Below are positions 1 to 64,000 of a stretch of 64,000 bases of DNA, piece after piece. The position numbers and the translations under genes are program-made. Origin of the DNA: an uncultured Alphaproteobacteria bacterium (GTDB lineage: Bacteria; Pseudomonadota; Alphaproteobacteria; HIMB59; GCA-002718135); the NCBI GenBank assembly GCA_902593125.1, contig CACJGU010000003.1, positions 46,905 to 110,904 of the forward strand, given 5' to 3'. Below the pieces are notes generated by a model. The model had not been told where the DNA came from. It made no database searches and saw only the letters and a list, made by a program, of their open reading frames with translations. Numbering within the stretch: position 1 is the first letter of the stretch; each line of letters opens with the position of its first letter.

Positions 1-9
1 ATGAAAAAG

Positions 10-85
<76 letters not shown>

Positions 86-137
86 ACAAAACATCAGATA
101 AAGTATTTATAATTAAATTCAATTAAAAATAGAATAT

Positions 138-317
138 TTAATCAGATTTTATTTCTAATCCATGTTCATCTGTAAGCCATTTCATTAAGTCAAGATTAGC
201 ACATTTTTTTGAGCAAAAAGGTATAAAAGGTTCTCTAGATACCTTTTTACATGTTGGACACTTAGATTTTTTTTTTAATGAAATAATATTATTTTTTTTA
301 GATTTTTTTACTTCCAT
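138..317 (-). CDS. yacG: YacG-like zinc-ribbon protein (DNA gyrase inhibitor family), 59 aa, below the ORF-track cutoff
   Basis: Hand translation gives [59 protein letters not shown]. The CPxC...PFCSxxCxxxDLxxW pattern matches YacG. The ATG lies inside the last codons of infA (AGATGGAAGTAA). Confidence 0.7.
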
Positions 318-526
318 CTAAAAGTAATTCTGCCTTTAGTTAAATCATACGGAGTCATTTCTACTGTAACTTTATCACCTGCTAATACTCTTATTCTATT
401 TTTTCTCATTTTACCTGATGAATGAGCTAGAATTTCATGATCATTTTCTAATTTTACTTTAAACATTGCATTGGGAAGAAGTTCTAAGACGACTCCTTGA
501 AATTCAATTGATCCCTCTTTTGGCAT
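308..526 (-). CDS. infA: translation initiation factor IF-1
   Basis: 72 aa with an S1-like IF-1 sequence ([60 protein letters not shown]). Confidence 0.95.
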
Positions 527-549
527 ATTTTATAAGCTTATAGTAAAAA

Positions 550-1827
550 TTATTTCTTTTGTCTAATTTTAACTGACAATTTATGTCCATCTAGACCTTC
601 AAGTCCAGACATTTTTTGAGTATCTTCTGAAAGAGCAGAAAAAGATTTTTTATTCATCTCAACTACAGAACTTCTCTTCATAAAATCTAAAACACCTAAT
701 CCAGATGAAAATTTTGCAGCTCCTGATGTCGGCAAAACATGATTCGTTCCTACAATATAATCACCAAAAGCTTCAACAGAATACTCACCTAAAAATATAC
801 CACCGGCATTATTTATGTATGATAATAATTTTTTATTATCAAGAATATGAATATGTAAATGTTCCGGTGCAACAAAATTTATTATATCTGCAGCAATATC
901 TATGTTGTCAACCACGACAATGATGCCATTATTTTTTAAACTTTTCTCAATAATTTTCTTTTTTGATAGATCTTTTTTAATTTTTGTAATTGAATTTATA
1001 ACTTTAGTAGCAAAATTTTTATTGTCAGTAATTAATATTGACTGTGCATTTTCATCATGTTCTGCTTGTGCTATTAAATCTGATGCAACCCAATCTGGAT
1101 TATTATTATTATTTGCAACAACAATTATCTCAGAAGGACCTGCAAGTAAATCTATACCTACTTTACCATATAATTGTTTTTTTGCTTCCGCTACATAAGC
1201 ATTACCAGGTCCAAATATTTTATTAACTGGCTTAATTGTTTGAGTACCAAATGTTAGTGCACTAATAGCTTGTGCTCCTCCTACGAAATATGTTTCCTTG
1301 ATACCTAATTCCTTAATTAATCTTATAAAATATGGATTAATAAATTCAGTTGGAGGTGTTATACAAACAATTCTTCTTACTCCAGCTATAATTGCTGGAA
1401 CTGCATTCATAATTAAAGAGGAAGGATAAAAAGCCTTTCCACCAGGTACATACAATCCTACTGAGTCAATGGGCTTCCATACAGATTTCAATGTTGCACC
1501 ATTATTTTTAAAGACAATATTTTTAGGTAATTGTTTTTTGTGAAATGATGAAATATTTTTTATAGCTTTTTTAAAACTATTAAATATTTGTGGTTCAACA
1601 TTAGATTGAGTTTTTTTGGATAAATCTAAAATAAGATCTTTTTTACTAATTGCAACTTTATCAAATTTTGCTGCATATCTAATTAGAGATTTATCTCCAT
1701 TTTTTTTAACATCATAAATAATTTTATTTACATCTTTTTGAATTGATTTACTAGAAAATGAATTTCTCTTTTCAATCTTTGTCTGAAATTGATTATAAAA
1801 ATTTTTATTAAATTTTATTATTTTCAT
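550..1827 (-). CDS. hisD: histidinol dehydrogenase
   Basis: 425 aa with the AQAEHD signature (DLIAQAEHDENAQ). It has a 4-nt overlap with hisG. Confidence 0.93.
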   Translation of the reverse strand: MKIIKFNKNFYNQFQTKIEKRNSFSSKSIQKDVNKIIYDVKKNGDKSLIRYAAKFDKVAISKKDLILDLSKKTQSNVEPQIFNSFKKAIKNISSFHKKQLPKNIVFKNNGATLKSVWKPIDSVGLYVPGGKAFYPSSLIMNAVPAIIAGVRRIVCITPPTEFINPYFIRLIKELGIKETYFVGGAQAISALTFGTQTIKPVNKIFGPGNAYVAEAKKQLYGKVGIDLLAGPSEIIVVANNNNNPDWVASDLIAQAEHDENAQSILITDNKNFATKVINSITKIKKDLSKKKIIEKSLKNNGIIVVVDNIDIAADIINFVAPEHLHIHILDNKKLLSYINNAGGIFLGEYSVEAFGDYIVGTNHVLPTSGAAKFSSGLGVLDFMKRSSVVEMNKKSFSALSEDTQKMSGLEGLDGHKLSVKIRQKK

Positions 1828-2471
1828 TTAACAAAAGTACCTATTTCAGAAATAATTTTTGAAACCTCATTCATATTTGTCTTATAAGCAGATCTATTGA
1901 CAATTAGTTTAGATTGAATTTTCATAATTTCTTCAATTTCTATCAAACCATTTTCTTTTAATGTTTTTCCTGTAGAAACTAAATCTACTATTCTTCTACA
2001 CATATTCAAAGAAGGTGCCAATTCCATTGATCCACTTAATTTTATAATTTCAACTTGAATGTTCTTATTATAAAAAAATTTTTTTGCAATATTTGGGTAT
2101 TTAGTAGCAATTCTTATATTACTCCATGTTTCAGGATCTTCTTTTTTTAATAATGATTTCAAAGCAGCGACTGATATACGGCAATGGCCAATATTTAAAT
2201 CAAGTGGAGCATATATTTCAGAATACTCAAATTCATTAATTACATCTTCACCAGCAATGCCAATTTGTGCTGCCCCAAATGCAACAAAAGTGCATGCATC
2301 AAAAGCTCTTACTTTTATATATTCAATATTTCTTTTTTTAGATTTAAAAGTTAATTTTCTTGTATCTTTATCAAATAGTAAAGGATCAGGTGCAAAACTA
2401 GTTTTGAGTAAAAAGTTTTTACATTCTTTCGTAATTCTACCTCTGGGCACTGCAATGATTATTTTGCTCAT
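1824..2471 (-). CDS. hisG: ATP phosphoribosyltransferase, short form
   Basis: 215 aa, N-terminus MSKIIIAVPRGRI. It sits directly upstream of hisD and overlaps it. Confidence 0.9.
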   Translation of the reverse strand: MSKIIIAVPRGRITKECKNFLLKTSFAPDPLLFDKDTRKLTFKSKKRNIEYIKVRAFDACTFVAFGAAQIGIAGEDVINEFEYSEIYAPLDLNIGHCRISVAALKSLLKKEDPETWSNIRIATKYPNIAKKFFYNKNIQVEIIKLSGSMELAPSLNMCRRIVDLVSTGKTLKENGLIEIEEIMKIQSKLIVNRSAYKTNMNEVSKIISEIGTFVK

Positions 2472-2517
2472 AAAATGCAGGCTTTTATATTGTGATTGAA
2501 TAAAAAACTACAAAAAG

Positions 2518-3774
2518 TTAGTTTTTCTGTCTTTTTATTTTTACACCCAAACTAACTAATGTTTTTTCTATATTTTCGTATCCCCTATCAAGATGATAAA
2601 CACGATTTAATGTTGTTTGACCATTTGCATTCATTGCAGCTAGAACTAAACTTATACTAGCTCTCAAATCACTTGCCATTACCTGTGCTCCTTTAAATGT
2701 TTGATTACCTATAATTATAGCAGTATCTTTTTCTACTGTAATGTTTGCCCCTAATCGATTCAGTTCAGGAACATGCATAAATCTATTTTCAAAAATTGTT
2801 TCTTTAATTTTAGACTTCCCATCTGAGAGACACATAAGTGACATTAATTGAGCTTGTAGATCAGTAGGGAAACCAGGATAAGGGCTAGTTGAAAGACTAG
2901 TAGATTTTAGCCTTGATCCCTTAAAAACTTTTATTGAATTTTTACTTACTTTTAATTTTGCACCCATTTTTTTTAAAATATTTATTAAAGATTTTAAATA
3001 AACAGTATTAAAGTTTTTAATTTCTAAACTTGAATTTAACATCAAGGCTGCAATTATATATGTACCTGCTACAATTCTATCAGAAATTATTTCATGCTCC
3101 ACTTTTTTTAAATTTGTAACACCTTGCACCAGGATATTTTTTGTTCCTTGACCCTCAATTTTTGCACCCATTTTTATAAGACAATTTGACAAATCTTCTA
3201 TTTCTGGTTCTCTTGCAGCATTTAAAATCTTAGTTTCACCTTTTGCCAATACCGAAGCCATTAGTATATTTTCAGTAGCTCCTACACTTGGAAAAGGTAA
3301 TTTAATTTTATTACCAATCAATTGTGATTTAACACTACCTTCAACAAAACCATTTTGAATATCAAAATTAGCACCTAGTTTTGATAAACCTGCAAGATGT
3401 ATATCAATTGGTCTGGTACCAATTGCACAACCTCCTGGTAAAGATATTCTAGCCTCACCAAATCGAGAGAGCAAAGGTCCTAGAATTAAAATCGAAGCTC
3501 TCATTTTTCTTACAACATCATAATCTGCTGATAGATTCTTAATTTTTGAGGAATTTATTTTTAATTTATTTTTTTTGTGTTCAATTTTTACGCCATAATT
3601 TTTTAGTAATTTTATTAAATTGAGAACATCAACCACATTAGGTACATTTGAAAGTTTTAAAGTTTTTTCAGATAAAAGGGAAGATACTATAATAGGTAGT
3701 GCAGAATTTTTTGCTCCATGAACATTGACTGAGCCAGAAATTGTATTACCTCCCTCTATTATTAATTTATCCAT
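2518..3774 (-). CDS. murA: UDP-N-acetylglucosamine 1-carboxyvinyltransferase
   Basis: 418 aa with GAKNSALPI near the N-terminus and the active-site loop LPGGCAIGTRPID. Confidence 0.94.
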   Translation of the reverse strand: MDKLIIEGGNTISGSVNVHGAKNSALPIIVSSLLSEKTLKLSNVPNVVDVLNLIKLLKNYGVKIEHKKNKLKINSSKIKNLSADYDVVRKMRASILILGPLLSRFGEARISLPGGCAIGTRPIDIHLAGLSKLGANFDIQNGFVEGSVKSQLIGNKIKLPFPSVGATENILMASVLAKGETKILNAAREPEIEDLSNCLIKMGAKIEGQGTKNILVQGVTNLKKVEHEIISDRIVAGTYIIAALMLNSSLEIKNFNTVYLKSLINILKKMGAKLKVSKNSIKVFKGSRLKSTSLSTSPYPGFPTDLQAQLMSLMCLSDGKSKIKETIFENRFMHVPELNRLGANITVEKDTAIIIGNQTFKGAQVMASDLRASISLVLAAMNANGQTTLNRVYHLDRGYENIEKTLVSLGVKIKRQKN

Positions 3775-3913
3775 TTTTGTTAATAGCTTTTTTCCTTTTT
3801 AAAATATTTGATTTGAGTTGTTTTTCTAACCTTTTTAATCTTGTTAAACGTAATTCTTTTTTTGAGTCATCTTTTTGATGATTTAATTTTTCTTTATTGA
3901 ATTTATCAGTCAC
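3767..3913 (-). CDS. hypothetical Lys-rich 48-aa ORF (GTG start); weak call
   Basis: Hand translation gives (V/M)TDKFNKEKLNHQKDDSKKELRLTRLKRLEKQLKSNILKRKKAINKNG. Its stop overlaps the murA start (ATGGATAA). No family was recognised and the sequence is low-complexity. Confidence 0.25.
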   Translation of the reverse strand: MTDKFNKEKLNHQKDDSKKELRLTRLKRLEKQLKSNILKRKKAINKNG

Positions 3914-3922
3914 AAATAAGAT

Positions 3923-4069
3923 TTATTTATTACTTTTTTTGTTTAAAGCATTTTTAGAACATTTCTTAGAACAATATAAAACATTTTTCCAATCTCTTTC
4001 CCATTTTTTTCTCCAATTGAATGATTTATTGCAAACAATGCAAATTTTAGAAGGTAAATTTTTCTTCAA
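3923..4069 (-). CDS. DUF2256-like small zinc-ribbon protein, 48 aa (TTG start inferred)
   Basis: Hand translation gives (L/M)[47 protein letters not shown]. The CxxC..F.WRKKW...W..V.YCS..C pattern is typical of DUF2256. It is missed by the ORF track because it is under 60 aa. Confidence 0.55.
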
Positions 4070-4072
4070 TTT

Positions 4073-5224
4073 TTACTCAAAAAGATAAAAATATCCATAA
4101 GCAACAACTAATGCTGGTATTGCACTATAAAGTGTAGCTAAAATTGCAGCTTTTGGTGCAAGAGCTATTGCTGGGAATAAGGCATCACCATCATTTGAAA
4201 TTGCATTACCTAATTCTGCAGAAAGAGGGATATAACCATTTAGATAAAAAGTTGCTACGACAACTTGTGGTCCACAACCTGGTAAGAAGCCAAATAGAAT
4301 TGCTACTAATGGAACAAAAGGTAGCCATAAATCAAAAAATATTTTTAAATCCAAACTTGTAAAATACATAAAAATTTCAAAGACAAGAAAACCACTTATT
4401 ACCCAGGTAGTTACAAAATTAGTGGTGTCTACTACTCTTGATAATAACCCCCTGCTCTTATCAGTAGAACATTGAAAATCACTTAAAGGATTTAATGACC
4501 ACATGAATATTGAAAGTATTGCTCCAGCAGAAGCAATGAAAACTAAAAGTGAGTTATAAATTGGTGTATCAAATTCTATCTGGAATGCAACTAGAATACC
4601 TAAAATAAAACCAGGAATAAATATAAAAAGCCAAAAGAAATTAAAATTGGATACAAAAGTTTTATTTATTTTTTCAAATTCAACTTTTATTTTTGTTTCT
4701 GCTTGCATAAAGTTTATGCCATGGATAAAATCTATGATATATCCAGATATAGAACCAAAAATTATTCCAATTCCAAATATTAAAAGTCCAGTTGTTGGCT
4801 CAATAGCAAGAATTAAGAATGCTGCATCACCCATTGTTGCTGTTAATACAGCGACTAAGGAGCCAAAAGAGATACGGCCCTGAATATATTGTGTGACTAC
4901 TATTATTGCTCCGCCACATCCAGGTATTGCACCTAAAAATGCTGCTATACCAACATGGAACTTTTGAGTTTTAGATAAAAAATTCTTTACATCAAATTTT
5001 GTTAAACTATCCAAGCCAATAAATACAAAAAGAGTAAATCCTACAAAAACTGAAACCTGAATATAAGCATCTATCATTGATGATCGAATAACTTCACCAA
5101 ATTCACCCCCTTGAAAAACAAGTGAAAGCAGTAATAGACCAAAGAAAGATTTCTTTAATAACCGTCCATCATTCTCAAGAATGATTTTTGTTTTTTCATT
5201 AATAGCGTTAATTAGCGCATTCAT
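4073..5224 (-). CDS. polytopic membrane protein, putative Mn2+ transporter (MntX / ArsP_2-like family)
   Basis: 383 aa and highly hydrophobic. An internal duplication shows a repeated PGCG motif (AIPGCGGAIIVV and FLPGCGPQVVVA). It is divergent from a DtxR/MntR-type gene, with an MntR-box in the 64-nt spacer. Confidence 0.65.
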   Translation of the reverse strand: MNALINAINEKTKIILENDGRLLKKSFFGLLLLSLVFQGGEFGEVIRSSMIDAYIQVSVFVGFTLFVFIGLDSLTKFDVKNFLSKTQKFHVGIAAFLGAIPGCGGAIIVVTQYIQGRISFGSLVAVLTATMGDAAFLILAIEPTTGLLIFGIGIIFGSISGYIIDFIHGINFMQAETKIKVEFEKINKTFVSNFNFFWLFIFIPGFILGILVAFQIEFDTPIYNSLLVFIASAGAILSIFMWSLNPLSDFQCSTDKSRGLLSRVVDTTNFVTTWVISGFLVFEIFMYFTSLDLKIFFDLWLPFVPLVAILFGFLPGCGPQVVVATFYLNGYIPLSAELGNAISNDGDALFPAIALAPKAAILATLYSAIPALVVAYGYFYLFE

Positions 5225-5243
5225 AATTGTATATATAGCTAAT

Positions 5244-5265
5244 AAATATAGCTATGGCTATATTT
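5244..5265. promoter_or_regulatory. MntR-box-like operator
   Basis: AAATATAGC-TATG-GCTATATTT has perfect 9-bp inverted arms around a 4-bp spacer. It closely resembles the E. coli MntR site as I recall it (AAACATAGC-N4-GCTATGTTT). An extra half-site, ATATAGC, lies at 5233..5239. Confidence 0.65.
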
Positions 5266-5288
5266 TCTGTTAATTTTTATTTATTATT

Positions 5289-5693
5289 ATGTTAAAAAAA
5301 GGCATGTCGTTTAGCAAAGTCCGAAATGCTCATAAAACAGAAAATACTGAAGATTATTTAGAACTCATTGCAGAATTATTAAGCTCTAAAGGAGAAGCAC
5401 GCATAGTCGATATTGCAGATAGCTTGGGTATTGCGCAAGCTACAGCTAATAAAACAATTCAAAGATTGCAATCACAAGGTTTTATTAAAAGAGAGCCCTA
5501 TCGATCTATTTTTTTAACACTTAAAGGCCAAAAAATAGCGAGCAAATCAAAAAAGAGACATAATATAGTTTATAATTTTTTAATAAATCTTGGATTAGAT
5601 AAAAGTACCGCCTCTGAAGATGCAGAAGGTATTGAGCATCACGTAAGTGAAAAAACACTAAGAAAAATGGATAATTTTAACTCAAAAAAATAA
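5289..5693 (+). CDS. mntR: DtxR/MntR-family metal-dependent transcriptional regulator
   Basis: 134 aa with an N-terminal winged HTH (TEDYLELIAELLSSKGEARIVDIADSLGIAQATANKTIQRLQSQGFI) and a metal-site region (EDAEGIEHHVS). Confidence 0.78.
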   Translation: MLKKGMSFSKVRNAHKTENTEDYLELIAELLSSKGEARIVDIADSLGIAQATANKTIQRLQSQGFIKREPYRSIFLTLKGQKIASKSKKRHNIVYNFLINLGLDKSTASEDAEGIEHHVSEKTLRKMDNFNSKK

Positions 5694-5734
5694 TTTGAAT
5701 TTGTTGCCAAATTAATTTTAAGTAGTGTATAAAA

Positions 5735-5770
5735 AAAGAAGGGACACGGCGAATATCCCTTCTTTTATAC
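5735..5770. terminator. bidirectional hairpin between convergent genes
   Basis: AAAGAAGGGA (5735..5744) pairs with TCCCTTCTTT (5756..5765) around an 11-nt loop. A/T runs lie on both sides. Confidence 0.55.
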
Positions 5771-5856
5771 ATGTGATTTATTGATGTAGATAAACCTTTA
5801 TTCCTTTTAACCGATTCTCATTTAAGTAACAAATTTTAAAGTATTTGCCAAAAACA

Positions 5857-6480
5857 CTAAATTTTTTGCAATAAAACAAGCCTAATTTTAATTTTATTAG
5901 AAAAATCTTTATTTGCAGGCAAGTAGTTGTTTGGCCCAGATATGAATTTAATTTTAAAATATGATTTATGAGCATTTAATATCTCATTAAAATTTTGTTT
6001 TTTCCATAGATCAATCCTATGAGAAAAAACAAAATAACCATTTTTTAATAGGTAATAATAGATATTTGAAAACAATTTTTTGAAATTCTTACAATATGTC
6101 ATTGCTCCAATCATTGAGACTAATTCAAATTTAATTTGAAAATTTATTTTCTTTTCGAAATCTTTTTTGAAAAGTTTTTTATAGATTTTTTTTTCTTTAG
6201 CTATAATCAAGCTTTTTTCTGAAATATCTGCTCCATATATCTGACTATTTTTATATGTTTTAATAAGCTCTTCACCAAATAGTCCAGTCCCACAAGCTAA
6301 ATCAAGTATTTTATTTGGTCTTATATTAAATTTACTTTTTAACAATCTAATACTTTTTTTAGGAACTGTGTACTTCCATTGATTTAATGTTGAGTCATAT
6401 TTTCTAGACCAATCATCGTAATATTTCTTTGTTGTCTTTAGGTCACCAATACCGCTAACTAAAGATACTGATTTATCCAT
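5857..6480 (-). CDS. class I SAM-dependent methyltransferase
   Basis: 207 aa with SAM-binding motif I, ILDLACGTGLFGEEL. It overlaps the upstream C-N hydrolase gene by 8 nt. Confidence 0.8.
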   Translation of the reverse strand: MDKSVSLVSGIGDLKTTKKYYDDWSRKYDSTLNQWKYTVPKKSIRLLKSKFNIRPNKILDLACGTGLFGEELIKTYKNSQIYGADISEKSLIIAKEKKIYKKLFKKDFEKKINFQIKFELVSMIGAMTYCKNFKKLFSNIYYYLLKNGYFVFSHRIDLWKKQNFNEILNAHKSYFKIKFISGPNNYLPANKDFSNKIKIRLVLLQKI

Positions 6481-7279
6481 GTTTAAGCGAAGGTATTTTT
6501 TTTCTAGCTTCTTTTACTTCATTCAAATTAATTTTTGTATTAAGTAAAGCTGACTTATTAAAACTTTTATTTAATAATTTGCCCCATGGACTTACTAAAA
6601 CTGAATGTCCATACGTTTTTCTATTTTTATGATGAGTACCACACATATTTGTTGCTATTAAAAATACATTGTTTTCTATTGCTCTTGCTCTTGTTAATAT
6701 TTCCCAATGATCTTTTCCTGTTGGGACGGTAAATGCAGCAGGCGATAAAATAACTTCTGCCCCTTTTTTTGCTAATTCACGATACAGATAAGGAAAACGA
6801 AGGTCATAACAGATCGAAAGTCCAAATTTCGTATTTTTAAACTTGGTGATTTTTATTTTTTTTCCAGGTTTAAATGAATTAGATTCTCTATGACTTTCAT
6901 TTTTGTTAATATTTACATCGAACATATGAATCTTATCGTAAAATGATTGTATTTTTCCTTTATTATCAATTATGAAAGACCTATTTACTAATCTCTTTTG
7001 GTTTTTCTTTTTTAATAATAGAGATCCAATATTAATATAAACATTGTTCTCATTTGCAAATTCTTTACTCATTTTTAAAATAGGACAATCATTTTGATAA
7101 TTTGCAAATTTAAACAAATGCTTTTTATCACTTGTAATAATATTTGAACATTCTGGTGTGCATATTAAATCAGGTTTAAATTTAAGAGCTTTCTTATAAA
7201 AATTTTCTAATTGATCACAATTTTCTAGAGGTGTTGGTTTTGCTTCAAATTGTATTTGCGAGATTTTTAAATTTTTCAT
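6473..7279 (-). CDS. carbon-nitrogen hydrolase (nitrilase superfamily, Nit/omega-amidase-like)
   Basis: 268 aa. The catalytic Cys context is GLSICYDLRFP, with a Glu near the N-terminus (CTPECS). Confidence 0.85.
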   Translation of the reverse strand: MKNLKISQIQFEAKPTPLENCDQLENFYKKALKFKPDLICTPECSNIITSDKKHLFKFANYQNDCPILKMSKEFANENNVYINIGSLLLKKKNQKRLVNRSFIIDNKGKIQSFYDKIHMFDVNINKNESHRESNSFKPGKKIKITKFKNTKFGLSICYDLRFPYLYRELAKKGAEVILSPAAFTVPTGKDHWEILTRARAIENNVFLIATNMCGTHHKNRKTYGHSVLVSPWGKLLNKSFNKSALLNTKINLNEVKEARKKIPSLKHG

Positions 7280-7375
7280 TGATTAATTTTTATAATAAAA
7301 TTTTAATATTTTATATTAAGTTATTTATCATATTTTAGTATATTAATATTTAAACATAAGTATATAAGTCAAATT

Positions 7376-8161
7376 GTGAATAATTTACTAGAAATATGGA
7401 AAACAAAAAAAGCTGTTATTAATTCTTGGTTATCAATTCCAAATTCGTTTACAGCTGAGGCCTTTGGTAAAATGGGCTGGGACTCAATAACTATAGATAT
7501 GCAACATGGTCAAAATGATTATCAGTCAAGCATTTCAATGCTTCAAGCACTTTCAAATAGCAATTCAGTACCAATGGTAAGAGTTCCATGGAGTGAACCA
7601 GGTATCATAATGAAAATGCTTGATTTAGGTGTAATGGGCATCATTGCTCCTATGATTAATACAAAAGAAGATTGTGAAAATTTTGTATCTTACTGCTATT
7701 ATCCTCCTATTGGTCAAAGAAGTTTTGGTCCTATGAGAGCTCAATTAATTTATGGTCAAGATTACTTCAATAAAGCAAACAAAAATGTAATGAGTTTTGC
7801 AATGATTGAAACAAAACAAGCAATTGAAAATTTAGATGAAATTATGTCAGTGCCTAATTTAACAGGTGTCTATATTGGTCCAGCAGATATGAGTTCATCA
7901 TATGGTTTACCTCCAAAATTTGATGTAAGAGAAGATCCGGTATTTTCTAACATTAAGCTTATTGCTCAAAAAGCAAAAGACTACGGGAAAATAGCTGGAA
8001 TTCATAATGGAACCACAGATTATGCTAAAGAAATGATTGAGCTGGGATACAAGTTGGTAACTATTCTATCAGATTTTAGAGTGATGAGCTCAAATTCTCA
8101 AAAAATAGTTGATGAAATGAAAAATCAAAGTTCTGATAAATCCGCATCAAGCTCTTATTAA
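7376..8161 (+). CDS. HpcH/HpaI-family aldolase (2-keto-3-deoxy-acid aldolase type)
   Basis: 261 aa (GTG start) with family-typical segments DSITIDMQHG, PMVRVPW and AMIETKQAIENLDEI. Confidence 0.78.
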   Translation: MNNLLEIWKTKKAVINSWLSIPNSFTAEAFGKMGWDSITIDMQHGQNDYQSSISMLQALSNSNSVPMVRVPWSEPGIIMKMLDLGVMGIIAPMINTKEDCENFVSYCYYPPIGQRSFGPMRAQLIYGQDYFNKANKNVMSFAMIETKQAIENLDEIMSVPNLTGVYIGPADMSSSYGLPPKFDVREDPVFSNIKLIAQKAKDYGKIAGIHNGTTDYAKEMIELGYKLVTILSDFRVMSSNSQKIVDEMKNQSSDKSASSSY

Positions 8162-8322
8162 TTTTTTTTTTTAAAATAGGGTATTAGAAATACAATACAA
8201 GCTAAGAAAAAAAATATACTCCCACACATAGCCCAGAAGTTTCCAATACTTGATATAATAAAACAGAGTGAAGAGATTACGAAGAAAATCCAACCAATGA
8301 AATTTAAAAAATTATCATTCAT
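8158..8322 (-). CDS. small two-TM membrane protein, 54 aa (below the ORF-track cutoff)
   Basis: Hand translation gives MNDNFLNFIGWIFFVISSLCFIISSIGNFWAMCGSIFFFLACIVFLIPYFKKKN. The ATG overlaps the ABC-F stop (AATGAATGA) and the stop overlaps the aldolase stop. Confidence 0.4.
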   Translation of the reverse strand: MNDNFLNFIGWIFFVISSLCFIISSIGNFWAMCGSIFFFLACIVFLIPYFKKKN

Positions 8323-10123
8323 TTTTTAATTTTTCCTCTATTTCTAGAAGCTCTAACCATCTATCCTCTTTTATTTTTAATGTTTTATTAAGAGATTCCA
8401 TTTTTTTTGTTATTTCTAAGTATCTTTCATAGTTTTCCAAGTATATGTTTGATTGTTTTAATTCATTAGTCATCATATTTAATTCTTCCTGAATTTCATT
8501 TATCTCTTTTGGGATATTTTCTAATTCGAATCTATATTTATAAGATAATTTTAAAGATTTAGTTGTTTTATCATTCAAGTTTTTATTTTTTTTTGGACTT
8601 TTATTTGTATTTTTTTTAGTCTGTGATTTTAAAAAATCACTATAACCACCTAAAAATAATGATACATTACCATTAGTATCAAAATGAAGAATTTTATTAA
8701 CTGTTTGATCTAAAAAATCTCTGTCATGTGATACAATCAATAATGTACCCTTATAATTTGATAGCATTTCTGTCAGTAAATCTAATGTTTCTAAATCAAG
8801 ATCATTAGTTGGTTCATCCAATATTAAACCTGTTGTAGGGTTTGCTAATACTTTAGCAAGAAGAAGTCTATTTTGTTCACCACCAGATAGTGTTTGAATT
8901 GTATGATTAACATTTTTAGGATCAAACTGAAAATCTTTCACATAACTACAAACATGTCTATCTCTACCTTGAACTTTTAAATAATCACCGCCAGATGGAA
9001 CCAAAATATCTTTTACTGATTTTCTTCCATTTAGATCGTTTCTCATTTGATCAAAATATGAAAATTCTAAATTCTTTTTTAATTTTAACTTTCCCCCTGT
9101 AATTTTAACTTCATTTAATAGAGTCTTTAAAAATGTAGATTTTCCTGTTCCATTATTCCCAAGTAATCCAATTCGATCATTTTTTGCTATTTTAATAGAA
9201 AGTTTTTCAAATACTTTATCTTTTTGATTAGGATATTTAACGTCAACGTCTACATATTCAGCAATAAATTTTGATTGATCAACTGATTTTTTTGCAATTT
9301 GAGGTTTTAAAGATTTGATCGCACTTCTATAAGATGCCTCGTCTTTTTCTAATTGTATTTTTAACTCTCTGGCTCTTCTTAATCTTTTTTCATTTCTCTT
9401 TACTCTTGCTTTAACTCCTTTGTTAGCCCATTCAAGTTCAATATTGACAAATTGTTTTCTGTTTCTTAATTCTCGATATTCCTGATCTAAAAGCTCCTCA
9501 GACCATTTATCAAAATTTTTGAAACCATTTGGACTTACTCTTAACTTTCCTCTATCTAACCAAAATACTTTATTGGTAAAATTACTTAAAAAGGTCCTAT
9601 CATGACTTACACATAAGATTGTTTTATTTAAATCTCTAAGATAATTTTCTAACCACTGGATACATTCTAAATCTAAGTGATTTGTTGGCTCATCTAGAAG
9701 AAGAATATCAGACTCCTTTAATAAAGATCTGATTAAATATACTTTTCTTATCTGACCACCAGATAGACTTCTGATCTCTGATAATTTGTTTAAATTTAAT
9801 CTTTCACAAAAAATATCAATATAATGTTTGTTTTTTTCATTTATTAAATCATTGAAACTTTCTAATATTGTTGAGTTGTTAATTTTTTCAAACTTTTGAT
9901 TAAAATAACTGACTTTTAAATCAGGAAAATTCCAAATAATTCCATTATCTACATCTTGTTCACCACTAATAGTTTTCATTAGAGTACTTTTACCTACTCC
10001 ATTTTTACCCACTAGGGCAACCATATCCTTTTTGTGAAGATTTAGATATAAATTTTGAAAAATAGTTTTTTTACCAAATTTAATCTCAACTTCTCTTAGA
10101 GAAAAAATGAGGTCGCTAGGCAC
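8315..10123 (-). CDS. ABC-F family ATPase (Uup-like, two ABC domains and a C-terminal coiled coil)
   Basis: 602 aa (GTG start) with two Walker A sites (GKNGVGKST, GNNGTGKST) and two signature motifs (LSGGQIRK, LSGGEQNR). No TM domain. Confidence 0.9.
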   Translation of the reverse strand: MPSDLIFSLREVEIKFGKKTIFQNLYLNLHKKDMVALVGKNGVGKSTLMKTISGEQDVDNGIIWNFPDLKVSYFNQKFEKINNSTILESFNDLINEKNKHYIDIFCERLNLNKLSEIRSLSGGQIRKVYLIRSLLKESDILLLDEPTNHLDLECIQWLENYLRDLNKTILCVSHDRTFLSNFTNKVFWLDRGKLRVSPNGFKNFDKWSEELLDQEYRELRNRKQFVNIELEWANKGVKARVKRNEKRLRRARELKIQLEKDEASYRSAIKSLKPQIAKKSVDQSKFIAEYVDVDVKYPNQKDKVFEKLSIKIAKNDRIGLLGNNGTGKSTFLKTLLNEVKITGGKLKLKKNLEFSYFDQMRNDLNGRKSVKDILVPSGGDYLKVQGRDRHVCSYVKDFQFDPKNVNHTIQTLSGGEQNRLLLAKVLANPTTGLILDEPTNDLDLETLDLLTEMLSNYKGTLLIVSHDRDFLDQTVNKILHFDTNGNVSLFLGGYSDFLKSQTKKNTNKSPKKNKNLNDKTTKSLKLSYKYRFELENIPKEINEIQEELNMMTNELKQSNIYLENYERYLEITKKMESLNKTLKIKEDRWLELLEIEEKLKNE

Positions 10124-10242
10124 TAATTATAATACTTGTAATAAATAACAATAGAATCAAGAATAGCAAAAAATATTAATATTATTGCAATTCTTTTTAT
10201 CGACCACTGGCCTTTAGGAAAAATTAAATTAAAATATTTCAT
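10123..10242 (-). CDS. possible 39-aa single-TM micro-ORF; weak call
   Basis: Hand translation gives MKYFNLIFPKGQWSIKRIAIILIFFAILDSIVIYYKYYN. Its stop overlaps the ABC-F GTG start (TAGTG). Confidence 0.25.
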   Translation of the reverse strand: MKYFNLIFPKGQWSIKRIAIILIFFAILDSIVIYYKYYN

Positions 10243-10289
10243 TATTTAATAAATAATATTAAAAATGCGAGTTTCAATACATTTTGTAA

Positions 10290-10312
10290 AAGTGGGCAAT
10301 TTGCGCCCACTT
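10290..10312 (-). terminator. hairpin downstream of the 120-aa membrane protein gene
   Basis: AAGTGGGC pairs with GCCCACTT around a 7-nt loop, immediately 3' of the stop at 10319. The U-tract is weak. Confidence 0.45.
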
Positions 10313-10318
10313 AAATAA

Positions 10319-10681
10319 TTATCTACTATAAAAATAAAAGCCTATTGCAAATAATGCCGTTAAAATAATATTTACATAAGCAGTGGCTCCTGCCACAGCT
10401 CCAGTTATAATATGAAATAAAATAATTAATGTGAATAATAACCCCCCAATAGCAAATAGCATTCCAATTGACTTTAGATTTTCAGCAGCAATATCTGGAA
10501 ATCTCCAACTCCAAATGCCATTAACTATAAAAACCACTCCAAGAAATTGCCCAATGGTAATTAAATCGGCAGTCGGTGTCCAACCAGCTTGTTGAATAAA
10601 AACCGAAGTTAAGAACAAGCTTCCAAATCCATTTATTAAAAGAATTATAGCTTGTGCTTTAAAAATAGTTCTAAGATTCAT
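10319..10681 (-). CDS. hypothetical membrane protein (4 predicted TM segments)
   Basis: 120 aa, hydrophobic throughout. No family was recognised. Confidence 0.6.
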   Translation of the reverse strand: MNLRTIFKAQAIILLINGFGSLFLTSVFIQQAGWTPTADLITIGQFLGVVFIVNGIWSWRFPDIAAENLKSIGMLFAIGGLLFTLIILFHIITGAVAGATAYVNIILTALFAIGFYFYSR

Positions 10682-10747
10682 AAATTTCTCCTAAAAACTA
10701 TTTATTTAATTATTTAGATTCTATCAAAAAACTTATTGAAGTAAAAA

Positions 10748-11344
10748 CTATTGAGAATTTATCCACTTTATACAATCTTCAAGTCTATCATCACCCCAAA
10801 AGACCTCACCTTTGTAAATAAATGTTGGGCTCCCAAATACCCCTGCTTTGTATGCATTTTCTGTATTTTGCAAATATTGATCTTTTATATTTGCTGAATT
10901 TGAATTTTTTATAACTTCATCTTTATTTAAATTAAGTTCATTAAGTACTTCTGAGAGATTGGGTTCAATTGCTGGCTCTTTACCCTCTTGAAACCACTTT
11001 TTATAAGTATGTGTTACATATTTAACACCCCAACCCTCTTTCATTCCTAAAATTGCTAGTCGATTAGCTAAATCAAATTCTTTTAATGGATAAGGTGCTG
11101 GTACGTTAGCAAAAAATCCATAAAACTTCGCTCTTCTTTCAATATCCCTCCACATATAATCTGACTTAATTTTCTTAGATGGTGGAGTAAAAGGAATATT
11201 ATCCATATCCATCATAATTTTTCTGACACTAAATGGTTTCCAATTGAATTTAATATTTACTCTCTGAGAAACTTCATTAAGTCTATTAACTGCTAGATAG
11301 GTATAAGTGCTTCCTATTGAAAACCAAAAATCAATTTCTTTCAT
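10748..11344 (-). CDS. DsbA-like thioredoxin-fold protein (2-hydroxychromene-2-carboxylate isomerase family)
   Basis: The motifs IDFWFSIGSTYTYL and GVFGSPTFIYKGEVFWGDDRLED match the HCCA isomerase/DsbA-like family. I chose the start at the internal Met (MKEIDFW); the ORF track extends to 11377. Confidence 0.78.
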   Translation of the reverse strand: MKEIDFWFSIGSTYTYLAVNRLNEVSQRVNIKFNWKPFSVRKIMMDMDNIPFTPPSKKIKSDYMWRDIERRAKFYGFFANVPAPYPLKEFDLANRLAILGMKEGWGVKYVTHTYKKWFQEGKEPAIEPNLSEVLNELNLNKDEVIKNSNSANIKDQYLQNTENAYKAGVFGSPTFIYKGEVFWGDDRLEDCIKWINSQ

Positions 11345-11477
11345 AATAAAAATTATACTATTATTTATTAATAACAAATAAAAGAATTATTATTAATATT
11401 TGCGTACTTTATATACCTCTTGCACATAATTTAAATTTAGATAGTGAATATAAATAAATTTTAAAATGGAGTAATGA

Positions 11478-12803
11478 ATGAAAAAAATAATTAACTCTCT
11501 ATTTGTTTTATCTTTTTTCTTTTCTTCATCTGCGGTGTTTGCAAAAACGCAAATTTCATGGTGGATGGAAGCGAGAGCTGAGAGAGATCCAATAGTTATG
11601 GAAAAACTTGTTAATGCTTATAATAGTTCTCAAGATGAAATTGAACTGGTTATAGAATTTACAGCACAAGAAGTTTTAGGTGAAAAGTTAAGAACAGCAC
11701 TCATATCTGGAGGTGGTCCTGATATAGTTCGAGCAGCTGGACCCTCTTTCATTAAAGAATATCAAATGGCTGGTATGCTTGAAAACTTAGACGCATATGC
11801 TGAGCAATATGGATGGAATAATAAGATTGTTCCATGGGCATACAATTCTGGTGTTTTTGATGGAAGCTTATATGCATTACCATTAACTTACGAGTCAATG
11901 ATTATGCTATATAATAAAACTTTATTTGCTGAAAATGGATGGGGTGTTCCAACAACTTTAGAAGAATTAGAAGACGTTGCATCAAAAGCTAAGGCAATGG
12001 ATATGAATGTATATTCATATGGTTCGACTGGTTGGCAACCAACACACGAACATTTAGTTGGCATCTACTTAAACAATTATGCTGGTCCAGAAAATGTTTA
12101 CAAAGCTCTTATTGGTGAAAAAGAATGGACTGATCCAGTATTTGTTGAGGCAATTGAATTATTGAGAAAACATATGGTTGATGAAGGATACTGGTCAGGC
12201 AGTCTAGAAAACTATTACGCAATAGATTGGGATCAATTTCATGATGCATTTAGTGCAAGAAATGCTGCTATGATGACAATTGGAACATGGACATTTCAAA
12301 GAACTGAAATGAATTTTTCTAGTATAGATGATGACTGGGGTTGGGCTCCATTACCATCTTTATCTTCTAATTCACCAGATCAGAACTTTATGTTAGCAAT
12401 TGGTACTTCAATTGGATTAAATCCAAATAGCAAAAATAAAGATGCTGCTGCAAGTATGTTAAATTGGCTTTTTAGTAATAAAGATGTTGTAATTAATTTA
12501 TCAAATGCTCTTGAGTTTGCTGAATTTAACTTACCACTTTATTATGAAGACTCAGATTTTCCTGCAGATGTAAATCCAAAGATAAAAGATTTTTTATCAA
12601 CTTTTGGAAAAGTAACTGGTGAGGGAAATTATGGATACTGCACATGGGCATTTTGGCCTGCAGATCCAGGAGTTCACATATGGAAAGACATGGAAGTAGT
12701 GTGGGCTGGTGATATTTCAGTTGAAGATTATATGGCTGATCATCAAAAACTTTGGGATAAGGCCAGAGATAAAGGAACTACTTTATCTATTCCAAACAGA
12801 TAA
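11478..12803 (+). CDS. CUT1-type ABC transporter periplasmic sugar-binding protein
   Basis: 441 aa with signal peptide MKKIINSLFVLSFFFSSSAVFA. The composition is family-1 SBP-like and two MalFG-type permease genes follow. Confidence 0.88.
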   Translation: MKKIINSLFVLSFFFSSSAVFAKTQISWWMEARAERDPIVMEKLVNAYNSSQDEIELVIEFTAQEVLGEKLRTALISGGGPDIVRAAGPSFIKEYQMAGMLENLDAYAEQYGWNNKIVPWAYNSGVFDGSLYALPLTYESMIMLYNKTLFAENGWGVPTTLEELEDVASKAKAMDMNVYSYGSTGWQPTHEHLVGIYLNNYAGPENVYKALIGEKEWTDPVFVEAIELLRKHMVDEGYWSGSLENYYAIDWDQFHDAFSARNAAMMTIGTWTFQRTEMNFSSIDDDWGWAPLPSLSSNSPDQNFMLAIGTSIGLNPNSKNKDAAASMLNWLFSNKDVVINLSNALEFAEFNLPLYYEDSDFPADVNPKIKDFLSTFGKVTGEGNYGYCTWAFWPADPGVHIWKDMEVVWAGDISVEDYMADHQKLWDKARDKGTTLSIPNR

Positions 12804-12818
12804 TTTAAATATTATATG

Positions 12819-12850
12819 ACGAAGCTCTTTTAATGAGCTTCGTTTTATTA
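12819..12850 (+). terminator. intra-operon hairpin / attenuating terminator after the SBP gene
   Basis: ACGAAGCTC pairs with GAGCTTCGT around loop TTTTAAT, followed by TTTTATT. Confidence 0.65.
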
Positions 12851-13725
12851 TGAAAATATTTTTAAATAAATCTTTAATTGCTTGGTACTTTATACTTCCG
12901 GTACTTTTAATCCATTTATTTGTAATAGCAATCCCTTCGATTTCAAGTCTTGCACTATCTTTAACAGATTTCAGAGGTATGGGAAAACTCAATTATATTG
13001 GCTTTGAAAACTTTAATGAATTATTTGATGATAGATATTTTGTAAAAGCAGTTTACCACAATATAATTTGGACAATCGCATTTCTAACAATTCCAGTATT
13101 TGTAGCTCTAGTTTGTGCTTACCTGCTAACAGGTATAAAAAGAGGTCAATTATTTTTTAGATTAGCTTTTTTCTTTCCATATATGTTGGCAAGTGTGGTT
13201 AATTGTCAAATATGGAAATATTTATTCAGTCCTATTTATGGAATTGGAACTGTTTTAAGTAGTTTTGGTTTAGATTTACTTACAACTTCTCCATTTACTA
13301 CAAAAGAATATTCCTTATTCGCTGTAGCTTTTGTAGATGGATGGCATTTCTGGGGATTTCTTGTCGTAATTTATTTAACAGGAATGTATCAGGTAGACTC
13401 TTCACTTTATGAAGCTGCTGATATTGAGGGTGCCTCTAAATATCAAAAATTTAGATATATCACATTGCCTATGATTAGACCTGTTCTTGTATTCACGATA
13501 ATGATTATAACAATTTGGTCTATTCCAGTTTTTGACTATGTTTTCATTTTGACTAAGGGAGGTCCTGCATACAGTTCAGAAGTTATTGGAACATATATGT
13601 ATTCACAAGCATTTGAACGATTTAATGTAGGATACTCCTCGGCGATAGGGACGATGATGTTTTTCTATGTATTAATCATTGTTGGTTTATTCGGTGTTTT
13701 AAGAAGATTGGGATGGGAAGTTTAA
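12850..13725 (+). CDS. ABC sugar permease (MalF/UgpA-like)
   Basis: 291 aa, multi-TM, with EAA loop LYEAADIEGASKYQKFRYITLPMIRP. Confidence 0.9.
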   Translation: MKIFLNKSLIAWYFILPVLLIHLFVIAIPSISSLALSLTDFRGMGKLNYIGFENFNELFDDRYFVKAVYHNIIWTIAFLTIPVFVALVCAYLLTGIKRGQLFFRLAFFFPYMLASVVNCQIWKYLFSPIYGIGTVLSSFGLDLLTTSPFTTKEYSLFAVAFVDGWHFWGFLVVIYLTGMYQVDSSLYEAADIEGASKYQKFRYITLPMIRPVLVFTIMIITIWSIPVFDYVFILTKGGPAYSSEVIGTYMYSQAFERFNVGYSSAIGTMMFFYVLIIVGLFGVLRRLGWEV

Positions 13726-13726
13726 T

Positions 13727-14563
13727 ATGGAAGTAGCTTCATTTAGAAAAAAAGAATTAATTTCAAATTATATTATTCTTGGAATATTTGCTATTGTTTC
13801 ATTAGCTCCAATATTGGTTTTAATTTTTAATGCTTTTAAACCAGCGGTAGAATTTGGAACTAATCCAATAGGGCTACCTAATAACATAACATTCCAAAAT
13901 TTTCCAGATGCATGGGTTCAAGGTGAATATTCAAAGATATTTTTTAACTCTTTTAAGCTTGTTTTTGGAACTTTAATCTTATGTATTTCAGTTTCTAGCT
14001 TAGCAGGTTTTAGTCTTGCAAAATTAAATCCAAAAGGAGCTAATTTAGTCGCAATTTATCTTCTAGTTGGTATTAGCATACCTGCGCAAATGTTTCTTTT
14101 ACCATTATTTTTATTATGGAAAAACCTTGGTCTTTTAAATACCCATATTGGATTAATTATTATTTACAGTGCTCTTAATGCTCCATTCGCAACTTTTTTA
14201 ATTAGATCATATATGATTAGATTACCTGATGAATTATTTGATGCTGCTAAAATAGATGGAGCAAATATTTTTCAACAGTTTTTCAGAGTCGCTATACCTC
14301 TTTCATGGCCAGTCTTACTAACTTCAGCATTAGTTGTTGGTTTAGCGGTATGGAATGAATTTTTATTTGCCTTAACATTTGTTCAAGATGAAAACTTAAA
14401 ACCAATATCAACAATTTTATTTGCTTTCTCTTGGAGATTTATAAATAACCAAGCATTAGTTAGTGCTGCATCAATAATGATGGTGGCACCTGTTGTAATA
14501 TTATTTTTACTATTTCAAAAAAGATTTATTTCTGGTTTAACAAGTGGAGGCTTAAAGGGTTAA
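13727..14563 (+). CDS. ABC sugar permease (MalG/UgpE-like)
   Basis: 278 aa with EAA loop LFDAAKIDGANIFQQFFRVAIPLSWP. The gap to the upstream gene is 1 nt. Confidence 0.9.
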   Translation: MEVASFRKKELISNYIILGIFAIVSLAPILVLIFNAFKPAVEFGTNPIGLPNNITFQNFPDAWVQGEYSKIFFNSFKLVFGTLILCISVSSLAGFSLAKLNPKGANLVAIYLLVGISIPAQMFLLPLFLLWKNLGLLNTHIGLIIIYSALNAPFATFLIRSYMIRLPDELFDAAKIDGANIFQQFFRVAIPLSWPVLLTSALVVGLAVWNEFLFALTFVQDENLKPISTILFAFSWRFINNQALVSAASIMMVAPVVILFLLFQKRFISGLTSGGLKG

Positions 14564-14564
14564 T

Positions 14565-16730
14565 ATGAGTTATAATTTAGATAAAAGCTATGAAGAAAAA
14601 GTTTATGCAGGTGTTCTAGGAAAGATAATAGGTGTATTTCTCGGTAGACCATTTGAAAATTGGTCTTACGAGAGAATAATGAAAGAGCTTGGTCCAATTA
14701 ACTATTATGTTAATGATAAATTAGACTTTCCTCTTCCCATATCTGATGATGACATAACTGGAACTTTTACATTCTTGAGAGCTTTTAAAGATTTTAATTA
14801 TGATAAAAATATTACAGCTAAAGAAATTGGTCAAACATGGTTAAATAATTTAATAGAAGATAAAACAATATTATGGTGGGGTGGCAAAGGTCATTCAGCA
14901 GAAGACACTGCATATCAGAATTTAAAACAAGGTATTCACGCGCCTAAAAGTGGTTCAATTGAATTGAATGGCAAAGTGATAGCTGAGCAAATAGGAGCAC
15001 AAATATTTATTGATGGTTGGGCTTTAGTGACACCTGGTGATCCTGAAAAAGCAATGTACTATGCTAAAGAAGCAGCAAGTGTTAGTCATGATGGTGAAGC
15101 TATAATCGGTGCTCAAGTTGTTGCAGCTATTGAGTCAATGGCATTTCTTGAGAATGATTTATTTAAATTAGTTAATGAGGCTAAAAATTTAATTCCTAAA
15201 GACTCAATTATATTTAAATTAATATCAGATTTACAAGAATGGAGATCAGGTAATTTTGGTTGGGAACAAGCTAGAGAAAAGATTGTTGAGAATTATGGCT
15301 ATGATAAATATTTAGGTAACTGTCATATGGTGCCTAATCATGCATTAATTATAATGGCTCTGTTGTACGGTGATGATGACTTTCAAAAAACTATGATGAT
15401 TGTTAATACTGCTGGGTGGGATACTGACTGTAATTCAGGAAATGTTGGATGCATTTTGGGAATTAAGAATGGTCTCGAAGGATTAAAGAAAGGGCCTGAT
15501 TATTTATCTCCAATTAATGATGTTTTATACTGCCCTACTGCAATTGGTGGTGAAACATTAACAGATGCAATAAGTGAGTCATATAAAATTATAAATACTG
15601 CTAGACAAATCAATAACCTTGATTTTACTAAACCAAAAGAGAATGCAAAATATCACTTTGGTTTAAAAGAATCTACACAGGGCTGGAAGGTAAATTTAAA
15701 AAATAAAAATATTTGTGAAACTAATATCAGTAATATCAATTATGACTCTTCTATTGGCAACAGAGCGCTTGAAATAACATTCAAAGCACTTTCAAGTGAT
15801 AAAATGTGTGAAGTACTTGTTGACACTTTTTATCCAGATGTAATTTTAGATTTAAAAGGAAGAAAAAGAGAAGATTTTTTTCATTATGATTATATTTCTT
15901 GTCCCATCGTCTATCCTGGGCAAAATATAAAAGCTCAAATAAAAAATACTTCTTCGAAATTATTACAAATAAAACTTTTTATTAAATATTGGGGAGCAAA
16001 TGATGAATTAACAAAAATTTCATCAGATATTTTTGAGTTTAATGATAATGAAGAGAAAATTTTGGATTGGAAAATACCGTCGACTGATAATGATCCAATT
16101 GGGCAAGTCGGGATAAATGTGATATCAAAAGAAAAATGTGATGGCTCTATTGTTTTAAACTACTTAACTATTTACGGAGAGGCGAGTCAAACTTTTAGAA
16201 GACCCAAACATATTGAAGAGTATAAAAGAGGTGTCGACTCAAAAGATGGGTACTATGGGCAAATTTGGCGTAACGCATGGGTTCAAGCTTTAGATAAATG
16301 GGAGGAAAGAGGTAAAAATTTTAGAATTTGCCAAAATATTGGTAGAGGAATAATTTATATTGGAACTGAAGTTTGGCAAAATTATTCAATCTCCTCAAAA
16401 ATTACTCTTCAATCAGTTAGATCAGGTGGACTTGTTGCAAGAGTTCAAGGTGTAAAAAGATATTATACATTTGAATTAAACAGTGACAATACTCTTTGTA
16501 TTGGAAAAATGTTTTACGATTACAAAATATTAAAGAAAGTAGAATTTAAAGTACTATTTTTTAAAGAATATTCTTTAAAAATGGAGATTAAAAATAATAA
16601 AATTAAAGGCTATGTAGATGATAGGTTAATTTTAGAAATTGAAGATAATGACAACTTTATAAAAAATGGTGGGTCAGGTTTAACCGTGTCCGATGGTACT
16701 TTAGTATCTGAAGAAGTTAAAGTTAATTAA
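14565..16730 (+). CDS. ADP-ribosylglycohydrolase-family domain fused to a ~370-aa uncharacterised beta-rich C-terminal region
   Basis: 721 aa. Residues ~1-340 carry ARH hallmarks (GVLGKIIGVFLGRPFE, SDDDITGT, GWDTDCNSGNVGCILG). The last ~170 aa resemble a concanavalin/LamG-type jelly roll (GGLVARVQGVKRYYTFEL, GYVDDRLILEIED, GGSGLTV). The gap to the permease gene is 1 nt. Confidence 0.85.
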   Translation: MSYNLDKSYEEKVYAGVLGKIIGVFLGRPFENWSYERIMKELGPINYYVNDKLDFPLPISDDDITGTFTFLRAFKDFNYDKNITAKEIGQTWLNNLIEDKTILWWGGKGHSAEDTAYQNLKQGIHAPKSGSIELNGKVIAEQIGAQIFIDGWALVTPGDPEKAMYYAKEAASVSHDGEAIIGAQVVAAIESMAFLENDLFKLVNEAKNLIPKDSIIFKLISDLQEWRSGNFGWEQAREKIVENYGYDKYLGNCHMVPNHALIIMALLYGDDDFQKTMMIVNTAGWDTDCNSGNVGCILGIKNGLEGLKKGPDYLSPINDVLYCPTAIGGETLTDAISESYKIINTARQINNLDFTKPKENAKYHFGLKESTQGWKVNLKNKNICETNISNINYDSSIGNRALEITFKALSSDKMCEVLVDTFYPDVILDLKGRKREDFFHYDYISCPIVYPGQNIKAQIKNTSSKLLQIKLFIKYWGANDELTKISSDIFEFNDNEEKILDWKIPSTDNDPIGQVGINVISKEKCDGSIVLNYLTIYGEASQTFRRPKHIEEYKRGVDSKDGYYGQIWRNAWVQALDKWEERGKNFRICQNIGRGIIYIGTEVWQNYSISSKITLQSVRSGGLVARVQGVKRYYTFELNSDNTLCIGKMFYDYKILKKVEFKVLFFKEYSLKMEIKNNKIKGYVDDRLILEIEDNDNFIKNGGSGLTVSDGTLVSEEVKVN

Positions 16731-16744
16731 TATTAATAAACATT

Positions 16745-17905
16745 ATGGAAGCTAGAGTATATAATAAAGAAAGAAATGCATCTTTTATAAGTGCATTTCT
16801 TATGATGTTTATAATAAGTATATATTTTGTTCATATTCCTTGGAACATTGATAGATTAGATATCAGTGAGTCAGAATTAGGATTTGGTTTATTTGTTTTT
16901 GGAATTTCTAATTTTTTTTCTAATCAAATTAGTGGTAGAATTATTGTTCCTAAATTTGGGACTTCAAATACAGTAATATTGGGATTAGTCATTTTTTGTT
17001 TTTGTCCACTTTTATTAATCAGTGTTCCAAACTACAATTCCTTTGTGATATCATGGATCCCTTTTGGAATTGCTATTGGATGTATGGTTCCGACTTTAAA
17101 TACACAAATTTCAATTGTTGAAAAAAAAACTGATAAGATTATTCTACCAATATTTCAGGCTTCCTATAGTACTGGATCATTGTTTGGATCAATAGCGGCA
17201 GCTTACTTTATAAGTTATATTTCTGATCCAAGAATTACTTTCTTTTTTTTAGGTACAATTATATTTGTGTATGTTTTTATATTTAAAATTTTTGGTTTAA
17301 AAAGAGAATATGAACCTGAAAAAGAAATTGTAAAGTTCAAATTACCAAAAAAATTAATTCTTATATATGGTTTTATGATGATGATGAATTTTGCTACAAT
17401 AGGAATTATTCTTGATTGGACTCCTGTATGGCTAACAAGAGATCTATCAGCCCCATTATTTTTAGGAGGAATACTTTTGATTTTTTTCAGTATAGGAGAA
17501 ATAGTTGCACGTTTAATGGGTAGCCGATTATTAAATTCGTTGGGCACTTATATTGTTGGGGGTTATTTTAGTATTGCATCAGGTATAGTTTTATTTTTAT
17601 CTGTATTAACAATGAATTTGTATTTTATAATATTTGGCATGTTATTATTTGGATTTGGTACTGCAAATTTTATTGCAATTGTTATACGAGAAGCAATAAG
17701 AATTTCAGATGAATCAATCAATATAACTGTTTCAAATCTTATAACACTTGGTTTTTCAGGGTTTATATTTGGACCAGTAGCAGTTGGGTATTTAGCAGAA
17801 TATTTTGGACTTACTTTTAATATGTATTTACTTTCAATTATTTGGGGCGGAAACGGTATAGCTTTAATTTATCTCATGAATATTAATAAATCAAAGATTA
17901 ATTAA
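16745..17905 (+). CDS. MFS-type transporter
   Basis: 386 aa with about 12 hydrophobic segments. It is co-directional with the ARH-fusion gene and 14 nt downstream of it. Confidence 0.72.
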   Translation: MEARVYNKERNASFISAFLMMFIISIYFVHIPWNIDRLDISESELGFGLFVFGISNFFSNQISGRIIVPKFGTSNTVILGLVIFCFCPLLLISVPNYNSFVISWIPFGIAIGCMVPTLNTQISIVEKKTDKIILPIFQASYSTGSLFGSIAAAYFISYISDPRITFFFLGTIIFVYVFIFKIFGLKREYEPEKEIVKFKLPKKLILIYGFMMMMNFATIGIILDWTPVWLTRDLSAPLFLGGILLIFFSIGEIVARLMGSRLLNSLGTYIVGGYFSIASGIVLFLSVLTMNLYFIIFGMLLFGFGTANFIAIVIREAIRISDESINITVSNLITLGFSGFIFGPVAVGYLAEYFGLTFNMYLLSIIWGGNGIALIYLMNINKSKIN

Positions 17906-18051
17906 TATTCATATTTATTACCAAAGTTCTTTTCTAAATATTGAATCATTTTATAAACTCATAAATAAACTTTGTGGTTCAAATTTGTAACATTACAAAA
18001 TCATTTTTTTTAACTTAATACAATGGCGATATTATGATAAAGAAGTATTAA

Positions 18052-18126
18052 GCCGCAGTAACTCAGGGGTAGAGTAACTCATTGGTAATGAGTAAGCCGG
18101 CAGTTCGAATCTGCCCTGTGGCACCA
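18052..18126 (+). tRNA. tRNA-Thr (anticodon GGU)
   Basis: Folds as GCCGCAG-TA-ACTC-AGGGGTA-GAGT-A-ACTCA-TTGGTAA-TGAGT-AAGCC-GGCAG-TTCGAAT-CTGCC-CTGTGGC-A-CCA. It is 75 nt with an encoded CCA, and the acceptor stem has one G:U pair. Confidence 0.9.
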
Positions 18127-18128
18127 TT
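18082..18128 (+). repeat. direct repeat copy 1 (3' half of tRNA-Thr, from the anticodon loop through CCA plus TT)
   Basis: 47 nt, matching 18599..18645 at 45/47 positions. Confidence 0.9.
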
Positions 18129-18132
18129 TTTA

Positions 18133-18519
18133 ATGAAATACATAATTATATTACTTATTTCCTTTATAAACATAGAAATAATGGCAAAACAAATATCAGA
18201 ATTAAGTTGGAAAAAGAGACTACTTATTGTTTCTTATGAAAAAAAAGAAGATCAAATATTTATCAAAACTAAAAAATTTATATCTGATAACAAATGCGAA
18301 ATTGAGGACAGAAACATAGAAATAATTTTTTATGAAAAATTTAAAAATATAAATTTTTCAAAACCAGAGTTTATTAATAATAATTATGGAATCTGGTTAA
18401 TTGGATATGATGGAATGATTAAAGATTCTAGTTTTGATGATAATATTTTTTTAAGATTATTTGCTTTAATAGACTCGATGCCGATGAGAAAAGATGAGAA
18501 GAATAACGATAAATGTTAA
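18133..18519 (+). CDS. secreted DUF4174-family protein
   Basis: 128 aa from the ATG at 18133 (the track's 18082 start lies inside the tRNA). It has a signal-like N-terminus MKYIIILLISFINIEIMA and DUF4174-like motifs WKKRLLIV, LIGYDGMIK and LFALIDSMPMRKDE. Confidence 0.65.
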   Translation: MKYIIILLISFINIEIMAKQISELSWKKRLLIVSYEKKEDQIFIKTKKFISDNKCEIEDRNIEIIFYEKFKNINFSKPEFINNNYGIWLIGYDGMIKDSSFDDNIFLRLFALIDSMPMRKDEKNNDKC

Positions 18520-18598
18520 CGATTTATTATTCAGTCACTTTTAGTTCATTTTTTTTATGAACCTTTACATTCCGCCAAAAATTTTCCTCGACAAGCCC

Positions 18599-18645
18599 TT
18601 GGTAATGAGTAAGCCGGCAGTTCGAGTCTGCCCTGCGGCACCATT
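18599..18645 (+). repeat. direct repeat copy 2 (orphan tRNA-Thr 3' half)
   Basis: Sequence TTGGTAATGAGTAAGCCGGCAGTTCGAGTCTGCCCTGCGGCACCATT. No tRNA 5' half lies upstream of it. Confidence 0.9.
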
Positions 18646-18661
18646 AAATTTGAAATTTTTT

Positions 18662-19069
18662 TTATTTTTCGGATCTACTAAATTTACGTAATTTAGGATC
18701 AAGTTTATAAAAATCTAGTTTACCTTTTGTAAATATATTTGAGTCTGTTTTTAGTTTTGTTGGATTTTCAAACATTCCTGCAGATATGCTTATAGATTTA
18801 CCTTTTTTGATTTTATAAAAAATACTTGCACCACATTTATTACAAAAACCTCTTTTTGCAAAGTTTGATGAGTTGTACCAACGTAAAGTACTTTTATTAA
18901 TGAAAATAATATTTTGTTCAAGACAGTTTGTATAGGCAGCATAATTACCGTGAGTTTTCATACATTGTTTGCAATGACAATTAATTACATAACGAAGTTT
19001 ACCGAAGATTTTAATTTTTACCCCGCCGCACAGACATTTGACAATTTGAGGTTGTTCTTTTTTTTTCAT
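18662..19069 (-). CDS. GFA-family (CENP-V / glutathione-dependent formaldehyde-activating-like) zinc protein
   Basis: 135 aa with Cys clusters CLCGG, CHCKQC and CNKCG typical of the GFA fold. Confidence 0.78.
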   Translation of the reverse strand: MKKKEQPQIVKCLCGGVKIKIFGKLRYVINCHCKQCMKTHGNYAAYTNCLEQNIIFINKSTLRWYNSSNFAKRGFCNKCGASIFYKIKKGKSISISAGMFENPTKLKTDSNIFTKGKLDFYKLDPKLRKFSRSEK

Positions 19070-19070
19070 A

Positions 19071-19487
19071 TTATAATTTAGAATAATTTCTTATAAATAA
19101 TATACCTGTTAAAAAAGTTATAGCAGAAAATATGTATGCATTACTTGTAATGACTTCAATATTTGTTTCACCGGGACTATCAGTAATAACATATCTCCAG
19201 AAATTTATAGAACAAACTAATTGAAATACAAAAATTGAAAAAAAAACAGGTAATTGGCGATCCAATCCTCTGAATAATATTGTAACCAAACCAATACTGA
19301 AAGTAACAAATATTATTCCAATAATCTCTGATAAACCGGCAACTGCATGATTAAAAAAACCTAAATTGTCTCTTGCAAATTCATCTGTAAAAACTAAAAG
19401 TTGAACAGCGAAATATAGAAAAAAAAAGATATTTATTATAATAATTAATATGTCTATTTTTTTATTCATTATTATGTATGATATCAT
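19071..19487 (-). CDS. hypothetical membrane protein (4 TM)
   Basis: 138 aa and hydrophobic, with a 1-nt gap to the GFA gene. The start could instead be the internal Met at 19469. Confidence 0.55.
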   Translation of the reverse strand: MISYIIMNKKIDILIIIINIFFFLYFAVQLLVFTDEFARDNLGFFNHAVAGLSEIIGIIFVTFSIGLVTILFRGLDRQLPVFFSIFVFQLVCSINFWRYVITDSPGETNIEVITSNAYIFSAITFLTGILFIRNYSKL

Positions 19488-19505
19488 CTATTAAACTTTC
19501 GTAAC

Positions 19506-20162
19506 ATGAAAATAACTTTATATTACTTTAAAATTCCATTTTGGAGAGCTGAAGTAACACGTTTATCTCTATTTATTGGTGACATTCCTTTCAGTGATCA
19601 TAGAATTGAAGGAGATGAATATGACGAATTTAAAAAAACAGGAAAATTACCTAATGGTAAAATTGCCCCATTTAAACAACTTCCAGTTTTAGAAGTTGAT
19701 GAAAAAATCTTTGCACAAACAGGTGCTATTGCAAGATACTGTGGTAAACTTTCTGGCTTATATCCTAAAGATGATGATTATAAATCAGCATTAATTGATC
19801 AAATTATTGAAGCAGCTCAAGATATAAATTTTCTGGTCACTTTGTCTGGGAGAGATAAAGACCCAGAAAAAAAGAAGGTAGCAAGAGACATACTAGCAAC
19901 TAGACACTTGCCAAAATGGTTCCAGTATTTGGAAAATCTGAATAAACAAAATGAGCAATCAATTTATTTTGTTGGAAAAGACTTAACTATAGCTGACTTA
20001 GCTATATGGAGATTGCTCGGTTGGCTAACATCTGGTTTATTAGATGGTGTGCCTACTAAAATTTTAGACATATATCCAAATTTAATTAAACTAAGAAAAG
20101 AAATATATAAAAATCCAAAGGTAATTAAATGGATGGATCAAGTTTACGGAAAAATAATCTAA
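19506..20162 (+). CDS. glutathione S-transferase family protein
   Basis: 218 aa. The N-terminal thioredoxin-like GST region (FKQLPVLEVDEKIFAQTGAIARY) is followed by an alpha-helical C-domain. Confidence 0.8.
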   Translation: MKITLYYFKIPFWRAEVTRLSLFIGDIPFSDHRIEGDEYDEFKKTGKLPNGKIAPFKQLPVLEVDEKIFAQTGAIARYCGKLSGLYPKDDDYKSALIDQIIEAAQDINFLVTLSGRDKDPEKKKVARDILATRHLPKWFQYLENLNKQNEQSIYFVGKDLTIADLAIWRLLGWLTSGLLDGVPTKILDIYPNLIKLRKEIYKNPKVIKWMDQVYGKII

Positions 20163-20166
20163 TTTC

Positions 20167-20904
20167 ATGACAGCATTAAGTGTAAATATAAATAAATTCG
20201 CCTTAGTCAGAAATGCCAGAGGAGCTAATATGCCTGATATAATTAATATTAGCAAAAAATGTCTGCAATATGGTGCAGATGGTATTACTGTTCATCCTAG
20301 ACCAGATGAGAGGCATGCTAAATTTTCAGATTTAGAACCTTTAAAAAACTTAATATCAAAATATAGGAATAAAGAATTCAATATCGAAGGATACCCATCT
20401 GATAACTTTATCAAAAAAGTAATTAATGTGAAACCTAATCAAGTGACACTAGTGCCAGATCCGCCCGGAGCTTTAACTTCATCTTTTGGCTGGGATTGTG
20501 AAAAAAATAAAACTTTTTTAACTGATGTTGTTCAAAAATTTCAGACTAACAACATAAGAGTTTCATTATTTATAAATCCATCAATTAAAACTTTAGAAAA
20601 TTTAGATAAGATTTCAACCAATAGAGTAGAGTTATACACTTATGATTATGCTCATAATTATTCAAAAAATAAATCAGAAGCTATTAAATCTTATATAAAA
20701 GTATCTTCATATTTAAAAAATAAATTTCCTCATATAGAATTAAATGCTGGACATGATTTAAATTTAGAAAATTTGGATTATTTTTTAAAATCAATTGATA
20801 ACATTAAAGAAGTATCAATAGGACACGCTTTAATATGTGATACATTTGAGTTTGGATTAGAAAATACAATAAAAAAATATCTAGAAATATCTTCTAGACT
20901 ATGA
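20167..20904 (+). CDS. pdxJ: pyridoxine 5'-phosphate synthase
   Basis: 245 aa with LSVNINKFALVRNARG and GITVHPRPDERH, both characteristic of PdxJ. Confidence 0.92.
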   Translation: MTALSVNINKFALVRNARGANMPDIINISKKCLQYGADGITVHPRPDERHAKFSDLEPLKNLISKYRNKEFNIEGYPSDNFIKKVINVKPNQVTLVPDPPGALTSSFGWDCEKNKTFLTDVVQKFQTNNIRVSLFINPSIKTLENLDKISTNRVELYTYDYAHNYSKNKSEAIKSYIKVSSYLKNKFPHIELNAGHDLNLENLDYFLKSIDNIKEVSIGHALICDTFEFGLENTIKKYLEISSRL

Positions 20905-21509
20905 CCTTCATATTTTGGTTACAGTTTGCTACTGTATGTATTGCTGGAGCAATGTCTCCTGGTCCGAGCTTAGCTTTAATCATTAGAAATAGTACAAAAT
21001 ATAACAGACTTGCTGGAGTTATGAGTGCAATGGGTCATGGACTAGGTATGGGAGTATATGCAATATTTGCTGTTACTGGACTATCTATTATCCTAACAAC
21101 AAACATTTATATTTTTAAATCAATACAGTTAGCCGGAATTGTACTACTTTTTATTTATGGTATTTTATTTATATTTCAAAAAAATGAAGAATTAAAAATC
21201 GAAAATAATCAAAAAAAATTTAATTCTTTTTTACAAGGATTTTCAATTTCTATTCTTAATCCAAAAATATTAATATGGTTTTCTGCTGTCTTCTCTCAAT
21301 TTGTTATAAGTGATTCAACTTTATTAATAAATTCTATACTTGTGCTAACAGCATCTATTATCGATTGTATTTGGTATATTTTAGTTGCTCTAATAGTAAC
21401 AAGCTATGGTTTAAAAGATTTTTTTCAAAAAAGAATAAATGCTATTCAAAAAATTTCTGGATCACTTCTAGTTATTATTTCAATTCTACTAGTAGTTGAT
21501 TTCTTCTAA
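20901..21509 (+). CDS. LysE/RhtB-family amino-acid exporter
   Basis: 202 aa with 6 TM segments and N-terminal motif AMSPGPSLALII. It has a 4-nt overlap with pdxJ. Confidence 0.8.
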   Translation: MTFIFWLQFATVCIAGAMSPGPSLALIIRNSTKYNRLAGVMSAMGHGLGMGVYAIFAVTGLSIILTTNIYIFKSIQLAGIVLLFIYGILFIFQKNEELKIENNQKKFNSFLQGFSISILNPKILIWFSAVFSQFVISDSTLLINSILVLTASIIDCIWYILVALIVTSYGLKDFFQKRINAIQKISGSLLVIISILLVVDFF

Positions 21510-22571
21510 TACTCTTAAAAAATTATTTCCCATTAGTTTTTCTATCTCTTCTTGATTATAACCCCTACTTTCTAATTTCTCTGCTATCTTTATATGATCT
21601 AAACAATCATTCCATCCTTTAGGCAAACAATCGAGTCCATCATAATCACTTCCCACCCCAACATAATCTATACCTATAAGTTTAATTATGTATTCCATGT
21701 GATCAATGAATAGGTCTAATTCTGGACATATACTTGATAATTTTTTTTGAAAAAAATGTTGTTTTGCAAGCCATTGAGAAGATCTATTAGAATGTTGTAT
21801 TTCAATTGATTTTATTTTTTCTTTATATTCATTTCTTGTCTTTGACTCTCTTTTTTTAAAGGTTGGATCAATAAAAAAGGGATAAGGATTAATGCCAATT
21901 AGTCCCTTTTTATTTTTTATAGCTATTATTTGATCATCATGTAAATTTCTAAAATGTGGACATATCTTGTAAACACTGGAGTGAGATGCAATAAATGGTT
22001 TTTGCGATATATTTTCTATATCCCAAAAACTTTTTTCACCGATATGAGAAACGTCAATTAATATTTTATTTTCTTGGCATATATTTACAACTTCTTTTCC
22101 AAAATCATTTAGTCCAATTGTTTTTAAATTTGTTTTGTTATATTTCTCATCATAATTTGATGATACCCAATCAAGAGAATGATTCCATGTAGGTCCAAAA
22201 TATAATAAACCTCTATTAATAAAGTGATATAAGTTGTCTAAGTTATTTTCCAATGCCTCTCCTCCCTCCATAGATATTGGAAGAAGTAGTTCATTCTTAT
22301 TAATCCCCTCTATTATATCTTTTATTGATCTAGGAATTTTAACATTTTCAATATTTGATAGTTTTTCAAGTTCATCAAACATTCTATTAGCTTTATTGAA
22401 AAAATTTGGATTTTTTGCTTTACTTGAAACCCAAACAATTAATATTTGTAAGTTAATACATGACTCTTTAAGTCGAGGTATATCAGTATGTCCATGCGAT
22501 GTTATCTTTGTAACATCCTCACCTTCCATAATTCTTTGCACAAGATCATTGTGCAAATCAGCAACAAACAT
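21489..22571 (-). CDS. membrane dipeptidase (peptidase family M19)
   Basis: 360 aa with an N-terminal DLHNDL motif, IDVSHIGEKSF and a GSDYDG region. Confidence 0.85.
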   Translation of the reverse strand: MFVADLHNDLVQRIMEGEDVTKITSHGHTDIPRLKESCINLQILIVWVSSKAKNPNFFNKANRMFDELEKLSNIENVKIPRSIKDIIEGINKNELLLPISMEGGEALENNLDNLYHFINRGLLYFGPTWNHSLDWVSSNYDEKYNKTNLKTIGLNDFGKEVVNICQENKILIDVSHIGEKSFWDIENISQKPFIASHSSVYKICPHFRNLHDDQIIAIKNKKGLIGINPYPFFIDPTFKKRESKTRNEYKEKIKSIEIQHSNRSSQWLAKQHFFQKKLSSICPELDLFIDHMEYIIKLIGIDYVGVGSDYDGLDCLPKGWNDCLDHIKIAEKLESRGYNQEEIEKLMGNNFLRVLEEINY

Positions 22572-22575
22572 TTAA

Positions 22576-23142
22576 TTAATCAATAATTTCCATTTTTATG
22601 ATCTTATCAGGATCTGTAGGTGGCTCACCCCTAGTTATATTGTCAACAAATTCCATTCCTTCCACAACTTGACCCCAAACACTGTATTGTCCATCTAAAA
22701 AAGAGCAGTCATTAAAACAAATAAAAAATTGGCTGTTAGCGCTATTGGGATTTTGTGCTCTTGCCATTGATACCGCTCCACGACCATGATTGATGTTTGA
22801 AAATTCTGCTTCTATATCTGGCATAGATGAACCTCCTGTTCCAGCTCTAGATAAATTAAATTTATCATTAGAAGAATTTCCAAATTCTACATCACCTGTT
22901 TGCGCCATAAAACCTTCAATTACCCTATGAAAAACAACTCCATCGTATTGTCCCTCACTTATTAATTTTTTAATTTGACCTACATGTTTTGGTGCTACGT
23001 CTGGTCTAGTTTCAATTACAACAACACCATCTTTTAATGTCATTTGAATCTTACCTCTTTTGTCATCTGCCATAGATTTACTCCCTAATAATATTATTAA
23101 TACAAATAGGTTTAAAAAAATTATTTTATTTAGTTTAATCAT
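22576..23142 (-). CDS. periplasmic peptidyl-prolyl cis-trans isomerase, cyclophilin type
   Basis: 188 aa with a signal peptide. It carries FHRVIEGFMAQTGD and SQFFICF motifs. Confidence 0.9.
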   Translation of the reverse strand: MIKLNKIIFLNLFVLIILLGSKSMADDKRGKIQMTLKDGVVVIETRPDVAPKHVGQIKKLISEGQYDGVVFHRVIEGFMAQTGDVEFGNSSNDKFNLSRAGTGGSSMPDIEAEFSNINHGRGAVSMARAQNPNSANSQFFICFNDCSFLDGQYSVWGQVVEGMEFVDNITRGEPPTDPDKIIKMEIID

Positions 23143-23187
23143 ATTTGTTTTCTTTACCTTATCTTAATTTGTTTTATATATACTTTA

Positions 23188-23652
23188 ATGCACGTCTTTG
23201 AAGAAAATATCAAGCAATTAGGTATAGAGATACCAGACATGCCAAATGCTCTCGCAAATTATGTACCTTACAAGTTATCAAATAGTATTGTTTATGTATC
23301 TGGTCAAGCACCAGTAATGAACGGTAAGCTTATTTATAAAGGAAAAGTTGGTAATGATATATCAATTGAAGATGGTATCAAAGCTGCTGAATTATGCTGT
23401 ATAAACATAATATCAGTTTTAAAAAAAAGCATTAATGGAGACTGGAATAAATTAGATAATTTTCTAAAACTAGGAGGCTTTGTAAACTGTAATAGTGATT
23501 TTGTTGATCAACCACAAATTATTAATGGAGCTTCAGACTTACTCGTTAAAGTTTTTGGTGAACAAGGAAAACACTCAAGGTTTGCAGTTGGTTCAAATTC
23601 TTTGCCTATGAATATTTCAGTTGAAATAGACGCTATAATAAAAATAAAATAA
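23188..23652 (+). CDS. RidA/YjgF/L-PSP family protein
   Basis: 154 aa. The size and the C-terminal region (RFAVGSNSLPMNISVEIDAI) are typical of the family. Confidence 0.75.
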   Translation: MHVFEENIKQLGIEIPDMPNALANYVPYKLSNSIVYVSGQAPVMNGKLIYKGKVGNDISIEDGIKAAELCCINIISVLKKSINGDWNKLDNFLKLGGFVNCNSDFVDQPQIINGASDLLVKVFGEQGKHSRFAVGSNSLPMNISVEIDAIIKIK

Positions 23653-23659
23653 TTATATT

Positions 23660-24793
23660 ATGAGTAAATTTTTTTTTTGCTCTTCTTTAAATTCAATTGA
23701 TAAACAGAGTTGGAATGATTGTGTAAATGATGACCATCCATTTCTTCAATATGAGTTTCTAAGTGCATTAGAAAGAAGTAATAGCGCAACGACTAAAACT
23801 GGCTGGCAACCATATCATTACATTGAAATGGATAATGATGATATAATTGCATTATGCCCTCTTTATATTAAGAGTCATTCATTTGGAGAATATATTTTTG
23901 ATCATTCTTGGGCAGATGCCTATCACAGGTATGGTTTAAATTATTATCCAAAGTTGCAATCTGCTATTCCATTTACACCAGTTACTGGAGATAGAATAAT
24001 CATCAATAATAAAGTAAAAAATAAAAAAGAAAAAGAAACAAAAATAATTAATAATATAATTGCTGAGGCAAAAAAAATTAACGTTTCTTCATTGCATTTC
24101 AATTTTATAAAAAATCCATCTCGATGGGAAAATAATAAGGATATAATGCTTAGATCTAACATTCAATTTCATTGGAAAAATAACGATTATAAAAATTTTG
24201 ATGATTTTCTTAAAAGCTTATCATCACGAAAAAGAAAGACTATTAAAAAAGAACGTCTATGCATAAGTAATAATAATTTAGAGGTTAAATTATTAAATGG
24301 TGATTTAATTAAAGAGGAACACATACAATTCTTTTATGATTGTTATTTGGACACAACTGGAAGAAAGTGGGGCTCTACCTATTTATCTAAAAACTTTTTT
24401 TACGACTTACTCTTAAATTTCAAGGATAAAATACTATTAATAATGGCTTTTCAGGAAAATATTAAAATAGCATCAGCAATTAATTTTTTAAGTAACTCTC
24501 ATTTATATGGAAGATTATGGGGAGCAAAGTATGAAATCCCATTTTTACATTTTGAATTATGTTATTATCAAGCAATAGATTATGCAATTGAAAACAATAT
24601 AAAAATTGTTGAAGCTGGTGCTCAAGGTGAACATAAATTACAAAGAGGATATGTACCAACAAAAACATGGAGTGCGCATTGGATTAAAGATAAAGAGTTT
24701 AGCAATGCTATTCAGAGTTTTCTTAATAAAGAAGGTCAATTAATTGAGAGTGAAAAAAATAAACTTGAAGTTTTATCTCCTTATAAAGGCTAG
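23660..24793 (+). CDS. FemAB-like / DUF482 GNAT-fold acyltransferase family protein
   Basis: 377 aa. The N-terminus (W..C...HPFLQYEFLSALE.S) and the C-terminal GAQGEHKLQRGY are typical of the PF04339-type family. Confidence 0.68.
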   Translation: MSKFFFCSSLNSIDKQSWNDCVNDDHPFLQYEFLSALERSNSATTKTGWQPYHYIEMDNDDIIALCPLYIKSHSFGEYIFDHSWADAYHRYGLNYYPKLQSAIPFTPVTGDRIIINNKVKNKKEKETKIINNIIAEAKKINVSSLHFNFIKNPSRWENNKDIMLRSNIQFHWKNNDYKNFDDFLKSLSSRKRKTIKKERLCISNNNLEVKLLNGDLIKEEHIQFFYDCYLDTTGRKWGSTYLSKNFFYDLLLNFKDKILLIMAFQENIKIASAINFLSNSHLYGRLWGAKYEIPFLHFELCYYQAIDYAIENNIKIVEAGAQGEHKLQRGYVPTKTWSAHWIKDKEFSNAIQSFLNKEGQLIESEKNKLEVLSPYKG

Positions 24794-27063
24794 GCTAATT
24801 CTTTTTTTTCTTCTGGTTTTTTTGAAAAGTTAAAAGCAATTTCTTTATTTTTAAATGATATTTCAACATGACCGCCTTTAGCTAACTTACCAAATATTAA
24901 TTCTTCAGCCATCGGTTTTTTTACTTTTTCTTGAATAACTCTACCTAGCTCTCTTGCTCCATAAACTTCATCATATCCCTCATCAGCTAGATATTCTTTA
25001 GCATCATTATCTATTGATAAAGAAACTCCTTTATCTTCTAATTGTGCTTCAATCTCAATTACAAATTTATCTACAATAGAAAGAACAATTTTTTTCGATA
25101 GATGGTTAAAATGAATAATTGAATCAATTCTATTTCTAAATTCTGGAGAAAAAAGTCTGTTTATTGCATCATTACTATCGTCACTTGATCTGACTGAATT
25201 GAATCCAATTCTTTTTTTCGATACATCAATAGCGCCAGCGTTCGTAGTCATAATAAGAATAACATTTCGAAAATCAACTGTTTTGCCATTATGATCAGTT
25301 AATTTACCATAATCCATAACCTGCAAGAGTATATTAAAAAGATCAAAGTGAGCTTTTTCAATTTCATCTAATAGCAGAACACAATGTGGATTTTGATCAA
25401 TACCATCGGTAAGCAAACCACCTTGATCAAAACCAACATACCCTGGTGGTGCCCCTATTAATCTGCTTACAGTATGGCGCTCCATATATTCGGACATGTC
25501 GAATCTTAATAGTTTGATCCCTAAAGTTTTACTAAGTTGTCTTGCTACCTCAGTTTTACCAACTCCTGTTGGTCCTGAAAATAAATACGAGCCAATTGGT
25601 TTGCCTTCTTCTCTTAAACCAGCTCTAGCAAGCTTAATTGAAGAAGCTAATTCTTGTATTGCCTTATCTTGCCCAAATACGAAATTTTTTAAATCTCTTT
25701 CTAAATTTTTAAGATTATCTTTATCACTTTGATTAATAGATTTTGTAGGAATTCTTGCCATAAGGGCAACAACTGATTCAATATCTTTGGAAAGTATAAT
25801 TTTTTTTCTTTTGGACTCTGGAAGTAAATATTGTGATGCACCAGCTTCATCAATAACATCAATTGCCTTATCAGGTAATTTTCTATCACCAATATACTTA
25901 TTTGATAAATCTACTGCACTAATAATTGCTTCAGGTGAATACTTTATTTGATGATGATCTTCATAATATGTTTTTAATCCTTCTAAAATTTTAATTGTTT
26001 CATCTTTTGAAGGTTCTTTAATATCAATTTTTTGAAACCTTCTAACTAAAGCTCTGTCTTTTTCAAAGTAATTTTTGAATTCTTTATAAGTTGTAGAACC
26101 TATGCATCTTAGGCTGCCATTACCTAATGAAGGCTTTAATAGATTACTTGCATCCATTGATCCGCCACTTGTTGCTCCAGCTCCTATAACAGTGTGTATT
26201 TCATCAATAAACAAAATTGCTTTGTCTTCTTTTTGCAAATCTTTTAGTACTGCCTTTAATCTCTCTTCAAAGTCTCCTCTATAACGAGTGCCTGCAAGTA
26301 GAGCTCCCATATCTAATGAATATATTGTTGCGTCTTCCATTATTTTAGGAACTGCTTTTTCAACTATTCTTTTGGCTAATCCCTCTGCTATTGCAGTCTT
26401 TCCCACGCCCGGATCTCCAACAAAAAGTGGGTTATTTTTTTGTCTTCTACACAAAATTTGTATAGTTCTGTCTAGCTCTGAACTTCTTCCAATTAATTTA
26501 TCGATTTTACCTTTTTTTGATTTGTCGTTTAAATTTATACAAAATTGATCAAGCGCTCTTTTAGTATTTTTAGACTGACCATTTTCATTTATGCCATCAT
26601 CTAAAATTTCCTCAGTTTCTAAACTTTCATTTGCTTTAGATATACCATGAGAAATATATTGAACAGCATCAAGTCTTGTCATGTTTTGCTGGTGAAGAAA
26701 GTACACAGCATGACTTTCTTTTTCAGAGAATAAAGCAACTATCATATTAGCCCCTGTTACATTTTCGCGGCCACTTGATTGAACATGAATTGCTGCACGC
26801 TGCAGCACTCTTTGAAATCCATTTGTTAACTTAGGCTCTCCAGTGAAATTTTCTTTTAAATTTTCTAAATCTTGAGAAATAAAATTATCTATATTTGTTT
26901 TTAATGTATTTGTATCAACAGCACATGCCCTTAGAACACTTAAGGCGTCTTGATCATCCAAGAGACAGAAAAGTAGATGTTCTAGTGTAACATACTCATG
27001 TTTTTTATTAGATGCTAGTTGATAAGCATCCCTTAATGTTTTTTCTAAATTTGGTGAAAGCAT
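24790..27063 (-). CDS. clpA: ATP-dependent Clp protease ATP-binding subunit ClpA
   Basis: 757 aa from [10 protein letters not shown], with two AAA+ modules (GDPGVGKTA, GPTGVGKTE). The start was chosen at the TAATG overlap with the clpS stop; the track's 27084 start adds 7 aa. Confidence 0.93.
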   Translation of the reverse strand: MLSPNLEKTLRDAYQLASNKKHEYVTLEHLLFCLLDDQDALSVLRACAVDTNTLKTNIDNFISQDLENLKENFTGEPKLTNGFQRVLQRAAIHVQSSGRENVTGANMIVALFSEKESHAVYFLHQQNMTRLDAVQYISHGISKANESLETEEILDDGINENGQSKNTKRALDQFCINLNDKSKKGKIDKLIGRSSELDRTIQILCRRQKNNPLFVGDPGVGKTAIAEGLAKRIVEKAVPKIMEDATIYSLDMGALLAGTRYRGDFEERLKAVLKDLQKEDKAILFIDEIHTVIGAGATSGGSMDASNLLKPSLGNGSLRCIGSTTYKEFKNYFEKDRALVRRFQKIDIKEPSKDETIKILEGLKTYYEDHHQIKYSPEAIISAVDLSNKYIGDRKLPDKAIDVIDEAGASQYLLPESKRKKIILSKDIESVVALMARIPTKSINQSDKDNLKNLERDLKNFVFGQDKAIQELASSIKLARAGLREEGKPIGSYLFSGPTGVGKTEVARQLSKTLGIKLLRFDMSEYMERHTVSRLIGAPPGYVGFDQGGLLTDGIDQNPHCVLLLDEIEKAHFDLFNILLQVMDYGKLTDHNGKTVDFRNVILIMTTNAGAIDVSKKRIGFNSVRSSDDSNDAINRLFSPEFRNRIDSIIHFNHLSKKIVLSIVDKFVIEIEAQLEDKGVSLSIDNDAKEYLADEGYDEVYGARELGRVIQEKVKKPMAEELIFGKLAKGGHVEISFKNKEIAFNFSKKPEEKKELA

Positions 27064-27395
27064 TACGATTTCTCCATAGTGCATTGAAGTGGGTGCTCAT
27101 TTTTTTTGGCTAAATCCATTACAGCCTTACATTTTGACTCTGCAACTTCGTAAGTAAATGTCCCACAGACACCTATGCCATTCTTATGTACGTGGAGCAT
27201 TATTTGAGTTGCCTCTTCAGATTTTTTATTAAATACTTTTTCCAGGACCATTACCACGAATTCCATAGGGGTATAATCATCGTTTATTAGCAGAACATTG
27301 TACATAGATGGTTTCTTTGTTTTTGGTTTAGACTCCAATAAAAGCCCTCTTTGTATATCATTTTGATTATCAGTATTATTTTGATTGGAATTCAT
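27063..27395 (-). CDS. clpS: ATP-dependent Clp protease adaptor ClpS
   Basis: 110 aa with the core [24 protein letters not shown]. Confidence 0.92.
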
Positions 27396-27479
27396 AATGA
27401 TTAAATAATATCTTTTTTTATATTTTAAAGCATTTTTTATGTTTGTAAGGAGCCAAATTGATATGTTAATGGAATAGTA

Positions 27480-28586
27480 GTGAAAAAATTTCTTTCAAAT
27501 TATGTGTTATTAATTTTTTTAATATTAATAGCTTTTTCATTTGATTTACTTGCAAAAAAAGCAGCTATAATTGTAGATTTTGAAACCAGTGAAGTTTTAT
27601 TTGAAAAAAATGCAGATACTAAAAATTATCCAGCATCTCTCTCAAAAATTATGACATTATACATTGTTTTTGATTATATCAATAAAGGTAAATTAAATTA
27701 TGAAGATGAAATGCTAGTATCATCTACAGCTGCATCAAGATCTCCTAGTAAGTTATATTTAGAAGAAGGTAGTACTATTAAAGTAAGAGATGCTATCAAC
27801 GCACTGATTATAAAATCAGCAAATGATGTAGCAACTGTTGTATCAGAAAAAATAAGTGGATCAGAAAAAGAATTTGCTAAATTGATGACTAAATATGCAA
27901 GAGACCTTGGAATGAAAAATACAACTTTCAAAAATGCTTCAGGACTTCCAAATAGAGCTCAATTAACTACAGCAAGGGATATTTCAAAATTATCATATGC
28001 TTTAATTAAAAATTTTCCTGAAGAATATAAATTATTTAGTCAAACTTCATTTGAATGGAATGGTAAAACTTATAAAACCCATAATAAATTAATGCTAAAA
28101 TATGATGGTGCTGATGGTATTAAAACCGGATACATAAAAGCATCAGGTTTCCAATTAGCATTCTCTGCAGTAAGAGATGATAAAAGAGTCATAGGTGTTT
28201 ACTTTGGAGGTGATACAGGCAAACAAAGAAATGACCGTCTAAAATTTTACATGGATAATGCCTTTAAAAAAATAAATATTGAAAATATCGATGTAAAAAA
28301 AGAAAAGAAGATAAATGATACTAAAAAACAAACTTCAATAAATAAAGATAACTATTCAATTGTAGTTGGAACTTTTAAATATAGGAAAAGTGCAGAAAAA
28401 CAAATTAATTTAATTAAAAGTAAATATCCCATAACAACGAGTAGCAAAGAATCAAAAATAGTGTTTATAGAAGTTTCGGGAAAAAAATTATACGAGTCTA
28501 GATTTTTAAATTTTAGTAAAAAAGATGCTTACCAAGCATGTAGAAGATTAGCTAAATATGGAAGAGATTGCTTTGTTAGATTGTAA
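27480..28586 (+). CDS. D-alanyl-D-alanine carboxypeptidase (PBP5/6 type) with a C-terminal SPOR-like domain
   Basis: 368 aa (GTG start) with SxxK (ASLSKIM), SxN (KSANDV) and KTG (IKTGY) motifs. The C-terminal [26 protein letters not shown] is SPOR-like. Confidence 0.85.
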
Positions 28587-29982
28587 ATTTAAAATTTACA
28601 TTACTTAATTGGAGTTGATTTTCTACAATATCGATTAATTTTTTTAATCCATTTTTTGATGTAGATTCAACTCTACATGTAAGTTGATTTTGGGTGTTAC
28701 TTGCTCGCATTAAAAACCAACCTTCCTCAGTCTCAACTCTAATACCATCTATATCAATAATATTTCCTTCAAAACTTAATAGTCTTTCTTTTATCTCATC
28801 AATTATTTTAAATTTTTTTATTTCATCAACATCAAACCTTGTTTCCGGAGTAGAAAAAGTTTTAGGATATTTATCAATTATATCATTTAAATTTTTATTT
28901 TTATTTCCAAGAATTCTTAATAGTCTTAAACCAACATACATTGCATCATCATATCCATAAAAATCATCACCATAACAAACATGTCCACTCATCTCTCCAG
29001 AAAGAGGTGATTTTATCTCTTTCATTTTTTCTTTTATAGGTGAATGTCCAGTTCTTTCCATTAAAGGGTCACATCCAAGTTTTTTAGCTTCATCAAAAAA
29101 TACTTTACTACATTTAACATCCATAATAACTTTAGGACTTTGATACAAATTAGCTATTTCAGAACATAATATTAACATGTATTGGTCTGCCCAAATAATT
29201 TTACCAGAATTATCAACAACTCCCAGTCTATCACCATCTCCATCAAAGGCTAAACCAATATCGCATTTATTTTCTTTTACAGACTTTATTAATTGCTCCA
29301 TATTTTTTGGAACTGTAGGATCGGGATGATGGTTTGGAAAATTACCATCAACATCTTGGTTCAATAAAATATTCTCTGTATTTTTAAGTTTTGAAATTAA
29401 TTTATTTATAATAACGCCCATTGCTCCATTTCCTATATCCCAGCTTATTTTTAATTTATTTTTAATAGAAATATTCTTTAGAACTCTCTCAACATAGGCA
29501 TCAATGATATCAATATGTTCTACAGATCCTTCTTTTTTTTCTAATTTAATAGTTTTAAGAATAGTTTTAAATTTTTGAATGTTTTCACTATAAAAACTAT
29601 GTTTGTTCATTACCATTTTAAAACCATTATATTCTGAAGGATTATGGGAGCCAGTTATCATCAGAGCTGCATCTGTTTTAAGATAATAATCGGCAAAATA
29701 TAACATTGGAGTTGGACACATGCCTATACTTTTAACATTGGCTCCTGCATCTTTTAATCCACTACTTAAAGCTTTGTAGAGTTTAGGGGAAGTTAATCTG
29801 CCATCATAACCAAGTGAAATATTATTTGACTTTAACTTTTCAAATACAATGTATCCAAAAACTCTTCCAATGGTATATGCAGTATTTTCAGTAATGTTTT
29901 TATCTACAATACCTCTAATATCATATTCTCTTAATACCTCAGGGTCAAATTGTTCAATCTGATAACTATTTTCCTGTGCCAT
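28576..29982 (-). CDS. phosphomannomutase/phosphoglucomutase
   Basis: 468 aa with active-site TGSHNPSEYNGFK and metal loop FDGDGDR. Confidence 0.9.
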   Translation of the reverse strand: MAQENSYQIEQFDPEVLREYDIRGIVDKNITENTAYTIGRVFGYIVFEKLKSNNISLGYDGRLTSPKLYKALSSGLKDAGANVKSIGMCPTPMLYFADYYLKTDAALMITGSHNPSEYNGFKMVMNKHSFYSENIQKFKTILKTIKLEKKEGSVEHIDIIDAYVERVLKNISIKNKLKISWDIGNGAMGVIINKLISKLKNTENILLNQDVDGNFPNHHPDPTVPKNMEQLIKSVKENKCDIGLAFDGDGDRLGVVDNSGKIIWADQYMLILCSEIANLYQSPKVIMDVKCSKVFFDEAKKLGCDPLMERTGHSPIKEKMKEIKSPLSGEMSGHVCYGDDFYGYDDAMYVGLRLLRILGNKNKNLNDIIDKYPKTFSTPETRFDVDEIKKFKIIDEIKERLLSFEGNIIDIDGIRVETEEGWFLMRASNTQNQLTCRVESTSKNGLKKLIDIVENQLQLSNVNFKFTI

Positions 29983-31261
29983 AATATTTAAAACCTAATT
30001 TTTCTAATTCTAAAGCATTATAAATATTTCTTAAATCAAAAATTTTTTTTGTTTTTACTATTTTACTTATCTCTGAAAAATTGAGTGCTCTAAATTCATT
30101 CCACTCTGTTCCAATAATAATTGCATTGGTATTATTACATGCTTCAAAAGCTGATTCAAAATATCTAAAATGATTAAACTCTTTTTTTGCATTATCCATA
30201 GCAACTGGATCAAAACAGTGTATTTGATAACCTTTTTCAAATAAATAATTTGCAAGCTTAATGGATGATGAGTCCCTTATATCATCTGTGTTAGGTTTAA
30301 AACTTAATCCTAGAAATGATATTACAGAATTATTTTTAACATGCTTCATTATCTTATCACCTATTTTGTCTATTCTTTTTTGATTAGCTTTATCAACTGC
30401 ATTGATTATAGATAAATCAATGTTAAATTTTTTTGCAGTTGAAGAAAAAGCTTTGACATCTTTTGGAAAACAAGAACCACCATATCCAGGACCAGCATTT
30501 AAAAACTTATTACCTATTCTTTGATCTATACCCATAGCCTTAGAAACATCTTGTACATTTGCGCCAACTACTTCACATAAATCTGCAATTTCATTAATAA
30601 AAGTAATTTTGGTAGCAAGAAAACTATTTGATGCATATTTAATGATCTCAGCTGTTTCAATTGATGTTGATACTATAGGCGTTTCTCTAAGATATAGTGG
30701 TCTATAAAGTTCTTTCATGATTTTTTCTGATTTTGAATTTTCACTGCCTATAACAACCCTATCTGGTCTCATAAAATCATCTATTGCTGAACCCTCTCTT
30801 AAAAATTCAGGATTGGATACAACATCAAAAAGATCTTCTGGAACTAACTTACCTATAATTTTTTTAATTTCTTTTGAGGTTCCAACAGGCACTGTTGATT
30901 TGGTTACAACTACACAATATTTTTTTATATTTTTTGCTATTTCATCTGCTACTGACCAAACATATGTTAAATCAGCATCTTCGTTTAATCTCTTGCTTGG
31001 GGTTCCTACTGTTATAAAAACTAAATCTGCATCTTTGATAGTGTCAGTTAAAGATGAAGAAAAAGATAAAAGCTTTGTTTCATTTAAATGTTTTGATAAT
31101 AAATGATCCATTCCTGGTTCATAAAATGGACATTTTCCTAATTTTAATTTTTGTATCTTTTGTATATCTTTATCAATACATATTGTTTGATACCCAAATT
31201 CAGCGAAACACGCTCCAGATACTAAACCAACATATCCTGTCCCCACTATTACCAATTTCAT
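29966..31261 (-). CDS. ugd: UDP-glucose 6-dehydrogenase
   Basis: 431 aa with Rossmann motif VGTGYVGLVSG and catalytic GGSCFPKD. Confidence 0.92.
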   Translation of the reverse strand: MKLVIVGTGYVGLVSGACFAEFGYQTICIDKDIQKIQKLKLGKCPFYEPGMDHLLSKHLNETKLLSFSSSLTDTIKDADLVFITVGTPSKRLNEDADLTYVWSVADEIAKNIKKYCVVVTKSTVPVGTSKEIKKIIGKLVPEDLFDVVSNPEFLREGSAIDDFMRPDRVVIGSENSKSEKIMKELYRPLYLRETPIVSTSIETAEIIKYASNSFLATKITFINEIADLCEVVGANVQDVSKAMGIDQRIGNKFLNAGPGYGGSCFPKDVKAFSSTAKKFNIDLSIINAVDKANQKRIDKIGDKIMKHVKNNSVISFLGLSFKPNTDDIRDSSSIKLANYLFEKGYQIHCFDPVAMDNAKKEFNHFRYFESAFEACNNTNAIIIGTEWNEFRALNFSEISKIVKTKKIFDLRNIYNALELEKLGFKYYGTGK

Positions 31262-31318
31262 TGTGATCCTATAAACCTGATTGAGATTGTATTAAATGAG
31301 AATTATTTAATTTTTTGA

Positions 31319-32338
31319 TTATTTGCAGTTATGAACTGATCCCCTATCAATTATATTTACTTCAGCAAGAAAATTATAGGTCTTGTTTTGTTTTTTATCT
31401 CTATTTAATAGTATATTTATAGCTTTTTTCCCAAGTTCTTTAACTGGAAAGGAAACCGCTGTAATTGGCGGCGTACTAAGATCTCTTACTAATGGACCAT
31501 CAAATGTAATAATGGAAATATCTTTTCCAATTTTTAAATTTAAATAGTTACAAGCTTTGATTGCACTTAATGCAGAATATTCTGTTGAGCAAATAATAGA
31601 TGTTATTTTTTTATTTCTTGATAACATATTTTTAATAATCTCAAAACTTTTCTCAGGCTCTTCAAGTTTTACTGATGCATAATAATTTTTATTGAAAGTA
31701 ATTTTATTTTTTTTTAAGATTTTTAAAAAAGAATTTTTACGTTCGCTCGCAAAATTATATTTTTCTGAGATATTTATGTACGAAATGTGCTTGTGTTTTC
31801 TTTCAATTAAGTAGTTAACTATTTTTTCAATTGCTTTTTTATTGTCTAAATCTACCCAAGAAAAATTAGAACCCTCTTTTGTTTTACCCCATGCAACATA
31901 GTTTATTTTATATTTATTTAAAAGGTCTATACGCTTATCTTTAGTTTTAATATTTTGAAGTACAATATTTTCTATTTTTTGTTCTAAAATTAATTTTTCA
32001 TATGCTTTAATTTCTTCATCTTCACTTTTTGCAAATAAAATTTGTAACTGAATACTTTCAGATAATAACTTATCAGACATCCCTGCTATAAATTGAAAAA
32101 AATTTCCTTGATTCAATGTACTGGCATTTGTTCCATAGATTGGAAGAACGTAACCAACTGTTTTAGTTCTGCCAGAAGCTAAAACACTAGCATAAGGATT
32201 TGGGCTATATTGATACTTATTAGCAAATTTTTTTACTCTTTCTCTAGTTTTTTCACTTACATCCGAATAACCTCCTAAGGCTCTAGAAACTGTAGTAATA
32301 GAAAGATCTAATTTTTTTGCCAATTCCTTAATATTCAT
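31319..32338 (-). CDS. LacI-family transcriptional regulator
   Basis: HTH region MNIKELAKKLDLSITTVSRALGGYSDVSEKTRERV, followed by a periplasmic-binding-protein-like core. I chose the start at MNIKE; the track extends 4 codons to 32350. Confidence 0.9.
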   Translation of the reverse strand: MNIKELAKKLDLSITTVSRALGGYSDVSEKTRERVKKFANKYQYSPNPYASVLASGRTKTVGYVLPIYGTNASTLNQGNFFQFIAGMSDKLLSESIQLQILFAKSEDEEIKAYEKLILEQKIENIVLQNIKTKDKRIDLLNKYKINYVAWGKTKEGSNFSWVDLDNKKAIEKIVNYLIERKHKHISYINISEKYNFASERKNSFLKILKKNKITFNKNYYASVKLEEPEKSFEIIKNMLSRNKKITSIICSTEYSALSAIKACNYLNLKIGKDISIITFDGPLVRDLSTPPITAVSFPVKELGKKAINILLNRDKKQNKTYNFLAEVNIIDRGSVHNCK

Positions 32339-32367
32339 AATAAATTGCATAACTCAGAAATAAAAAA

Positions 32368-32389
32368 TTGACAACCAAAACGTTTTGGT
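32368..32389. promoter_or_regulatory. TTGACA hexamer abutting a perfect 16-bp LacI-type palindrome (operator 1)
   Basis: TTGACA (32368..32373) is followed directly by ACCAAAACGTTTTGGT (32374..32389), which has a central CG. The site lies in the divergent spacer between the LacI-family gene and the SBP gene. Confidence 0.7.
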
Positions 32390-32427
32390 AAAGTATGATT
32401 TGTATATTTATAAATATGGAGGAATTA

Positions 32428-33738
32428 ATGAATAAATTAATTAAAATTTTATTAGCTTCTTTCACATCTTTATTTCTTAGTGTTTCGGCTTTTGCTGGAG
32501 GACATTTATATTCTGGACCAGATTTAAGTGGTCAGAAAGTTGTAATGTTTGGTCCTTGGCTTTCTCCAGAACAAGAAATAATGAGAGAGGTCGGAGCTAT
32601 ATTTGAAAAAGCTACTGGAGCAACTTTTGAGTACGGTGGATCTGATAGCTTTGAGCAACAAGTAATGATTGACTTAAAAGCTGGAAGTGCTGCTGACTTA
32701 GTAGTATTTCCTCAGCCAGGTTTAGCGGCAAATGCGGCAGCTATGGGTGGTCTGGTTCCACTTGGTGATGACATCAAACAAATGGTTTTAGATAACTATG
32801 CAGCTGGACAGTCTTGGGTTGATCTATCAACTTACGCTGACGAAAATGGAAATGATCAATTTAACGCTATCTTCTTTAGAACAAATGTTAAAAGTTTAGT
32901 TTGGTACTCTCCAGATAACTTTGAAGATAATGGATATGAAGTTCCAGCAACTATGGAAGAGCTTATTTCATTAACTAGACAAATGGCTTCTGATGGAAAT
33001 ACGCCATGGTGTATTGGTTTAGGTTCAGGTGCAGCTACAGGATGGCCAGCAACTGACTGGATGGAAGACATTATGCTAAGAACACATACTCCTGATGTTT
33101 ATGACATGTGGGTATCAAATGAAATGCCATTTAATGATCCAAGAGTAATTGAAGCTATGAATTTTTTTGGAACGTTTGCATTGAATGATGATTTTGTTAA
33201 CGGTGGTTCTAAAGCAGTTGCAACAACTGACTTTAGAGATGCTCCAAATGGACTTTTTACTTCACCGGCAGAATGTATGATGCATAGACAAGCAAGTTTT
33301 ATCCCAGCATTCTTTCCTGAAGGAGTAGAAGCAGGTGTTGACTATGATTTCTTTTATTTTCCAGCTTATGAAACAAAAGATCTTGGTACTCCAGTACTTG
33401 GAGCAGGAACTTTGGTAGCGGCTACGAATGATAATCCTGCTACTTTAGAGTTTATTAAGTTCTTAATGCATCCTGAGCCTCATGAATATTGGATGGCTAA
33501 AGGTGGCTTTTTAACACCACATAAAGGTGTTGATGGAAGCAAATATGCTAGTGAAACTTTTAGAAAACTAGGTGAAATTTTGACAGGTGCAACAACATTT
33601 AGATTTGATGCATCTGACTTAATGCCAGGCGCAATTGGTGCAGGTACATTCTGGACTGGTATGGTTGATTATACCAATGGAAAGTCTGCTCAAGATGTGG
33701 CTGATGCGATCCAAGATAGTTGGGACGCAATTAAATAA
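32428..33738 (+). CDS. CUT1-type ABC transporter periplasmic sugar-binding protein
   Basis: Start chosen at MNKLIKILLASFTSLFLSVSAFA (a signal peptide), preceded by GGAGGA. The track starts at 32395. Codon composition is noticeably more GC-rich than in neighbouring genes. Confidence 0.88.
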   Translation: MNKLIKILLASFTSLFLSVSAFAGGHLYSGPDLSGQKVVMFGPWLSPEQEIMREVGAIFEKATGATFEYGGSDSFEQQVMIDLKAGSAADLVVFPQPGLAANAAAMGGLVPLGDDIKQMVLDNYAAGQSWVDLSTYADENGNDQFNAIFFRTNVKSLVWYSPDNFEDNGYEVPATMEELISLTRQMASDGNTPWCIGLGSGAATGWPATDWMEDIMLRTHTPDVYDMWVSNEMPFNDPRVIEAMNFFGTFALNDDFVNGGSKAVATTDFRDAPNGLFTSPAECMMHRQASFIPAFFPEGVEAGVDYDFFYFPAYETKDLGTPVLGAGTLVAATNDNPATLEFIKFLMHPEPHEYWMAKGGFLTPHKGVDGSKYASETFRKLGEILTGATTFRFDASDLMPGAIGAGTFWTGMVDYTNGKSAQDVADAIQDSWDAIK

Positions 33739-33751
33739 TTCCTCTTGTTGA

Positions 33752-33788
33752 AACAGGCGAACAATTAACTTGTTCGCCTGTTTTTTTT
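33752..33788 (+). terminator. strong hairpin / attenuating terminator after the SBP gene
   Basis: AACAGGCGAACAA pairs with TTGTTCGCCTGTT around loop TTAAC, followed by a T-run. Confidence 0.85.
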
Positions 33789-33805
33789 ATATATTTACTT
33801 AATAA

Positions 33806-34789
33806 ATGGATGTCTTGAATTTATTTTTTATAGTTTTTTTAGGAATACTTTTATTCATTTTATATTTTCATATTTCAAATTCTATTTTAGATTTTTATGG
33901 AAAAAAAACTGATAGAAGATATAATTTTGAAAATTCAATCAGAGTTGTAATTTTTATTGCACCAGCTTTTATAGTCCTTTTTATATTTATTTTATATCCT
34001 GTTTTTGAAACTATTAGGCTTAGTTTTTATGATAAATTTGGAAGAGAATTTGTAGGATTCTATAATTATCGTTGGGCTGTTAATGATCCAGAATTTCAGA
34101 GAAGTATATTAAATAACTTAGGCTGGTTATTAATAGTTCCAACCTTAAGTACTTTCTTTGGTTTAGTAATAGCAAATTTAGCTGATAGAGTTTGGTGGGG
34201 ATCTATTGCAAAATCAATAATTTTTATGCCAATGGCAATTTCTTTTGTAGGAGCTGGCGTAATATGGAAATTTATTTATGAATATAGAGGACCTGGTGAT
34301 ACCCAAATTGGACTCCTAAACGCAATAATTGTTTCATTTGGATATGAACCTCAGGCTTGGCTAACAATTCCTGTTTGGAATAATGTTTTTTTGATGGCTA
34401 TAATGATTTGGATACAAACAGGTTTAGCCTTAGTTATTTTTAGTGCAGCTTTAAGAGGTATTCCAAAAGAAACATTGGAGGCAGCAAGAATTGATGGAGC
34501 TAGTGAATTTAAAATTTTTTTTTCAATTATCATACCTTATCTTGAACAAACCATTTTGGTTATTTGGACATTAATTACTATTATTGTATTAAGAATATTT
34601 GATATCATTTTTGCAATGACAAATGGTGAATGGCAAACAGGCGTATTAGCAAATTTAATGTATGATTGGATGTTTAGAGGTGGTGGTGATTCAGGAAGAG
34701 GAAGTGTTTTAGCAATTGTAATAATGATTGGTGTCATACCTATTTTGGCTTGGAATTTATATAAACATAGACAAGAACAAAAAATATAA
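33806..34789 (+). CDS. ABC sugar permease (MalF-like)
   Basis: 327 aa with EAA loop TLEAARIDGASEFKIFFSIIIPYL. Confidence 0.9.
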   Translation: MDVLNLFFIVFLGILLFILYFHISNSILDFYGKKTDRRYNFENSIRVVIFIAPAFIVLFIFILYPVFETIRLSFYDKFGREFVGFYNYRWAVNDPEFQRSILNNLGWLLIVPTLSTFFGLVIANLADRVWWGSIAKSIIFMPMAISFVGAGVIWKFIYEYRGPGDTQIGLLNAIIVSFGYEPQAWLTIPVWNNVFLMAIMIWIQTGLALVIFSAALRGIPKETLEAARIDGASEFKIFFSIIIPYLEQTILVIWTLITIIVLRIFDIIFAMTNGEWQTGVLANLMYDWMFRGGGDSGRGSVLAIVIMIGVIPILAWNLYKHRQEQKI

Positions 34790-35928
34790 TGAAAAAATTT
34801 CAAATATCATCTTTTTTATCTCAGTTATTATTACTCTTTTTTGTAATATTATGGATCATTCCAACTTTTGGACTATTCATTAGTTCCTTAAGAGATAAAG
34901 ACTTATTAGCTATTAGCGGATGGTGGACTTCACTTACAACTACAAAAGTAAATGAAATTTATAGAATGTCTGGAATGACAGAGCAAATTTTTGAAGATGG
35001 TTTTTTTGTTGTAAGGGGAAGTTTGTTTGAAGATAATTCAGGAAAAAAAATTGAAACGTTTGGAATTACATCTAAAAATATAAATGAATTTGTAGTTGGT
35101 GAAATAGCAAGTTTTAAGGACAATAGTCAAGTTACAGTAAATGAAGTTGGTGAATATATTTGGAAATCAGAAAAAGAATTTACAAAAAAGAAGGGAAAAA
35201 GACTTTTTATAACAGCTTTAAGTCCACCCTCTTTTACATTCGATAATTATAAAGAAGTATTGTTTAAAGAGGGAATTGGCCAGGCTTTTTTAAATACTAC
35301 TGCCGTAGCATTACCCTCAACATTAATACCATTAATAATATGTTCCTTTTTTGCTTATGCCCTTACTTGGATGAAATTCTTTGGAAGAGATACCTTACTA
35401 GCAGTTATTATAGCTTCGCTTGTCGTGCCTCTTCAAATGTCATTGATACCAATCCTAACAATTTATAATGATTTTGGTGCCTTATTTGGAGTTGCAGCAA
35501 AATCGTATCCTGGTGTATGGATGGCTCATACCGGTTTTGGACTGGCCTCAACAACCTTTTTATTAAGAAATTTTATAAAATCATTACCAATCGAAATGAT
35601 GGAGGCAGCAAAAGTTGATGGCGCATCTCATTATGATATTTTTTTAAGAATTATATTGCCTCTTTCTATCCCTGCATTTGCCTCTATTTTTATTTTACAA
35701 TTTTTGTGGTGCTGGAATGATCTTTTAGTTGGATTAGTATTTTTGGATCAGGTTCCAAGTGAAATAATTTTGACTGCAAAATTAAAAGAATTACTCGGTT
35801 CAAGAGGCGAAAACTGGGAAATTTTAACCACAGGTGCCTTTGTATCAATGACTGTACCTCTATTTATATTTTTTGCTTTACAGAGGTACTTCATAAGAGG
35901 TTTAGTCGCAGGTTCAGTTAAGGGATAA
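34789..35928 (+). CDS. ABC sugar permease (MalG-like, with a large periplasmic insert)
   Basis: 379 aa with EAA loop MMEAAKVDGASHYDIFLRIILPLSIP. A hydrophilic loop of about 110 aa follows TM1. The start overlaps the upstream stop. Confidence 0.88.
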   Translation: MKKFQISSFLSQLLLLFFVILWIIPTFGLFISSLRDKDLLAISGWWTSLTTTKVNEIYRMSGMTEQIFEDGFFVVRGSLFEDNSGKKIETFGITSKNINEFVVGEIASFKDNSQVTVNEVGEYIWKSEKEFTKKKGKRLFITALSPPSFTFDNYKEVLFKEGIGQAFLNTTAVALPSTLIPLIICSFFAYALTWMKFFGRDTLLAVIIASLVVPLQMSLIPILTIYNDFGALFGVAAKSYPGVWMAHTGFGLASTTFLLRNFIKSLPIEMMEAAKVDGASHYDIFLRIILPLSIPAFASIFILQFLWCWNDLLVGLVFLDQVPSEIILTAKLKELLGSRGENWEILTTGAFVSMTVPLFIFFALQRYFIRGLVAGSVKG

Positions 35929-35957
35929 ATTAAAAAAAAAGTTTATTTTTTTTAATT

Positions 35958-36986
35958 TTGAATTATTTCTGTAATATGAATAGTATGAATAATCAAACTT
36001 CCATTAATAATGTTTCTGGTGAATGGTTTAAACCAGAAATTGACAAAAAAACACTTAAAAACCTCTCAAAAAGAAGTGATTTTGAGGGTTGGAAACATAT
36101 TATTATATTTTTTTCTGCCTTATCAAGTTTGGGACTTCTATCAGTTTATTTTTGGAATACGTGGTTCTTTGTTTTATTTTATCTTGCATACTGTACAGTT
36201 TGGGGAGGAGCAGATGCTATCTGGCATGAATGTGGTCATCGTACTGCATTTAAGACAAGAAGAATAAATGATTTTTTTTACAACATAGCTAGTTTTATGA
36301 ATAACTTTGAGCCCGTGAGATGGAGATGGAGTCACTCATTGCATCACAGTTATACAGCATCTCTTGATCCTCACGATTATGAAGTAGATGGAAGCATTTT
36401 TGCGAAACACACTCTTTTGAGTTTTTTAATTGGTTTCTTACCAGGTATTAATCTCCTTACTCTGCACAAATCCCTTCACTTAGAAATAATTAAACATGCC
36501 CTTGGTATTAATACTAAAGTTATGGTCGATTGTATTCCTGAAGATCAAAGATCTAAGTGTATTACTAGTTCAAGAATATTTGTATTTTTATGGATAGCGA
36601 TATTGCTATCTGGCATTTTAACCAATTCTATTTTACCTATACTATTATTTTTACTTCCAACTTTTTTTAGAAGTCTTAATATGATTTGGGGACTAACTCA
36701 GCACATGGGTTTAAAAGAAGATACAAAAGATCACAGAGAGTCAACTAGATCTGTTAGATTGAATCCTATATTTAGTTTTATATATTGGAAAATGGAATAC
36801 CATATTGAGCATCATATGTTTCCAATGGTCCCTTCATATAACCTACCGAAACTTTATGAAGTAATTAAAGATCAACTCCCAAAACCTCAAACACTGTTTG
36901 AAGCTTATAAAGAGATTATACCTGCTGTAATTAAAAAATCAAAAAATCCTGAATATTATATACCTGTTAAATTATCTAATAGTTAA
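35958..36986 (+). CDS. membrane di-iron fatty-acid-desaturase-family protein (desaturase/hydroxylase, PF00487-type histidine boxes)
   Basis: Three His boxes are present: HECGHR, HSLHHSY and HIEHHMFP. There are several TM segments. The track start is TTG at 35958; an ATG at 35976 is an alternative. Confidence 0.8.
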   Translation: MNYFCNMNSMNNQTSINNVSGEWFKPEIDKKTLKNLSKRSDFEGWKHIIIFFSALSSLGLLSVYFWNTWFFVLFYLAYCTVWGGADAIWHECGHRTAFKTRRINDFFYNIASFMNNFEPVRWRWSHSLHHSYTASLDPHDYEVDGSIFAKHTLLSFLIGFLPGINLLTLHKSLHLEIIKHALGINTKVMVDCIPEDQRSKCITSSRIFVFLWIAILLSGILTNSILPILLFLLPTFFRSLNMIWGLTQHMGLKEDTKDHRESTRSVRLNPIFSFIYWKMEYHIEHHMFPMVPSYNLPKLYEVIKDQLPKPQTLFEAYKEIIPAVIKKSKNPEYYIPVKLSNS

Positions 36987-36996
36987 ACTATTAATA

Positions 36997-37026
36997 TTGA
37001 CATTAAAAAATTATTTAGTTTAAAAT
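36997..37026 (+). promoter_or_regulatory. candidate sigma70-type promoter upstream of the aldehyde dehydrogenase gene
   Basis: TTGACA (36997..37002), an 18-nt spacer, then TAAAAT (37021..37026). In AT-rich DNA such matches can arise by chance. Confidence 0.35.
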
Positions 37027-37057
37027 ACATTAATTACTTTTTTCGGAGGTTGACAAA

Positions 37058-38494
37058 GTGGAACTTAGAAATTTTATTAATGGCCAATTTATAGATTCTA
37101 TTTCAAAAAAAAATATAGATGTGATTAATCCAGCTAATCAAGAACTGGTTGGTAAAATTAATCAAGGATTAGAAGATGAAATTCATTTAGCATACCAAGC
37201 TGCTAGAAAAGCTTTTCAAAAAAGAATTCTTATAGATATGGATCCCAAAAAGAAATCAAAAATAATGCGCGCAATAGCATCAAAACTTAGAGAATACAAA
37301 CATGAGGGTGGTAAGCTTTTAAGTAAAGAAAATGGAAAGACTATAACACAGTGTGAGGGAGAATTTAACGGAGCCGCTGATACTTTTGATTATTATGCTG
37401 GCATGACAGATAAAATTGAAAACAAACTAATTCCTTCAGGAAGTGATACTTTTAATTATGTAGTCTTAGAGCCTTTTGGAGTAACACTACAAATTGTTCC
37501 ATGGAACTATCCAGTTTCAATTTTTGCGAGTATGGTTGCTCAAAATTTAATTGTTGGGAATACAATTATAATAAAACCTCCTGAACTATGTCCAATTTCT
37601 TCAAATCTTTATGGTAGAATATTTCAAGAAGTAGGATTGCCTGATGGTGTTGTAAATATAATTCATGGATATGGTGAAATTACTGGAAGAAAGTTAGTTC
37701 AAAATAAAGAATGTGATTACATCGTATTCACTGGGTCTCCTGAGGTTGCTTCTGAAATACTAAAGGAAACTGCAGATAGAATTATTCCATGTCATTTTGA
37801 GTTAGGAGGAAAATCAGCAGCAATAATTTATCCTGATGCAGATATTGATAAAGCGGTAGACAGCACAATTAAAGGAATTTTTAAACCAAATGCAGGTCAA
37901 ATATGTGTGGCAATGTCGAGAGTAATAATTCATCCTAAAGTGAAAGATGAATATATGACAAAATTAGTATCTAAAACAAAAGAATTAAAAATTGGAGCTG
38001 GAGATAACTCATCTACCGAGGTTACACCTCTTATTTCAAAAGAACAAATTAAGAGAGTGTCAAATTATGTTAAATCAGGTGTTCAGTCTGGTGCAACATT
38101 GACTCTTGGAGGAGAAGAATTAGAAATTGGTAAAGGTAATTATTACCTTCCAACAATTTTTGATAATGTTGATAAAGAATCAACTATAGCGCAGGAAGAA
38201 ATATTTGGTCCTGTTACATCTATTTTTGATTTTGAAGATAATGAACAGGCTATTGAAATAGCAAACTCTACAAATTATGGATTAGCTTCAGGCGTATTTA
38301 CTTCTAATGACCAAAAGGCAAAGTGGACTGCAGAAAGAATAAATGCAGGAATTATCTGGCAAAATGATTGGTTTGTTGATGGAGTTAATCTTCCTGGTGG
38401 AGGTTATAAAAGATCTGGTTATGGGCGTGATGGAGGCATTGATGGAATTTATAGTCATGGCCAAACAAAAAGAATTAGTAAGCGACTAAAATAA
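37058..38494 (+). CDS. NAD(P)+-dependent aldehyde dehydrogenase
   Basis: 478 aa (GTG start) with the catalytic Glu context FELGGKSA, the Cys context AGQICVAMSR, and VPWNYP. Confidence 0.9.
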   Translation: MELRNFINGQFIDSISKKNIDVINPANQELVGKINQGLEDEIHLAYQAARKAFQKRILIDMDPKKKSKIMRAIASKLREYKHEGGKLLSKENGKTITQCEGEFNGAADTFDYYAGMTDKIENKLIPSGSDTFNYVVLEPFGVTLQIVPWNYPVSIFASMVAQNLIVGNTIIIKPPELCPISSNLYGRIFQEVGLPDGVVNIIHGYGEITGRKLVQNKECDYIVFTGSPEVASEILKETADRIIPCHFELGGKSAAIIYPDADIDKAVDSTIKGIFKPNAGQICVAMSRVIIHPKVKDEYMTKLVSKTKELKIGAGDNSSTEVTPLISKEQIKRVSNYVKSGVQSGATLTLGGEELEIGKGNYYLPTIFDNVDKESTIAQEEIFGPVTSIFDFEDNEQAIEIANSTNYGLASGVFTSNDQKAKWTAERINAGIIWQNDWFVDGVNLPGGGYKRSGYGRDGGIDGIYSHGQTKRISKRLK

Positions 38495-38525
38495 CTAATA
38501 TTTTTTGAATTACTCAATGTTTTGC

Positions 38526-38547
38526 TTGACATCCAAAACGTTTCGGA
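38526..38547. promoter_or_regulatory. TTGACA hexamer abutting the LacI-type palindrome (operator 2)
   Basis: TTGACA (38526..38531) is followed directly by TCCAAAACGTTTCGGA (38532..38547), with one asymmetric position. The architecture is the same as operator 1. Confidence 0.65.
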
Positions 38548-38593
38548 TTTTATTTTAATAACAATAAATACAATTAATTTTAGGGAGGATTAA

Positions 38594-39589
38594 ATGAAAT
38601 TAATTAAAATTTTACTAATATCTGTTTTATTTATCCCTTTATCTTTTCAATCTTATGCAGCTCCAACTGGTCAGGATTTGGGAGATAAATGGTGTTCTGA
38701 TGTAAAAATGCATTTTTATGCAGGTGGGCCTGAAGCAGGTGGATTTGCAGGAATTGTAGCTGCAGGTGCAATGAATGCAATTAGAGATACTGGTGCTGAT
38801 GCAGAGATTATCTATTCAGAATGGGATTTTGAAAAAATGGTTCGTCAATTAAGAGAGTCTGTAGGTCTTGGTGTAGATGCTATTGCAATGATGGGTCATC
38901 CTGGTGATGAAGCTCTTATGCCATTAGCAAGAGAGGCCGCTGACAAAGGTATATTGATGACTTATCAAAATGTTGATCCATCAGGAGTTAGAGCAAAATA
39001 TGGTGGCGGATATGTTGGAGCTAATCTTGCTACTCAAGGAAAAGCATTAGCAAGAGAAGCTATAAGACAGTTTGGATTTCAAGCAGGCGATCATGCAATA
39101 GTTATGGTTCCAATTGGAGATTACGCTAGAGCTCAAAGAGAAGATGGTGCAAGAATAATTTTTGAAGAGCACGGTATGACTGTTACAGTTTTAGATGGAG
39201 ATCCAAAATATGCTTCAGATCCAAACATGACTATTCCAATTTTTTCTGCAGCATTAAATGCTAACCCTGAAACAAAAGTTATTGTTCATTCTGGAAGTGA
39301 TATTATGAATGTAGCTGAAGGAATTGCAAAAGCAGCTGGGTATGGACCTAATGAATTATTACAAATTGGTTTCGATACTAGTCCACAAATTATGTCATCC
39401 TTTGAAAAAGGCTATGTTCATCTAACTTCAGATCAACAACCGTTTTTACAAGGTTATTTACCCGTACTTTCTTTATGTCAAACCGCTGTTCTTGGAACAG
39501 GTGCGATAAATCAAGATACTGGTGCAGGATTTGTTGATACTAACAACTATCAAGCTGTAAAAGCACTTGCAGACGCAGGTCTAAGATAA
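38594..39589 (+). CDS. CUT2-type (ribose/fructose-like) periplasmic sugar-binding protein
   Basis: 331 aa with signal peptide MKLIKILLISVLFIPLSFQSYA. The composition is type I PBP-like. A single-domain ATPase gene and a single RbsC-like permease gene follow. Confidence 0.82.
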   Translation: MKLIKILLISVLFIPLSFQSYAAPTGQDLGDKWCSDVKMHFYAGGPEAGGFAGIVAAGAMNAIRDTGADAEIIYSEWDFEKMVRQLRESVGLGVDAIAMMGHPGDEALMPLAREAADKGILMTYQNVDPSGVRAKYGGGYVGANLATQGKALAREAIRQFGFQAGDHAIVMVPIGDYARAQREDGARIIFEEHGMTVTVLDGDPKYASDPNMTIPIFSAALNANPETKVIVHSGSDIMNVAEGIAKAAGYGPNELLQIGFDTSPQIMSSFEKGYVHLTSDQQPFLQGYLPVLSLCQTAVLGTGAINQDTGAGFVDTNNYQAVKALADAGLR

Positions 39590-39600
39590 TATTAACTCGA

Positions 39601-39633
39601 ACTGACTCATTCAATAATGAGTCAGTTTTTTTT
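39601..39633 (+). terminator. hairpin / attenuating terminator after the SBP gene
   Basis: ACTGACTCATT pairs with AATGAGTCAGT around loop CAAT, followed by T8. Confidence 0.8.
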
Positions 39634-39637
39634 ACTT

Positions 39638-40384
39638 ATGGAAAATATCATTGAATTAAATAAAGTTACAAAAAAATTTGGGGGTATAACAGCCTTAAAT
39701 AAAGCATCTCTACATGTAAAAAAAGGTGAAGTTGTAGGACTAATTGGAGATAATGGAGCTGGTAAATCAACTCTAATTAAAACTTTAGTTGGCGTGTATA
39801 GCCCAGATGAGGGTGATATAATAATAAGAGGTAAAGAGGTTAACTCATGGAATGCCCTTAAAGCTAGAGAGGCTGGTATAGAAACAGTTTTTCAAGATAG
39901 AGCTTTAACACCTCAGCAATCTATTGTTAAAAATATTTTTATGGGAAAAGAGTTAAGATATCCTTTTGGTTTTATTAAAGAAAAAAAACAAATAAATGAA
40001 GCTAATAGACTAATTAGAGAAATAGGATTTACTTCAAAACTTATTAATGCTGAATCTGCTGTAGGAAATCTATCAGGGGGAGAAAGGCAAGGTGTTGCCA
40101 TTGCGAGAGCAATTTATAACAATGCAGAATTAATCGTATTGGACGAACCAACAAATAATTTGTCCTTAAATGAAACACAAAAAGTTTTTGATTTTGTATT
40201 GAACGTAAAAAAATCAAATAGATCTGTACTGTTTATAGGTCATAACATTTATCATGTTTACGACATTTCAGACAGATTTGTTATACTAGATAGAGGTGAA
40301 GTAGTTCATGAATTAAATAAAGAGAATGTATCTTCTCCAGAAGAATTAATGAAAATAATGAGACAAACAATAATAAGTCACTGA
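39638..40384 (+). CDS. ABC transporter ATP-binding protein (single ABC domain, FrcA-like)
   Basis: Walker A GDNGAGKST, signature LSGGERQGVAIARA, Walker B LIVLDEPTNNL. The start was moved to MENIIELNKV because the track start at 39617 lies inside the terminator stem. Confidence 0.88.
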   Translation: MENIIELNKVTKKFGGITALNKASLHVKKGEVVGLIGDNGAGKSTLIKTLVGVYSPDEGDIIIRGKEVNSWNALKAREAGIETVFQDRALTPQQSIVKNIFMGKELRYPFGFIKEKKQINEANRLIREIGFTSKLINAESAVGNLSGGERQGVAIARAIYNNAELIVLDEPTNNLSLNETQKVFDFVLNVKKSNRSVLFIGHNIYHVYDISDRFVILDRGEVVHELNKENVSSPEELMKIMRQTIISH

Positions 40385-40391
40385 TAAAAAT

Positions 40392-41366
40392 ATGAATAAT
40401 AACAAATCATTTATAACTAATATGTTTCATAAAAATGGAAGAGCTCTTGGAAGTATTGGGTATTTTACTTTACTTATGGCTATTTTTTTAATTGGAGCTC
40501 CGGAAGCATGGATTAGACCAAATTTACATCAATCTGTTTTTGTAATGATGCCAACATTAATTTTTTTAACTATTCCTCTTGTTTTTCTAGTAGCTTCAGG
40601 AGAAATAGATTTATCTTTTGCATCCACTTATGCAGTTGCTGCTTATGTTTTTGCTTTATTAGTTAAAAATGGTGTAGACCCTGCAATTTGTTTCGTCGCA
40701 GGAGTCTTTACTGGTGCTGCTATTGGGGCATTAGTTGGAACTTTAATAGTTGTTTTTCGTTTATCATCACTTGTTGCCTCTTTGGGCGTTTTGTTTCTAT
40801 TGAGAGGTGTAATTTTACTTTTAACAAAAAGTCGATCAATAACGATAATGGAAGTTGAAAATCACTGGATTTATCCTCTATTAGTAGGAAAATTTTATGG
40901 TTTCCCTATGCAAATTTTTTGGGCAGCGCTATTTGTAATTTTTTGTTACTATTTTTTTAATAAACATGTTTTTGGAATTCATATACAACATGTTGGTGAT
41001 AATTCAGTGAGCGCTGAGCAGATGGGCATTAATGTAAGTGCTGTAAAAATTAAAGCTTTTATGTTTGTTGGTATCGGTGCTGCCTTAGGTGGGATTTTTA
41101 CTACATTGATTACATACACTTTTTTTCCTACGCAAGGTTTTGGCTATTTACTTTTAGCTCTGGCTGCAGTTTTTGTAGGAGGAACCCCTTACTGGGGTGG
41201 ATTAGGAACAATTATTGGTGCTGTTTTTGGAGTTGGAGTTATTGCCTATATGGAAATTGGCATCATAGCAATTGGATGGAGTGGAGAATGGAGGCAGTTT
41301 TTTAATGGCTTAATAATTTTACTTGCTTTATTAGGACATAGGCTGCATGGAGAAAGGGTTAGATAA
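40392..41366 (+). CDS. ABC sugar permease (RbsC/FrcC-like)
   Basis: 324 aa with about 9-10 TM segments. The Gly/Ala-rich helices are typical of CUT2 permeases. Confidence 0.85.
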   Translation: MNNNKSFITNMFHKNGRALGSIGYFTLLMAIFLIGAPEAWIRPNLHQSVFVMMPTLIFLTIPLVFLVASGEIDLSFASTYAVAAYVFALLVKNGVDPAICFVAGVFTGAAIGALVGTLIVVFRLSSLVASLGVLFLLRGVILLLTKSRSITIMEVENHWIYPLLVGKFYGFPMQIFWAALFVIFCYYFFNKHVFGIHIQHVGDNSVSAEQMGINVSAVKIKAFMFVGIGAALGGIFTTLITYTFFPTQGFGYLLLALAAVFVGGTPYWGGLGTIIGAVFGVGVIAYMEIGIIAIGWSGEWRQFFNGLIILLALLGHRLHGERVR

Positions 41367-41368
41367 GA

Positions 41369-42688
41369 ATGGTTAAAATTGTTTTAATTGGTGCGGGAAG
41401 TTCGCAATTTGGATTAGGTACTGTAAGTGATATATTTAAATCTGAAACTTTAAAAAATTGTAATATTACACTTCATGATATTAACGAGAAAGCTCTTGAA
41501 AAAACAAGAGCTACTGCTGAGAAATATAAAAATGATTTTAATGCAAATTGTATTATAGACGCTACAACAAATCGAAGAGATGCTTTAAAAAATGCAGATT
41601 ATTGCCTAATTTCAATTGAAGTAGGAAATAGGTTTGAACTTTGGGATCAAGATTGGAAAATACCACTTCAGTATGGTTTTAAACAAATTTATGGTGAAAA
41701 CGGAGGTCCTGGCGGCCTATTTCATTCATTAAGAATCACGCCTGCAATTTTAGATATATGTGAAGATATTCATGAAATATGCCCTGATGCTTTTGTTTTT
41801 AATTACTCAAATCCAATGCAAAGAATATGTCATGCAGTTACAACAAAATTCCCTGATTTAAAATTTATTGGATTATGTCATGAAATTGCATCGATGGAAC
41901 GCCAATTACCAACTCTAATGGAAACTGAGTTTTCAAATATTGAAATCAAAGCAGGTGGACTTAATCACTTTAGTATTTTGCTAGAAGCAAAATATAAAGA
42001 TACTAAAAAAGATGGCTACCCAATAATTAGAGAGAAATTTGATAAATATTACTCTTCTCTAATTAATGAACATGATGATTATCATAAATCAAAGCCAGGT
42101 GGAGAAAGAGGTGTATTTTTTGAATTATATAAAACATATGGTTACTTACCTATAACAACAGATAGTCATTTAGGCGAATACCTACAGTGGGGTTATAGTG
42201 TAGCTGATCATGATGCAATTTCTCACTTTTATAATCAATACAAAGAACATTGTTTATCTTTTCATAGTGATAAAGTTTCAAAAGAACATTTTTTTGATAC
42301 AAAAGATACAACCGCAAGGGAAAGGATAATTCCTATAATAGAATCAATAATTGAAGATAAGAATATGATTGAAGATGCAGTTAATGTACCTAATAATAAT
42401 TTTATTGATAGCCTTCCAAATGATATTGTTGTTGAAGTTCCTGCAGTTATTAATAAAGATGGGATACATGGGCAGCGATTAGAAAATTATCCTTCTAAAT
42501 TTGGAGCACTATTAAATAATCAAGCAAGTACCATACAGCTAACTACAGATGCTGTGTTAAATAAATCTAAGCATAGTGTGTATTTAGCTTTACTTGCAGA
42601 TCCTATTGTTGATAATGTTGCTTCTGCTGAGAAACTAATAGAAACAATGGTAGAATTTCAAAAAGAATATTTAGGATATTTAAATTAG
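41369..42688 (+). CDS. glycoside hydrolase family 4 (NAD+/Mn2+-dependent glycosidase)
   Basis: 439 aa with N-terminal Rossmann KIVLIGAGSSQFG, NYSNPMQRI, and the GLCHE Cys-His metal motif. The gap to the permease gene is 2 nt. Confidence 0.85.
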   Translation: MVKIVLIGAGSSQFGLGTVSDIFKSETLKNCNITLHDINEKALEKTRATAEKYKNDFNANCIIDATTNRRDALKNADYCLISIEVGNRFELWDQDWKIPLQYGFKQIYGENGGPGGLFHSLRITPAILDICEDIHEICPDAFVFNYSNPMQRICHAVTTKFPDLKFIGLCHEIASMERQLPTLMETEFSNIEIKAGGLNHFSILLEAKYKDTKKDGYPIIREKFDKYYSSLINEHDDYHKSKPGGERGVFFELYKTYGYLPITTDSHLGEYLQWGYSVADHDAISHFYNQYKEHCLSFHSDKVSKEHFFDTKDTTARERIIPIIESIIEDKNMIEDAVNVPNNNFIDSLPNDIVVEVPAVINKDGIHGQRLENYPSKFGALLNNQASTIQLTTDAVLNKSKHSVYLALLADPIVDNVASAEKLIETMVEFQKEYLGYLN

Positions 42689-42761
42689 ATCTTGCTCTAA
42701 ATTTTATAATTATATAATATAAAAATACTTACACTTGTAAGATCGCTCAAAGGAGGATGAA

Positions 42762-43841
42762 GTGGCAGATATAAATATAAACACAGTTAACAAATACTTT
42801 GGGGATGTTCATGTAATAAAAGACATTTCCCTAGATATTAAAAGTCAATCTTTTACAGTTTTAGTAGGACCAAGTGGATGCGGAAAATCAACTATGCTTA
42901 GAATGATAGCGGGTTTAGAAGATATTAACTCTGGAACAATTTCAATTGACGGACAAATTGTTAATGACTTACCACCTAAGCAAAGAAATATTGCAATGGT
43001 GTTCCAATCATATGCATTATATCCACACATGACTGTCTTCGATAATATGGCATTTGGTTTAAAGTTAGAAAAACGATCAAAAGATGAAATTAATGATCGT
43101 GTTAATGAAGCTGCAAGAATTTTGCAAATTGAAGATTATCTCAAAAGAAAACCAAAACAACTATCAGGTGGACAAAGACAAAGAGTAGCAATAGGAAGAG
43201 CTATTACTAGAAAACCAAAAGTTTTCCTATTTGATGAGCCTCTTTCAAATTTAGATGCAGCTTTAAGAGTTCAAATGAGAGTTGAGTTAGCTAAACTTCA
43301 TAATGAATTAGAGGCTACTATGATATATGTAACTCATGATCAAACTGAAGCAATGACTCTTGCTGATGATATTGTAGTTTTGGACACAGGTATAGTGTCT
43401 CAAAAAGGATCTCCGATGGATTTATATAAAAATCCAAATAACATGTTTGTAGGTGGTTTTATTGGTTCTCCAAAAATGAATTTTATAAATACAAAAATTA
43501 CTAGCAAAAGTAATAATTCAACAGAGGTCGACATTCTTGGGAGTTCAAAAATTTCTGTACCTAAATTATCAGCTTCAGCATCTGAAGGTGATAATGTTAC
43601 ATTAGGAATTAGACCAGAAGACCTTCTTGTAAATCAAGAATCTGACGGATCATGGGAGAGCAAGGTATTTGTTGTCGAAAAGTTGGGTTCAGGAACATTT
43701 CTTTATCTTGAAAAGGATGGGGAGCCACTAGTTGTTGAGACTGAAGGTAATTCTAATATTAAAGTGGGTGATTCAGTTAAAGTTGGTTTTCCATCAGATA
43801 GATGTCATCTTTTTGATAGCTCAAATCAAGCATTTAAATAA
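42762..43841 (+). CDS. MalK/UgpC/MsiK-type ABC sugar-transport ATPase with a C-terminal regulatory (TOBE-like) domain
   Basis: 359 aa (GTG start, preceded by AAGGAGGA) with GPSGCGKST, LSGGQRQRVAIGRA and FLFDEPLSNLD. Confidence 0.92.
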   Translation: MADININTVNKYFGDVHVIKDISLDIKSQSFTVLVGPSGCGKSTMLRMIAGLEDINSGTISIDGQIVNDLPPKQRNIAMVFQSYALYPHMTVFDNMAFGLKLEKRSKDEINDRVNEAARILQIEDYLKRKPKQLSGGQRQRVAIGRAITRKPKVFLFDEPLSNLDAALRVQMRVELAKLHNELEATMIYVTHDQTEAMTLADDIVVLDTGIVSQKGSPMDLYKNPNNMFVGGFIGSPKMNFINTKITSKSNNSTEVDILGSSKISVPKLSASASEGDNVTLGIRPEDLLVNQESDGSWESKVFVVEKLGSGTFLYLEKDGEPLVVETEGNSNIKVGDSVKVGFPSDRCHLFDSSNQAFK

Positions 43842-43851
43842 GAAGAATCGT

Positions 43852-43895
43852 AACACTAATTATCTGTAAATTTAGAGGTAATTAGTGTTTTTTTT
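43852..43895 (+). terminator. rho-independent terminator
   Basis: AACACTAATTA pairs with TAATTAGTGTT around a 16-nt loop, followed by T8. Confidence 0.8.
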
Positions 43896-43939
43896 GGAGC
43901 TTTAATTACATTTAATTAAATTAAAATAGAATAGAAAAT

Positions 43940-44004
43940 GGTAGAGAGTTTTTTGATATTATTTCCTCCTATAAGAAGTATTCCTCTTATAAAAATTCTC
44001 TACC
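43940..44004 (-). terminator. long imperfect hairpin downstream of the glpD-like gene
   Basis: Outer stem 43940..43953 pairs with 43991..44004 (14 positions, one of which is G:T). Inner stem 43971..43978 pairs with 43983..43990. On the minus strand the structure is followed by ATTTTCTATTCTATTTT. Confidence 0.45.
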
Positions 44005-44023
44005 TCGTTTTACAATAAAAATT

Positions 44024-45175
44024 TTATAACTTTTCTTTATGAGTCCAAGGATAAAGAATTTTTTTATTTAGATATGGTTTAAGATAATTTAAAACACTTT
44101 CAGAGAGTTTTCTATAGGTAGTAAGTTTGCCTCCATATATATTTAATAAAGGTGCAAAAGAATTATTTATATTAAGATCAAAAATGTAATCTCTTGTTAC
44201 TTTTGATGCTTCTTTGTAATCCTCAATTAATGGTCTCACACCTGAATAGGTATCTAAAATATCATCATTTTTTATTTGTTTTTTAAAAAATTTATTAATA
44301 GTGTTAATTAAATATATTATTTCAGATTGCTCAATTTTTGGATTTTCAGGTGAATGTACCTCAATTTCAGTAGTGCCAATAAGTGAATATTCTTGTTTAA
44401 AAGGAATTACAAAAACTACCCTATTATCTTCATTTTGCAAAGTAAATGCATAGTTTTGATCATAAAGTTTTTTTGTAATTATATGACTTCCTTTTACCAA
44501 TCTTATTTCTTTTTTTGATTTTATTTTAATTATATCTTTTAAAACATTATTAATCCAAGGCCCTGTTGCATTTATTAATATTTTTGATTTTAAAATTTTT
44601 TGGTTACTTAATTTGATTATCCAATAATTTTTTTCTCTTTTTACCTCAATAATTTTTTGGTTTTCAATTATTAATGCTCCCTTTTTTTTAGCATCATTTA
44701 TATTTAATTCGACAAGTTTTTTATCATCTACTTGTAAATCATAATATTGAAAACCTTCTTTAAAATTACTTTTAAGAATATTTGGTATTATTTTTTGAAT
44801 ATTAATTTTTTTTGATTTTGGAAATGAAGATTTACCACCTAAACGATCATACAAAAATAAACCAATTTTAATAATCCATTTAGATCTTTGTGATGGTAGG
44901 TGGGGAATAATAAATGGCAATGGTCTGACTATATCTTGGGCAATAAATTTTATAATTTCTCTCTCCTTTAAAGATTCTCTAACTAATTTAAATTCAAAGT
45001 TTTCAAGATATCTTAATCCTCCATGAATTAGTTTTGTTGACCATGAAGAAGTAGCTGAGCCAATATTATTTTTTTCTATTAAACAAACTTTTATTTTTCT
45101 ACCAGCGGCATCTCTAGCTATACCTGCTCCATTTATACCTCCACCAATAATTATAATATCAAAAATACTATCCAT
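44024..45175 (-). CDS. glpD: FAD-dependent glycerol-3-phosphate dehydrogenase-like protein lacking the C-terminal domain
   Basis: 383 aa with DIIIIGGGINGAGIARDAAGR, KLIHGGLRYLE and GGKLTTYRKL. It ends about where the GlpD C-terminal helical domain would begin. Confidence 0.78.
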   Translation of the reverse strand: MDSIFDIIIIGGGINGAGIARDAAGRKIKVCLIEKNNIGSATSSWSTKLIHGGLRYLENFEFKLVRESLKEREIIKFIAQDIVRPLPFIIPHLPSQRSKWIIKIGLFLYDRLGGKSSFPKSKKINIQKIIPNILKSNFKEGFQYYDLQVDDKKLVELNINDAKKKGALIIENQKIIEVKREKNYWIIKLSNQKILKSKILINATGPWINNVLKDIIKIKSKKEIRLVKGSHIITKKLYDQNYAFTLQNEDNRVVFVIPFKQEYSLIGTTEIEVHSPENPKIEQSEIIYLINTINKFFKKQIKNDDILDTYSGVRPLIEDYKEASKVTRDYIFDLNINNSFAPLLNIYGGKLTTYRKLSESVLNYLKPYLNKKILYPWTHKEKL

Positions 45176-45186
45176 TAATTATTTCC

Positions 45187-45777
45187 CTAAATGTACTTGT
45201 TAATTTCTGAAGTTATTAATTCAGGGTTATTTAAATGTATAGTCTTAAAACCAAGTCTTTGAGCTGTATTAATATTTTCTATTTTATCATCAATAAATAC
45301 TGTTTCTTTTGGAATAAGATTAAAGCGAGAAATAGCGAGATTATAAATTTCTTTGTTAGGTTTAATCATTTTCTCATTTCCAGAAATTATTAAATCATCA
45401 AATAATTTTAAAAATGGAAAATCTTTCTCCATTCCTATGAATGTTTCCCATGACCAATTAGATAAAACATAACACTCATATTGTTTTAATTTTAGATTCT
45501 TTAGTATTTTAACTGATTCATCAAATATTCCGCGAAACATTTTACGATGATTTTTGTAATACATTATAATTTCTTGTTTAAAATTAGGATGCTTAATAAC
45601 TAGTTCATTTTCAGCATCTTTTATTAATCTACCTCTATCCTGCTCTATATTCCAAGCATCATTACATATATTTTTGAGAAAATATTCTCTTTCATGTTTA
45701 TTTTTAATTATTTCTTTATAAAAATGATTTGGGTCCCAATCAAAAAAGACACCTCCTAAGTCAAAAAGAAATTTCAT
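45187..45777 (-). CDS. HAD-superfamily hydrolase
   Basis: 196 aa with motif I FDLGGVFFDW and motif IV VFIDDKIENI. Confidence 0.72.
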   Translation of the reverse strand: MKFLFDLGGVFFDWDPNHFYKEIIKNKHEREYFLKNICNDAWNIEQDRGRLIKDAENELVIKHPNFKQEIIMYYKNHRKMFRGIFDESVKILKNLKLKQYECYVLSNWSWETFIGMEKDFPFLKLFDDLIISGNEKMIKPNKEIYNLAISRFNLIPKETVFIDDKIENINTAQRLGFKTIHLNNPELITSEINKYI

Positions 45778-45809
45778 GTATAAATATTTTGTTTATAAAT
45801 ATATTTTAA

Positions 45810-46670
45810 ATGAATGCATTAATAGACTATATTCAAAAAGAAATACATGTCACATATAATAAAAAATTTTCTAAGAAGTACATAAAAGATAAATTAATCC
45901 CTATAATAAATTATATTTGCTCTAGTAAATCAAAAAAATTTCTATTTGGAGGCTCTCAGGGTATTGGAAAATCGTCGTTTATAAATATTATCTCTAGAAC
46001 TATTGAAAAATTTTATGATAAGAAAATTCTTTTGCTTAGTTTAGATAATTATTATTTATCAAAAAAACAGCGTTTACTTTTATCCAAAAAAATACATAAG
46101 TTGTTGGTGACTAGGGGTGTTCCTGGAACACATAATATTAATGAATTGGTAAAAAATATAAATCAATTTAATCAAGAGAAATATCCAATCATAACCCCAC
46201 TATTTGATAAATTAATTGATGATAGAATTAAATTAAACAAAACAATTAAAACTAAATGTGATATTCTTTTCTTGGAAGGTTGGTGCTGTGGTAGCTCAGA
46301 AATTCCTAAAAAATTTCTTTATAAAAATATAAATAATTTAGAAAAAATTAATGATCCAAAAAATCAATGGAGAAATTTCTATAACAAGAAATTAAAAATT
46401 GAATATAAAAAATTATTTAAGCTATTTGATGAACTAATTTTTTTGAAAACCTCTTCTTTTGATAATGTTTATAAATGGCGATTAAAACAGGAAAAAACTA
46501 ATCAGTCAAAAAACAAAAAATTAAAAAGAATGTCAGCAAATGAAATTAAAGTTTTTGTTCAACATTATGAGAAGATAACCAAATGGATGATTAAGGATCT
46601 AAATAAAAAAGCTCAAATTGTTATTCAATTTGAAAAAAACCATAAAATATCTTCAATAAATTTTAATTAG
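45810..46670 (+). CDS. P-loop kinase (uridine kinase/PRK superfamily, D-glycerate 3-kinase-like)
   Basis: 286 aa with Walker A GGSQGIGKSSF. The LSLDNYY and TRGVPGTHN segments resemble GLYK/TDA10-type kinases. Confidence 0.6.
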   Translation: MNALIDYIQKEIHVTYNKKFSKKYIKDKLIPIINYICSSKSKKFLFGGSQGIGKSSFINIISRTIEKFYDKKILLLSLDNYYLSKKQRLLLSKKIHKLLVTRGVPGTHNINELVKNINQFNQEKYPIITPLFDKLIDDRIKLNKTIKTKCDILFLEGWCCGSSEIPKKFLYKNINNLEKINDPKNQWRNFYNKKLKIEYKKLFKLFDELIFLKTSSFDNVYKWRLKQEKTNQSKNKKLKRMSANEIKVFVQHYEKITKWMIKDLNKKAQIVIQFEKNHKISSINFN

Positions 46671-47125
46671 AAGAAAATCCATCTTTTTACAGACTCACAG
46701 TATCTTTCAAATTCTTCTCCAAATTTGTCTTTCAAATATTTTTCTTCTTCATATATTACAAAATTATTTAACCAAAAAAATAATCCTATAGAACAAATAA
46801 AATACATGGTGTTTTCAAAAGTTAGAAACATTCCAAAATGAAATAAAACAAAACATAGATAAATTGGATTTCTAGAATAAGCATAAATTCCAGTTTTTAT
46901 AATTTTATTTGTTTCAGTTTGTGGAAGTAATTTCTCTTCATGAGCATTAAATGCATTTCTTGAAGAAAAAAACAAAATAGGCATTAAAATAATAATTAAT
47001 ATTCCTATAAGGTTAAGAATATACAAAAGTGGATATTTAGGAAAAATAAATTCACCCAAAATATAGGAAGCTATCAAAAGATAGACTGAAATATAAAGTG
47101 GATTTCCTTTTACATTTGGTCCCAT
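46667..47125 (-). CDS. ICMT/PEMT-like membrane methyltransferase family protein
   Basis: 152 aa with 4 TM segments. The C-terminal motif is YSRNPIYLCFVLFHFG...EEKYLKDKFGEEFERY. Confidence 0.62.
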   Translation of the reverse strand: MGPNVKGNPLYISVYLLIASYILGEFIFPKYPLLYILNLIGILIIILMPILFFSSRNAFNAHEEKLLPQTETNKIIKTGIYAYSRNPIYLCFVLFHFGMFLTFENTMYFICSIGLFFWLNNFVIYEEEKYLKDKFGEEFERYCESVKRWIFF

Positions 47126-47785
47126 TTAAAACTCCTCTATTGCCTTACCTAGACTTTCAAAATCACTAAACACATTCAATGCACCATTGTCAAATAATTC
47201 ATGTTTATCTCTATTTAAATGCCAGTGTTTTCCTGCTGTTATTCCCAATACCTTTACTCCTGCAGCAGTAGCTGCCTTAACACCTACTCCACTATCTTCG
47301 ATAATTATTGTTTCTTCTTTATTAAGCAAATTATCTTCTAAAACTTTTAGGTATATATCTGGATCAGGTTTTGGTCTCTGAACCATATCAAATGAATATA
47401 CCTGGTTACTCAAAAAAAATTTATCGAAACCAACAAACCTTAATCCAGCTAAAATTCTATCTTTATTACTATTTGAACCAATGAAATGTTTTCTATCTGA
47501 TTTACTAATAAAATCTTTTACTCCATCGACTAGTTTCAGATCCTTAGAATAAATTCTGGAAACTATTTCAAATATTTCGTTTGTAAATTTTTCTTTATCT
47601 TCAATATTATATTTAGCTGATAATAAATCTATTACATCAACTGTTTTATTTCCAGCATATTTATAGAATTGCTCCTCTTTAATTGTATAATCAATTTTAC
47701 TAAAATATTTAGCAAATGCTTTAGAAGCTAAAACTTCACTATCAACTATTACTCCATCAAAATCAAAAATTATATTTTTAATCAT
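47126..47785 (-). CDS. HAD-superfamily phosphatase (beta-phosphoglucomutase-like subfamily IA)
   Basis: 219 aa with motif I IIFDFDGVIVDSE, RPKPDPDIY, and motif IV IIIEDSGVGVKAA. Confidence 0.82.
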   Translation of the reverse strand: MIKNIIFDFDGVIVDSEVLASKAFAKYFSKIDYTIKEEQFYKYAGNKTVDVIDLLSAKYNIEDKEKFTNEIFEIVSRIYSKDLKLVDGVKDFISKSDRKHFIGSNSNKDRILAGLRFVGFDKFFLSNQVYSFDMVQRPKPDPDIYLKVLEDNLLNKEETIIIEDSGVGVKAATAAGVKVLGITAGKHWHLNRDKHELFDNGALNVFSDFESLGKAIEEF

Positions 47786-47789
47786 TATT

Positions 47790-48890
47790 TTATATTTCTA
47801 TCTTTCTATATTCAGATTTATCTAGCCACTCAGGATTAATTTCAATACCCCAACCAGGGGCATCTTCAATTCTAACCATTCCATTGGATATTTTAAAAGG
47901 ATCACCTAAAAATAAATTTTGTTGCCAAGGATAATAATCTTTACCCTCTATTGAAAATTCAAGGTAAGGACCAGCATTACTTATTGCTTTTAAAAAATGC
48001 ATTGTGCAAATTGTTACTAAAGATAAATTAGCAGTATGTGGAGTGCATATAAAACCACCTTTTTCAATTATTTTAGCAACTTTTAAAGCTTTTGTTAATC
48101 CTCCTAGATACATAACATCTGGCTGAAAAATATTTACAATTTTTCTTTTAACCATATCTCTCCAAATTCTTAAATCGCAATCTTGTTCTCCTCCAGTTAC
48201 ATCTATCTTCAAACTATCAGTGACTTTTTTGGTTTCTTCTGGTTTCCAGTAAGGACAAGGCTCTTCAAAGTGAGTAACATTATTATCTTCTAAAAGTTTA
48301 CCAATTTCTATTGCTTGATCAGAATTATAACAACTATTTGCATCAACCATTTTAATTACACTTTTATCTAAAGATAAATTTATAGTTTTTACTATATCAG
48401 ACGTTCTTCCCTCCCATTCGTCAACTCCTCTACCACATTCAGAACCAACTCTAAATTTAAATGCATTAACGCCCTTTTCATTAAACAGTATATTAAATCT
48501 ATTTGCTTCATCATCAGGTTTAATATCTCTTTTCATTGATGAGCCATAAATTCTTAAATTACCAGGAGATCCTCCTATTAATGAAACTACAGGTTTACCT
48601 TCAATTTTTCCTTTCAAATCCCAAAGGGCAGTATCAAGTCCCGCTAATGCTCTTAAAAGATAGGAGCCAGGGAATTTGTGCTCTCTTTCAAAAACAAAGT
48701 CTGCCAAATCGTCAAAATCGTAGTAAGTTTTTCCCAAAATCCATGGTGCAACTTGTTTGTGAAAAATTTGATTTGTTATATCTGCGTGGTAAGTTGACAT
48801 TTGACCAAATCCAACTGATCCATCTTCAATGGTTACTTTAACAAAGCTAACATAAGATTTTGTAAAAGTTTCAAGTTTAATTATTTTCAT
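47790..48890 (-). CDS. enolase-superfamily enzyme (mandelate racemase/muconate-lactonizing subgroup, probable acid-sugar dehydratase)
   Basis: 366 aa with metal-ligand contexts MVDANSCY, HFEEPCP and TGGEQD. Confidence 0.83.
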   Translation of the reverse strand: MKIIKLETFTKSYVSFVKVTIEDGSVGFGQMSTYHADITNQIFHKQVAPWILGKTYYDFDDLADFVFEREHKFPGSYLLRALAGLDTALWDLKGKIEGKPVVSLIGGSPGNLRIYGSSMKRDIKPDDEANRFNILFNEKGVNAFKFRVGSECGRGVDEWEGRTSDIVKTINLSLDKSVIKMVDANSCYNSDQAIEIGKLLEDNNVTHFEEPCPYWKPEETKKVTDSLKIDVTGGEQDCDLRIWRDMVKRKIVNIFQPDVMYLGGLTKALKVAKIIEKGGFICTPHTANLSLVTICTMHFLKAISNAGPYLEFSIEGKDYYPWQQNLFLGDPFKISNGMVRIEDAPGWGIEINPEWLDKSEYRKIEI

Positions 48891-50508
48891 ATCTTGACTG
48901 TTTTTTTAAATCCTCTGTAATGATTTTACTACCTAAATTAGCAAGCATCATAACAGGCGCATTAATATTTCCAGAGGTAATATTTGGAAACACTGAAGCA
49001 TCTAAAACCCATAAGTTTTTTAACCCATGTACTTTAAATCTCTCAGAAACCACTCCTTTTGATTTATCTTTATCCATTCTGCAAGTTCCACATGGATGAT
49101 AAATAGAAACAGCATTTTCCTTAAAATGTTCAAACATCTCCTCTTCACTTCCATCTATTAGATTATTATTAATATTATCAACTCTTATATCTTTAATAGA
49201 GCTAGTTTTTGCTAATGTATTAGAAAAATTAATGGCACATTTTACATCATAAACATCCTCATCGTTACATAAGAAGTTTGGATTGATAACTGGTTTATCT
49301 TCTACATAAGGACTTGAAAGATTTACTTCACCTAAACTTTTAGGGCGGCATGAATTATATCCTATTATAAAGCCATCAAATTTGTCTGTTTTTAGAAGGG
49401 GTCTTTTATTTTTATGGGTAATAGAATAAGTTATTGGATTAAAATATATTTGCAAATTAGGATATTTATTGCGAGAATTCCAGTTTACGTATCCTCCTGA
49501 TTGATTCAAACTTAAACTAAACGACCCCTTTCTATAAAAAAGATACTTGTATATTTCCTTTATTCTTCCTGACCATGTTCCCAAAGAACTGTTTAATGTG
49601 GGATGAAAAGTTTTAAATAAATAATCTATACCCAAGTGATCTTGAAAATTTTTACCAACATTAACATTATTAATAATTATTTCCTTATTCATTTTTTTTA
49701 AATCTTCGGCATTACCAACACCAGAGTGCATAAGGATAAATGGTGTCATTATTGCACCAGCACATAATATTGTTGCTAAATTAGGTTTTATTATAATTTT
49801 CTTTTTCTTATTAATAATTTCTATAGCTTCAACTTTATTTTCCTTAATTATCAGTTTATTAACAAATGTTTTTGTCATTAATATTAATCTTTTATTTTTT
49901 AAAATTGGTTTTAAGAAAGCTTTAGAAGATGAATATCTTCTACCTTTAAAAGTAGTAATATTATAATGTCCTATTTGATCACTTAATTCAGTATTTAAAT
50001 TTTTATTGAATTTAATACCCATTTCATCACAGCCTCTAAAAAAATATTTTAGAATTGAATGATGTTGATTACTAACATCATTAACAGGCATTTTGTTCAA
50101 ACTTAATGATGAATAACTTGAATCTACCGGTTGTTCAATTTCTTTAAAACTATTAATTATTTTATCTAATGATAATTCAGAGCTCATATGCCAATTTTCA
50201 TAATCTGTTTTCACTCCTCTTGAATAAACCATGCCATTAATTGAACTAGATCCCCCCAAAACTTTACCCCTAGGATAATAAATTTCCCTATTGTTAAGTT
50301 GATTTTGTTTTTCAGAATAGAAATTCCAATTTATTTTTTTATTATAAAACGTCATTCCATAACCCAAAGGAACGTGCACAACAGGACTACTGTCTTTAGG
50401 TCCAGCTTCAATCAAAAGAATTTTATAATTGGTATTATTTATTAATTTATTAGCTAAAATACACCCGGCTGATCCAGCACCTATAATTACTATATCTATA
50501 TTATCCAA
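48877..50508 (-). CDS. GMC-family FAD oxidoreductase (choline/sugar dehydrogenase-like)
   Basis: 543 aa with DIVIIGAGSAGCILANKL and GGSSSINGMVY, plus the C-terminal catalytic-His region HPCGTCRM. The gene's 3' end overlaps the start of the downstream enolase-superfamily gene by 14 nt. Confidence 0.87.
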   Translation of the reverse strand: MDNIDIVIIGAGSAGCILANKLINNTNYKILLIEAGPKDSSPVVHVPLGYGMTFYNKKINWNFYSEKQNQLNNREIYYPRGKVLGGSSSINGMVYSRGVKTDYENWHMSSELSLDKIINSFKEIEQPVDSSYSSLSLNKMPVNDVSNQHHSILKYFFRGCDEMGIKFNKNLNTELSDQIGHYNITTFKGRRYSSSKAFLKPILKNKRLILMTKTFVNKLIIKENKVEAIEIINKKKKIIIKPNLATILCAGAIMTPFILMHSGVGNAEDLKKMNKEIIINNVNVGKNFQDHLGIDYLFKTFHPTLNSSLGTWSGRIKEIYKYLFYRKGSFSLSLNQSGGYVNWNSRNKYPNLQIYFNPITYSITHKNKRPLLKTDKFDGFIIGYNSCRPKSLGEVNLSSPYVEDKPVINPNFLCNDEDVYDVKCAINFSNTLAKTSSIKDIRVDNINNNLIDGSEEEMFEHFKENAVSIYHPCGTCRMDKDKSKGVVSERFKVHGLKNLWVLDASVFPNITSGNINAPVMMLANLGSKIITEDLKKQSRYENN

Positions 50509-50512
50509 ATTA

Positions 50513-51544
50513 TTAGAATGTTTGAGTTATTTTTCTTAAATATCTTGGTTTATCTGGATTTAAATTTTTACTAAAGGAATAATTGATTATCCACGGATAA
50601 AATTTTGTCATAATATATATTGAGTCTAGAATATTAAATATTTTATTAGACTTAAAATAAAAACTTTTATCGTTGTAATTTTTTTTACTTGAAATTAAGT
50701 AGTATAAATTTGTATATTTGATTATTTCTTTAGCATTATTACTAACTATTTGACCAGATTTGTCATTAGTTTGCAGTACAAACAATTTAAACTTTTTTTC
50801 AATAAGTATTTTTGGGCCATGTAAAACCTCTGCACTACTAAATGGCTCTATTAATTCATAACATAATTCTTTGAATTTTAGAGAAATTTCATTTGCTAAA
50901 GCAAGCCCTACACCTCTACTAATAATAAATCCATGATTAACTTTTTTGTTAATTTTATTTTGACTCCATTGATTAATTTTATCTTTTATCAAAAATTCAC
51001 TTAGCTTTAATATTTCATCATTAATATTTTTTTGATTAATTGAATAAAATATTAATTTTATTATTATAGTAATAGTCATTGTAAATGATTTTGTTGCAGC
51101 AATACTTTTTTCCTGACCTGCATAAATATCAAGAAAGAAGTCAGAGTTTTTTAACATTGGGCTATTTTGATTGTTACAAAGAATAATTGTTTTTGCTCCC
51201 ATTTTTCTTACCTGTTTTTCGCACTCAATTAAGTCCTTACCCATTCCAGATTGAGAGATTACTAGTACTAAAGCATGAGAGAAATTAAATTTTGATTTTT
51301 CAATTGTGATGAGTGAAGGAGGCAGTGAATATGTAGGCAATTTACAATATTTAGCAAATAAATAGGATGAAAATAATGCAGCACAATCAGAAGTACCTCT
51401 AGCTATAGTAACAATATATTTAATTTTTTTACTATTTATTAATTTTGCAATAGATTTATAATCGTTTTTATCATTAATAAAAAGATCATTTAATATATAT
51501 GGTATGTCTAGAGCTTCTTTAAGAACTAATGAATTTTTTTTCAA
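50513..51544 (-). CDS. double-SIS-domain amino-sugar-6-phosphate deaminase/isomerase (NagB-II/AgaS/GlmS-C-like)
   Basis: 343 aa with SIS motifs TIARGTSDCAA and VLVISQSGMGKD. It overlaps the nagA 3' end by 26 nt. Confidence 0.78.
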   Translation of the reverse strand: MKKNSLVLKEALDIPYILNDLFINDKNDYKSIAKLINSKKIKYIVTIARGTSDCAALFSSYLFAKYCKLPTYSLPPSLITIEKSKFNFSHALVLVISQSGMGKDLIECEKQVRKMGAKTIILCNNQNSPMLKNSDFFLDIYAGQEKSIAATKSFTMTITIIIKLIFYSINQKNINDEILKLSEFLIKDKINQWSQNKINKKVNHGFIISRGVGLALANEISLKFKELCYELIEPFSSAEVLHGPKILIEKKFKLFVLQTNDKSGQIVSNNAKEIIKYTNLYYLISSKKNYNDKSFYFKSNKIFNILDSIYIMTKFYPWIINYSFSKNLNPDKPRYLRKITQTF

Positions 51545-52610
51545 CTTCTTCTCCTTTTAAATATACATGTTTTATTTTATATTTTTTATCAAGAACAATA
51601 AAATTTGAAAGATAATTCTCTTTTATTTCACCAACATTACTTAGATTTAAAAAATCAGCAGCATTTGAACTTGTCATTGCTATAACTTTATTTAATTTAT
51701 AGCCTAAATTGATTAAATTAATAAATATATCATACATCGTAACAACACTACCTGCTAATGTATTATTATTTTTTAATTTTATAATATTCCCTTTTTTAAC
51801 TATATCATTATTGAATAATTTATATTCTCCATCCTTTAAACCATTAACACTAACTGAGTCTGTTACTGCATAAAGTTTTTTAATTGATTTTTGCGCTATT
51901 TTAATTGCTTCTGGGCTAACATGGAGTTTATCACAAATAATTTCAGCAAAATTCCCATATGCTAAGGCGGCAGATAATACACCAGGATTTCTATGATCAT
52001 TACCTGACATTGCATTGTATAAATGCGTAAAGCTAACATTATATTTATCCATATATTTTTTACAACATTCAGCTGAAGCTAATGAATGACCAAACTGAAT
52101 TGATATTTTTTTTGAATTTATATATTCTATAAAGGACTCCATACCATCAAGTTCAGGTGCTAAAGTTATAGTTTTGACATCAGCAATATTTAATATTTCA
52201 TCCATAAATTTAATTGATGGCTCTTTAGACAAATCAGGTTGCGCGCCTAATTTATTTGGATTTATAAAAGGACCTTCTAAATGAATACCAAAAATATTTC
52301 CCGCCCTATTACTATCTTTTATATTTTCAAGTGCACTCATTGTGTGCTCCAACGTGCTAGTCCAAGTTGAGGGTAATATCGAAGTTGTTCCATGCTCTAA
52401 ATGAAAAAGAGACATTTTATTAATTGCATCATATCCTTGCATAGTATCAGCACCCACAGCTCCATGGCAGTGTGGATCAATAAACCCTGGTATTATTAAA
52501 TCTTCATTATTTTCTTGTTCTTTAGTAATTTTGTTAATTTTATTTGTAAAAGATATAGAGCCAAAGAAAGATTCTTTATTGTTAACTATTTTACCATAAA
52601 TTTTTTTCAT
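51519..52610 (-). CDS. nagA: N-acetylglucosamine-6-phosphate deacetylase
   Basis: 363 aa with PGFIDPHCHGAVG, HLEGPFINP, and the HLYNAMS region. Confidence 0.87.
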   Translation of the reverse strand: MKKIYGKIVNNKESFFGSISFTNKINKITKEQENNEDLIIPGFIDPHCHGAVGADTMQGYDAINKMSLFHLEHGTTSILPSTWTSTLEHTMSALENIKDSNRAGNIFGIHLEGPFINPNKLGAQPDLSKEPSIKFMDEILNIADVKTITLAPELDGMESFIEYINSKKISIQFGHSLASAECCKKYMDKYNVSFTHLYNAMSGNDHRNPGVLSAALAYGNFAEIICDKLHVSPEAIKIAQKSIKKLYAVTDSVSVNGLKDGEYKLFNNDIVKKGNIIKLKNNNTLAGSVVTMYDIFINLINLGYKLNKVIAMTSSNAADFLNLSNVGEIKENYLSNFIVLDKKYKIKHVYLKGEEVEKKFISS

Positions 52611-52614
52611 TTAA

Positions 52615-53538
52615 TTACTTCAAAATTCTTTTATCATTATATAAATTTTCTACAAATTCTTTTTTCTGTGTCATTAAATATGCACCATCTACAGGATTTG
52701 ATTTATTTATATGTACAAACTTTTTAAATTTATTTGGCGTATATTTAAAATAAAAATTAGATAATCCTCCTGATAAATAAATTTTATTTTTTTTTTTAAT
52801 ATTTATTAAGTGATGTAATATGTTTTCATATTCTAAGATTATTTCTTTAAATATTTTTTTTGATAATTCAGATTGATTTAAATATTTTAAAAAAATTTTA
52901 AAAATAGATGCAATTTTTTCTATATCATTTCTCATTAATTTTTTCATAATAGTTAAGTCATTATTACCAAAATTAATGATCAAATCTTTATATATAGGAT
53001 CATTCTTTTCTAAGTTATCTATATTTTTTAAGAAATAAGTTATAATTTTTTTTCCAATCCAATATCCACTGCATTGATCTCCAAACATATGCCCCCAACC
53101 ACCAATTTGATATTGGGTATTTTTGTTTATGAAGAAATGTATGACTGATCCAGTACCAATATTAAAAGAAGCAATGTCTTTATAATTTTTAATTTCAATA
53201 TTTTGTAAAATTGACAAGAGAGATATATGGCCATCAGTTGATATAAAAATTTTTTTATAATTTTTTAGTCTTTTTCTAATAATATTTTTTTTTGATATAT
53301 TTCTTCCCCCTGCTAATCCTAAGCTGATAACAATATTTTTTTTTCTTATATTTTTTAGTATTTTTGATTTTTTTAAATGATAATCTATACAGTCTAAAGA
53401 TAAATTAAAATTATTTTCAATATTACATAAACCTCCCACATTTTTTTCTATCTTATTTCCATTTGTATCAAAAACTGCAGATGTTGATTTTGAAGCACCT
53501 CCATCTAAACAAAAGATATAATGATTTTTTTTAATCAT
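52615..53538 (-). CDS. BadF/BadG/BcrA/BcrD-type ATPase, N-acetylglucosamine kinase-like
   Basis: 307 aa with N-terminal phosphate-1 motif FCLDGGASKST and GTGSV. The protein is extremely K/N/I-rich. Confidence 0.72.
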   Translation of the reverse strand: MIKKNHYIFCLDGGASKSTSAVFDTNGNKIEKNVGGLCNIENNFNLSLDCIDYHLKKSKILKNIRKKNIVISLGLAGGRNISKKNIIRKRLKNYKKIFISTDGHISLLSILQNIEIKNYKDIASFNIGTGSVIHFFINKNTQYQIGGWGHMFGDQCSGYWIGKKIITYFLKNIDNLEKNDPIYKDLIINFGNNDLTIMKKLMRNDIEKIASIFKIFLKYLNQSELSKKIFKEIILEYENILHHLINIKKKNKIYLSGGLSNFYFKYTPNKFKKFVHINKSNPVDGAYLMTQKKEFVENLYNDKRILK

Positions 53539-53559
53539 AATTTAGTATAATCAATAATA

Positions 53560-54237
53560 ATGATTAAAAAAAACAAATTAATCCTAGATAACCTAAAAAA
53601 AGGTTTAGTGGCGTCATGTCAGCCAATTCCTCAAGGTCCCATGGATAAATCATCAATAATTTTAGCAATGGCAAAATCTTCATTGATTGGAGGGGCTAAA
53701 GGTTTGAGGATCGAGGGAGAAAAAAATATCAAATTAATAAAAAAAAATACAAATGTTCCAATTGTTGGCTTGATAAAAAGAAATTTAAGTAATTATCCTG
53801 TAATCATTACACCATTTCTTTCAGATATTGAAAAAATAGCAAATGCGGGTGCGGATATAATAGCATTTGATGCCACAAATAGAAATAGACCTGAAAGCGT
53901 AAAAAGTATTATTAATGAAATAAAAAAATTTAATAAGATTTCAATGGCAGATTGCTCATCTATATTTGATGTTAAAAATGCAATTAAAAGCGATGTCGAT
54001 ATAATTAGTACAACATTATCAGGATATACAAAGAATAAAATTCCTGAATATCCAGATTTTAAATTATTAAGAGAATCTATAAGTTTAAAAATACCGGTGA
54101 TTGCAGAGGGAAGATTCAACACCCCTTATTTGGCTAAAAAAGCAATAAAAATGGGTGCACATTGTGTTGTTGTTGGAACAGCATTAAATAGAGTAGAAAT
54201 AATTACAAATAATTTTGTGAATACTATTAATGAGTAA
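53560..54237 (+). CDS. nanE: N-acetylmannosamine-6-phosphate 2-epimerase
   Basis: 225 aa with GLVASCQP, GLRIEG and VIAEGRFNTP. Confidence 0.85.
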   Translation: MIKKNKLILDNLKKGLVASCQPIPQGPMDKSSIILAMAKSSLIGGAKGLRIEGEKNIKLIKKNTNVPIVGLIKRNLSNYPVIITPFLSDIEKIANAGADIIAFDATNRNRPESVKSIINEIKKFNKISMADCSSIFDVKNAIKSDVDIISTTLSGYTKNKIPEYPDFKLLRESISLKIPVIAEGRFNTPYLAKKAIKMGAHCVVVGTALNRVEIITNNFVNTINE

Positions 54238-55093
54238 AAATTTTGTATCCGTAGATATTGGAGGTACGAAAATATCAGTATGTTTTTTTAAAAAAAATAT
54301 AATCGTAAAGAAAAAAAAGTTTAAAACTGAAAATTTTGGTCCCTCTAACTTGTTAAATATAAGAAATTTTCTTTTGAATAACGTAAATGATATTTCATCT
54401 ATAGGAATAGCTACAACTGGTTTAGTATATAAAAAAAAATGGTCTACTTTGAATAGAAATATGATTGGTAGTTTTGATAATTTTCCAATAGTTAATTTCT
54501 TTAAAGAGAAGTTTAAAATACCAATTTTTGCTATTGGAGATACACACGCCGCATCATTAGGTGAATCATATTATGGGAATGGAAAAGATTTAAAAGATTT
54601 TTTCTATATTACAGTATCAACAGGTATAGGAGGAGCTGCAATTATAAATAAAAAAGTTTTAAATTCGAATAAAAAAATAGTTGGGCAAATCGGACATACT
54701 GTAATTAAATATAATGGGAATATTTGTGGCTGTGGCAGAAAGGGGTGTTTAGAGGCTTATTCTTCAGGTACTGCAATACAAAAAAATATTAATAAAAAGC
54801 TTAAATTAAATCTTAAGTTGAAAGAATTGATTAAAAATCATAGTAAAAATAAGATAGTTATAGATTCTTTAAATAGTGCTGCATCAGTGTTATCAGAAAG
54901 TATAGTAAATATTCATAATATTCTTGGTATAAAAAACTTTATTATTGGGGGGAGTGTAGGATTAAATAATGTATTTTTTAATAAGTTAAATTTTATTATT
55001 AAAGATAAAAATATTAAAATTAAATTAAAAAAAGCAGGTTTGAGACATGATGCTGAAGCTTTTGGTTGTTTAGCTTATTCAAAATATAATTAA
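54230..55093 (+). CDS. nanK: ROK-family sugar kinase (N-acetylmannosamine kinase-like, no HTH domain)
   Basis: 287 aa with VDIGGTKISV and the ROK zinc motif CGCGRKGCLEAY. It overlaps nanE by 8 nt. Confidence 0.75.
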   Translation: MSKNFVSVDIGGTKISVCFFKKNIIVKKKKFKTENFGPSNLLNIRNFLLNNVNDISSIGIATTGLVYKKKWSTLNRNMIGSFDNFPIVNFFKEKFKIPIFAIGDTHAASLGESYYGNGKDLKDFFYITVSTGIGGAAIINKKVLNSNKKIVGQIGHTVIKYNGNICGCGRKGCLEAYSSGTAIQKNINKKLKLNLKLKELIKNHSKNKIVIDSLNSAASVLSESIVNIHNILGIKNFIIGGSVGLNNVFFNKLNFIIKDKNIKIKLKKAGLRHDAEAFGCLAYSKYN

Positions 55094-55096
55094 TTA

Positions 55097-55936
55097 TTAC
55101 TTAACAGCACCTGATGTAATACTCCTAATTAATTGTTTAGAAAAGATAATATAAAAAATTAGTATGGGTATTAAGGCTGTTGATAGCGAAGCAAAAACAG
55201 CATTCCAATTGGTTACGTATTGTCCAATATATTGTTGCATTCCCAAAATTACAGTTTGTTTACCACTTGAAGGAGCAAGAACTAAAGGCCACCATATATC
55301 ATTCCATACTGGTACCATTGTAAAAACTGCAACAGTTGCTAATGGTGGTCTTAGCAATGGTAAGATTATATAAAAAAATAATTGATATTCATTCACTCCA
55401 TCACACCTGGCGGCTTCTTTTAATTCATTGTTAACTTGTTTCATAAATTCAGATAAGATCCAAATAGCCAAAGGCAAACTTTGAGCTGTGTAGACAACAA
55501 TTAGGCCAGTAAGAGTGTTGACCAAACCCATTGAATTAAGAACTTGAAGAACACTTACAGTTCCTAATTTAATTGGCATCATAATTCCAAAAGCAAGATA
55601 CAATCCTAACATCGTATTTCCTTTAAATTTATATTCTGATAATGCCCATGCTGCCATTGCACCAAAAAGAAGAACTAAAAAAAGAGTAATTAAAGTAACA
55701 GTGATTGAATTATAAAAAAATATTCCAAAGTCTACTCTTGAAAACATTTTAGTAAAACCTGTTAAACTAAATGTTTCTTCAGAAGGCAAACTTAAAGGTT
55801 CTTTAAAAATAGCTTTTCTTTTTTTAAATGAATTAGATAATAATAAGTAGACAGGAAACATACATATTAGTGTGTACAATAAAAGAACACTATGCATAAT
55901 TAGTTGATTGATTTTTTCTTGATAAGATCTCATCAA
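55097..55936 (-). CDS. ABC sugar permease (MalG-like)
   Basis: 279 aa with EAA loop LKEAARCDGVNEYQLFFYIILPLLRP. Confidence 0.9.
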   Translation of the reverse strand: MMRSYQEKINQLIMHSVLLLYTLICMFPVYLLLSNSFKKRKAIFKEPLSLPSEETFSLTGFTKMFSRVDFGIFFYNSITVTLITLFLVLLFGAMAAWALSEYKFKGNTMLGLYLAFGIMMPIKLGTVSVLQVLNSMGLVNTLTGLIVVYTAQSLPLAIWILSEFMKQVNNELKEAARCDGVNEYQLFFYIILPLLRPPLATVAVFTMVPVWNDIWWPLVLAPSSGKQTVILGMQQYIGQYVTNWNAVFASLSTALIPILIFYIIFSKQLIRSITSGAVK

Positions 55937-56871
55937 TATTGATACCTTGTTATTCTTTTTTGAAAGGCAAATAAGTAAAGCAATACTCCTATAAGTATAA
56001 TACCAAAAGTGGCTGATGCTACTGTTGCACCCATAGTTGGGTTACCCAATTGATGCTGAAATCCAAAAAAAGTTCTATAAAAAAATGTTCCCATTAAATC
56101 TGTTGAAAATTCAGGTCCCGCATATAAACCTCTAATAGCAAAAATGAGATCAAAGGCATTAAAATTACCGACATATGTTAGTATGACCATTAAGCCAACG
56201 GTAGGCATAATAAGTGGTAACTTAATATACCAAAAAGTAGTAATACCATTAGACCCATCAATTTTTGATGCTTCAAGAACCTCATCAGGAATATTTAATA
56301 ATGCAGCATAAAATAACATCATAGGAATACCAACAAACTGCCAAATTGAAATCAAGGATATCGTAATAAGAGCGGTTTCCTTAAGCCCCAACCAAGGTTG
56401 ATAAAGGTTTTCTAAGCCTACTGCACCAAGCAATGTTTGAGGTATTCCCCAGAGGTTTGATAGTATTAGATTGAAGATGTAGCCAACTATAACAATTGAC
56501 ATCATTGCTGGTAAAAATATTAAGGTTCTATAAGTACCTTTAAATTTTAATTCTTTAGATGACAAAAAAGCTGCTATTAATAAGCCTATAGGTGTTTGAA
56601 TTGAAACGTGTAGTATAAAAAAATATGTATTATTTTTTAGGGCATTCCAAAAATGGTATGACCATAATTCATCGAAAAAAAGTATTCTGTAATTATTAAT
56701 TCCAGTAAATGTTCTGACACCAGTGGTATTATCTAAATTACTTCCCATTAAATCCTGGGTGTAGAAACTTATTCTTAAAGTATCAAATAAAGGAAAAATC
56801 ATAAAAATTGTGTAAATAAAACAGGCTGGAAACAAAAATACAATTATATGGTAGGGAAATTTCTTCTTCAT
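55933..56871 (-). CDS. ABC sugar permease (MalF-like)
   Basis: 312 aa with EAA loop VLEASKIDGSNGITTFWYIKLPLIMP. Confidence 0.9.
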   Translation of the reverse strand: MKKKFPYHIIVFLFPACFIYTIFMIFPLFDTLRISFYTQDLMGSNLDNTTGVRTFTGINNYRILFFDELWSYHFWNALKNNTYFFILHVSIQTPIGLLIAAFLSSKELKFKGTYRTLIFLPAMMSIVIVGYIFNLILSNLWGIPQTLLGAVGLENLYQPWLGLKETALITISLISIWQFVGIPMMLFYAALLNIPDEVLEASKIDGSNGITTFWYIKLPLIMPTVGLMVILTYVGNFNAFDLIFAIRGLYAGPEFSTDLMGTFFYRTFFGFQHQLGNPTMGATVASATFGIILIGVLLYLFAFQKRITRYQY

Positions 56872-56895
56872 TTTTTATATATCAAATAGTTTAAT

Positions 56896-56929
56896 AAAGG
56901 ATCGCGGATAATAAATTCCGCGATCCTTT
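56896..56929 (-). terminator. 13-bp-stem hairpin between the SBP and permease genes
   Basis: AAAGGATCGCGGA pairs with TCCGCGATCCTTT around an 8-nt loop. T/A runs lie on both sides. Confidence 0.65.
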
Positions 56930-56934
56930 TTTTG

Positions 56935-58185
56935 TTACTGATGTGGCTCGTACCAATTAGCTAAGCTAGCTTCAGTTTTTGCCGCACCTTCTTCAGGAGT
57001 CATAGTGCCATTAATAACACTGGATACAACTTCGTAGATCACTCCATCTAAGTTTGGCTCACCTCTTCCAACTATATGACTGCTATTTCTAATAGTAGTG
57101 TCACAAGTATCTTTCCAGCTAATAAATTCTTTAGCAACTGGATCGTTAACATTTATTGAATGAGTATGTAGTGGGAAAAATCCTGGAACTTCATTTGCAA
57201 AAATTTCAGCAAATTCTGCACTAGTTAACCACTCCAAGAAAATTTTAGCTTCCTCTTTATTTGTTGAAGCAGAATTTAGGCCAATACCAATATCGGTGTG
57301 ATCATCAATATAACAATCTGCTTGACCATCTTGTGTATAAGGTGGAAAAGCACTAAATTCAAAATCAGCATTTTGAGAAAATGTAAATATTTCCCAAGAT
57401 CCAGTTGGATAAATTGCTGCCATTCCAAGTGTAAATAAATTTTGACTATCAGGGTAAGTTTGAGTTTGATACCCGTCAGCCATATAGTTACTCCATCTTT
57501 GTAATGATGTTAATAAATCCACATAGTGTTGATCAGTGAATTTTTCATCACCAGTTATGATAGCTTTACGACCTTTCTCACCTGCCCAATAATTAGGTCC
57601 AACATTTTGCCAACCCATAATTGCAGTTGCCCATGTATCTGCTGTGCCAATTGCTAATGGAGTATAATTTCCATCATCTTTGATTTTATCCAAAGTTGCA
57701 AAAAATTCACTTTCAGTTTTTGGAATTGATAATCCAAGTTCTGCAAATATTTCTTTATTGTACATAAATCCATGGGAAACTGATGCCATTGGGACACAGA
57801 ATAAATCAGAACCATCATCTGTACTCCAAGCATCTTTTGCAACTTGAGGATAATTATCTAAACCTCCTAAAGAGTTGAGAGAATCTAACCACCCTCTGTT
57901 AAATAATTTTAACGATTGGTCAAATGGAATACAAGTGATTAAATCTCCAGCAGTTCCACCTTCGAGTTTAGCATTCATGCTACCAGCATATTGAACCGGT
58001 ATAGTTGTTTGAAAAATAACTTCAATATCTGGATATTTAGCATTAAATGCAGGGATTATTGCATTGTTCCATGCATCCGCATCATCATTTCTCCAAGATT
58101 CTATGACTAATTTACCAGCATAAGCTGTATTGAATAGAAAAATAGATGAAATAGATATTAATGTTATAGAAATAAATTTCCTCAT
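56935..58185 (-). CDS. CUT1-type ABC transporter periplasmic sugar-binding protein
   Basis: 416 aa with signal peptide MRKFISITLISISSIFLFNTAYA. The gene is GC-richer than the flanking enzyme genes. Confidence 0.88.
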   Translation of the reverse strand: MRKFISITLISISSIFLFNTAYAGKLVIESWRNDDADAWNNAIIPAFNAKYPDIEVIFQTTIPVQYAGSMNAKLEGGTAGDLITCIPFDQSLKLFNRGWLDSLNSLGGLDNYPQVAKDAWSTDDGSDLFCVPMASVSHGFMYNKEIFAELGLSIPKTESEFFATLDKIKDDGNYTPLAIGTADTWATAIMGWQNVGPNYWAGEKGRKAIITGDEKFTDQHYVDLLTSLQRWSNYMADGYQTQTYPDSQNLFTLGMAAIYPTGSWEIFTFSQNADFEFSAFPPYTQDGQADCYIDDHTDIGIGLNSASTNKEEAKIFLEWLTSAEFAEIFANEVPGFFPLHTHSINVNDPVAKEFISWKDTCDTTIRNSSHIVGRGEPNLDGVIYEVVSSVINGTMTPEEGAAKTEASLANWYEPHQ

Positions 58186-58246
58186 AATAATACTCCTTAC
58201 TATCTTTTAATTTTAAAAGTATGTTATAATAATATTATAATTCTTT

Positions 58247-59287
58247 ATGGGTCAAGCTAATATCTTAAACAAAGATGAAGTACTCAAAAAAATATTTATC
58301 AAACATAAAGCAAAAAATCATATAACTGCAAATTTTGAAATACGGAATAACAGTCATAATAAATTAATAAAATTACCCATAATTTCTATGAAAAATATGG
58401 ATGGACCTGTTGTTCTCCTAATAGGTGCTAATCATGGAGATGAAACTGAAGGCTTCATTTCATTATTTAAATTAATAAAAAATCTAAGATTAGAAGAAAT
58501 TAAGGGTCATTTGATTATAATACCAGCTTTAAACTTACCAGCTTTAAATAATGGCAATAGAGTTTCAATGTTAGATAAAATAGATATGAATAGAAGTTTT
58601 TATAATAATAATAATAATAGTTTAACTTTCAAAATATCAAATTTTTTAAAACAAAGTATTTTACCAAATGTGGAAGTAATTTTAGATATTCATTCTGGAG
58701 GAAAAAATAGAAAGTTTTTAGAAATGGCAAAGTATTATCATTATGAAAATAAATTTCTAATGAAAAAATCTAGAGAAATTGCAATGGCTTTTGGTGCACC
58801 AATATGTTTGAAACATTATGAAAAAAATCCGCATGGCATGCTTGATGTTCTAGCCGTAAAATCTAACAAAATATATGTTAGTGCTGAATTGGGTGGAGGC
58901 GGCTTAGCTAACAAAAAATCTATATCAATCGCAGACAATGGAATAAATAATGTTTTGAAATTTCTTAAAATAATAAAATACGATTTAAAATATATTTCTA
59001 AGATTAAAAAAAGAAAATCAAAACTTTTGTATTTTAATGATGTAAGTAAAAATTTTATATTATCAAAAACGGAAGGAATATTTGAAATAAATGTCAATAT
59101 TGATTCAAAAATTACCAAAGATGATTTGATTGGCACTATTCATTTTCCAGATAATCCTAAAAAAGAGCCAAAGAGAATAATTTCAAAGCTATCAGGTACT
59201 GTAATTGGTATAACAAATAAATCATTTATTAAAAAAGGTGATTTTTTAATTTTAATTGGTGTTATAAAGGAAAAAAATTATGATTAA
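58247..59287 (+). CDS. succinylglutamate desuccinylase/aspartoacylase (AstE/AspA) family zinc deacylase
   Basis: 346 aa with zinc motif LLIGANHGDETEG and DIHSGG. The C-terminal region is a beta-barrel-like tail. Confidence 0.75.
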   Translation: MGQANILNKDEVLKKIFIKHKAKNHITANFEIRNNSHNKLIKLPIISMKNMDGPVVLLIGANHGDETEGFISLFKLIKNLRLEEIKGHLIIIPALNLPALNNGNRVSMLDKIDMNRSFYNNNNNSLTFKISNFLKQSILPNVEVILDIHSGGKNRKFLEMAKYYHYENKFLMKKSREIAMAFGAPICLKHYEKNPHGMLDVLAVKSNKIYVSAELGGGGLANKKSISIADNGINNVLKFLKIIKYDLKYISKIKKRKSKLLYFNDVSKNFILSKTEGIFEINVNIDSKITKDDLIGTIHFPDNPKKEPKRIISKLSGTVIGITNKSFIKKGDFLILIGVIKEKNYD

Positions 59288-60005
59288 GAATAATTATGTT
59301 AAAAAATATATTGCTGAAGTCAAAAAATCTATAGAGCTTATTTCAAAAACACAAGATATAAAATTAAATCAAGCTGTAGAGTTATTTTGTACAACATATT
59401 TTAATAATGGCATGATATATATTTTTGGAACAGGTCATTCACATATGATTGCAGAAGAAGGACATTTTCGTGCTGGTGGATTTGCACCAATATGTCCCAT
59501 TTTGTCATCTAGCACTATGCTTCATGAAAGTGCAACTTTTAGTTCACAAATTGAAAGAACTAAAGGTGTAGCTTCTCAATTGTTAGATAAATATAATTTA
59601 ACATCTAAGGATATTATTATTATTATTTCTAATAGTGGTGTCAATCAAGCACCCATAGAGGCTGCCCTTTACGCGAAAAAAAGGAAAAGTAAAGTAATTG
59701 GAATTTCTTCTTTAAAATATTCCAAAAAAATTAATAAAAACAAAAAATTATATCAATTGTCAGATTTACATATAGATAATTGTGGCCCAAGAGGTGATGC
59801 AATTATATCTGTAAATAAGTATAAAGTTGCGCCATTCTCAACAATTGGTGGAGCCGCAATTATTAATTCAATTATTTCTGAAGTGGCATATAAGCTAAGA
59901 GATGAAAACCCGTTCCCGTTTTATATAAGCTCTAATATGCCAAACTCAAAAGTACATAATGAAAGATTATTTGCAAAATATAGATCTAGAAACCCTCATT
60001 TATAA
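59280..60005 (+). CDS. SIS-domain protein (UPF0309-like)
   Basis: 241 aa with IYIFGTGHSHMIAEEGHFRAGGFAP and IIIISNSGVNQAPIE. It overlaps the deacylase gene by 8 nt and has no HTH. Confidence 0.7.
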   Translation: MIKNNYVKKYIAEVKKSIELISKTQDIKLNQAVELFCTTYFNNGMIYIFGTGHSHMIAEEGHFRAGGFAPICPILSSSTMLHESATFSSQIERTKGVASQLLDKYNLTSKDIIIIISNSGVNQAPIEAALYAKKRKSKVIGISSLKYSKKINKNKKLYQLSDLHIDNCGPRGDAIISVNKYKVAPFSTIGGAAIINSIISEVAYKLRDENPFPFYISSNMPNSKVHNERLFAKYRSRNPHL

Positions 60006-61865
60006 TTAAAATAAATGATGCTTCCAGCCAATTTTTTCAAGCATATTAATAATATTAAATAAACAATTCCTAAAACTATTCCAAGATCTCGAAGACCTAC
60101 CTTTCCATGCTATTTCAGATAATGTTGCTAATCTAGGATTAATCATTTCATCAAAGTATTCTTTGTTAGTAATTGTTTCTGACCATAGTTGAGCTTGAAT
60201 ACCTTTAATCATATTTTTATTATTTATTTTTTCATCTGGTATCCAATGAAATATATCCTTTACTTCTATTGTTGATGCCCAAGATAAGCCCCTTTCTTCA
60301 GTTGAATTATTGTAGGCCATATCAAAATATGTTTTCTCACCTGGGCATAAAATTGTTTCAAAATTTTTACTTGTTATTTCTCTTGCAACATCATTATGCT
60401 CCCATGCAAAAATTAAACATGATCTATCAATGTTTCCAGCACTTCCGCCAACTCCATGATCAATATGTGGAGAGACTGCTGCTTCATTCCAAGCTGCTGT
60501 TCTTTTATTTTTTGATTTAATAATACCGATTAAATAATTCATATAATAATCTTGAAATTCTTCTTGTGAATTAATTTTGTTTTTTCTCATAAACTCAATT
60601 ATTGAGGGTGCTCCTTTCCAAGAATTTTCTGGTCTTTCATCTAATCCTACATGTATGGTATCAAAAGTAAAAATTTCACATATTTCCTCAAATAGATTTT
60701 TTAAGAATTTTTTTGTTTTATCTAATGAGGGATCAATAGTATTATTTTTATAAGATCCAATATCTTCACTAATTATATTTGAATTTTTGTCTCTCAACTC
60801 AGGCATTATTTGCAGCAATGTCCAAGAATGGGCAGGTAAATCAATTTCAGGCATAATTTCTATATTGTACTTTTTTGCATATTTAATTAATTTTTTAACA
60901 TCCTTTTTTTTGTAAAAGCCACCATATTGATTAAAGCCACTACCATAAAACGGAGGTATTTTCATATTATAACCTCTGTATCCTCCAATATCTGTAAGAT
61001 CAGGATATTGTTTTATTTCAATTCTCCAAGCTTCATTATCAGTTAGATGCCAATGAAATCTATTCATTTTAAAGAGAGCCATATAATCAAGCAATTTTTC
61101 AATTTCTTTAATTGAATAAAATTGTCTAACGCAATCTAAATGCATTCCTCTCCAAGTATATTTTGGCGTATCATGAATTTCGCATAAGGGTATTCTGTTT
61201 TCATAATAATAAATAATTTGAATAAGCGTCATTGTTGCATAAAATTTTCCTCCATAATTTTTATAAAAAATTAAAATTTTATTTTTTAAAATTTCTAGAG
61301 AATACTCATCGTCAACTAAATCTTTTTCTAAAAAATAAATTGGAAACCCTTTTGTTTTCATAAATTTTATATTAAGATTTGATATTAATTTTTTAGTATT
61401 TTTAAATATATCTTCGCCATTAATTAATTTGAATTCTCGATTAGTAATATCTGCTAAATCATTTTTAATTAAACATTTCAAAGGTTCCGGTATAATGGGT
61501 ACAAAATTTTTTTCTATTTTCAGATCTTTGTATTTAGGTTTTTTTATTATATTTTCGAATAACAGTTCATTTACGTAAACTTTTTCATGTTCATTTTTTT
61601 TATTAATTAAAAAAACTCCCTCTGGACCACATGACTTATTATAAGAACCTATCTTTGGTACTTGTAAGTTAATTAATATAGTGTGCTTTTTAACTTCAAG
61701 CTCATAATATCTTCCTATTTGTTTTATAATATTTGCACCTTCAATAGATTTTATAGAATAAACTAATGAAAAACATAATTTTAAATTGTTATTCAAAATA
61801 TTTTTACTTAAATCCATTTTTAGTTGGTTTTTTTTTGTAAATGATGGATTTATCTGAAATAACAT
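60006..61865 (-). CDS. GH20 beta-N-acetylhexosaminidase (no signal peptide, likely cytoplasmic)
   Basis: 619 aa with RGMHLDCVRQF, NRFHWHLTDNEAWR and the catalytic pair in HVGLDE. An alternative start, MDLSKN, lies at 61817. Confidence 0.87.
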   Translation of the reverse strand: MLFQINPSFTKKNQLKMDLSKNILNNNLKLCFSLVYSIKSIEGANIIKQIGRYYELEVKKHTILINLQVPKIGSYNKSCGPEGVFLINKKNEHEKVYVNELLFENIIKKPKYKDLKIEKNFVPIIPEPLKCLIKNDLADITNREFKLINGEDIFKNTKKLISNLNIKFMKTKGFPIYFLEKDLVDDEYSLEILKNKILIFYKNYGGKFYATMTLIQIIYYYENRIPLCEIHDTPKYTWRGMHLDCVRQFYSIKEIEKLLDYMALFKMNRFHWHLTDNEAWRIEIKQYPDLTDIGGYRGYNMKIPPFYGSGFNQYGGFYKKKDVKKLIKYAKKYNIEIMPEIDLPAHSWTLLQIMPELRDKNSNIISEDIGSYKNNTIDPSLDKTKKFLKNLFEEICEIFTFDTIHVGLDERPENSWKGAPSIIEFMRKNKINSQEEFQDYYMNYLIGIIKSKNKRTAAWNEAAVSPHIDHGVGGSAGNIDRSCLIFAWEHNDVAREITSKNFETILCPGEKTYFDMAYNNSTEERGLSWASTIEVKDIFHWIPDEKINNKNMIKGIQAQLWSETITNKEYFDEMINPRLATLSEIAWKGRSSRSWNSFRNCLFNIINMLEKIGWKHHLF

Positions 61866-61876
61866 TGATATAAATT

Positions 61877-62944
61877 ATGGGATTTGAAGATATATTTAAA
61901 CATAAACCTCAAATAAAAGAAAGTGCTAATGCACGTGTCAATCTAATTGGAGAGCATACTGATTACACCGGAGGTTATGTTATGCCTACTTTGTTGAATT
62001 TTAAAAATACTGTTGAACTATCAAAAAATGATGAAAAAAAATTTGTTGTATTTTCACAATATTTTAATGAAAAAAAAGTTTTTAATGATTTTATTAAATC
62101 AAAAAATAGTGATTGGTCTGATTATATAAAAGGATGTTTTTTTATTTTTTTTGATGAGAACAAAAAGATCAAATTAGAACATTTTAATATGTATATCAAA
62201 TCCACAATTCCATTAGGACGTGGTATTTCATCTTCATCGGCACTATGTGTATCAATATTAAAAGCATTGAATACATATTTTAATACTCAAATAAATGAAA
62301 AGCATTTGGCTATTTTGGCGAAGAAAGTTGAAAATGAATATATTGGTATCTCTAGTGGTATAATGGATCAAATGGTTTCTTCAATTGGCAGGTATGAAAA
62401 AGCATTTTTTTTAGATTGTCTCAATTTAAAATATGAACTTATAAATTTTCCATCAAATTGGAAATTTTGCCTTATTGATTCTGAGGTACAAAGAAATTTA
62501 CGAAGTAGCTCATACAACGATCGTTTTAATGAATTAAAGATAGCGGAAAAAGAACTTGATGTTGAATATTTAGGTGGAGTTGATTTAAATAAATTTGATT
62601 CAGATAAAATTTCAGATCCAACAGTTATAAAACGAGCAAGACATGTTGTGAGTGAAAACAACAGAGTCTTGAAAGCCAAAGAATGTTTGTTAAAAGATGA
62701 TATCAATCAATTTGGTAAATTAATGATTGAAAGTCATAATTCCTACTCAAAGGATTTTGAAGCATCTACTGCAGATGTTGATGAAATTGTTAAAAGATCA
62801 TTTCAATGTGGAGCTTTAGGAGCAAGATTAACAGGTGGTGGATTTGGAGGTTTTACTGTTTCTCTAATAGAAAAAGAAAAATTTTCAGATTGGTATAAAA
62901 AAATTAATAAATATTACCCTAAAGAAAAAATATTTGAAGTATAA
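61877..62944 (+). CDS. galK: GHMP-family galactokinase-like sugar 1-kinase
   Basis: 355 aa with the galactokinase signature RVNLIGEHTDY, GHMP motif PLGRGISSSSAL, and GGGFGG. Confidence 0.83.
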   Translation: MGFEDIFKHKPQIKESANARVNLIGEHTDYTGGYVMPTLLNFKNTVELSKNDEKKFVVFSQYFNEKKVFNDFIKSKNSDWSDYIKGCFFIFFDENKKIKLEHFNMYIKSTIPLGRGISSSSALCVSILKALNTYFNTQINEKHLAILAKKVENEYIGISSGIMDQMVSSIGRYEKAFFLDCLNLKYELINFPSNWKFCLIDSEVQRNLRSSSYNDRFNELKIAEKELDVEYLGGVDLNKFDSDKISDPTVIKRARHVVSENNRVLKAKECLLKDDINQFGKLMIESHNSYSKDFEASTADVDEIVKRSFQCGALGARLTGGGFGGFTVSLIEKEKFSDWYKKINKYYPKEKIFEV

Positions 62945-62945
62945 G

Positions 62946-64000
62946 TTATTTTAATAGCCTTCTTAATTTACCTTCTGTAGAATCATGATCAATATAACAT
63001 CCTTGTAAATGTCTAAATCCAGTATTCGGATCAAATTTTGATCTTCCGTGTAATGTACGTAAATTATCAAACATAGCAATCATACCTTTAGATAATCTAA
63101 ATTTAATTTTATATTGATCAGAATTACAAAGTTCATACATACATTTTCTAGCTCTATAAAAAGTTTTTAATTTTTCTTGATTTAGAAGCGGGACATAATC
63201 CAATCTTCCACTAAAACTAATTTGCTTAAACTCACCATCATCATCTAGCTCAATAAGTTTGGATTTATTCTCTAATATAACATCAGCATCAGTAAACTTA
63301 AAATTTACATTAGTGTTAGTCAGTATGTGATAAAATTCTTTATTGTTATTTTTTAAATATTCAGCAACACTAAAACCATCAACTAAGCTTGAATCACCCC
63401 CTGTTGATTCATTTGCTATACAATGCAAAAGTTGGATACCAGGTACGGGCTTACGATATGGATTATCAGAATGTGATTTTAATTCTAAAGCAGTATATGC
63501 TAGATCATTAGGATTAGGCTTTGATACAACATTAAATAATTTTCCCCAATTAGTAGTTCGAACAGAACCAATTTTTTCAGCAAAATTTAATACTTCATTT
63601 TCCACGGCTTGCGTATTTTCGATTATTACATATCCATACTCATAGAAAGTTTCTAACATTTGAATTAAGCTTTCCGAATTTTCAAAAATCTTTTTATTAT
63701 TAAATATTTGTAAAGAGTCGTTTTTTTTCCAAATTTTTTTTTTAGGAATAACATCAATAGAATTTATTTCTTGATATAATTCTTCAACACTAATCTTTCC
63801 TTTTACACCATCAGAAAATGTAATACTTAAAAAATTATCTTTAATTGAATAACTTACAATCAATAGGTTTTCATCTAGCAATGAAGGTTCATATAATCTT
63901 TGAAGATTATTAGGATCAACAAATTCATCGCCTGATAGTCTTTCTCTAAGCCATAAACTATGTAAAATAGTACCTTTTAATACCCCTTCTTTTATAATTA
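62946..64000 (-). CDS. gamma-butyrobetaine dioxygenase/TauD-family Fe(II)/2-oxoglutarate dioxygenase (5' end beyond the window)
   Basis: The His-x-Asp context SHSDNPY and the distal His (TLHGRS) are present. The reading frame stays open upstream of the track's TTG start to position 64000 (..IIKEGVLKGTILHSLWLRERLSGDEFVDPNNLQRLYEPS-LLDEN..). HSLWLRE resembles the BBOX N-terminal-domain motif. Confidence 0.75.
   Translation of the reverse strand, partial: IIKEGVLKGTILHSLWLRERLSGDEFVDPNNLQRLYEPSLLDENLLIVSYSIKDNFLSITFSDGVKGKISVEELYQEINSIDVIPKKKIWKKNDSLQIFNNKKIFENSESLIQMLETFYEYGYVIIENTQAVENEVLNFAEKIGSVRTTNWGKLFNVVSKPNPNDLAYTALELKSHSDNPYRKPVPGIQLLHCIANESTGGDSSLVDGFSVAEYLKNNNKEFYHILTNTNVNFKFTDADVILENKSKLIELDDDGEFKQISFSGRLDYVPLLNQEKLKTFYRARKCMYELCNSDQYKIKFRLSKGMIAMFDNLRTLHGRSKFDPNTGFRHLQGCYIDHDSTEGKLRRLLK

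Follow-up and report, generated by a model that had tools for sequence, protein, structure and literature searches.

The 47-nt partial copy of tRNA-Thr(GGU) found downstream of the intact gene in the window (the whole 64-kb stretch of DNA analysed here) is probably the far junction of a 517-bp site-specific insertion into this SAR11 tRNA gene. The insert carries one gene and is made up of the tRNA 3' half, a DUF4174 gene and a non-coding tail of about 80 nt (Table 1). The junctions are precise, the insertion is polymorphic for presence and absence among relatives, another element is stacked at the same tRNA in a closely related strain, and three independent breakpoints cluster within the gene. 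This suggests that a site-specific recombinase encoded elsewhere made the insertion, and that homologous recombination then spread it.

Table 1. Features at and around tRNA-Thr(GGU) in the window.
Feature	Position	Strand	Basis
DSBA-like gene, last conserved gene left of the island	10748..11377	-	Pfam DSBA, 2e-31
Accessory block left of the tRNA: sugar ABC transporter, ADP-ribosylglycohydrolase, MFS transporter	11478..17905	+	ORFs, Pfam
ADP-ribosylglycohydrolase gene	14565-16730	+	ORFs, Pfam
MFS transporter gene	16745-17905	+	ORFs, Pfam
Candidate promoter-like site TTAACT-17-TATGAT, 5' of the tRNA	18010..18038	+	consensus scan
tRNA-Thr(GGU), intact, with native G4:U69 wobble	18052..18126	+	ARAGORN; Rfam tRNA model, 67.1 bits (gathering score 29)
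Proximal repeat copy, anticodon loop to CCA plus TT	18082..18128	+	repeat search
DUF4174 gene, 128 aa, signal-peptide-like N-terminus	18133..18519	+	Pfam PF13778, 2e-14
Non-coding tail of the inserted unit (segA 18534-18563, segB 18574-18598)	18520..18598	+	
Distal partial tRNA copy with G59 and C69, attR-type junction	18599..18645	+	repeat search; colinearity with empty sites
GFA-family gene, first to the right, itself accessory	18662..19069	-	Pfam GFA, 6e-17
Membrane protein gene, first conserved gene right of the island	19071..19487	-	

A repeat search of positions 17000-20000 returned a sole long direct repeat, 18082-18139 and 18599-18656, with a spacing of 517 nt. The tRNA-derived part of this repeat (18082-18128 versus 18599-18645) matches at 45 of 47 positions (95.7% identity), and the two mismatches are A at 18109 versus G at 18626 (T-loop position 59) and T at 18119 versus C at 18636 (acceptor position 69). 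A 25-mer common to both copies has exactly two occurrences in the 64-kb window, and none of 100 dinucleotide shuffles contained it. The first base of the anticodon loop is also the first base of the distal copy, which has no 5' half; neither ARAGORN nor Rfam at E ≤ 10 called this copy as a tRNA. The initial annotation had described a 47-nt repeat of the tRNA 3' half with two mismatches, the distal copy of which lacks the 5' half and is not a gene, and the repeat search, the shuffles and the two tRNA searches confirm this description. The intact gene was the only tRNA-Thr detected across the 64 kb, and a search for partial copies of the other tRNA of the window (Phe, 10-85) found none. The structure is not an assembly artefact, since the distal copy, with both of its substitutions, is also present in a SAG contig (L052) and in a metagenome scaffold (L053).

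The open reading frame of the cassette most likely starts at ATG 18133, 6 nt past the CCA, which gives the signal-peptide-like N-terminus MKYIIILLISF. A start at 18181 is probably to be discounted, and the starts at ATG 18088 (gene callers) and TTG 18082 (ORF listing) lie inside the tRNA and are almost certainly wrong. The ATGAAATA start sequence after the tRNA is kept in all DUF4174-bearing loci. The short distance between the CCA and the start codon leaves no room for a promoter of its own, and DUF4174 is probably read through from the tRNA promoter, for which the site at 18010-18038 is a candidate. Promoter-like sites of this kind are no more numerous in the window than in shuffles, and a similar TATGATATTAT motif is found upstream of the tRNA in many relatives. 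Exact-protein look-ups with the genes of the left flank of the window, and with DUF4174 from three alternative starts, gave no match; P0139, which is identical to the 143-aa product of the window, was not located on any contig.

Exact 25-mer scans yielded 35 related loci (14 species-representative genomes and 21 metagenome contigs), all from SAR11 (Pelagibacterales) single-cell genomes and marine metagenomes; the G+C content of the window is about 28%. Each of the 35 loci has one intact tRNA-Thr(GGU), with the same sequence in 30 loci and with variation only at position 59 (T) in the remaining five. What follows the tRNA differs between loci. The GFA gene comes directly after it in ten loci (L005, L008, L009, L011, L013, L018, L023, L030, L031 and L035), which are empty with respect to the cassette, and DUF4174 comes directly after it in 18 loci. 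A SnoaL-like gene and then GFA follow in one locus (L024), the conserved membrane gene directly in three, a dusA-like gene in one (L029), and the tail plus half only, without DUF4174, in one (L026), while one contig (L034) ends after the tRNA. Beyond DUF4174, the 18 loci continue with a beta-lactamase-like gene, with malate synthase G with or without an ATP-grasp gene, or with the membrane gene; in L033, the order beyond DUF4174 is tail, decayed half, SnoaL, GFA. Altogether, at least seven different downstream configurations and several upstream ones were observed. The alignment of the ten empty loci continues uninterrupted from the 3' half of the tRNA into the flank 3' of the window's distal copy, as precise insertion predicts. 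Meanwhile, the right flank of the window is closest to loci that lack DUF4174 (L054, 99.6%; L031, 91.8%; L035, 91.0%; L008, 90.6%).

An exact look-up of the GFA protein led to three contigs, L052, L053 and L054, which represent three states of the site. L054, a TARA scaffold, is an empty site with 3 mismatches in 795 nt (window 18599-19393), and two of the three are the G59/C69 positions, where the intact tRNA of L054 has A59/T69. L053, a metagenome scaffold, has the arrangement of the window at 99.7% identity over 18445-19432. L052 (SAG GCA_902635635.1) is 99.86% identical to the window over 18076-25069, including DUF4174 and the distal half; its identity to the window ends at 18076 (tRNA position 26), and only the 3' part of the proximal tRNA is present. 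The cut tRNA is preceded by at least 5.2 kb of other DNA, which encodes two DNA methyltransferases, two unknown proteins and a tRNA-Thr(GGU) that is foreign but complete and valid (Rfam, 59.7 bits). The displaced part of the host tRNA carries G71T, which breaks the C2:G71 acceptor pair. L052 therefore has another, unrelated element stacked on this tRNA gene, one that supplies a replacement tRNA; the left end of this element lies off the contig.

Profile searches (PHROGs, Pfam) of the L052 element detected DNA methyltransferases only, and the best homologue of the methyltransferase is only 57% identical. The contexts in which homologues of its 243-aa protein occur are defence-island-like and have no tRNAs. 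Viral contigs do not contain the element's own tRNA, and the element gave no meaningful phage DNA or protein match. Kinship between the end of this element and the DUF4174 tail, which share GACAA before the tRNA part, was considered and rejected, as the local alignment does not surpass that of shuffles (p = 0.63). The two ends being unrelated, the insertions represent separate events.

A further event was found in L034, where 4 kb of cargo separate the intact tRNA from an upstream copy of tRNA positions 1-39 that is 100% identical. The cargo comprises a fused ECF-type transporter, a membrane protein and a 5-FTHF cyclo-ligase-like gene, and the 5'-half copy adjoins a PLP-dependent (PALP) gene. 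The matching empty site is L027, the upstream flank of which is identical. The breakpoints of the three insertions lie at tRNA positions 32 (window), 26 (L052) and 39 (L034), within 14 nt around the anticodon loop, and three random breaks in a 75-nt gene would all fall in the 17-nt anticodon stem-loop, taken as a prior target, with a probability of about 1%. The anticodon stem-loop of tRNA-Thr(GGU) is a recurrent recombination target.

Several proposals of the initial annotation can be judged from these comparisons. The two repeats had been read as att-type junctions, and they behave so, with precise empty sites, a regenerated tRNA and a reused site. Empty sites, which were to be sought in relatives, occur in 10 of the 35 loci and also in L054 at 99.6% identity, and the content at the site varies rather than showing both copies and DUF4174 as conserved core synteny, the finding that would have spoken against an insertion. 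The tRNA had also been called an insertion hotspot, for which the stacking in a 99.86% identical strain and the variable content on both sides of the tRNA now provide support. As for the larger, integrase-bearing islands that were to be looked for between the same repeats, a larger stacked element does exist in L052, but its visible 5.2 kb contain no integrase.

L026 and L033 also have, ahead of a partial tRNA half, the 65 nt of tail that precede the distal copy (segA plus segB, within 18534-18598); elsewhere in the window and in the other loci, the tail sequence was not found. L026 has no DUF4174, and only 15 nt separate its intact tRNA from the tail and the half. L033 has DUF4174, the tail and a strongly decayed half, and then SnoaL-GFA-membrane-GST at 78-83% identity to the window. 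Compared with the intact half, the half of the window shows 2 mismatches in 45 positions, that of L026 shows 9 plus one indel, and that of L033 shows 17 in 45; for the contrast between 2 and 17 mismatches, the binomial p is 0.0007. The low number in the window indicates that the event was recent, or that the half was refreshed by recombination or gene conversion. A 17-mer of segB had 16 matches in viral contigs, of which 15 share one unrelated flank and none is tail-like, and these were attributed to chance.

Among the 18 DUF4174 loci, 16 lack the distal half and the tail, which were lost or never present. Only the window lineage and L033 keep the distal half, and the same two alone combine DUF4174 with GFA. 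The DUF4174 gene of the window is closest to that of L025 (95.6% at the DNA level), which has malate synthase downstream. Since DUF4174 directly follows the tRNA in 18 of the 35 loci and its divergence broadly tracks that of the flank, it is usually an old resident, inherited rather than moving in most lineages. Therefore, of the view that DUF4174 is a mobile one-gene cassette, the insertion scar stands, whereas the gene is not simply a recent mobile one.

The two substitutions in the distal copy require a separate account. T69 is present in all 35 intact tRNA-Thr(GGU) genes and in the near-identical empty site L054, which indicates that the G4:U69 wobble is the native state. Position 59 is A in 30 of the intact genes, T in five and never G. 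The C69 version, with A or G at position 59, had 0 matches in 241 million metagenome records, and the G59/C69 version was seen in no sequence other than the partial copies that the window, L052 and L053 carry; neither the 35 intact genes nor the metagenome scan gave evidence of a lineage with a tRNA like the distal copy. The earlier suggestion that the distal copy is the displaced original, restoring the pair G4:C69, is not borne out by these data. In the textbook geometry of an anticodon-loop crossover, the distal half would be the 3' end of the recipient's own gene; against this, the distal half differs at two positions from every intact gene seen, including that of L054. Among the sequences compared, the two transitions are private to the non-functional copy, and they either arose after the insertion or came with a donor allele already so arranged. 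A donor allele would imply a crossover with an L054-like flank to the right of 18636. That 2 of the 3 mismatches fall within 45 of 795 nt has a probability of about 0.01 if they are later substitutions; otherwise, the half and the flank have a different history.

The cargo varies on both sides of the tRNA, and the gene is thus part of a small flexible island whose approximate limits are the DSBA-like and membrane genes. On the left side, the homologue of the DSBA-like gene is followed directly by the MFS gene in L005, L011, L012, L023 and L035, from which 11478-16730 (sugar ABC transporter and ADP-ribosylglycohydrolase) is absent, and directly by the tRNA in L013 and L031. The MFS gene of the window is 83% identical to that of L012 and 67-70% identical to those of other loci. 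Elsewhere, the left side is occupied by PLP-dependent (PALP-family, ACC-deaminase-like), fatty-acid desaturase, oxidoreductase or cupredoxin-like genes, or by nothing. On the right side, the GFA gene is absent where the membrane gene, the beta-lactamase-like gene or malate synthase G follows the tRNA or DUF4174. A homologue of the membrane gene was found in far-reaching loci of every configuration except the distant L029, in which the dusA-like gene leads straight to pdxJ. The window is a mosaic, with DUF4174 nearest to L025, the MFS gene nearest to L012 and the right flank nearest to DUF4174-less loci, a pattern which suggests that homologous recombination also moves the allele within the population.

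As the initial annotation had stated for the cassette, no integrase was found; the search covered ORFs and Pfam profiles in window 550-27084, the surroundings of the tRNA in the related loci inspected, and the visible part of the L052 element. Mobile-element genes around the tRNA were not found with Pfam either. The IMG/VR contigs had 0 exact matches to the shared 25-mer, to the T-arm plus acceptor end, or to the 5' half, and the tRNA 3' half, the T-arm plus acceptor end and the 5' half occur in no cultured-phage record. A phage attP was considered and rejected, as the only blastn matches of 18052-18660 among 50,697 phage records were to unrelated tRNA-Asn sequences of Bacillus phages. A pelagiphage prophage remnant was rejected likewise, there being no phage-derived genes or sequence between the repeats; DUF4174 is a cellular family. 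On the other hand, the identity block from the anticodon loop to the 3' end, the regenerated tRNA, the exact empty sites, the stacking and the replacement tRNA together form the signature of a tyrosine integrase. In the proposed mechanism, the tRNA 3' half borne by the insert would keep the gene whole. The original events would have been catalysed in trans by a tyrosine-type integrase from a phage or a larger island, given that none is encoded nearby. Once flanked by tRNA sequence, the cassette may then spread or be refreshed by homologous recombination.

The strongest rival explanation dispenses with a site-specific recombinase. It holds that DNA of a tRNA-DUF4174 strain recombined with that of a tRNA-GFA strain, one end being homologous and the other an illegitimate join that fell in the tRNA by chance, and that the product then spread by homologous recombination within the island. 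The lack of a detected integrase is in its favour, as is the mosaic nature of the window, with MFS and DUF4174 resembling one set of lineages and the right flank another. The near-identity to L054 begins only past the two distal substitutions, which fits a crossover in the flank and a half-copy from a donor already so arranged, and L033 shows that the arrangement is old. However, the 75-nt gene is broken by three unrelated insertions inside one stretch of 14 nt, a replacement tRNA with the same anticodon comes with the L052 element, as is known of tRNA-integrating phages, and the tRNA is regenerated at exact junctions. The rival accounts well for how the allele spread but not for where the half-copies came from, and as a full account we regard it as rather unlikely.

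Far less probable is that, without any mobility, the 3' half of the tRNA was simply duplicated on the spot in a conserved tRNA-DUF4174-GFA order. This reading can appeal to the position of DUF4174 directly after the tRNA in 18 of 35 loci, but it is contradicted by the empty site of L054 at 99.6% identity and conflicts with the other empty sites, the seven or more downstream and several upstream configurations, the stacking in L052, the presence of the module without DUF4174 in L026, and the combination of DUF4174 and GFA only in the window lineage and L033. We give equally little credence to the idea that the distal half is retained because it is functional in itself (for example, as a small RNA, or as a signal for 3' processing or stabilisation of the DUF4174 transcript): although the half is better preserved than the L026 and L033 copies and both substitutions leave the T-arm and acceptor sequence able to pair, the predicted folding of 18515-18690 does not surpass that of shuffles (z = 0.09), no terminator-like site or Rfam family was found there, the homologous copies in L026 and L033 are decaying, and 16 of 18 DUF4174 genes do without the half.

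If the insertion reading is extended, tRNA-Thr(GGU) might serve as an integron-like capture platform in SAR11. This would combine promoterless mini-cassettes, each formed by a tRNA 3' half, an ORF and a short tail; insertion at the anticodon loop by a trans-acting integrase from a phage or from an island like the L052 element; expression by read-through from the tRNA promoter, with the newest cassette stacked nearest to the tRNA; and excision of cassettes as circles of about 0.5 kb. We consider it doubtful that all of these parts hold jointly. If they did, this would be a single-gene exchange system in an organism thought to be without mobile elements. The likeness to an integron cassette is one of layout only, namely a promoterless ORF with a 3' recombination site downstream of a resident promoter, and no IntI was found in window 550-27084.

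No other bacterial group in the ocean is as abundant as SAR11, which is usually said to have almost no mobile elements, and the locus bears on how the flexible islands of SAR11 gain and lose genes. Williams reportedly distinguished, in 2002, sublocation classes of elements whose tyrosine integrases target tRNA genes, including one with crossover in the anticodon loop. The window resembles such elements in its identity block to the 3' end, the regenerated tRNA, the flanking direct repeats and the stacking next to the tRNA; it differs in that the insert has neither integrase nor excisionase and is only 517 bp long with one promoterless gene.

The general phenomenon has already been published for SAR11, and for Prochlorococcus as tycheposons, so that the present locus refines a known picture. 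According to the available text of a study of a Mediterranean SAR11 genomospecies (Microbiome 2025, PMC11796062), seven tRNA-linked islands are present, partial tRNA repeats in the islands are read as cassette insertions, and the islands have no canonical mobile elements, a single integrase being tied to a different island. The window belongs to the same organism group and bears the same signature as the island with a partial tRNA repeat described in that text: next to a tRNA, the content differs at the equivalent position in relatives, the partial repeat exceeds 90% identity (95.7%), and canonical mobile elements were not found. Strains that are nearly identical yet empty, singly occupied or stacked, breakpoints in the anticodon stem-loop and an element-borne replacement tRNA go beyond what that part of the study reports (PMC11796062).

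Temperate pelagiphages provide another comparison. Their tyrosine integrases integrate into SAR11 tRNA genes (bioRxiv 10.1101/410191; PMC8477408), and the core sequences of the HTVC019P-type and HTVC010P-type phages are 11-46 bp long and lie within the tRNA genes (bioRxiv 10.1101/410191; PMC8477408). Some pelagiphages carry their own tRNA, which replaces the disrupted host gene (bioRxiv 10.1101/410191). The targets given in the main texts of the two reports are tRNA-Cys, Leu, Arg, Asn and Met, and tRNA-Thr is not named there (bioRxiv 10.1101/410191; PMC8477408). The host clade is the same and the L052 element also supplies a replacement tRNA, whereas there are no phage genes at the window locus.

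In the islands of Prochlorococcus, stacked elements are parted only by partial tRNA copies, and degenerate tycheposon remnants with partial tRNAs are scattered through the islands (Hackl et al., bioRxiv 10.1101/2020.12.28.424599); SAR11 is not mentioned in that preprint. The likeness includes a streamlined marine bacterium, islands next to tRNAs, stacking and partial tRNAs. However, tycheposons are defined by their own tyrosine recombinase and a replication module, neither of which was seen here. A tycheposon was rejected as an explanation, since the unit in the window holds only DUF4174 and the tail of about 80 nt, with no recombinase, replication or packaging module.

New here are the three-state polymorphism, breakpoints mapped to the anticodon stem-loop, a stacked element with its own replacement tRNA, and the correction regarding the wobble. 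The locus is a clean, small example: on the right flank, the strains with the empty, the single and the stacked state are more than 99.6% identical. Read-level searches of marine long-read data could use its sequence as a concrete target: the tail ends in …CCTCGACAAGCCC, the predicted junction of an excised circle would be the tail + TTGGTAATGAG…CACCA + TTTTTAATGAAATAC, and in the chromosome the tail plus half is followed by TTAAATTTG.

The same tRNA-Thr(GGU) gene also carries a second, stacked element in L052, a contig (CACPOO010000006.1) of the single-cell assembly GCA_902635635.1, whose host strain is 99.86% identical to the window. This element spans at least 5.2 kb, a lower bound with the left end and any integrase lying beyond the contig. 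It encodes DNA methyltransferases, proteins of 243 and 248 aa without a family match, and its own AT-rich tRNA-Thr(GGU). The 243-aa protein at its end has neither a Pfam nor a PHROG match; its family is common in marine metagenomes, in clusters with 74-237 member sequences, and recurs in two further loci (L055 and L056). Members of the family are also found in regions where genes for DNA methylase, helicase, NERD and PD-(D/E)XK proteins abound, and these regions look like defence islands.

L034, a related metagenome contig, is a cargo insertion at the opposite side of the same tRNA-Thr. Here, the intact gene is preceded, 4 kb upstream, by a perfect 38-nt copy of the tRNA 5' half; the two flank genes for a fused EcfT-EcfA-EcfA transporter and a membrane protein, together with a 5-FTHF cyclo-ligase-like gene. 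An integrase is absent from this insertion, as it is from the visible part of the L052 element.

Coordinates of features at and around the tRNA-Thr(GGU) locus
Feature	Sequence	Position	Remarks
DSBA-like gene	window	10748-11377
Sugar ABC transporter and ADP-ribosylglycohydrolase operon	window	11478-16730
MFS transporter gene adjoining tRNA	window	16745-17905
DUF4174 ORF as called	window	18082-18519	starts inside tRNA: ATG 18088 or TTG 18082
Insertion	L034 (MDSZ01260822.1)	1234-5385	re-oriented coordinates
Stacked element	L052	6994-12168
243-aa protein	L052	7209-7940	end of element
tRNA-Thr(GGU) of element	L052	8947-9021	Rfam 59.7 bits
N6/N4 DNA methyltransferase	L052		411 aa
N6/N4 DNA methyltransferase	L052		549 aa
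243-aa protein family	L055	8550-9243
243-aa protein family	L056	5571-6290

Comparison with relatives identifies the sugar ABC transporter and ADP-ribosylglycohydrolase operon on the left flank as accessory. In five related SAR11 loci (L005, L011, L012, L023 and L035) the MFS gene comes immediately after the DSBA-like gene, and in L013 and L031 the tRNA does. The MFS gene occurs as two deeply diverged alleles; that of the window shares 83% identity with L012 versus only 67-70% with about 20 other loci. Because the latter include some whose neighbour genes resemble those of the window far more closely, the sequence comparison suggests that the MFS allele was replaced through recombination.

In the mechanical ORF list, as in the predictions of gene callers, the DUF4174 ORF begins inside the tRNA, yielding products of 143-145 aa with the N-terminus MSKPAVRICPVAP. 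This artefactual N-terminus is also carried by the database protein P0139, which equals the 143-aa product, and by its relatives; the real start is likely the conserved ATG at 18133.

Follow-up and report, generated by a model that had tools for sequence, protein, structure and literature searches.

The AglR system (aglEFGAK) of Sinorhizobium meliloti and Rhodobacterales, for which a RegPrecise regulog and the motif nnntcAAAGCGCTTTgannn have been published, is the closest described relative of the locus analysed here (PMC4052901). Its sister group is ThuR, the local LacI-family repressor of the thuEFGKAB trehalose/sucrose-isomer regulon of rhizobia; deletion of thuR in Ensifer aridi led to derepression of thuR and thuE (PMC8877191). 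Among LacI-family transcription factors in general, 1173 of 1303 motifs combine an even length with a central CG, and 72% of the regulators are predicted to be autoregulated (PMC4052901). For SAR11 bacteria, the general picture is one of few regulators and of transporters expressed for the most part constitutively (Clifton et al.).

In the 64-kb window, meaning the whole stretch of DNA that was analysed, which comes from a marine bacterium of SAR11 type, a LacI-family gene is divergent from a block of sugar-transport genes (Table 1), the same arrangement as in AglR loci, where the regulator is divergent from genes for a solute-binding protein (SBP), two permeases and, at a distance, a MalK/UgpC-type ATPase. 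Two palindromes in this region, O1 and O2, are very probably operators of the adjacent repressor, and this repressor would correspond in SAR11 to AglR, the regulator of alpha-glucoside genes.

Table 1 Features of the regulator gene and the adjoining transport block, with positions counted from the first letter of the window.
Feature	Position	Strand	Remarks
LacI-family repressor gene (AglR-like)	31319..32338	-	339 aa, Met at 32338 (MNIKELAKKL...); Pfam LacI HTH, Peripla_BP_1, Peripla_BP_3
TTGACA, putative -35 of promoter P1 (CUT1 operon)	32368..32373	+	TTGAC(A/T) in 15/15 loci, fixed 1-nt offset from operator core
Candidate operator O1, ACCAAAACGTTTTGGT	32374..32389 (core 32375-32388)	.	Perfect 16-bp palindrome; core same in 15/15 loci, flanks variable (alignment A1)
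Candidate -10 of P1, AAGTAT	32391..32396	+	Predicted; 17 nt after -35
CUT1 solute-binding protein, AglE-like	32428..33738	+	SBP_bac_1/8; GGAGG before ATG 32428
Strong terminator-like hairpin after SBP gene	33750..33784	+	15-bp stem, then T-run
CUT1 permease, AglF/AglG-like	33806-34789	+	BPD_transp_1; NCBIfam GlcT/GlcU, UgpA/E, MalF/G-type matches
CUT1 permease, AglF/AglG-like	34789-35928	+	As above
FA_desaturase-family membrane di-iron enzyme	35958..36986	+	First cassette gene; PF00487, E = 3e-35
Promoter-like TTGACA-18-TAAAAT, no operator	36997..37026	+	Upstream of aldehyde dehydrogenase gene; 11/12 consensus match
Aldehyde dehydrogenase	37058..38494	+	Cassette gene; PF00171, E = 5e-147
TTGACA, putative -35 of internal promoter P2	38526..38531	+	TTGACA/TTGACT, equal offset in L001, L003, L008, L065, L081
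Candidate operator O2, TCCAAAACGTTTCGGA	38532..38547 (core 38533-38546)	.	One asymmetric pair = one mismatch
CUT2-type SBP	38594-39589	+	Peripla_BP_4
CUT2-type single-NBD ATPase	39617-40384	+	ABC_tran
CUT2-type permease	40392-41366	+	BPD_transp_2
GH4 glycosidase	41369..42688	+	Glyco_hydro_4 + C-terminal domain
MalK/UgpC-type ATPase (AglK-like), CUT1 energy subunit	42762..43841	+	ABC_tran, OB_MalK, TOBE_2
Terminator hairpin closing block	43852..43897	+	AACACTAATTA...TAATTAGTGTT, then T8

Results

The LacI-family gene and the CUT1 SBP gene are separated by 89 nt, and O1 lies in this gap, directly preceded by TTGACA (TTGACA+ACCAAAACGTTTTGGT, 32368-32389). The same hexamer directly precedes O2 (TTGACA+TCCAAAACGTTTCGGA, 38526-38547), which is followed after 46 nt by the ATG of the CUT2 SBP gene (38594). 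Within the window, the combination of TTGACA and palindrome was found at two or fewer mismatches only at these two sites. A search of the window for CCAAAACGTTTYGG with the same tolerance gave four strand-matches, all of them corresponding to O1 and O2, while shuffled sequences gave a mean of 0.63 and 0/100 shuffles reached four. Both sites can be read directly, and the TTGACA-abutting pair pointed out by the sequence-only reading is real and well outside what chance would produce. In 325 kb of related sequence the mismatch spectrum was bimodal, with 20 matches observed against 0.0008 expected at zero mismatches, 5 against 0.04 at one, 1 against 0.9 at two and 27 against 12 at three; as the loci are homologous, these counts measure conservation and do not represent independent events.

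To assess conservation, 15 related loci were compared, whose regulators share 54-86% identity. The string ATTGAC(A/T)ACCAAAACGTTTTGG was invariant in 21 of 22 columns, compared to a mean column identity of 47% in the intergenic alignment. The O1 core was unchanged even beside regulators with only 54-57% identity, and the lineages concerned carry a second tandem operator copy 24-25 bp downstream. Among 120 unrelated metagenome stretches with the same 14-mer, 13 have it no more than 400 nt away from the 5' end of a LacI-family gene. Both palindromes are of even length with a central CG, and their centres lie 46 (O1) and 54 nt (O2) upstream of the CUT1 SBP and CUT2 SBP start codons, within the 30-140 bp from the target start codon given for LacI-family sites (PMC4052901). 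Judged by these sequence features and by the presence of O1 in 15/15 loci, the palindromes appear to behave as LacI-family operators, as had been proposed.

The operator occupies the -35/-10 spacer of both putative promoters. A single nucleotide separates TTGAC(A/T) from the 14-bp core, and two more separate the core from a -10 hexamer of the AAnTAT type. At P1 this hexamer reads AAATAT, AATTAT, AAGTAT, AAAAAT or TTTAAT across the loci, with A2 and T6 constant. It is weak (AAGTAT shares 3/6 positions with TATAAT), the -10 of P2 is ambiguous (TTTATT or TATTTT), and a consensus promoter scan listed neither P1 nor P2. The hexamer TTGACA appears to behave as a separate -35 element: TTGACAT persists at loci that have lost the operator; its fixed offset and the A2/T6 -10-like hexamer 17 nt further on agree with this assignment. 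No palindrome follows TTGACA at the promoter-like site upstream of the aldehyde dehydrogenase gene.

The helix-turn-helix domain of the regulator was recognised at residues 2-47 (PF00356, E = 1.7e-10, 40.9 bits, cut-off 27), and its effector domain resembles periplasmic binding proteins (PF13377, E = 5e-21, and PF00532). PurR is the closest solved structure and aligns over the full length (residues 2-335, E = 4.5e-25). In the hinge, 'ASVLAS' of the regulator is aligned with 'ARSLAV' of PurR, which places a Leu on PurR L54, the hinge-helix residue that inserts at the central CpG of the operator. This residue (L53) is invariant in an alignment of six regulators (A2). Among 3110 plasmid records, the best homologues were regulators divergent from AglE-like SBP genes. 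Autoregulation through O1, part of the original proposal, is plausible by analogy with other LacI-family regulators. About 43 nt separate the lacI ATG from the centre of O1 upstream of it, and the sole -35-like element for lacI, TTGTCA (the reverse of TGACAA), is downstream of O1. Relative to any plausible lacI -35, O1 is on the upstream side. A classic repressing site would not be placed there, and repression from this position is uncertain.

The CUT1 SBP is 58-65% identical to SBPs of agl-type loci of S. meliloti and roseobacters, and homologues at 98% and 70% identity carry the JGI name 'alpha-glucoside transport system substrate-binding protein'. The hairpin after its gene is probably an attenuator or stabiliser. 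The MalK-type ATPase gene, corresponding to ugpC at the end of agl-type loci, is always the last in the block, and its product is 90-94% identical across loci. The closest NCBIfam matches of the CUT2 components are of rhizopine, ribose and allose type, all below cut-off. SBP and permease fit the CUT2 class, whereas the ATPase, with 255 aa, has a single NBD and aligns with no more than the first half of the models for RbsA, AraG and XylG, the typical CUT2 ATPase being a fused two-NBD protein of about 500 aa. The GH4 protein matches the NCBIfam alpha-galactosidase subfamily with 288 bits, likewise below cut-off.

The slot between the CUT1 permease genes and malK contains, depending on the locus, a desaturase-aldehyde dehydrogenase-CUT2-GH4 cassette, ThuA/ThuB or nothing, and the FA_desaturase-family gene varies in presence and position. 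A pair of ThuA and Gfo/Idh/MocA (ThuB-like) genes is the alternative cassette in L002, L004, L005, L007, L012 and L065. Wherever the window's cassette occurs (5/5 loci or fragments), an O2-type site precedes the CUT2 SBP gene, as it also does in L065 (named loci are L001, L003, L008, L065 and L081), and in L002 such a site precedes the ThuA-oxidoreductase cassette. O2 is decayed in L004 (central CG lost) and L005 (half-site only). L006, L011 and L013 have their CUT2 module outside the slot; there the operator was not found upstream of the CUT2 SBP gene, although TTGACAT is still present. By these sequence comparisons, membership of O2 and CUT2 in the regulon is lineage-specific and not universal.

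Discussion

The proposed switch would work as follows. O1 and O2 would each fill the 17-nt spacer of a sigma-70-type promoter with a weak A/T-rich -10, and because the operator fills this spacer, a bound repressor dimer would exclude RNA polymerase. P1/O1 would drive expression of the AglE-like SBP and both permeases as well as of the first genes of the cassette; P2/O2 would restart regulated transcription inside the block, covering the CUT2 transporter, the GH4 glycosidase and then the MalK-type ATPase needed by CUT1. We infer binding by the adjacent regulator, repression and the nature of the inducer, which would be a sugar or glycoside, probably of alpha-glucoside type, that releases the repressor. 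Homology and source annotation suggest an alpha-glucoside (sucrose, maltose or trehalose) as substrate or effector.

The sequence-only reading had assumed a single regulon that ties together two ABC loci and serves one substrate class. The linkage is reasonable: co-regulation by O1 and O2 makes sense because the unit headed by O2 ends with the ATPase gene of CUT1. The claim of one substrate class for all genes is not supported, given that the cassette is swappable, CUT2 membership differs between lineages and a separate promoter-like site lacking an operator serves the aldehyde dehydrogenase gene.

The decay or absence of the O2 site across loci indicates weaker selection on O2 than on O1, and together with the single mismatch of O2 in the window it could mean that only O1 works. 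O2 would then be a remnant of cassette exchange, carried along or in decay, that hardly affects regulation in this genome, and CUT2, GH4 and malK would be expressed by read-through or constitutively. We regard this as unlikely, as O2 has 0-1 mismatches in six loci or fragments, including L065, whose regulator has no more than 57% identity and whose CUT2 module is located elsewhere; moreover, the C variant of the window's O2 recurs in L003 and the exact O1-type -35 offset is kept.

It is more improbable still that the palindromes are bound by another LacI-family or global carbon regulator encoded elsewhere. Motifs with a AAACGTTT core are indeed common to several LacI-family groups, including PurR, PckR (TNNAANCGNTT) and ThuR, and the 14-mer is present in many unrelated taxa, but the regulator gene lies directly beside O1 in every locus with the site, the triad of regulator, SBP and operator is syntenic with AglR loci, and SAR11-type genomes have few regulators. 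The least probable reading, which we consider hardly credible, takes the palindromes as structural elements of RNA or DNA, either a terminator/attenuator hairpin or a recombination site at cassette boundaries, and not as protein operators. Their symmetry, the position of O2-type sites at cassette boundaries and the presence of a similar sequence, CCAAAGCGTTTTGG, behind the hairpin that terminates malK (L012 and L065) would fit. However, RNA folding predicts only weak hairpins, which do not surpass those of shuffled sequences (-4.8 and -2.5 kcal/mol; z -1.0 and -0.3), the sites are not followed by a T-run, the locus has no recombinase gene, and their position between -35 and -10 puts them upstream of the expected transcription start.

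Taking O1 and O2 as operators of the adjacent repressor, it may be speculated, quite tentatively, that the slot is a dedicated cassette site in which a portable promoter-operator unit, cTTGAC(A/T)-CCAAAACGTTTYGG-A(T/A)TT, wires any catabolic cassette (CUT2+GH4 or ThuAB) to one repressor. This wiring would be lost when the module leaves the slot (L006, L011, L013) and would decay in some lineages (L004, L005). If true, it would provide natural regulated and derepressed variants inside SAR11 populations and a concrete example of how transcriptional control is acquired and lost in the flexible gene pool of a streamlined genome.

With its operator and promoter geometry defined, the locus is a clear example, open to testing, of how a classical repressor and its operators may work in the flexible genome of SAR11. 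Its natural variants, with the operator single or tandem and the second operator intact, decayed or absent, could be used in metatranscriptomes or heterologous reporters. The CUT1 system is re-labelled here as AglEFG-K-like, and the strain-dependent enzyme partner (GH4 or ThuAB) bears on the use of algal and cyanobacterial glycosides by SAR11 ecotypes. For LacI-family biology, the locus holds nothing mechanistically new.

Compared to known systems, PurR differs as a co-repressor-dependent global regulator of purine genes, whereas the context here is local sugar transport. At the level of the motifs, natcnAAAnCGnTTTngatt of ThuR agrees with the SAR11 core; in SAR11 loci, unlike in the ThuR regulon, the ATPase gene comes last with thuAB-like genes before it, and the window itself is without thuAB. 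For the AglR group, the best regulator matches and the best SBP matches adjoin in the same records, and homologous agl-type loci have the order regulator<>SBP-permease-permease-alpha-glucosidase-UgpC. The regulators in AglR position in rhizobia and roseobacters are only about 30-35% identical to the SAR11 regulator; they are its best homologues among the plasmid records. The operators share an even palindrome, the central CG and an AAA.CG.TTT core. Sites of the TCAAAGCGCTTTGA type, which fit the published AglR motif, were confirmed in the reference loci L014, L015 and L136. The SAR11 core CCAAAACGTTTTGG does not carry the reference motif nnntcAAAGCGCTTTgannn; it matches TCAAAGCGCTTTGA at 10/14 positions only, with a shift towards A/T at positions +/-2, and one roseobacter site, TCAAAACGCTTTGG (L136), is intermediate towards it. 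In agl loci the gap measures about 270-320 nt and holds two sites, whereas the window's lineage has one operator in the -35/-10 spacer within its 89-nt gap. The agl loci also carry the GH13 alpha-glucosidase AglA; the window block contains no alpha-amylase-family gene, and a variable cassette (GH4, or ThuA/ThuB-like in other loci) is found instead, with a second promoter-operator ahead of it that the AglR system does not have. As a repressor-operator switch, the locus is ordinary and belongs with AglR; it stands out only in that the slot under its control holds cassettes swapped between strains.

Two operator-like palindromes in a sugar transport block

Re-reading of the positions in the window showed that both TTGACA-abutting palindromes are exactly as the sequence-only reading had described them. 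Site 1 (O1) lies in the 89-nt gap between the genes for a LacI-family regulator and a CUT1 binding protein (SBP), and site 2 (O2) ends 46 nt ahead of the CUT2 SBP gene. Site 2 is one base off the consensus, a variant that recurs in the related locus L003. No matches with up to two mismatches were found in the 64-kb window besides these two sites. The motif scan at this threshold gave 4 strand-matches compared to 0.63 expected, and four were reached in 0/100 shuffles.

Features of the sugar transport block. P1 and P2 are the inferred promoters associated with O1 and O2.
Feature	Position	Strand	Description
LacI-family regulator gene	31319-32338	minus	HTH starts at Met 32338
Candidate lacI promoter	32339-32374	minus	TTGTCA-17 nt-TATGCA-7 nt-ATG
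-35 of P1	32368-32373		TTGACA, abuts ACCAAAACGTTTTGGT
Site 1 (O1)	32374-32389		ACCAAAACGTTTTGGT, perfect 16-bp palindrome
CUT1 SBP gene	ATG at 32428		preceded by GGAGG; divergent from the regulator gene
Cassette genes	35958-38494		FA_desaturase-family di-iron membrane enzyme and aldehyde dehydrogenase
Putative operator-less promoter	36997-37026		TTGACA-18-TAAAAT
-35 of P2	38526-38531		TTGACA, abuts TCCAAAACGTTTCGGA
Site 2 (O2)	38532-38547		TCCAAAACGTTTCGGA, palindrome with one asymmetric pair
CUT2 SBP gene	ATG at 38594		Peripla_BP_4
CUT2-type ATPase gene	39617-40384		single NBD, 255 aa
malK-upstream block	42730-42764		CACTTG(A/T)AAGATCGCTCAAAGGAGGATGAAGTG, ~30 nt long, directly upstream of the malK GTG start
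Conserved structured element	43945-44010	minus	GGTAGAGA...AAGAGGAATACTTCTTATAGGAGGAAATAAT...TCTCTACC, between malK terminator and glpD stop

The CUT1 SBP gene is followed by genes for two BPD_transp_1 permeases, a membrane enzyme of the FA_desaturase family (FAdes) and an aldehyde dehydrogenase (aldh), and then by site 2. Downstream of site 2 lie the CUT2 genes, which code for the SBP, an ABC ATPase with a single domain, and a BPD_transp_2 permease. The block closes with a GH4 glycosidase gene, the gene for a MalK/UgpC-type ATPase that carries OB_MalK and TOBE domains, and a terminator. As the MalK/UgpC-type gene is the sole ATPase gene for the CUT1 system, the second transcription unit supplies a subunit needed by the first. 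A terminator-like hairpin lies downstream of each of the two SBP genes. For the CUT2-type ATPase, the match to the ~500-aa RbsA, AraG and XylG models is limited to their first half. The sugar block (32000-44000) has a GC content of 0.31-0.34, higher than that of its flanks (0.24-0.29).

The best solved-structure matches were AcbH and a XOS-binding protein for the CUT1 SBP and CUT2 monosaccharide binders for the CUT2 SBP, all with E-values of 1e-11 or weaker. Hence, neither protein is closely related to any crystallised SBP in the structure set searched, and this extends to whatever SAR11 proteins the set contains, such as the glucose-binding SAR11_0769 (PMC11485210). We treated the source as SAR11-type, based on a 78%-identical SBP that its source names Pelagibacteraceae, a GC content of ~28%, and 13 related genomic loci from marine single-cell genomes labelled uncultured Alphaproteobacteria.

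Site 1 is conserved within a promoter-like arrangement

We aligned the lacI-SBP intergenic regions of the window, the 13 genomic loci (compared with flanks of up to 10 kb) and the metagenome contig L065. While the mean column identity of this alignment was 47%, the block ATTGAC(A/T)ACCAAAACGTTTTGG was invariant but for its one A/T position. The 14-bp core was unchanged in L065 and in the loci L141-L143, in which the regulator is 57% and 54% identical, respectively. These four also contain a tandem second operator at P1, centred 24-25 bp downstream (L065:7225-7290; L141:8930-8975), which covers the expected transcription start, with a perfect sequence in L141-L143 and an additional A in L065.

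In all loci, an A/T-rich hexamer with A2 and T6 conserved (AAATAT, AATTAT, AAGTAT, AAAAAT or TTTAAT) begins 17 nt past TTGAC(A/T). We infer that it is the -10 element of a P1-type promoter, which would give the order -35, 1 nt, 14-bp core, 2 nt, -10, with the operator occupying the promoter spacer. P1 and P2 were not among the promoters listed by a consensus promoter scan. The mismatch spectrum over 325 kb of related sequences was sharply bimodal, with 20 exact sites, five with one mismatch and one with two, followed by 27 three-mismatch sites located mostly within coding sequence.

Site 2 belongs to a variable cassette slot

Synteny mapping revealed a constant frame, regulator <> SBP-permease-permease-[variable block]-malK, with four states of the variable block. 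The first, FAdes-aldh-[P/O]-CUT2-(GH4)-malK, is present in the window, L001, L003, L008 and the fragment L081; its operator is found in 5/5 cases with zero or one mismatch, and TTGACA or TTGACT precedes it at a constant offset. The second (L002, L004, L005) starts with an antisense gene (Rieske and/or flavodoxin) and continues with [P/O]-ThuA-like-Gfo/Idh/MocA-malK; its operator matches perfectly in L002, lacks the central CG in L004 (CCAAAATGATTTGG) and is reduced to the right half-site in L005. In the third (L007, L012, L065), a ThuA-like gene abuts the second permease gene without any gap, and the second operator is missing. In the fourth (L006, L011, L013), malK directly follows the permease gene and the FAdes-aldh-CUT2 module lies beyond the regulator gene; TTGACAT is retained at the CUT2 SBP gene and the palindrome is gone. 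The module is also relocated in L065, where it still carries CTTGACAT and CCAAAACGTTTTGG. Together, the four states indicate that the -35 is an element separable from the operator, and that the operator recurs before two unrelated cassettes with lineage-specific retention.

The cassettes of relatives (L001:2534-6349; L002:4323-4631; L005:5544-6402) add flavodoxin, Rieske ferredoxin and a homologue of PanB-like ketopantoate hydroxymethyltransferase to the desaturase-family enzyme and aldehyde dehydrogenase, which suggests an oxidative pathway. The malK-upstream block is near-invariant whatever gene precedes it, occurs also in L002, L004-L007, L009, L011-L013 and L065, and marks the right-hand edge of the slot; just before it lies a short hairpin of different sequence each time. 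The structured element beyond malK (fold -20 kcal/mol, z = -3.2) is kept in L002, L005, L006, L012 and L065 and had no match in Rfam. Directly after the malK terminator hairpin, L012 (3332-3345) and L065 (674-687), both with thuAB right behind the permease gene, contain an operator-like palindrome of hybrid type, CCAAAGCGTTTTGG, in which one half is AglR-like. It might serve as an auxiliary operator at a distance, or be a relic.

A reading of the palindromes as structural RNA was rejected, since only weak hairpins were obtained and both sites precede the expected start; no Rfam family was detected in 30000-46000 of the window. The palindromes might instead be bound by a foreign regulator and not by the product of the adjacent gene, which is unlikely given that regulator, SBP and operator strictly co-occur and are syntenic. 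In some genomes, O2 might be weak or a relic, as the decayed copies suggest; in the window it departs from the consensus by one base. The view that the palindromes are operators of one regulon is largely supported by conservation, promoter geometry and the agl-type synteny described below, with the restriction that site 2 is lineage-specific. The further proposal of a single substrate class for all genes in the span was not supported, since the cassette between the permease genes and malK is swappable.

Proposed mode of regulation

Anatomy, conservation and family knowledge suggest the following steps of binding, repression and induction. Without inducer, a repressor dimer would sit between -35 and -10 of P1 and P2 and block RNA polymerase; release from the operators would come with the inducer, probably an alpha-glucoside-like glycoside. 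P2/O2 would be needed because the inserted cassette parts the permease genes from malK, and some cassette states contain antisense genes or a putative operator-less promoter of their own (see table). Where thuA sits fused right behind the permease gene, there is no second operator.

No Shine-Dalgarno sequence precedes the lacI gene of the window. On the lacI strand, a conserved TGACAA reads as TTGTCA, followed 17 nt on by TAT(G/T)CA and a further 7-8 nt on by ATG, and the loci share the motif GAATAACT.A.AAATAA in the lacI start region. The arrangement points to a lacI mRNA that may be leaderless, with a -35 immediately downstream of O1; repression from such a position is uncertain. Autoregulation is plausible by analogy, as 72% of LacI-family transcription factors are predicted to be autoregulated (PMC4052901) and deletion of thuR, a rhizobial relative, increased thuR promoter activity in Ensifer aridi (PMC8877191).

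In the literature searched, we found no prior description of a SAR11 LacI regulon of this kind, and Pelagibacter is not mentioned in PMC4052901. The interest is contextual, in that classical repression would operate within a lineage noted for limited transporter-gene regulation (PMC11485210). The cassette slot offers natural variants with the operator intact, decayed or absent.

Relation to AglR- and ThuR-type systems

The regulator comprises a LacI HTH and an effector domain and aligns end-to-end with PurR, including the hinge Leu. A metagenome scan with CCAAAACGTTTTGGV returned, among the matches listed, mostly unrelated high-GC contigs, with L065 and L081 as the only SAR11-like ones; among these matches, the 14-mer adjoins LacI-family gene starts in 13/120 unrelated stretches. 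A more distant marine lineage (L137-L140; SBP 70% identical, GC 37%) shows the layout GH1 <> SBP-permease-permease-GH4-malK-PFK-GSDH, and its LacI gene belongs to a different operon 6 kb away. This lineage lacks a CCAAAACGTTTTGG site and carries TGTAACAG direct repeats upstream of the SBP gene; with the operator absent and the LacI gene elsewhere, it was set aside as uninformative on operator evolution.

The CUT1 SBP shares 58-65% identity with SBPs from S. meliloti and several roseobacters. The loci of these SBPs show the aglR/aglEFGAK layout (regulator <> SBP-permease-permease-alpha-glucosidase-UgpC), and JGI annotates close homologues of the CUT1 SBP as SBPs for alpha-glucoside transport. 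In 3110 plasmid records, the best matches to the SAR11 regulator were the regulators adjoining these agl-type SBP genes (30-35% identity). The agl-type intergenic regions contain two TCAAAGCGCTTTGA-type sites each, which correspond to the AglR motif as published, nnntcAAAGCGCTTTgannn; for the sister regulator ThuR, the motif is natcnAAAnCGnTTTngatt (PMC4052901). One roseobacter site, TCAAAACGCTTTGG, is intermediate between the AglR-type and the SAR11 operators. The motif comparison thus places the SAR11 operator within the AglR/ThuR motif family, as a member shifted towards A/T with 10/14 positions matching. The locus can be classed as a LacI-family regulon of local extent and AglR/ThuR type. 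In rhizobia, AglEFGAK and ThuEFGK are trehalose/maltose/sucrose systems (PMC3518184). While the AglR loci encode the GH13 enzyme AglA, the SAR11 loci contain swappable GH4 or ThuAB-type enzymes instead.

Follow-up and report, generated by a model that had tools for sequence, protein, structure and literature searches.

A MocD-family membrane oxygenase paired with an aldehyde dehydrogenase in a marine sugar locus: a candidate system for oxidative O-dealkylation

Described oxygenases and the family of the window protein

Methylated sugars withstand ordinary glycolytic and glycosidase chemistry. To our knowledge, the P450 system of algal-polysaccharide-degrading Bacteroidota is the sole characterised marine sugar O-demethylase. 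In animals, the membrane di-iron enzyme alkylglycerol monooxygenase attacks beside the ether oxygen, leading through a hemiacetal to an aldehyde that is passed to fatty aldehyde dehydrogenase.

The mocDEF oxygenase system of rhizopine catabolism demethylates 3-O-methyl-scyllo-inosamine, its reported role being the O-demethylation of a polar cyclitol ahead of dehydrogenation (PMC13434037). Reviews base this O-demethylase role on genetics. LacI-flanked mocDEF clusters have been tied to an inositol derivative (PMC3538637). In the marine Bacteroidota Zobellia and Formosa, a P450/ferredoxin/reductase system demethylates 6-O-methyl-D-galactose, a reaction associated with auxiliary dehydrogenase genes and with formaldehyde handling (PMC6292453, PMC9400963, PMC10033563).

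The DNA analysed here, a stretch of 64 kb referred to as the window, encodes a membrane protein (35958..36986, + strand) with the motifs HECGHR (aa 90-95, nt 36225-36242), HSLHHSY (aa 126-132, nt 36333-36353) and HIEHHMFP (aa 282-289, nt 36801-36824), as the initial annotation had reported for the gene following a CUT1 permease. The call, based on the ORF list, Pfam and homologues, holds: the product matches PF00487 with 122.7 bits (cut-off, 29.7) over profile positions 2-246 of 253. The boxes have the spacing that defines the PF00487 superfamily (HX3-4H, HX2-3HH, HX2-3HH), and HECGH, HSLHH and HIEHH (aa 90-94, 126-130 and 282-286) are invariant in alignments of 11 and 32 sequences. By its sequence, the protein is thus a member of the fatty-acid-desaturase-like superfamily, for which iron binding and O2 activation are predicted. 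The Pfam family name "fatty acid desaturase" has been copied into public annotations. The ORF specifies 342 residues from TTG 35958, 29 nt after the end of the CUT1 permease gene (35928), or 336 residues from ATG 35976, after a gap of 47 nt. The ATG is probably the true start, because all homologues have 333-337 residues and a near-identical gene from a single amplified genome (SAG) is called from the equivalent ATG. An AlphaFold2 model (pLDDT 85, pTM 0.84) has a helical membrane fold like that of solved members; the best solved Foldseek matches, with modest TM-scores, include 8xks_K (FADS-like chain; E 3.8e-4, TM 0.58), AlkB-AlkG (8f6t, prob 0.94) and SCD1 (4zyo). A sequence search of solved structures gave no match, even at E<=1.

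tblastn retrieved rhizobial MocD-like proteins with 37-40% identity over 95-100% of the query (E down to 1e-61; 298 plasmid records). The comparison draws on orthologues with the name MocD-like and on the MocE-family ferredoxins encoded next to them, rather than on the MocD studied genetically in R. leguminosarum 1a or S. meliloti L5-30. The annotation "hydrocarbon oxygenase MocD-like" belongs to one of the 298 records, and the R. etli MocD-like protein has an orthologue on pSymB of S. meliloti 1021 with 83.7% identity. In R. etli, the MocD-like gene is followed by genes for a Rieske protein, which exceeds the cut-off of the MocE-family model (178.7 versus 136 bits), for an FAD reductase and for a paralogue of PanB, with LacI and TIM-barrel genes beside them. 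In Marivivens, the order is MocD-like gene, MocE, PanB paralogue, sugar ABC transporter and iolG/iolC/iolD, and in R. leguminosarum Vaf-108 the MocD-like gene has ABC, Gfo/Idh/MocA, isomerase and iolE/iolD genes around it. LacI-type regulators also flank the rhizobial and Marivivens clusters. The window offers the same kind of setting (LacI, two operators, CUT1, CUT2, GH4). By homology, the protein belongs with MocD-like oxygenases, not with lipid desaturases, and we assign the 336/342-residue protein from sequence to the MocD family of integral-membrane di-iron monooxygenases, its activity being predicted. NCBIfam holds no curated MocD model, and the R. etli MocD-like protein, like that of the window, matches GntB and DesB alone, weakly. 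Candidates rejected against NCBIfam equivalogs were the acyl-lipid desaturases DesB (38.4 bits) and DesA (34.2 bits; cut-offs, 500), the carotenoid ketolase CrtW (25.6 versus 350) and hydroxylase CrtR (20.9 versus 475), and the arginine hydroxylase GntB, which is the best curated match yet scores 48.1 bits against a cut-off of 380.

The initial annotation had recognised no described pathway, but mocDEF is a described relative. The window oxygenase is homologous to MocD-like proteins over its full length and shares their His boxes as well as other invariant residues. Nearby genes likewise include those for a LacI-type regulator, an importer of the CUT2 type and NAD-dependent dehydrogenases of sugars or cyclitols, and the Rieske ferredoxins of sister marine loci score best with the MocE-family model. 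In contrast to mocDEF, the window lacks MocE and MocF genes, the oxygenase is partnered by an aldehyde dehydrogenase (ALDH) and GH4 or ThuAB instead of mocABC, and rhizopine cannot be the substrate in the open ocean. AlkB and XylM have in common with the window protein the superfamily fold, the His-box di-iron site and dependence on a small Fe-S carrier, and in one member of the window family, rubredoxin and rubredoxin reductase are fused to the oxygenase, recalling AlkB systems. Unlike these hydrocarbon enzymes, the window oxygenase has no match to their models at E<=0.01 and is surrounded by polar carbohydrate genes, and no alcohol dehydrogenase follows. GntB, the guanitoxin L-arginine gamma-hydroxylase, resembles it in that a desaturase-like membrane fold acts on a small hydrophilic molecule, although GntB is biosynthetic, not catabolic, and the window protein is not a member of its family. 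The P450 demethylase resembles the pathway proposed below, in which a sugar O-methyl group would likewise leave as formaldehyde, making the sugar accessible to ordinary enzymes; it is a soluble haem enzyme, unrelated to the membrane di-iron protein, encoded in polysaccharide utilisation loci of other organisms. Alkylglycerol monooxygenase is similar in reaction logic and differs in superfamily (fatty acid hydroxylase), use of tetrahydrobiopterin and lipid substrates. A literature search for pinitol or ononitol demethylation by bacterial MocD-like enzymes, or for methyl sugars in SAR11, found nothing relevant, and the AEGEAN-169 paper does not mention the oxygenase family.

A recurring marine module and its window version

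The oxygenase gene was compared across 35 related marine loci whose oxygenases are at least 60% identical; all 35 are sugar loci. The module has the order [MocE-type Rieske ferredoxin] - MocD - ALDH - [PanB paralogue] - CUT2 ABC - GH4 or ThuAB, and its components recur in several rearrangements. Two single-cell genomes (L102 and L103) have the exact gene order of the window plus Rieske and PanB-like genes, indicating that the window is, on this comparison, a streamlined variant that has lost the Rieske ferredoxin and the PanB paralogue; both are also lacking in L013-L015 and stand at the corresponding junctions in sister genomes. Eight sister loci have ThuA and a GFO/IDH/MocA dehydrogenase in place of GH4, which is missing from the module in L018-L027 and hence not obligatory. 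No alcohol dehydrogenase gene was found between or beside the oxygenase and ALDH genes in any of the 35 loci. The marine oxygenases form a separate, much-duplicated radiation: up to five paralogues occur in one sugar/cyclitol island (L055), and in Pelagibacteraceae a 47-50% identical paralogue adjoins proteorhodopsin. Relatives are found in sugar/inositol catabolic loci of rhizobia, Rhodobacterales, SAR11 and AEGEAN-169-like genomes.

The ALDH gene (37058..38494, + strand; 478 residues from a GTG start) was described as full length in the initial annotation, and the product indeed matches PF00171 with 490.7 bits (Pfam) and retains the catalytic motifs ELGGK (Glu249) and GQIC (Cys283), together with PWN and EEIFGP. 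This NAD(P)-dependent enzyme falls under every NCBIfam equivalog cut-off, including those for betaine aldehyde dehydrogenase (BADH; TIGR01804, 427.9 versus 668.6; PRK13252, 384.5 versus 593), and its best solved relatives are of the BADH type (347 bits). It resembles betaine/aminoaldehyde dehydrogenases and may have another aldehyde of the pathway as its substrate. Usual formaldehyde oxidisers are not ALDH-family enzymes. The ALDH gene lies directly 3' of the oxygenase gene in most clade loci with enough sequence, even amid otherwise rearranged loci. A flavodoxin gene separates the two in L027, the ALDH gene follows the CUT1 permease genes instead in L001-L003 and L006, and it is missing from the module in L007-L012 and L028, so that ALDH is not obligatory.

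Relative to L013, L014 and L015, the oxygenase gene has a dN/dS of 0.085 (59 synonymous and 25 non-synonymous changes) and the ALDH gene one of 0.062, indicating that the oxygenase gene is under purifying selection and thus apparently in use. The dS values of the oxygenase (0.37) and ALDH (0.20) genes are 2-8 times those of most flanking genes, and this shared elevation points to a single unit.

Upstream, a LacI-family repressor gene (31319..32350, - strand; Pfam LacI and Peripla_BP_3/1) diverges from operator 1, the perfect palindrome CCAAAACGTTTTGG (32375..32388). This operator, upstream of the CUT1 binding-protein gene, begins 1 nt past a TTGACA -35 box (32368-32373) and is kept at the same position in L013, L001, L024, L027 and L018. 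The CUT1 substrate-binding protein (32395..33738, + strand; Pfam SBP_bac_1/8) likely starts at ATG 32429, after GGAGG; its gene is followed by a terminator-like hairpin (33750-33784) and by two permease genes (33806-34789 and 34789-35928, + strand; Pfam BPD_transp_1). Since only 29-47 nt, without a terminator, separate the second permease gene from the oxygenase gene, the latter appears to be co-transcribed with the CUT1 operon. No ATPase gene accompanies the CUT1 permease genes, whose products are presumably energised by the MalK-type ATPase (42762..43841, + strand; Pfam ABC_tran, OB_MalK and TOBE_2).

A promoter had been proposed 5' of the ALDH gene (36997..37026, + strand). This TTGACA-18-TAAAAT element, with 11 of 12 consensus positions, is the top match within 31.2-44.1 kb, but promoter-consensus matches are no commoner there than in shuffled sequence (62 versus 64.9) in this AT-rich DNA. 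It was therefore judged by conservation: a TTGACA-like box followed by TTTAG(T/A)TT occupies this position in all 11 divergent loci, which supports a promoter-like element. The second operator noted initially is real: CCAAAACGTTTCGG (38533..38546), a twin of operator 1, begins 1 nt past a TTGACA -35 box (38526-38531).

Beyond it lies the CUT2 ABC importer (38594..41366, + strand; Pfam Peripla_BP_4, ABC_tran and BPD_transp_2), comprising a binding protein (38594-39589), an ATPase (39617-40384) and a permease (40392-41366), with a hairpin at 39599-39628 after the binding-protein gene. The binding protein is 85-96% conserved across loci, and its top NCBIfam match, a weak one, is the rhizopine-binding protein (64.9 versus a cut-off of 420). 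The adjoining GH4 glycosidase of the NAD+/Mn2+ type (41369..42688, + strand; Pfam Glyco_hydro_4 and 4C) has the LplD alpha-galacturonidase 3fef as its closest solved structure. Solved relatives of the binding proteins, GH4 and ALDH were generic matches that gave no substrate hint; 4-O-methylglucuronate, glycosylglycerols and branched-chain sugars were weighed as substrates, no discriminating evidence was found, and none was chosen. The oxygenase and ALDH genes had been viewed as wedged between two sugar importers. CUT1 and CUT2 do flank them, but the pair is not an insertion: on the gene-order comparison, it makes up the 5' portion of a conserved module running into the CUT2 transporter and GH4 genes, and the CUT1 operon merely adjoins this module in the lineage of the window.

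Electron supply

The statement that no electron donor is encoded in the vicinity extends to the whole 64 kb. Rieske proteins used as tblastn queries found no match there, and Pfam analysis of all 63 ORFs of at least 70 aa detected no ferredoxin, flavodoxin, rubredoxin, cytochrome b5 or ferredoxin reductase. A motif scan of ORFs of at least 45 aa gave a single Fer2-like pattern (851-1195, + strand), which we rejected as a donor and read as a chance match, since it falls inside the gene for histidinol dehydrogenase, which runs on the other strand.

A Rieske gene is present in the sister loci L001-L012, L024 and L098-L103, and in sister genomes it stands exactly at the permease/oxygenase junction, indicating that the missing donor of the window is a secondary loss, as judged from gene order. 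The best model of the Rieske proteins from marine sister loci is the MocE family (TIGR02377; 110-118 bits, below the cut-off of 136). Neither the window nor any marine clade-A locus has a MocF-type FAD reductase, which was found in the terrestrial loci L016, L075-L077, L082, L084, L086, L088, L092, L094 and L095. The donor adjacent to the oxygenase is a Rieske protein in many loci and a flavodoxin in L027, and about 20 Pelagibacteraceae loci have a Fer2 protein and a reductase of a different type (Pyr_redox). C-terminal fusions of the oxygenase to Rieske, Rieske+FNR or rubredoxin+reductase also occur, and Rieske-less arrangements are common in the marine clade (L018-L023, L025-L027). This variation in donor type shows that electron donors are interchangeable in the family. 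The window oxygenase would receive its electrons in trans, from a carrier encoded elsewhere.

Proposed O-dealkylation, alternative readings and implications

We propose that the MocD-like oxygenase and the ALDH, acting within a carbohydrate module, perform oxidative O-dealkylation of an imported O-alkylated compound, with the ALDH clearing the aldehyde and the donor supplied in trans, a reading to which we give a probability of about 0.5. We infer the O-dealkylation, the substrate of the ALDH and the class of the imported substrate, most likely an O-methylated sugar, glycoside or cyclitol. After import of such a compound, the oxygenase, using O2 and a pair of electrons delivered by a small redox protein, would hydroxylate the carbon beside the ether oxygen, and collapse of the hemiacetal would give a free hydroxyl and an aldehyde (formaldehyde for a methyl group). 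The freed hydroxyl would let the NAD-dependent GH4, which must oxidise the C3-OH, or the ThuAB-type 3-dehydrogenase route handle the sugar; GH4 enzymes and the ThuAB-like pair both work via oxidation of a sugar hydroxyl (PMC10628242). The ALDH would remove the aldehyde, and in fuller versions of the module the PanB paralogue may trap the released C1 unit. PanB chemistry is the transfer of a formaldehyde-level C1 unit. In the window, with the Rieske and PanB-like genes lost, the oxygenase gene would have been drawn into the LacI-controlled CUT1 operon. Ether cleavage fits the gene order because the oxygenase gene directly precedes the ALDH gene without an alcohol dehydrogenase gene, the aldehyde being the direct product. 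Of the two options raised in the initial annotation, an oxidative step on an imported O-alkylated sugar that feeds the ALDH is thus the one best supported by comparison (conserved pair, O-demethylation precedent), its chemistry being predicted.

The oxygenase could instead hydroxylate a C-H bond without cleaving an ether, for example in a 6-deoxy sugar, a C-methyl branch or the methyl or methylene of an alkyl aglycone; dehydrogenases would then form the aldehyde and the ALDH the acid, as in AlkB/XylM pathways. The fold and His boxes common to AlkB (8f6t, prob 0.94), the action of GntB (best though weak curated match, 48 bits) on a polar amino acid and the NAD-dependent oxidoreductases of the module (GH4, ThuB-like) are compatible with this reading, which is unlikely given that 0 of 35 loci have an alcohol dehydrogenase gene beside the pair, that the sole functional precedent in the MocD family is O-demethylation, and that the recurrent PanB paralogue points to a formaldehyde-level C1 unit. 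It is also rather doubtful that the two enzymes catalyse non-consecutive steps of one module, the ALDH acting on a later sugar-derived aldehyde (semialdehyde, glyceraldehyde or glycolaldehyde) and the C1 product of the oxygenase entering general C1 metabolism. Tetrahydrofolate-linked C1 oxidation is present in SAR11-type cells (PMC3160333), the ALDH is nearest to betaine/aminoaldehyde and general ALDHs and below all equivalog cut-offs, some modules (L007-L012, L028) have no ALDH, and a conserved promoter-like element lies between the oxygenase and ALDH genes. Against this stand the position of the ALDH gene directly after the oxygenase gene in most clade loci, the rest being rearranged, and the elevated dS common to both genes.

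The loss of the Rieske and PanB-like partners, present in sister genomes and absent from the window and L013-L015, and a 64-kb stretch devoid of an electron donor might suggest that the oxygenase gene is a decaying, non-functional remnant. The dN/dS of 0.085, full length and intact His boxes make this very unlikely, as do the many Rieske-less loci of the clade and the varied donors elsewhere. Despite the Pfam family name and the paralogue beside proteorhodopsin, it is hardly credible that an acyl-lipid desaturase or lipid/carotenoid-modifying enzyme has landed in the operon by chance, as the second initial option held, since DesA and DesB (34-38 bits versus 500), CrtW and CrtR score far below their cut-offs, the 35 close loci are sugar loci and up to five paralogues share one island, and MocD-type relatives occur in sugar/inositol loci, homologues of studied function acting on a cyclitol.

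Beyond the window, the so far undescribed SAR11-type/AEGEAN-169-type MocD-like radiation might, more tentatively, consist of O-demethylases or ether-cleaving enzymes for marine methylated sugars and cyclitols, with C1 units going to C1 oxidation and electrons coming from any retained carrier, be it a Rieske protein, a 2Fe-2S ferredoxin, a flavodoxin or, as in the window, a housekeeping donor in trans. The window also exemplifies streamlining at the scale of a pathway, in which dedicated electron-transfer and C1-handling genes were dropped and the catalytic gene is still selected. If the proposal is true, it would give a function to "mocDEF-like" clusters, whose role beyond rhizopine catabolism is left open in the literature (PMC13434037), connect islands for sugar uptake with C1 energy metabolism, and provide both a marker gene and an enzyme amenable to testing for methyl-sugar turnover in the streamlined oligotrophs that prevail in the open ocean.

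A MocD-type oxygenase in a LacI-controlled sugar locus

The window has a G+C content of ~28%, and the contigs and proteins nearest to its own belong to streamlined marine Alphaproteobacteria (GORG single-cell genomes labeled "uncultured Alphaproteobacteria" or Pelagibacteraceae). A LacI repressor gene (31319-32350, minus strand) precedes genes for the binding protein and two permeases of a CUT1 sugar importer (32395-35928), a PF00487 protein referred to here as the oxygenase (35958 or 35976 to 36986), an aldehyde dehydrogenase (ALDH; 37058-38494), the binding protein, ATPase, and permease of a CUT2 importer (38594-41366), a GH4 glycosidase (41369-42688), and a MalK-type ATPase (42762-43841). 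The three His boxes that the initial annotation reported in a polytopic protein are all present (nt 36225-36242, 36333-36353, and 36801-36824), as are the catalytic Glu and Cys motifs of the adjacent ALDH. Since the homologs are 333 to 337 residues long, the oxygenase probably starts at ATG 35976 rather than at TTG 35958.

Two near-identical palindromic LacI operators, CCAAAACGTTTTGG (32375-32388) and CCAAAACGTTTCGG (38533-38546, already proposed as operator 2), are each located 1 base downstream of a TTGACA box, one ahead of each binding-protein gene. They are the only matches with ≤1 mismatch in 64 kb, and both are kept in related loci. No terminator-like hairpin was found between the second CUT1 permease gene, the oxygenase gene, and the ALDH gene, and a strong hairpin lies 3′ of each of the two binding-protein genes; the oxygenase gene is putatively cotranscribed with the CUT1 operon. 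In 11 of 11 divergent loci, the oxygenase-ALDH spacer contains a TTGACA-like box followed 10 to 13 nt on by TTTAG(T/A)TT (36997-37026 in the window), which may be an internal promoter or a regulatory site. The sole MalK-type ATPase available to the CUT1 permeases is encoded by the final gene of the CUT2/GH4 operon, and we therefore infer that the two LacI-controlled operons are mutually dependent.

Elsewhere in the window are housekeeping genes, an amino-sugar cluster, and an additional CUT1 system, whose binding-protein gene and two permease genes are followed by one for a 721-residue protein with an ADP-ribosylglycohydrolase domain (11478-16730). The region from 47790 to 63881 is rich in carbohydrate genes, encoding an enolase-superfamily enzyme, a GMC oxidoreductase, SIS proteins, a NagA-like amidohydrolase, a BadF-type kinase, NanE, a ROK kinase, another CUT1 system, an AstE/AspA-like deacylase, GH20, a galactokinase, and a TauD-family dioxygenase.

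Comparison with curated models gave scores far under the cutoffs for GntB (48 bits; cutoff, 380), DesB (38 bits; cutoff, 500), DesA (34 bits; cutoff, 500), CrtW (26 bits; cutoff, 350), and CrtR (21 bits; cutoff, 475), excluding these named desaturase, ketolase, and hydroxylase families. Structural matches of an AlphaFold model (pLDDT 85) were to AlkB-AlkG, SCD1, and FADS-like membrane proteins. When 1.84 billion representative proteins were searched exhaustively with phmmer, only 95 representatives had an E value of ≤1e-30; as judged from sequence, the oxygenase group forms a subfamily of PF00487 that is both small and distinct. A tblastn search of plasmids retrieved 298 records, mostly from Rhizobium and Sinorhizobium, with 37 to 40% identity over essentially the full length (E values down to 1e-61), one of which was annotated as a "hydrocarbon oxygenase MocD-like protein." In Rhizobium etli, a divergent LacI gene is followed by genes for the MocD-like protein, a Rieske "MocE-like" protein that clears the curated MocE-family model (178.7 versus 136), an FAD reductase, and a ketopantoate-hydroxymethyltransferase-like protein (PanB paralog), with a xylose-isomerase-type TIM-barrel gene upstream. 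In Marivivens, genes for the oxygenase, MocE, and a PanB-like protein stand in a row ahead of those for a sugar ABC transporter and of iolG, iolC, and iolD. In Rhizobium leguminosarum Vaf-108, the oxygenase gene is the last of an operon encoding an ABC transporter, a Gfo/Idh/MocA dehydrogenase, a sugar-phosphate isomerase, and a sterol-desaturase-family protein, and this operon adjoins iolE and iolD. These contexts agree with one another. In rhizopine catabolism, mocDEF is reported to constitute an oxygenase system for the demethylation of 3-O-methyl-scyllo-inosamine (PMC13434037). LacI-flanked mocDEF clusters with a TIM-barrel gene have been linked to action on an inositol derivative (PMC3538637), and the function of mocDEF-like clusters beyond rhizopine users has been called unresolved (PMC13434037).

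The window oxygenase can thus be assigned, on sequence and gene context together, to the family of MocD, the membrane oxygenase of the rhizobial mocDEF rhizopine system. The initial annotation had recognized no described sugar pathway with this combination of genes; MocD is a described relative. The adjacency to MocE (Rieske ferredoxin) and MocF (reductase) that defines mocDEF is absent from the window, where O-demethylation by the oxygenase would be the inferred activity. Our literature search found no paper describing a MocD-like family in SAR11 or AEGEAN-169 genomes.

A conserved marine module with secondary loss of partner genes

Neighboring genes were scored by tblastn in 100-odd loci, including a close set of 35 in which the oxygenase is at least 60% identical to that of the window. 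The recurrence with ABC transporter, GH4, and ALDH genes that the initial annotation had suggested checking was observed in these 35 loci: the ALDH, the PanB paralog, the CUT2 importer (binding protein 85 to 96% identical), a Rieske ferredoxin encoded on the opposite strand, and GH4 or ThuA plus a GFO/IDH/MocA dehydrogenase recur in several arrangements, four of which are informative. Two single-cell genomes (L102 and L103) display the exact order of the window (UDP-glucose dehydrogenase, LacI, CUT1, oxygenase, ALDH, CUT2, and GH4) with two additional genes: one for a Rieske ferredoxin, inserted after the second permease gene and ahead of the oxygenase gene, and one for a PanB paralog, which separates the ALDH gene from that of the CUT2 binding protein. 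The L102 oxygenase is 74% identical to that of the window. The arrangement of the window itself also occurs in assemblies GCA_902548425 and GCA_902549595. DNA alignment revealed that ~400 bp containing the Rieske gene and a divergent promoter region are missing from the window, L013, and L027. Loci L098 to L101 contain the row Rieske, oxygenase, ALDH, PanB-like, CUT2, and GH4 at another chromosomal site, without CUT1. Finally, L007 to L012 and L028, on contigs attributed to other phyla, harbor a compact Rieske, oxygenase, PanB-like, CUT2, and GH4 cassette beside an IS240-type transposase gene. Of these, L028 is from a Gammaproteobacteria MAG, and L007 to L012 are contigs from metagenomes, with the protein name taken from a Crocinitomicaceae MAG. 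The CUT2 binding protein of this cassette is 85% identical to that of the window, suggesting lateral transfer; L010 is an inverted duplication of the cassette, possibly an assembly artifact.

The four arrangements indicate that the functional unit consists of the oxygenase (plus the ALDH), CUT2, and GH4 or ThuAB, the CUT1 operon being a mere neighbor in the lineage of the window. Since rhizobia and marine clades alike have the Rieske and PanB-like partners, the simplest view is that the window is a streamlined derivative that has lost both genes.

Eight loci (L018, 15312-17154; L019 to L023; L026; and L027) have, in the position of GH4, ThuA and a GFO/IDH/MocA dehydrogenase that scores best against models of levoglucosan and glycoside 3-dehydrogenases, a nonorthologous swap of two routes that oxidize a sugar hydroxyl. 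A second MocD paralog (~52% identical) is encoded just upstream of LacI/CUT1 in L018 (17216-18211), L020 to L023, and L026, which also have the oxygenase-ALDH pair, versus a single copy in the window. Five MocD-like paralogs occur in one 17-kb island of single-cell genome AG-447-P01 (L055, 1-17829) and also in L056 and L067. The L055 island additionally encodes a CUT2 transporter, a PhyH dioxygenase, a rhamnose mutarotase, GFO/IDH/MocA, two xylose-isomerase-like TIM barrels, an IlvD/Edd dehydratase, a PanB paralog, DUF1326, and PpoB2; no ferredoxin gene was found in this locus.

Electron donors of the family

The initial claim that no electron donor is encoded was borne out over the 64 kb. Marine Rieske proteins used as tblastn queries had no match in the window, and Pfam analysis of all its open reading frames (ORFs) of at least 70 residues detected no ferredoxin, flavodoxin, rubredoxin, cytochrome b5, or ferredoxin reductase. 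A motif scan of ORFs of at least 45 residues gave a single Fer2-like pattern, which is located inside the oppositely oriented gene for histidinol dehydrogenase and was read as a chance occurrence.

Elsewhere, a Rieske ferredoxin gene adjoins that of the MocD-like oxygenase in many loci, and a C-terminal Rieske domain is fused to the oxygenase in 7 of 10 long family members. Other C-terminal fusions combine Rieske and FNR (760 residues) or rubredoxin and rubredoxin reductase (818 residues); the fused members are P0246, P0249, P0251, P0256, P0257, P0267, P0269, and P0335. In L027, which lacks a Rieske gene, a 145-residue flavodoxin, an iron-free alternative donor, is encoded between the oxygenase and the ALDH (11019-11456, minus strand). 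In ~20 Pelagibacteraceae loci, the oxygenase gene is located beside genes for a 2Fe-2S ferredoxin and a Pyr_redox reductase. "Candidatus Pelagibacter ubique" HTCC8051 (L050, 9137-12383) and ~20 other Pelagibacteraceae loci (L032 to L048, L051, L058, L072, and L093) share a conserved row in which a proteorhodopsin gene precedes genes for a 47 to 50% identical MocD-like protein, a 2Fe-2S ferredoxin, a Pyr_redox reductase, and GST, after which come two GFO/IDH/MocA dehydrogenase genes in the opposite orientation. Such a row encodes all three components of an oxygenase system beside a rhodopsin gene. So many kinds of neighboring or fused partner indicate that the family needs an electron carrier. 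Donors are evidently interchangeable, and it is therefore plausible that the window oxygenase is served by a donor in trans.

Proposed ether cleavage and its alternatives

The imported substrate would be a sugar, glycoside, or cyclitol bearing an O-alkyl group, most likely O-methyl. The oxygenase would hydroxylate the carbon next to the ether oxygen, and collapse of the resulting hemiacetal would release a free hydroxyl and an aldehyde. Ether cleavage is favored over plain hydroxylation because O-demethylation is the sole functional precedent in the family, because the ALDH directly follows the oxygenase without an alcohol dehydrogenase, an aldehyde being the direct product of ether cleavage, and because the PanB paralog (110 to 133 bits versus cutoffs of 207 and 272) is a recurrent partner. 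PanB chemistry is the transfer of a formaldehyde-level C1 unit. The proposed route resembles ether cleavage by alkylglycerol monooxygenase and ALDH and, at the pathway level, the P450 system of marine Bacteroidota that demethylates 6-O-methyl-galactose. GH4 enzymes cleave glycosides by NAD+-dependent oxidation of the C3 hydroxyl, β-elimination, hydration, and reduction (PMC10628242). Both the GH4 and ThuA-type routes need a free hydroxyl and would consequently be blocked by an O-methyl group; rhizopine likewise requires demethylation ahead of MocA-type dehydrogenation. Oxidation of an O-alkylated compound with the ALDH as partner, one of two options in the initial annotation, is thus favored, though not proven, by the module and the precedent.

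The ALDH may instead act on a later, sugar-derived aldehyde, as its resemblance to betaine and aminoaldehyde dehydrogenases and the conserved box separating it from the oxygenase gene would allow. Hydroxylation followed by dehydrogenases in the manner of AlkB/XylM is possible, but the alcohol dehydrogenase gene is missing: none was called between or beside the oxygenase and ALDH genes in the tblastn-scored neighborhoods of any locus. Decay of the oxygenase gene after Rieske loss is contradicted by its dN/dS of 0.085 (59 synonymous and 25 nonsynonymous differences) versus three near-identical genomes of the same arrangement (L013, L014, and L015), which indicates purifying selection; the value for the ALDH is 0.062, and most flanking genes have values comparable to these two. 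A lipid or carotenoid role, including the unrelated lipid desaturase considered as the second initial option, is contradicted by the curated model scores and the sugar-locus context.

In the same comparison (35976-38494), dS was 0.37 for the oxygenase and 0.20 for the ALDH versus 0.02 to 0.10 for most flanking genes (2- to 8-fold). This suggests that the two genes were moved together by recombination, and the pair resembles a single recombination tract that has had a separate history. The CUT1 binding-protein gene (32429-33738) displays a substitution pattern opposite to that of all other genes in the locus, with 5 nonsynonymous and 0 synonymous differences versus L013 and 9 and 1 versus L014, which may reflect diversifying selection or a localized event.

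A gene situated 17 kb upstream of that for the oxygenase (18662-19069, minus strand) specifies a protein with a GFA (glutathione-dependent formaldehyde-activating enzyme) domain; any connection with formaldehyde that the proposed reaction would yield is speculative. SAR11-type cells oxidize C1 units for energy (PMC3160333), and the group that the oxygenase would release therefore need not go to waste.
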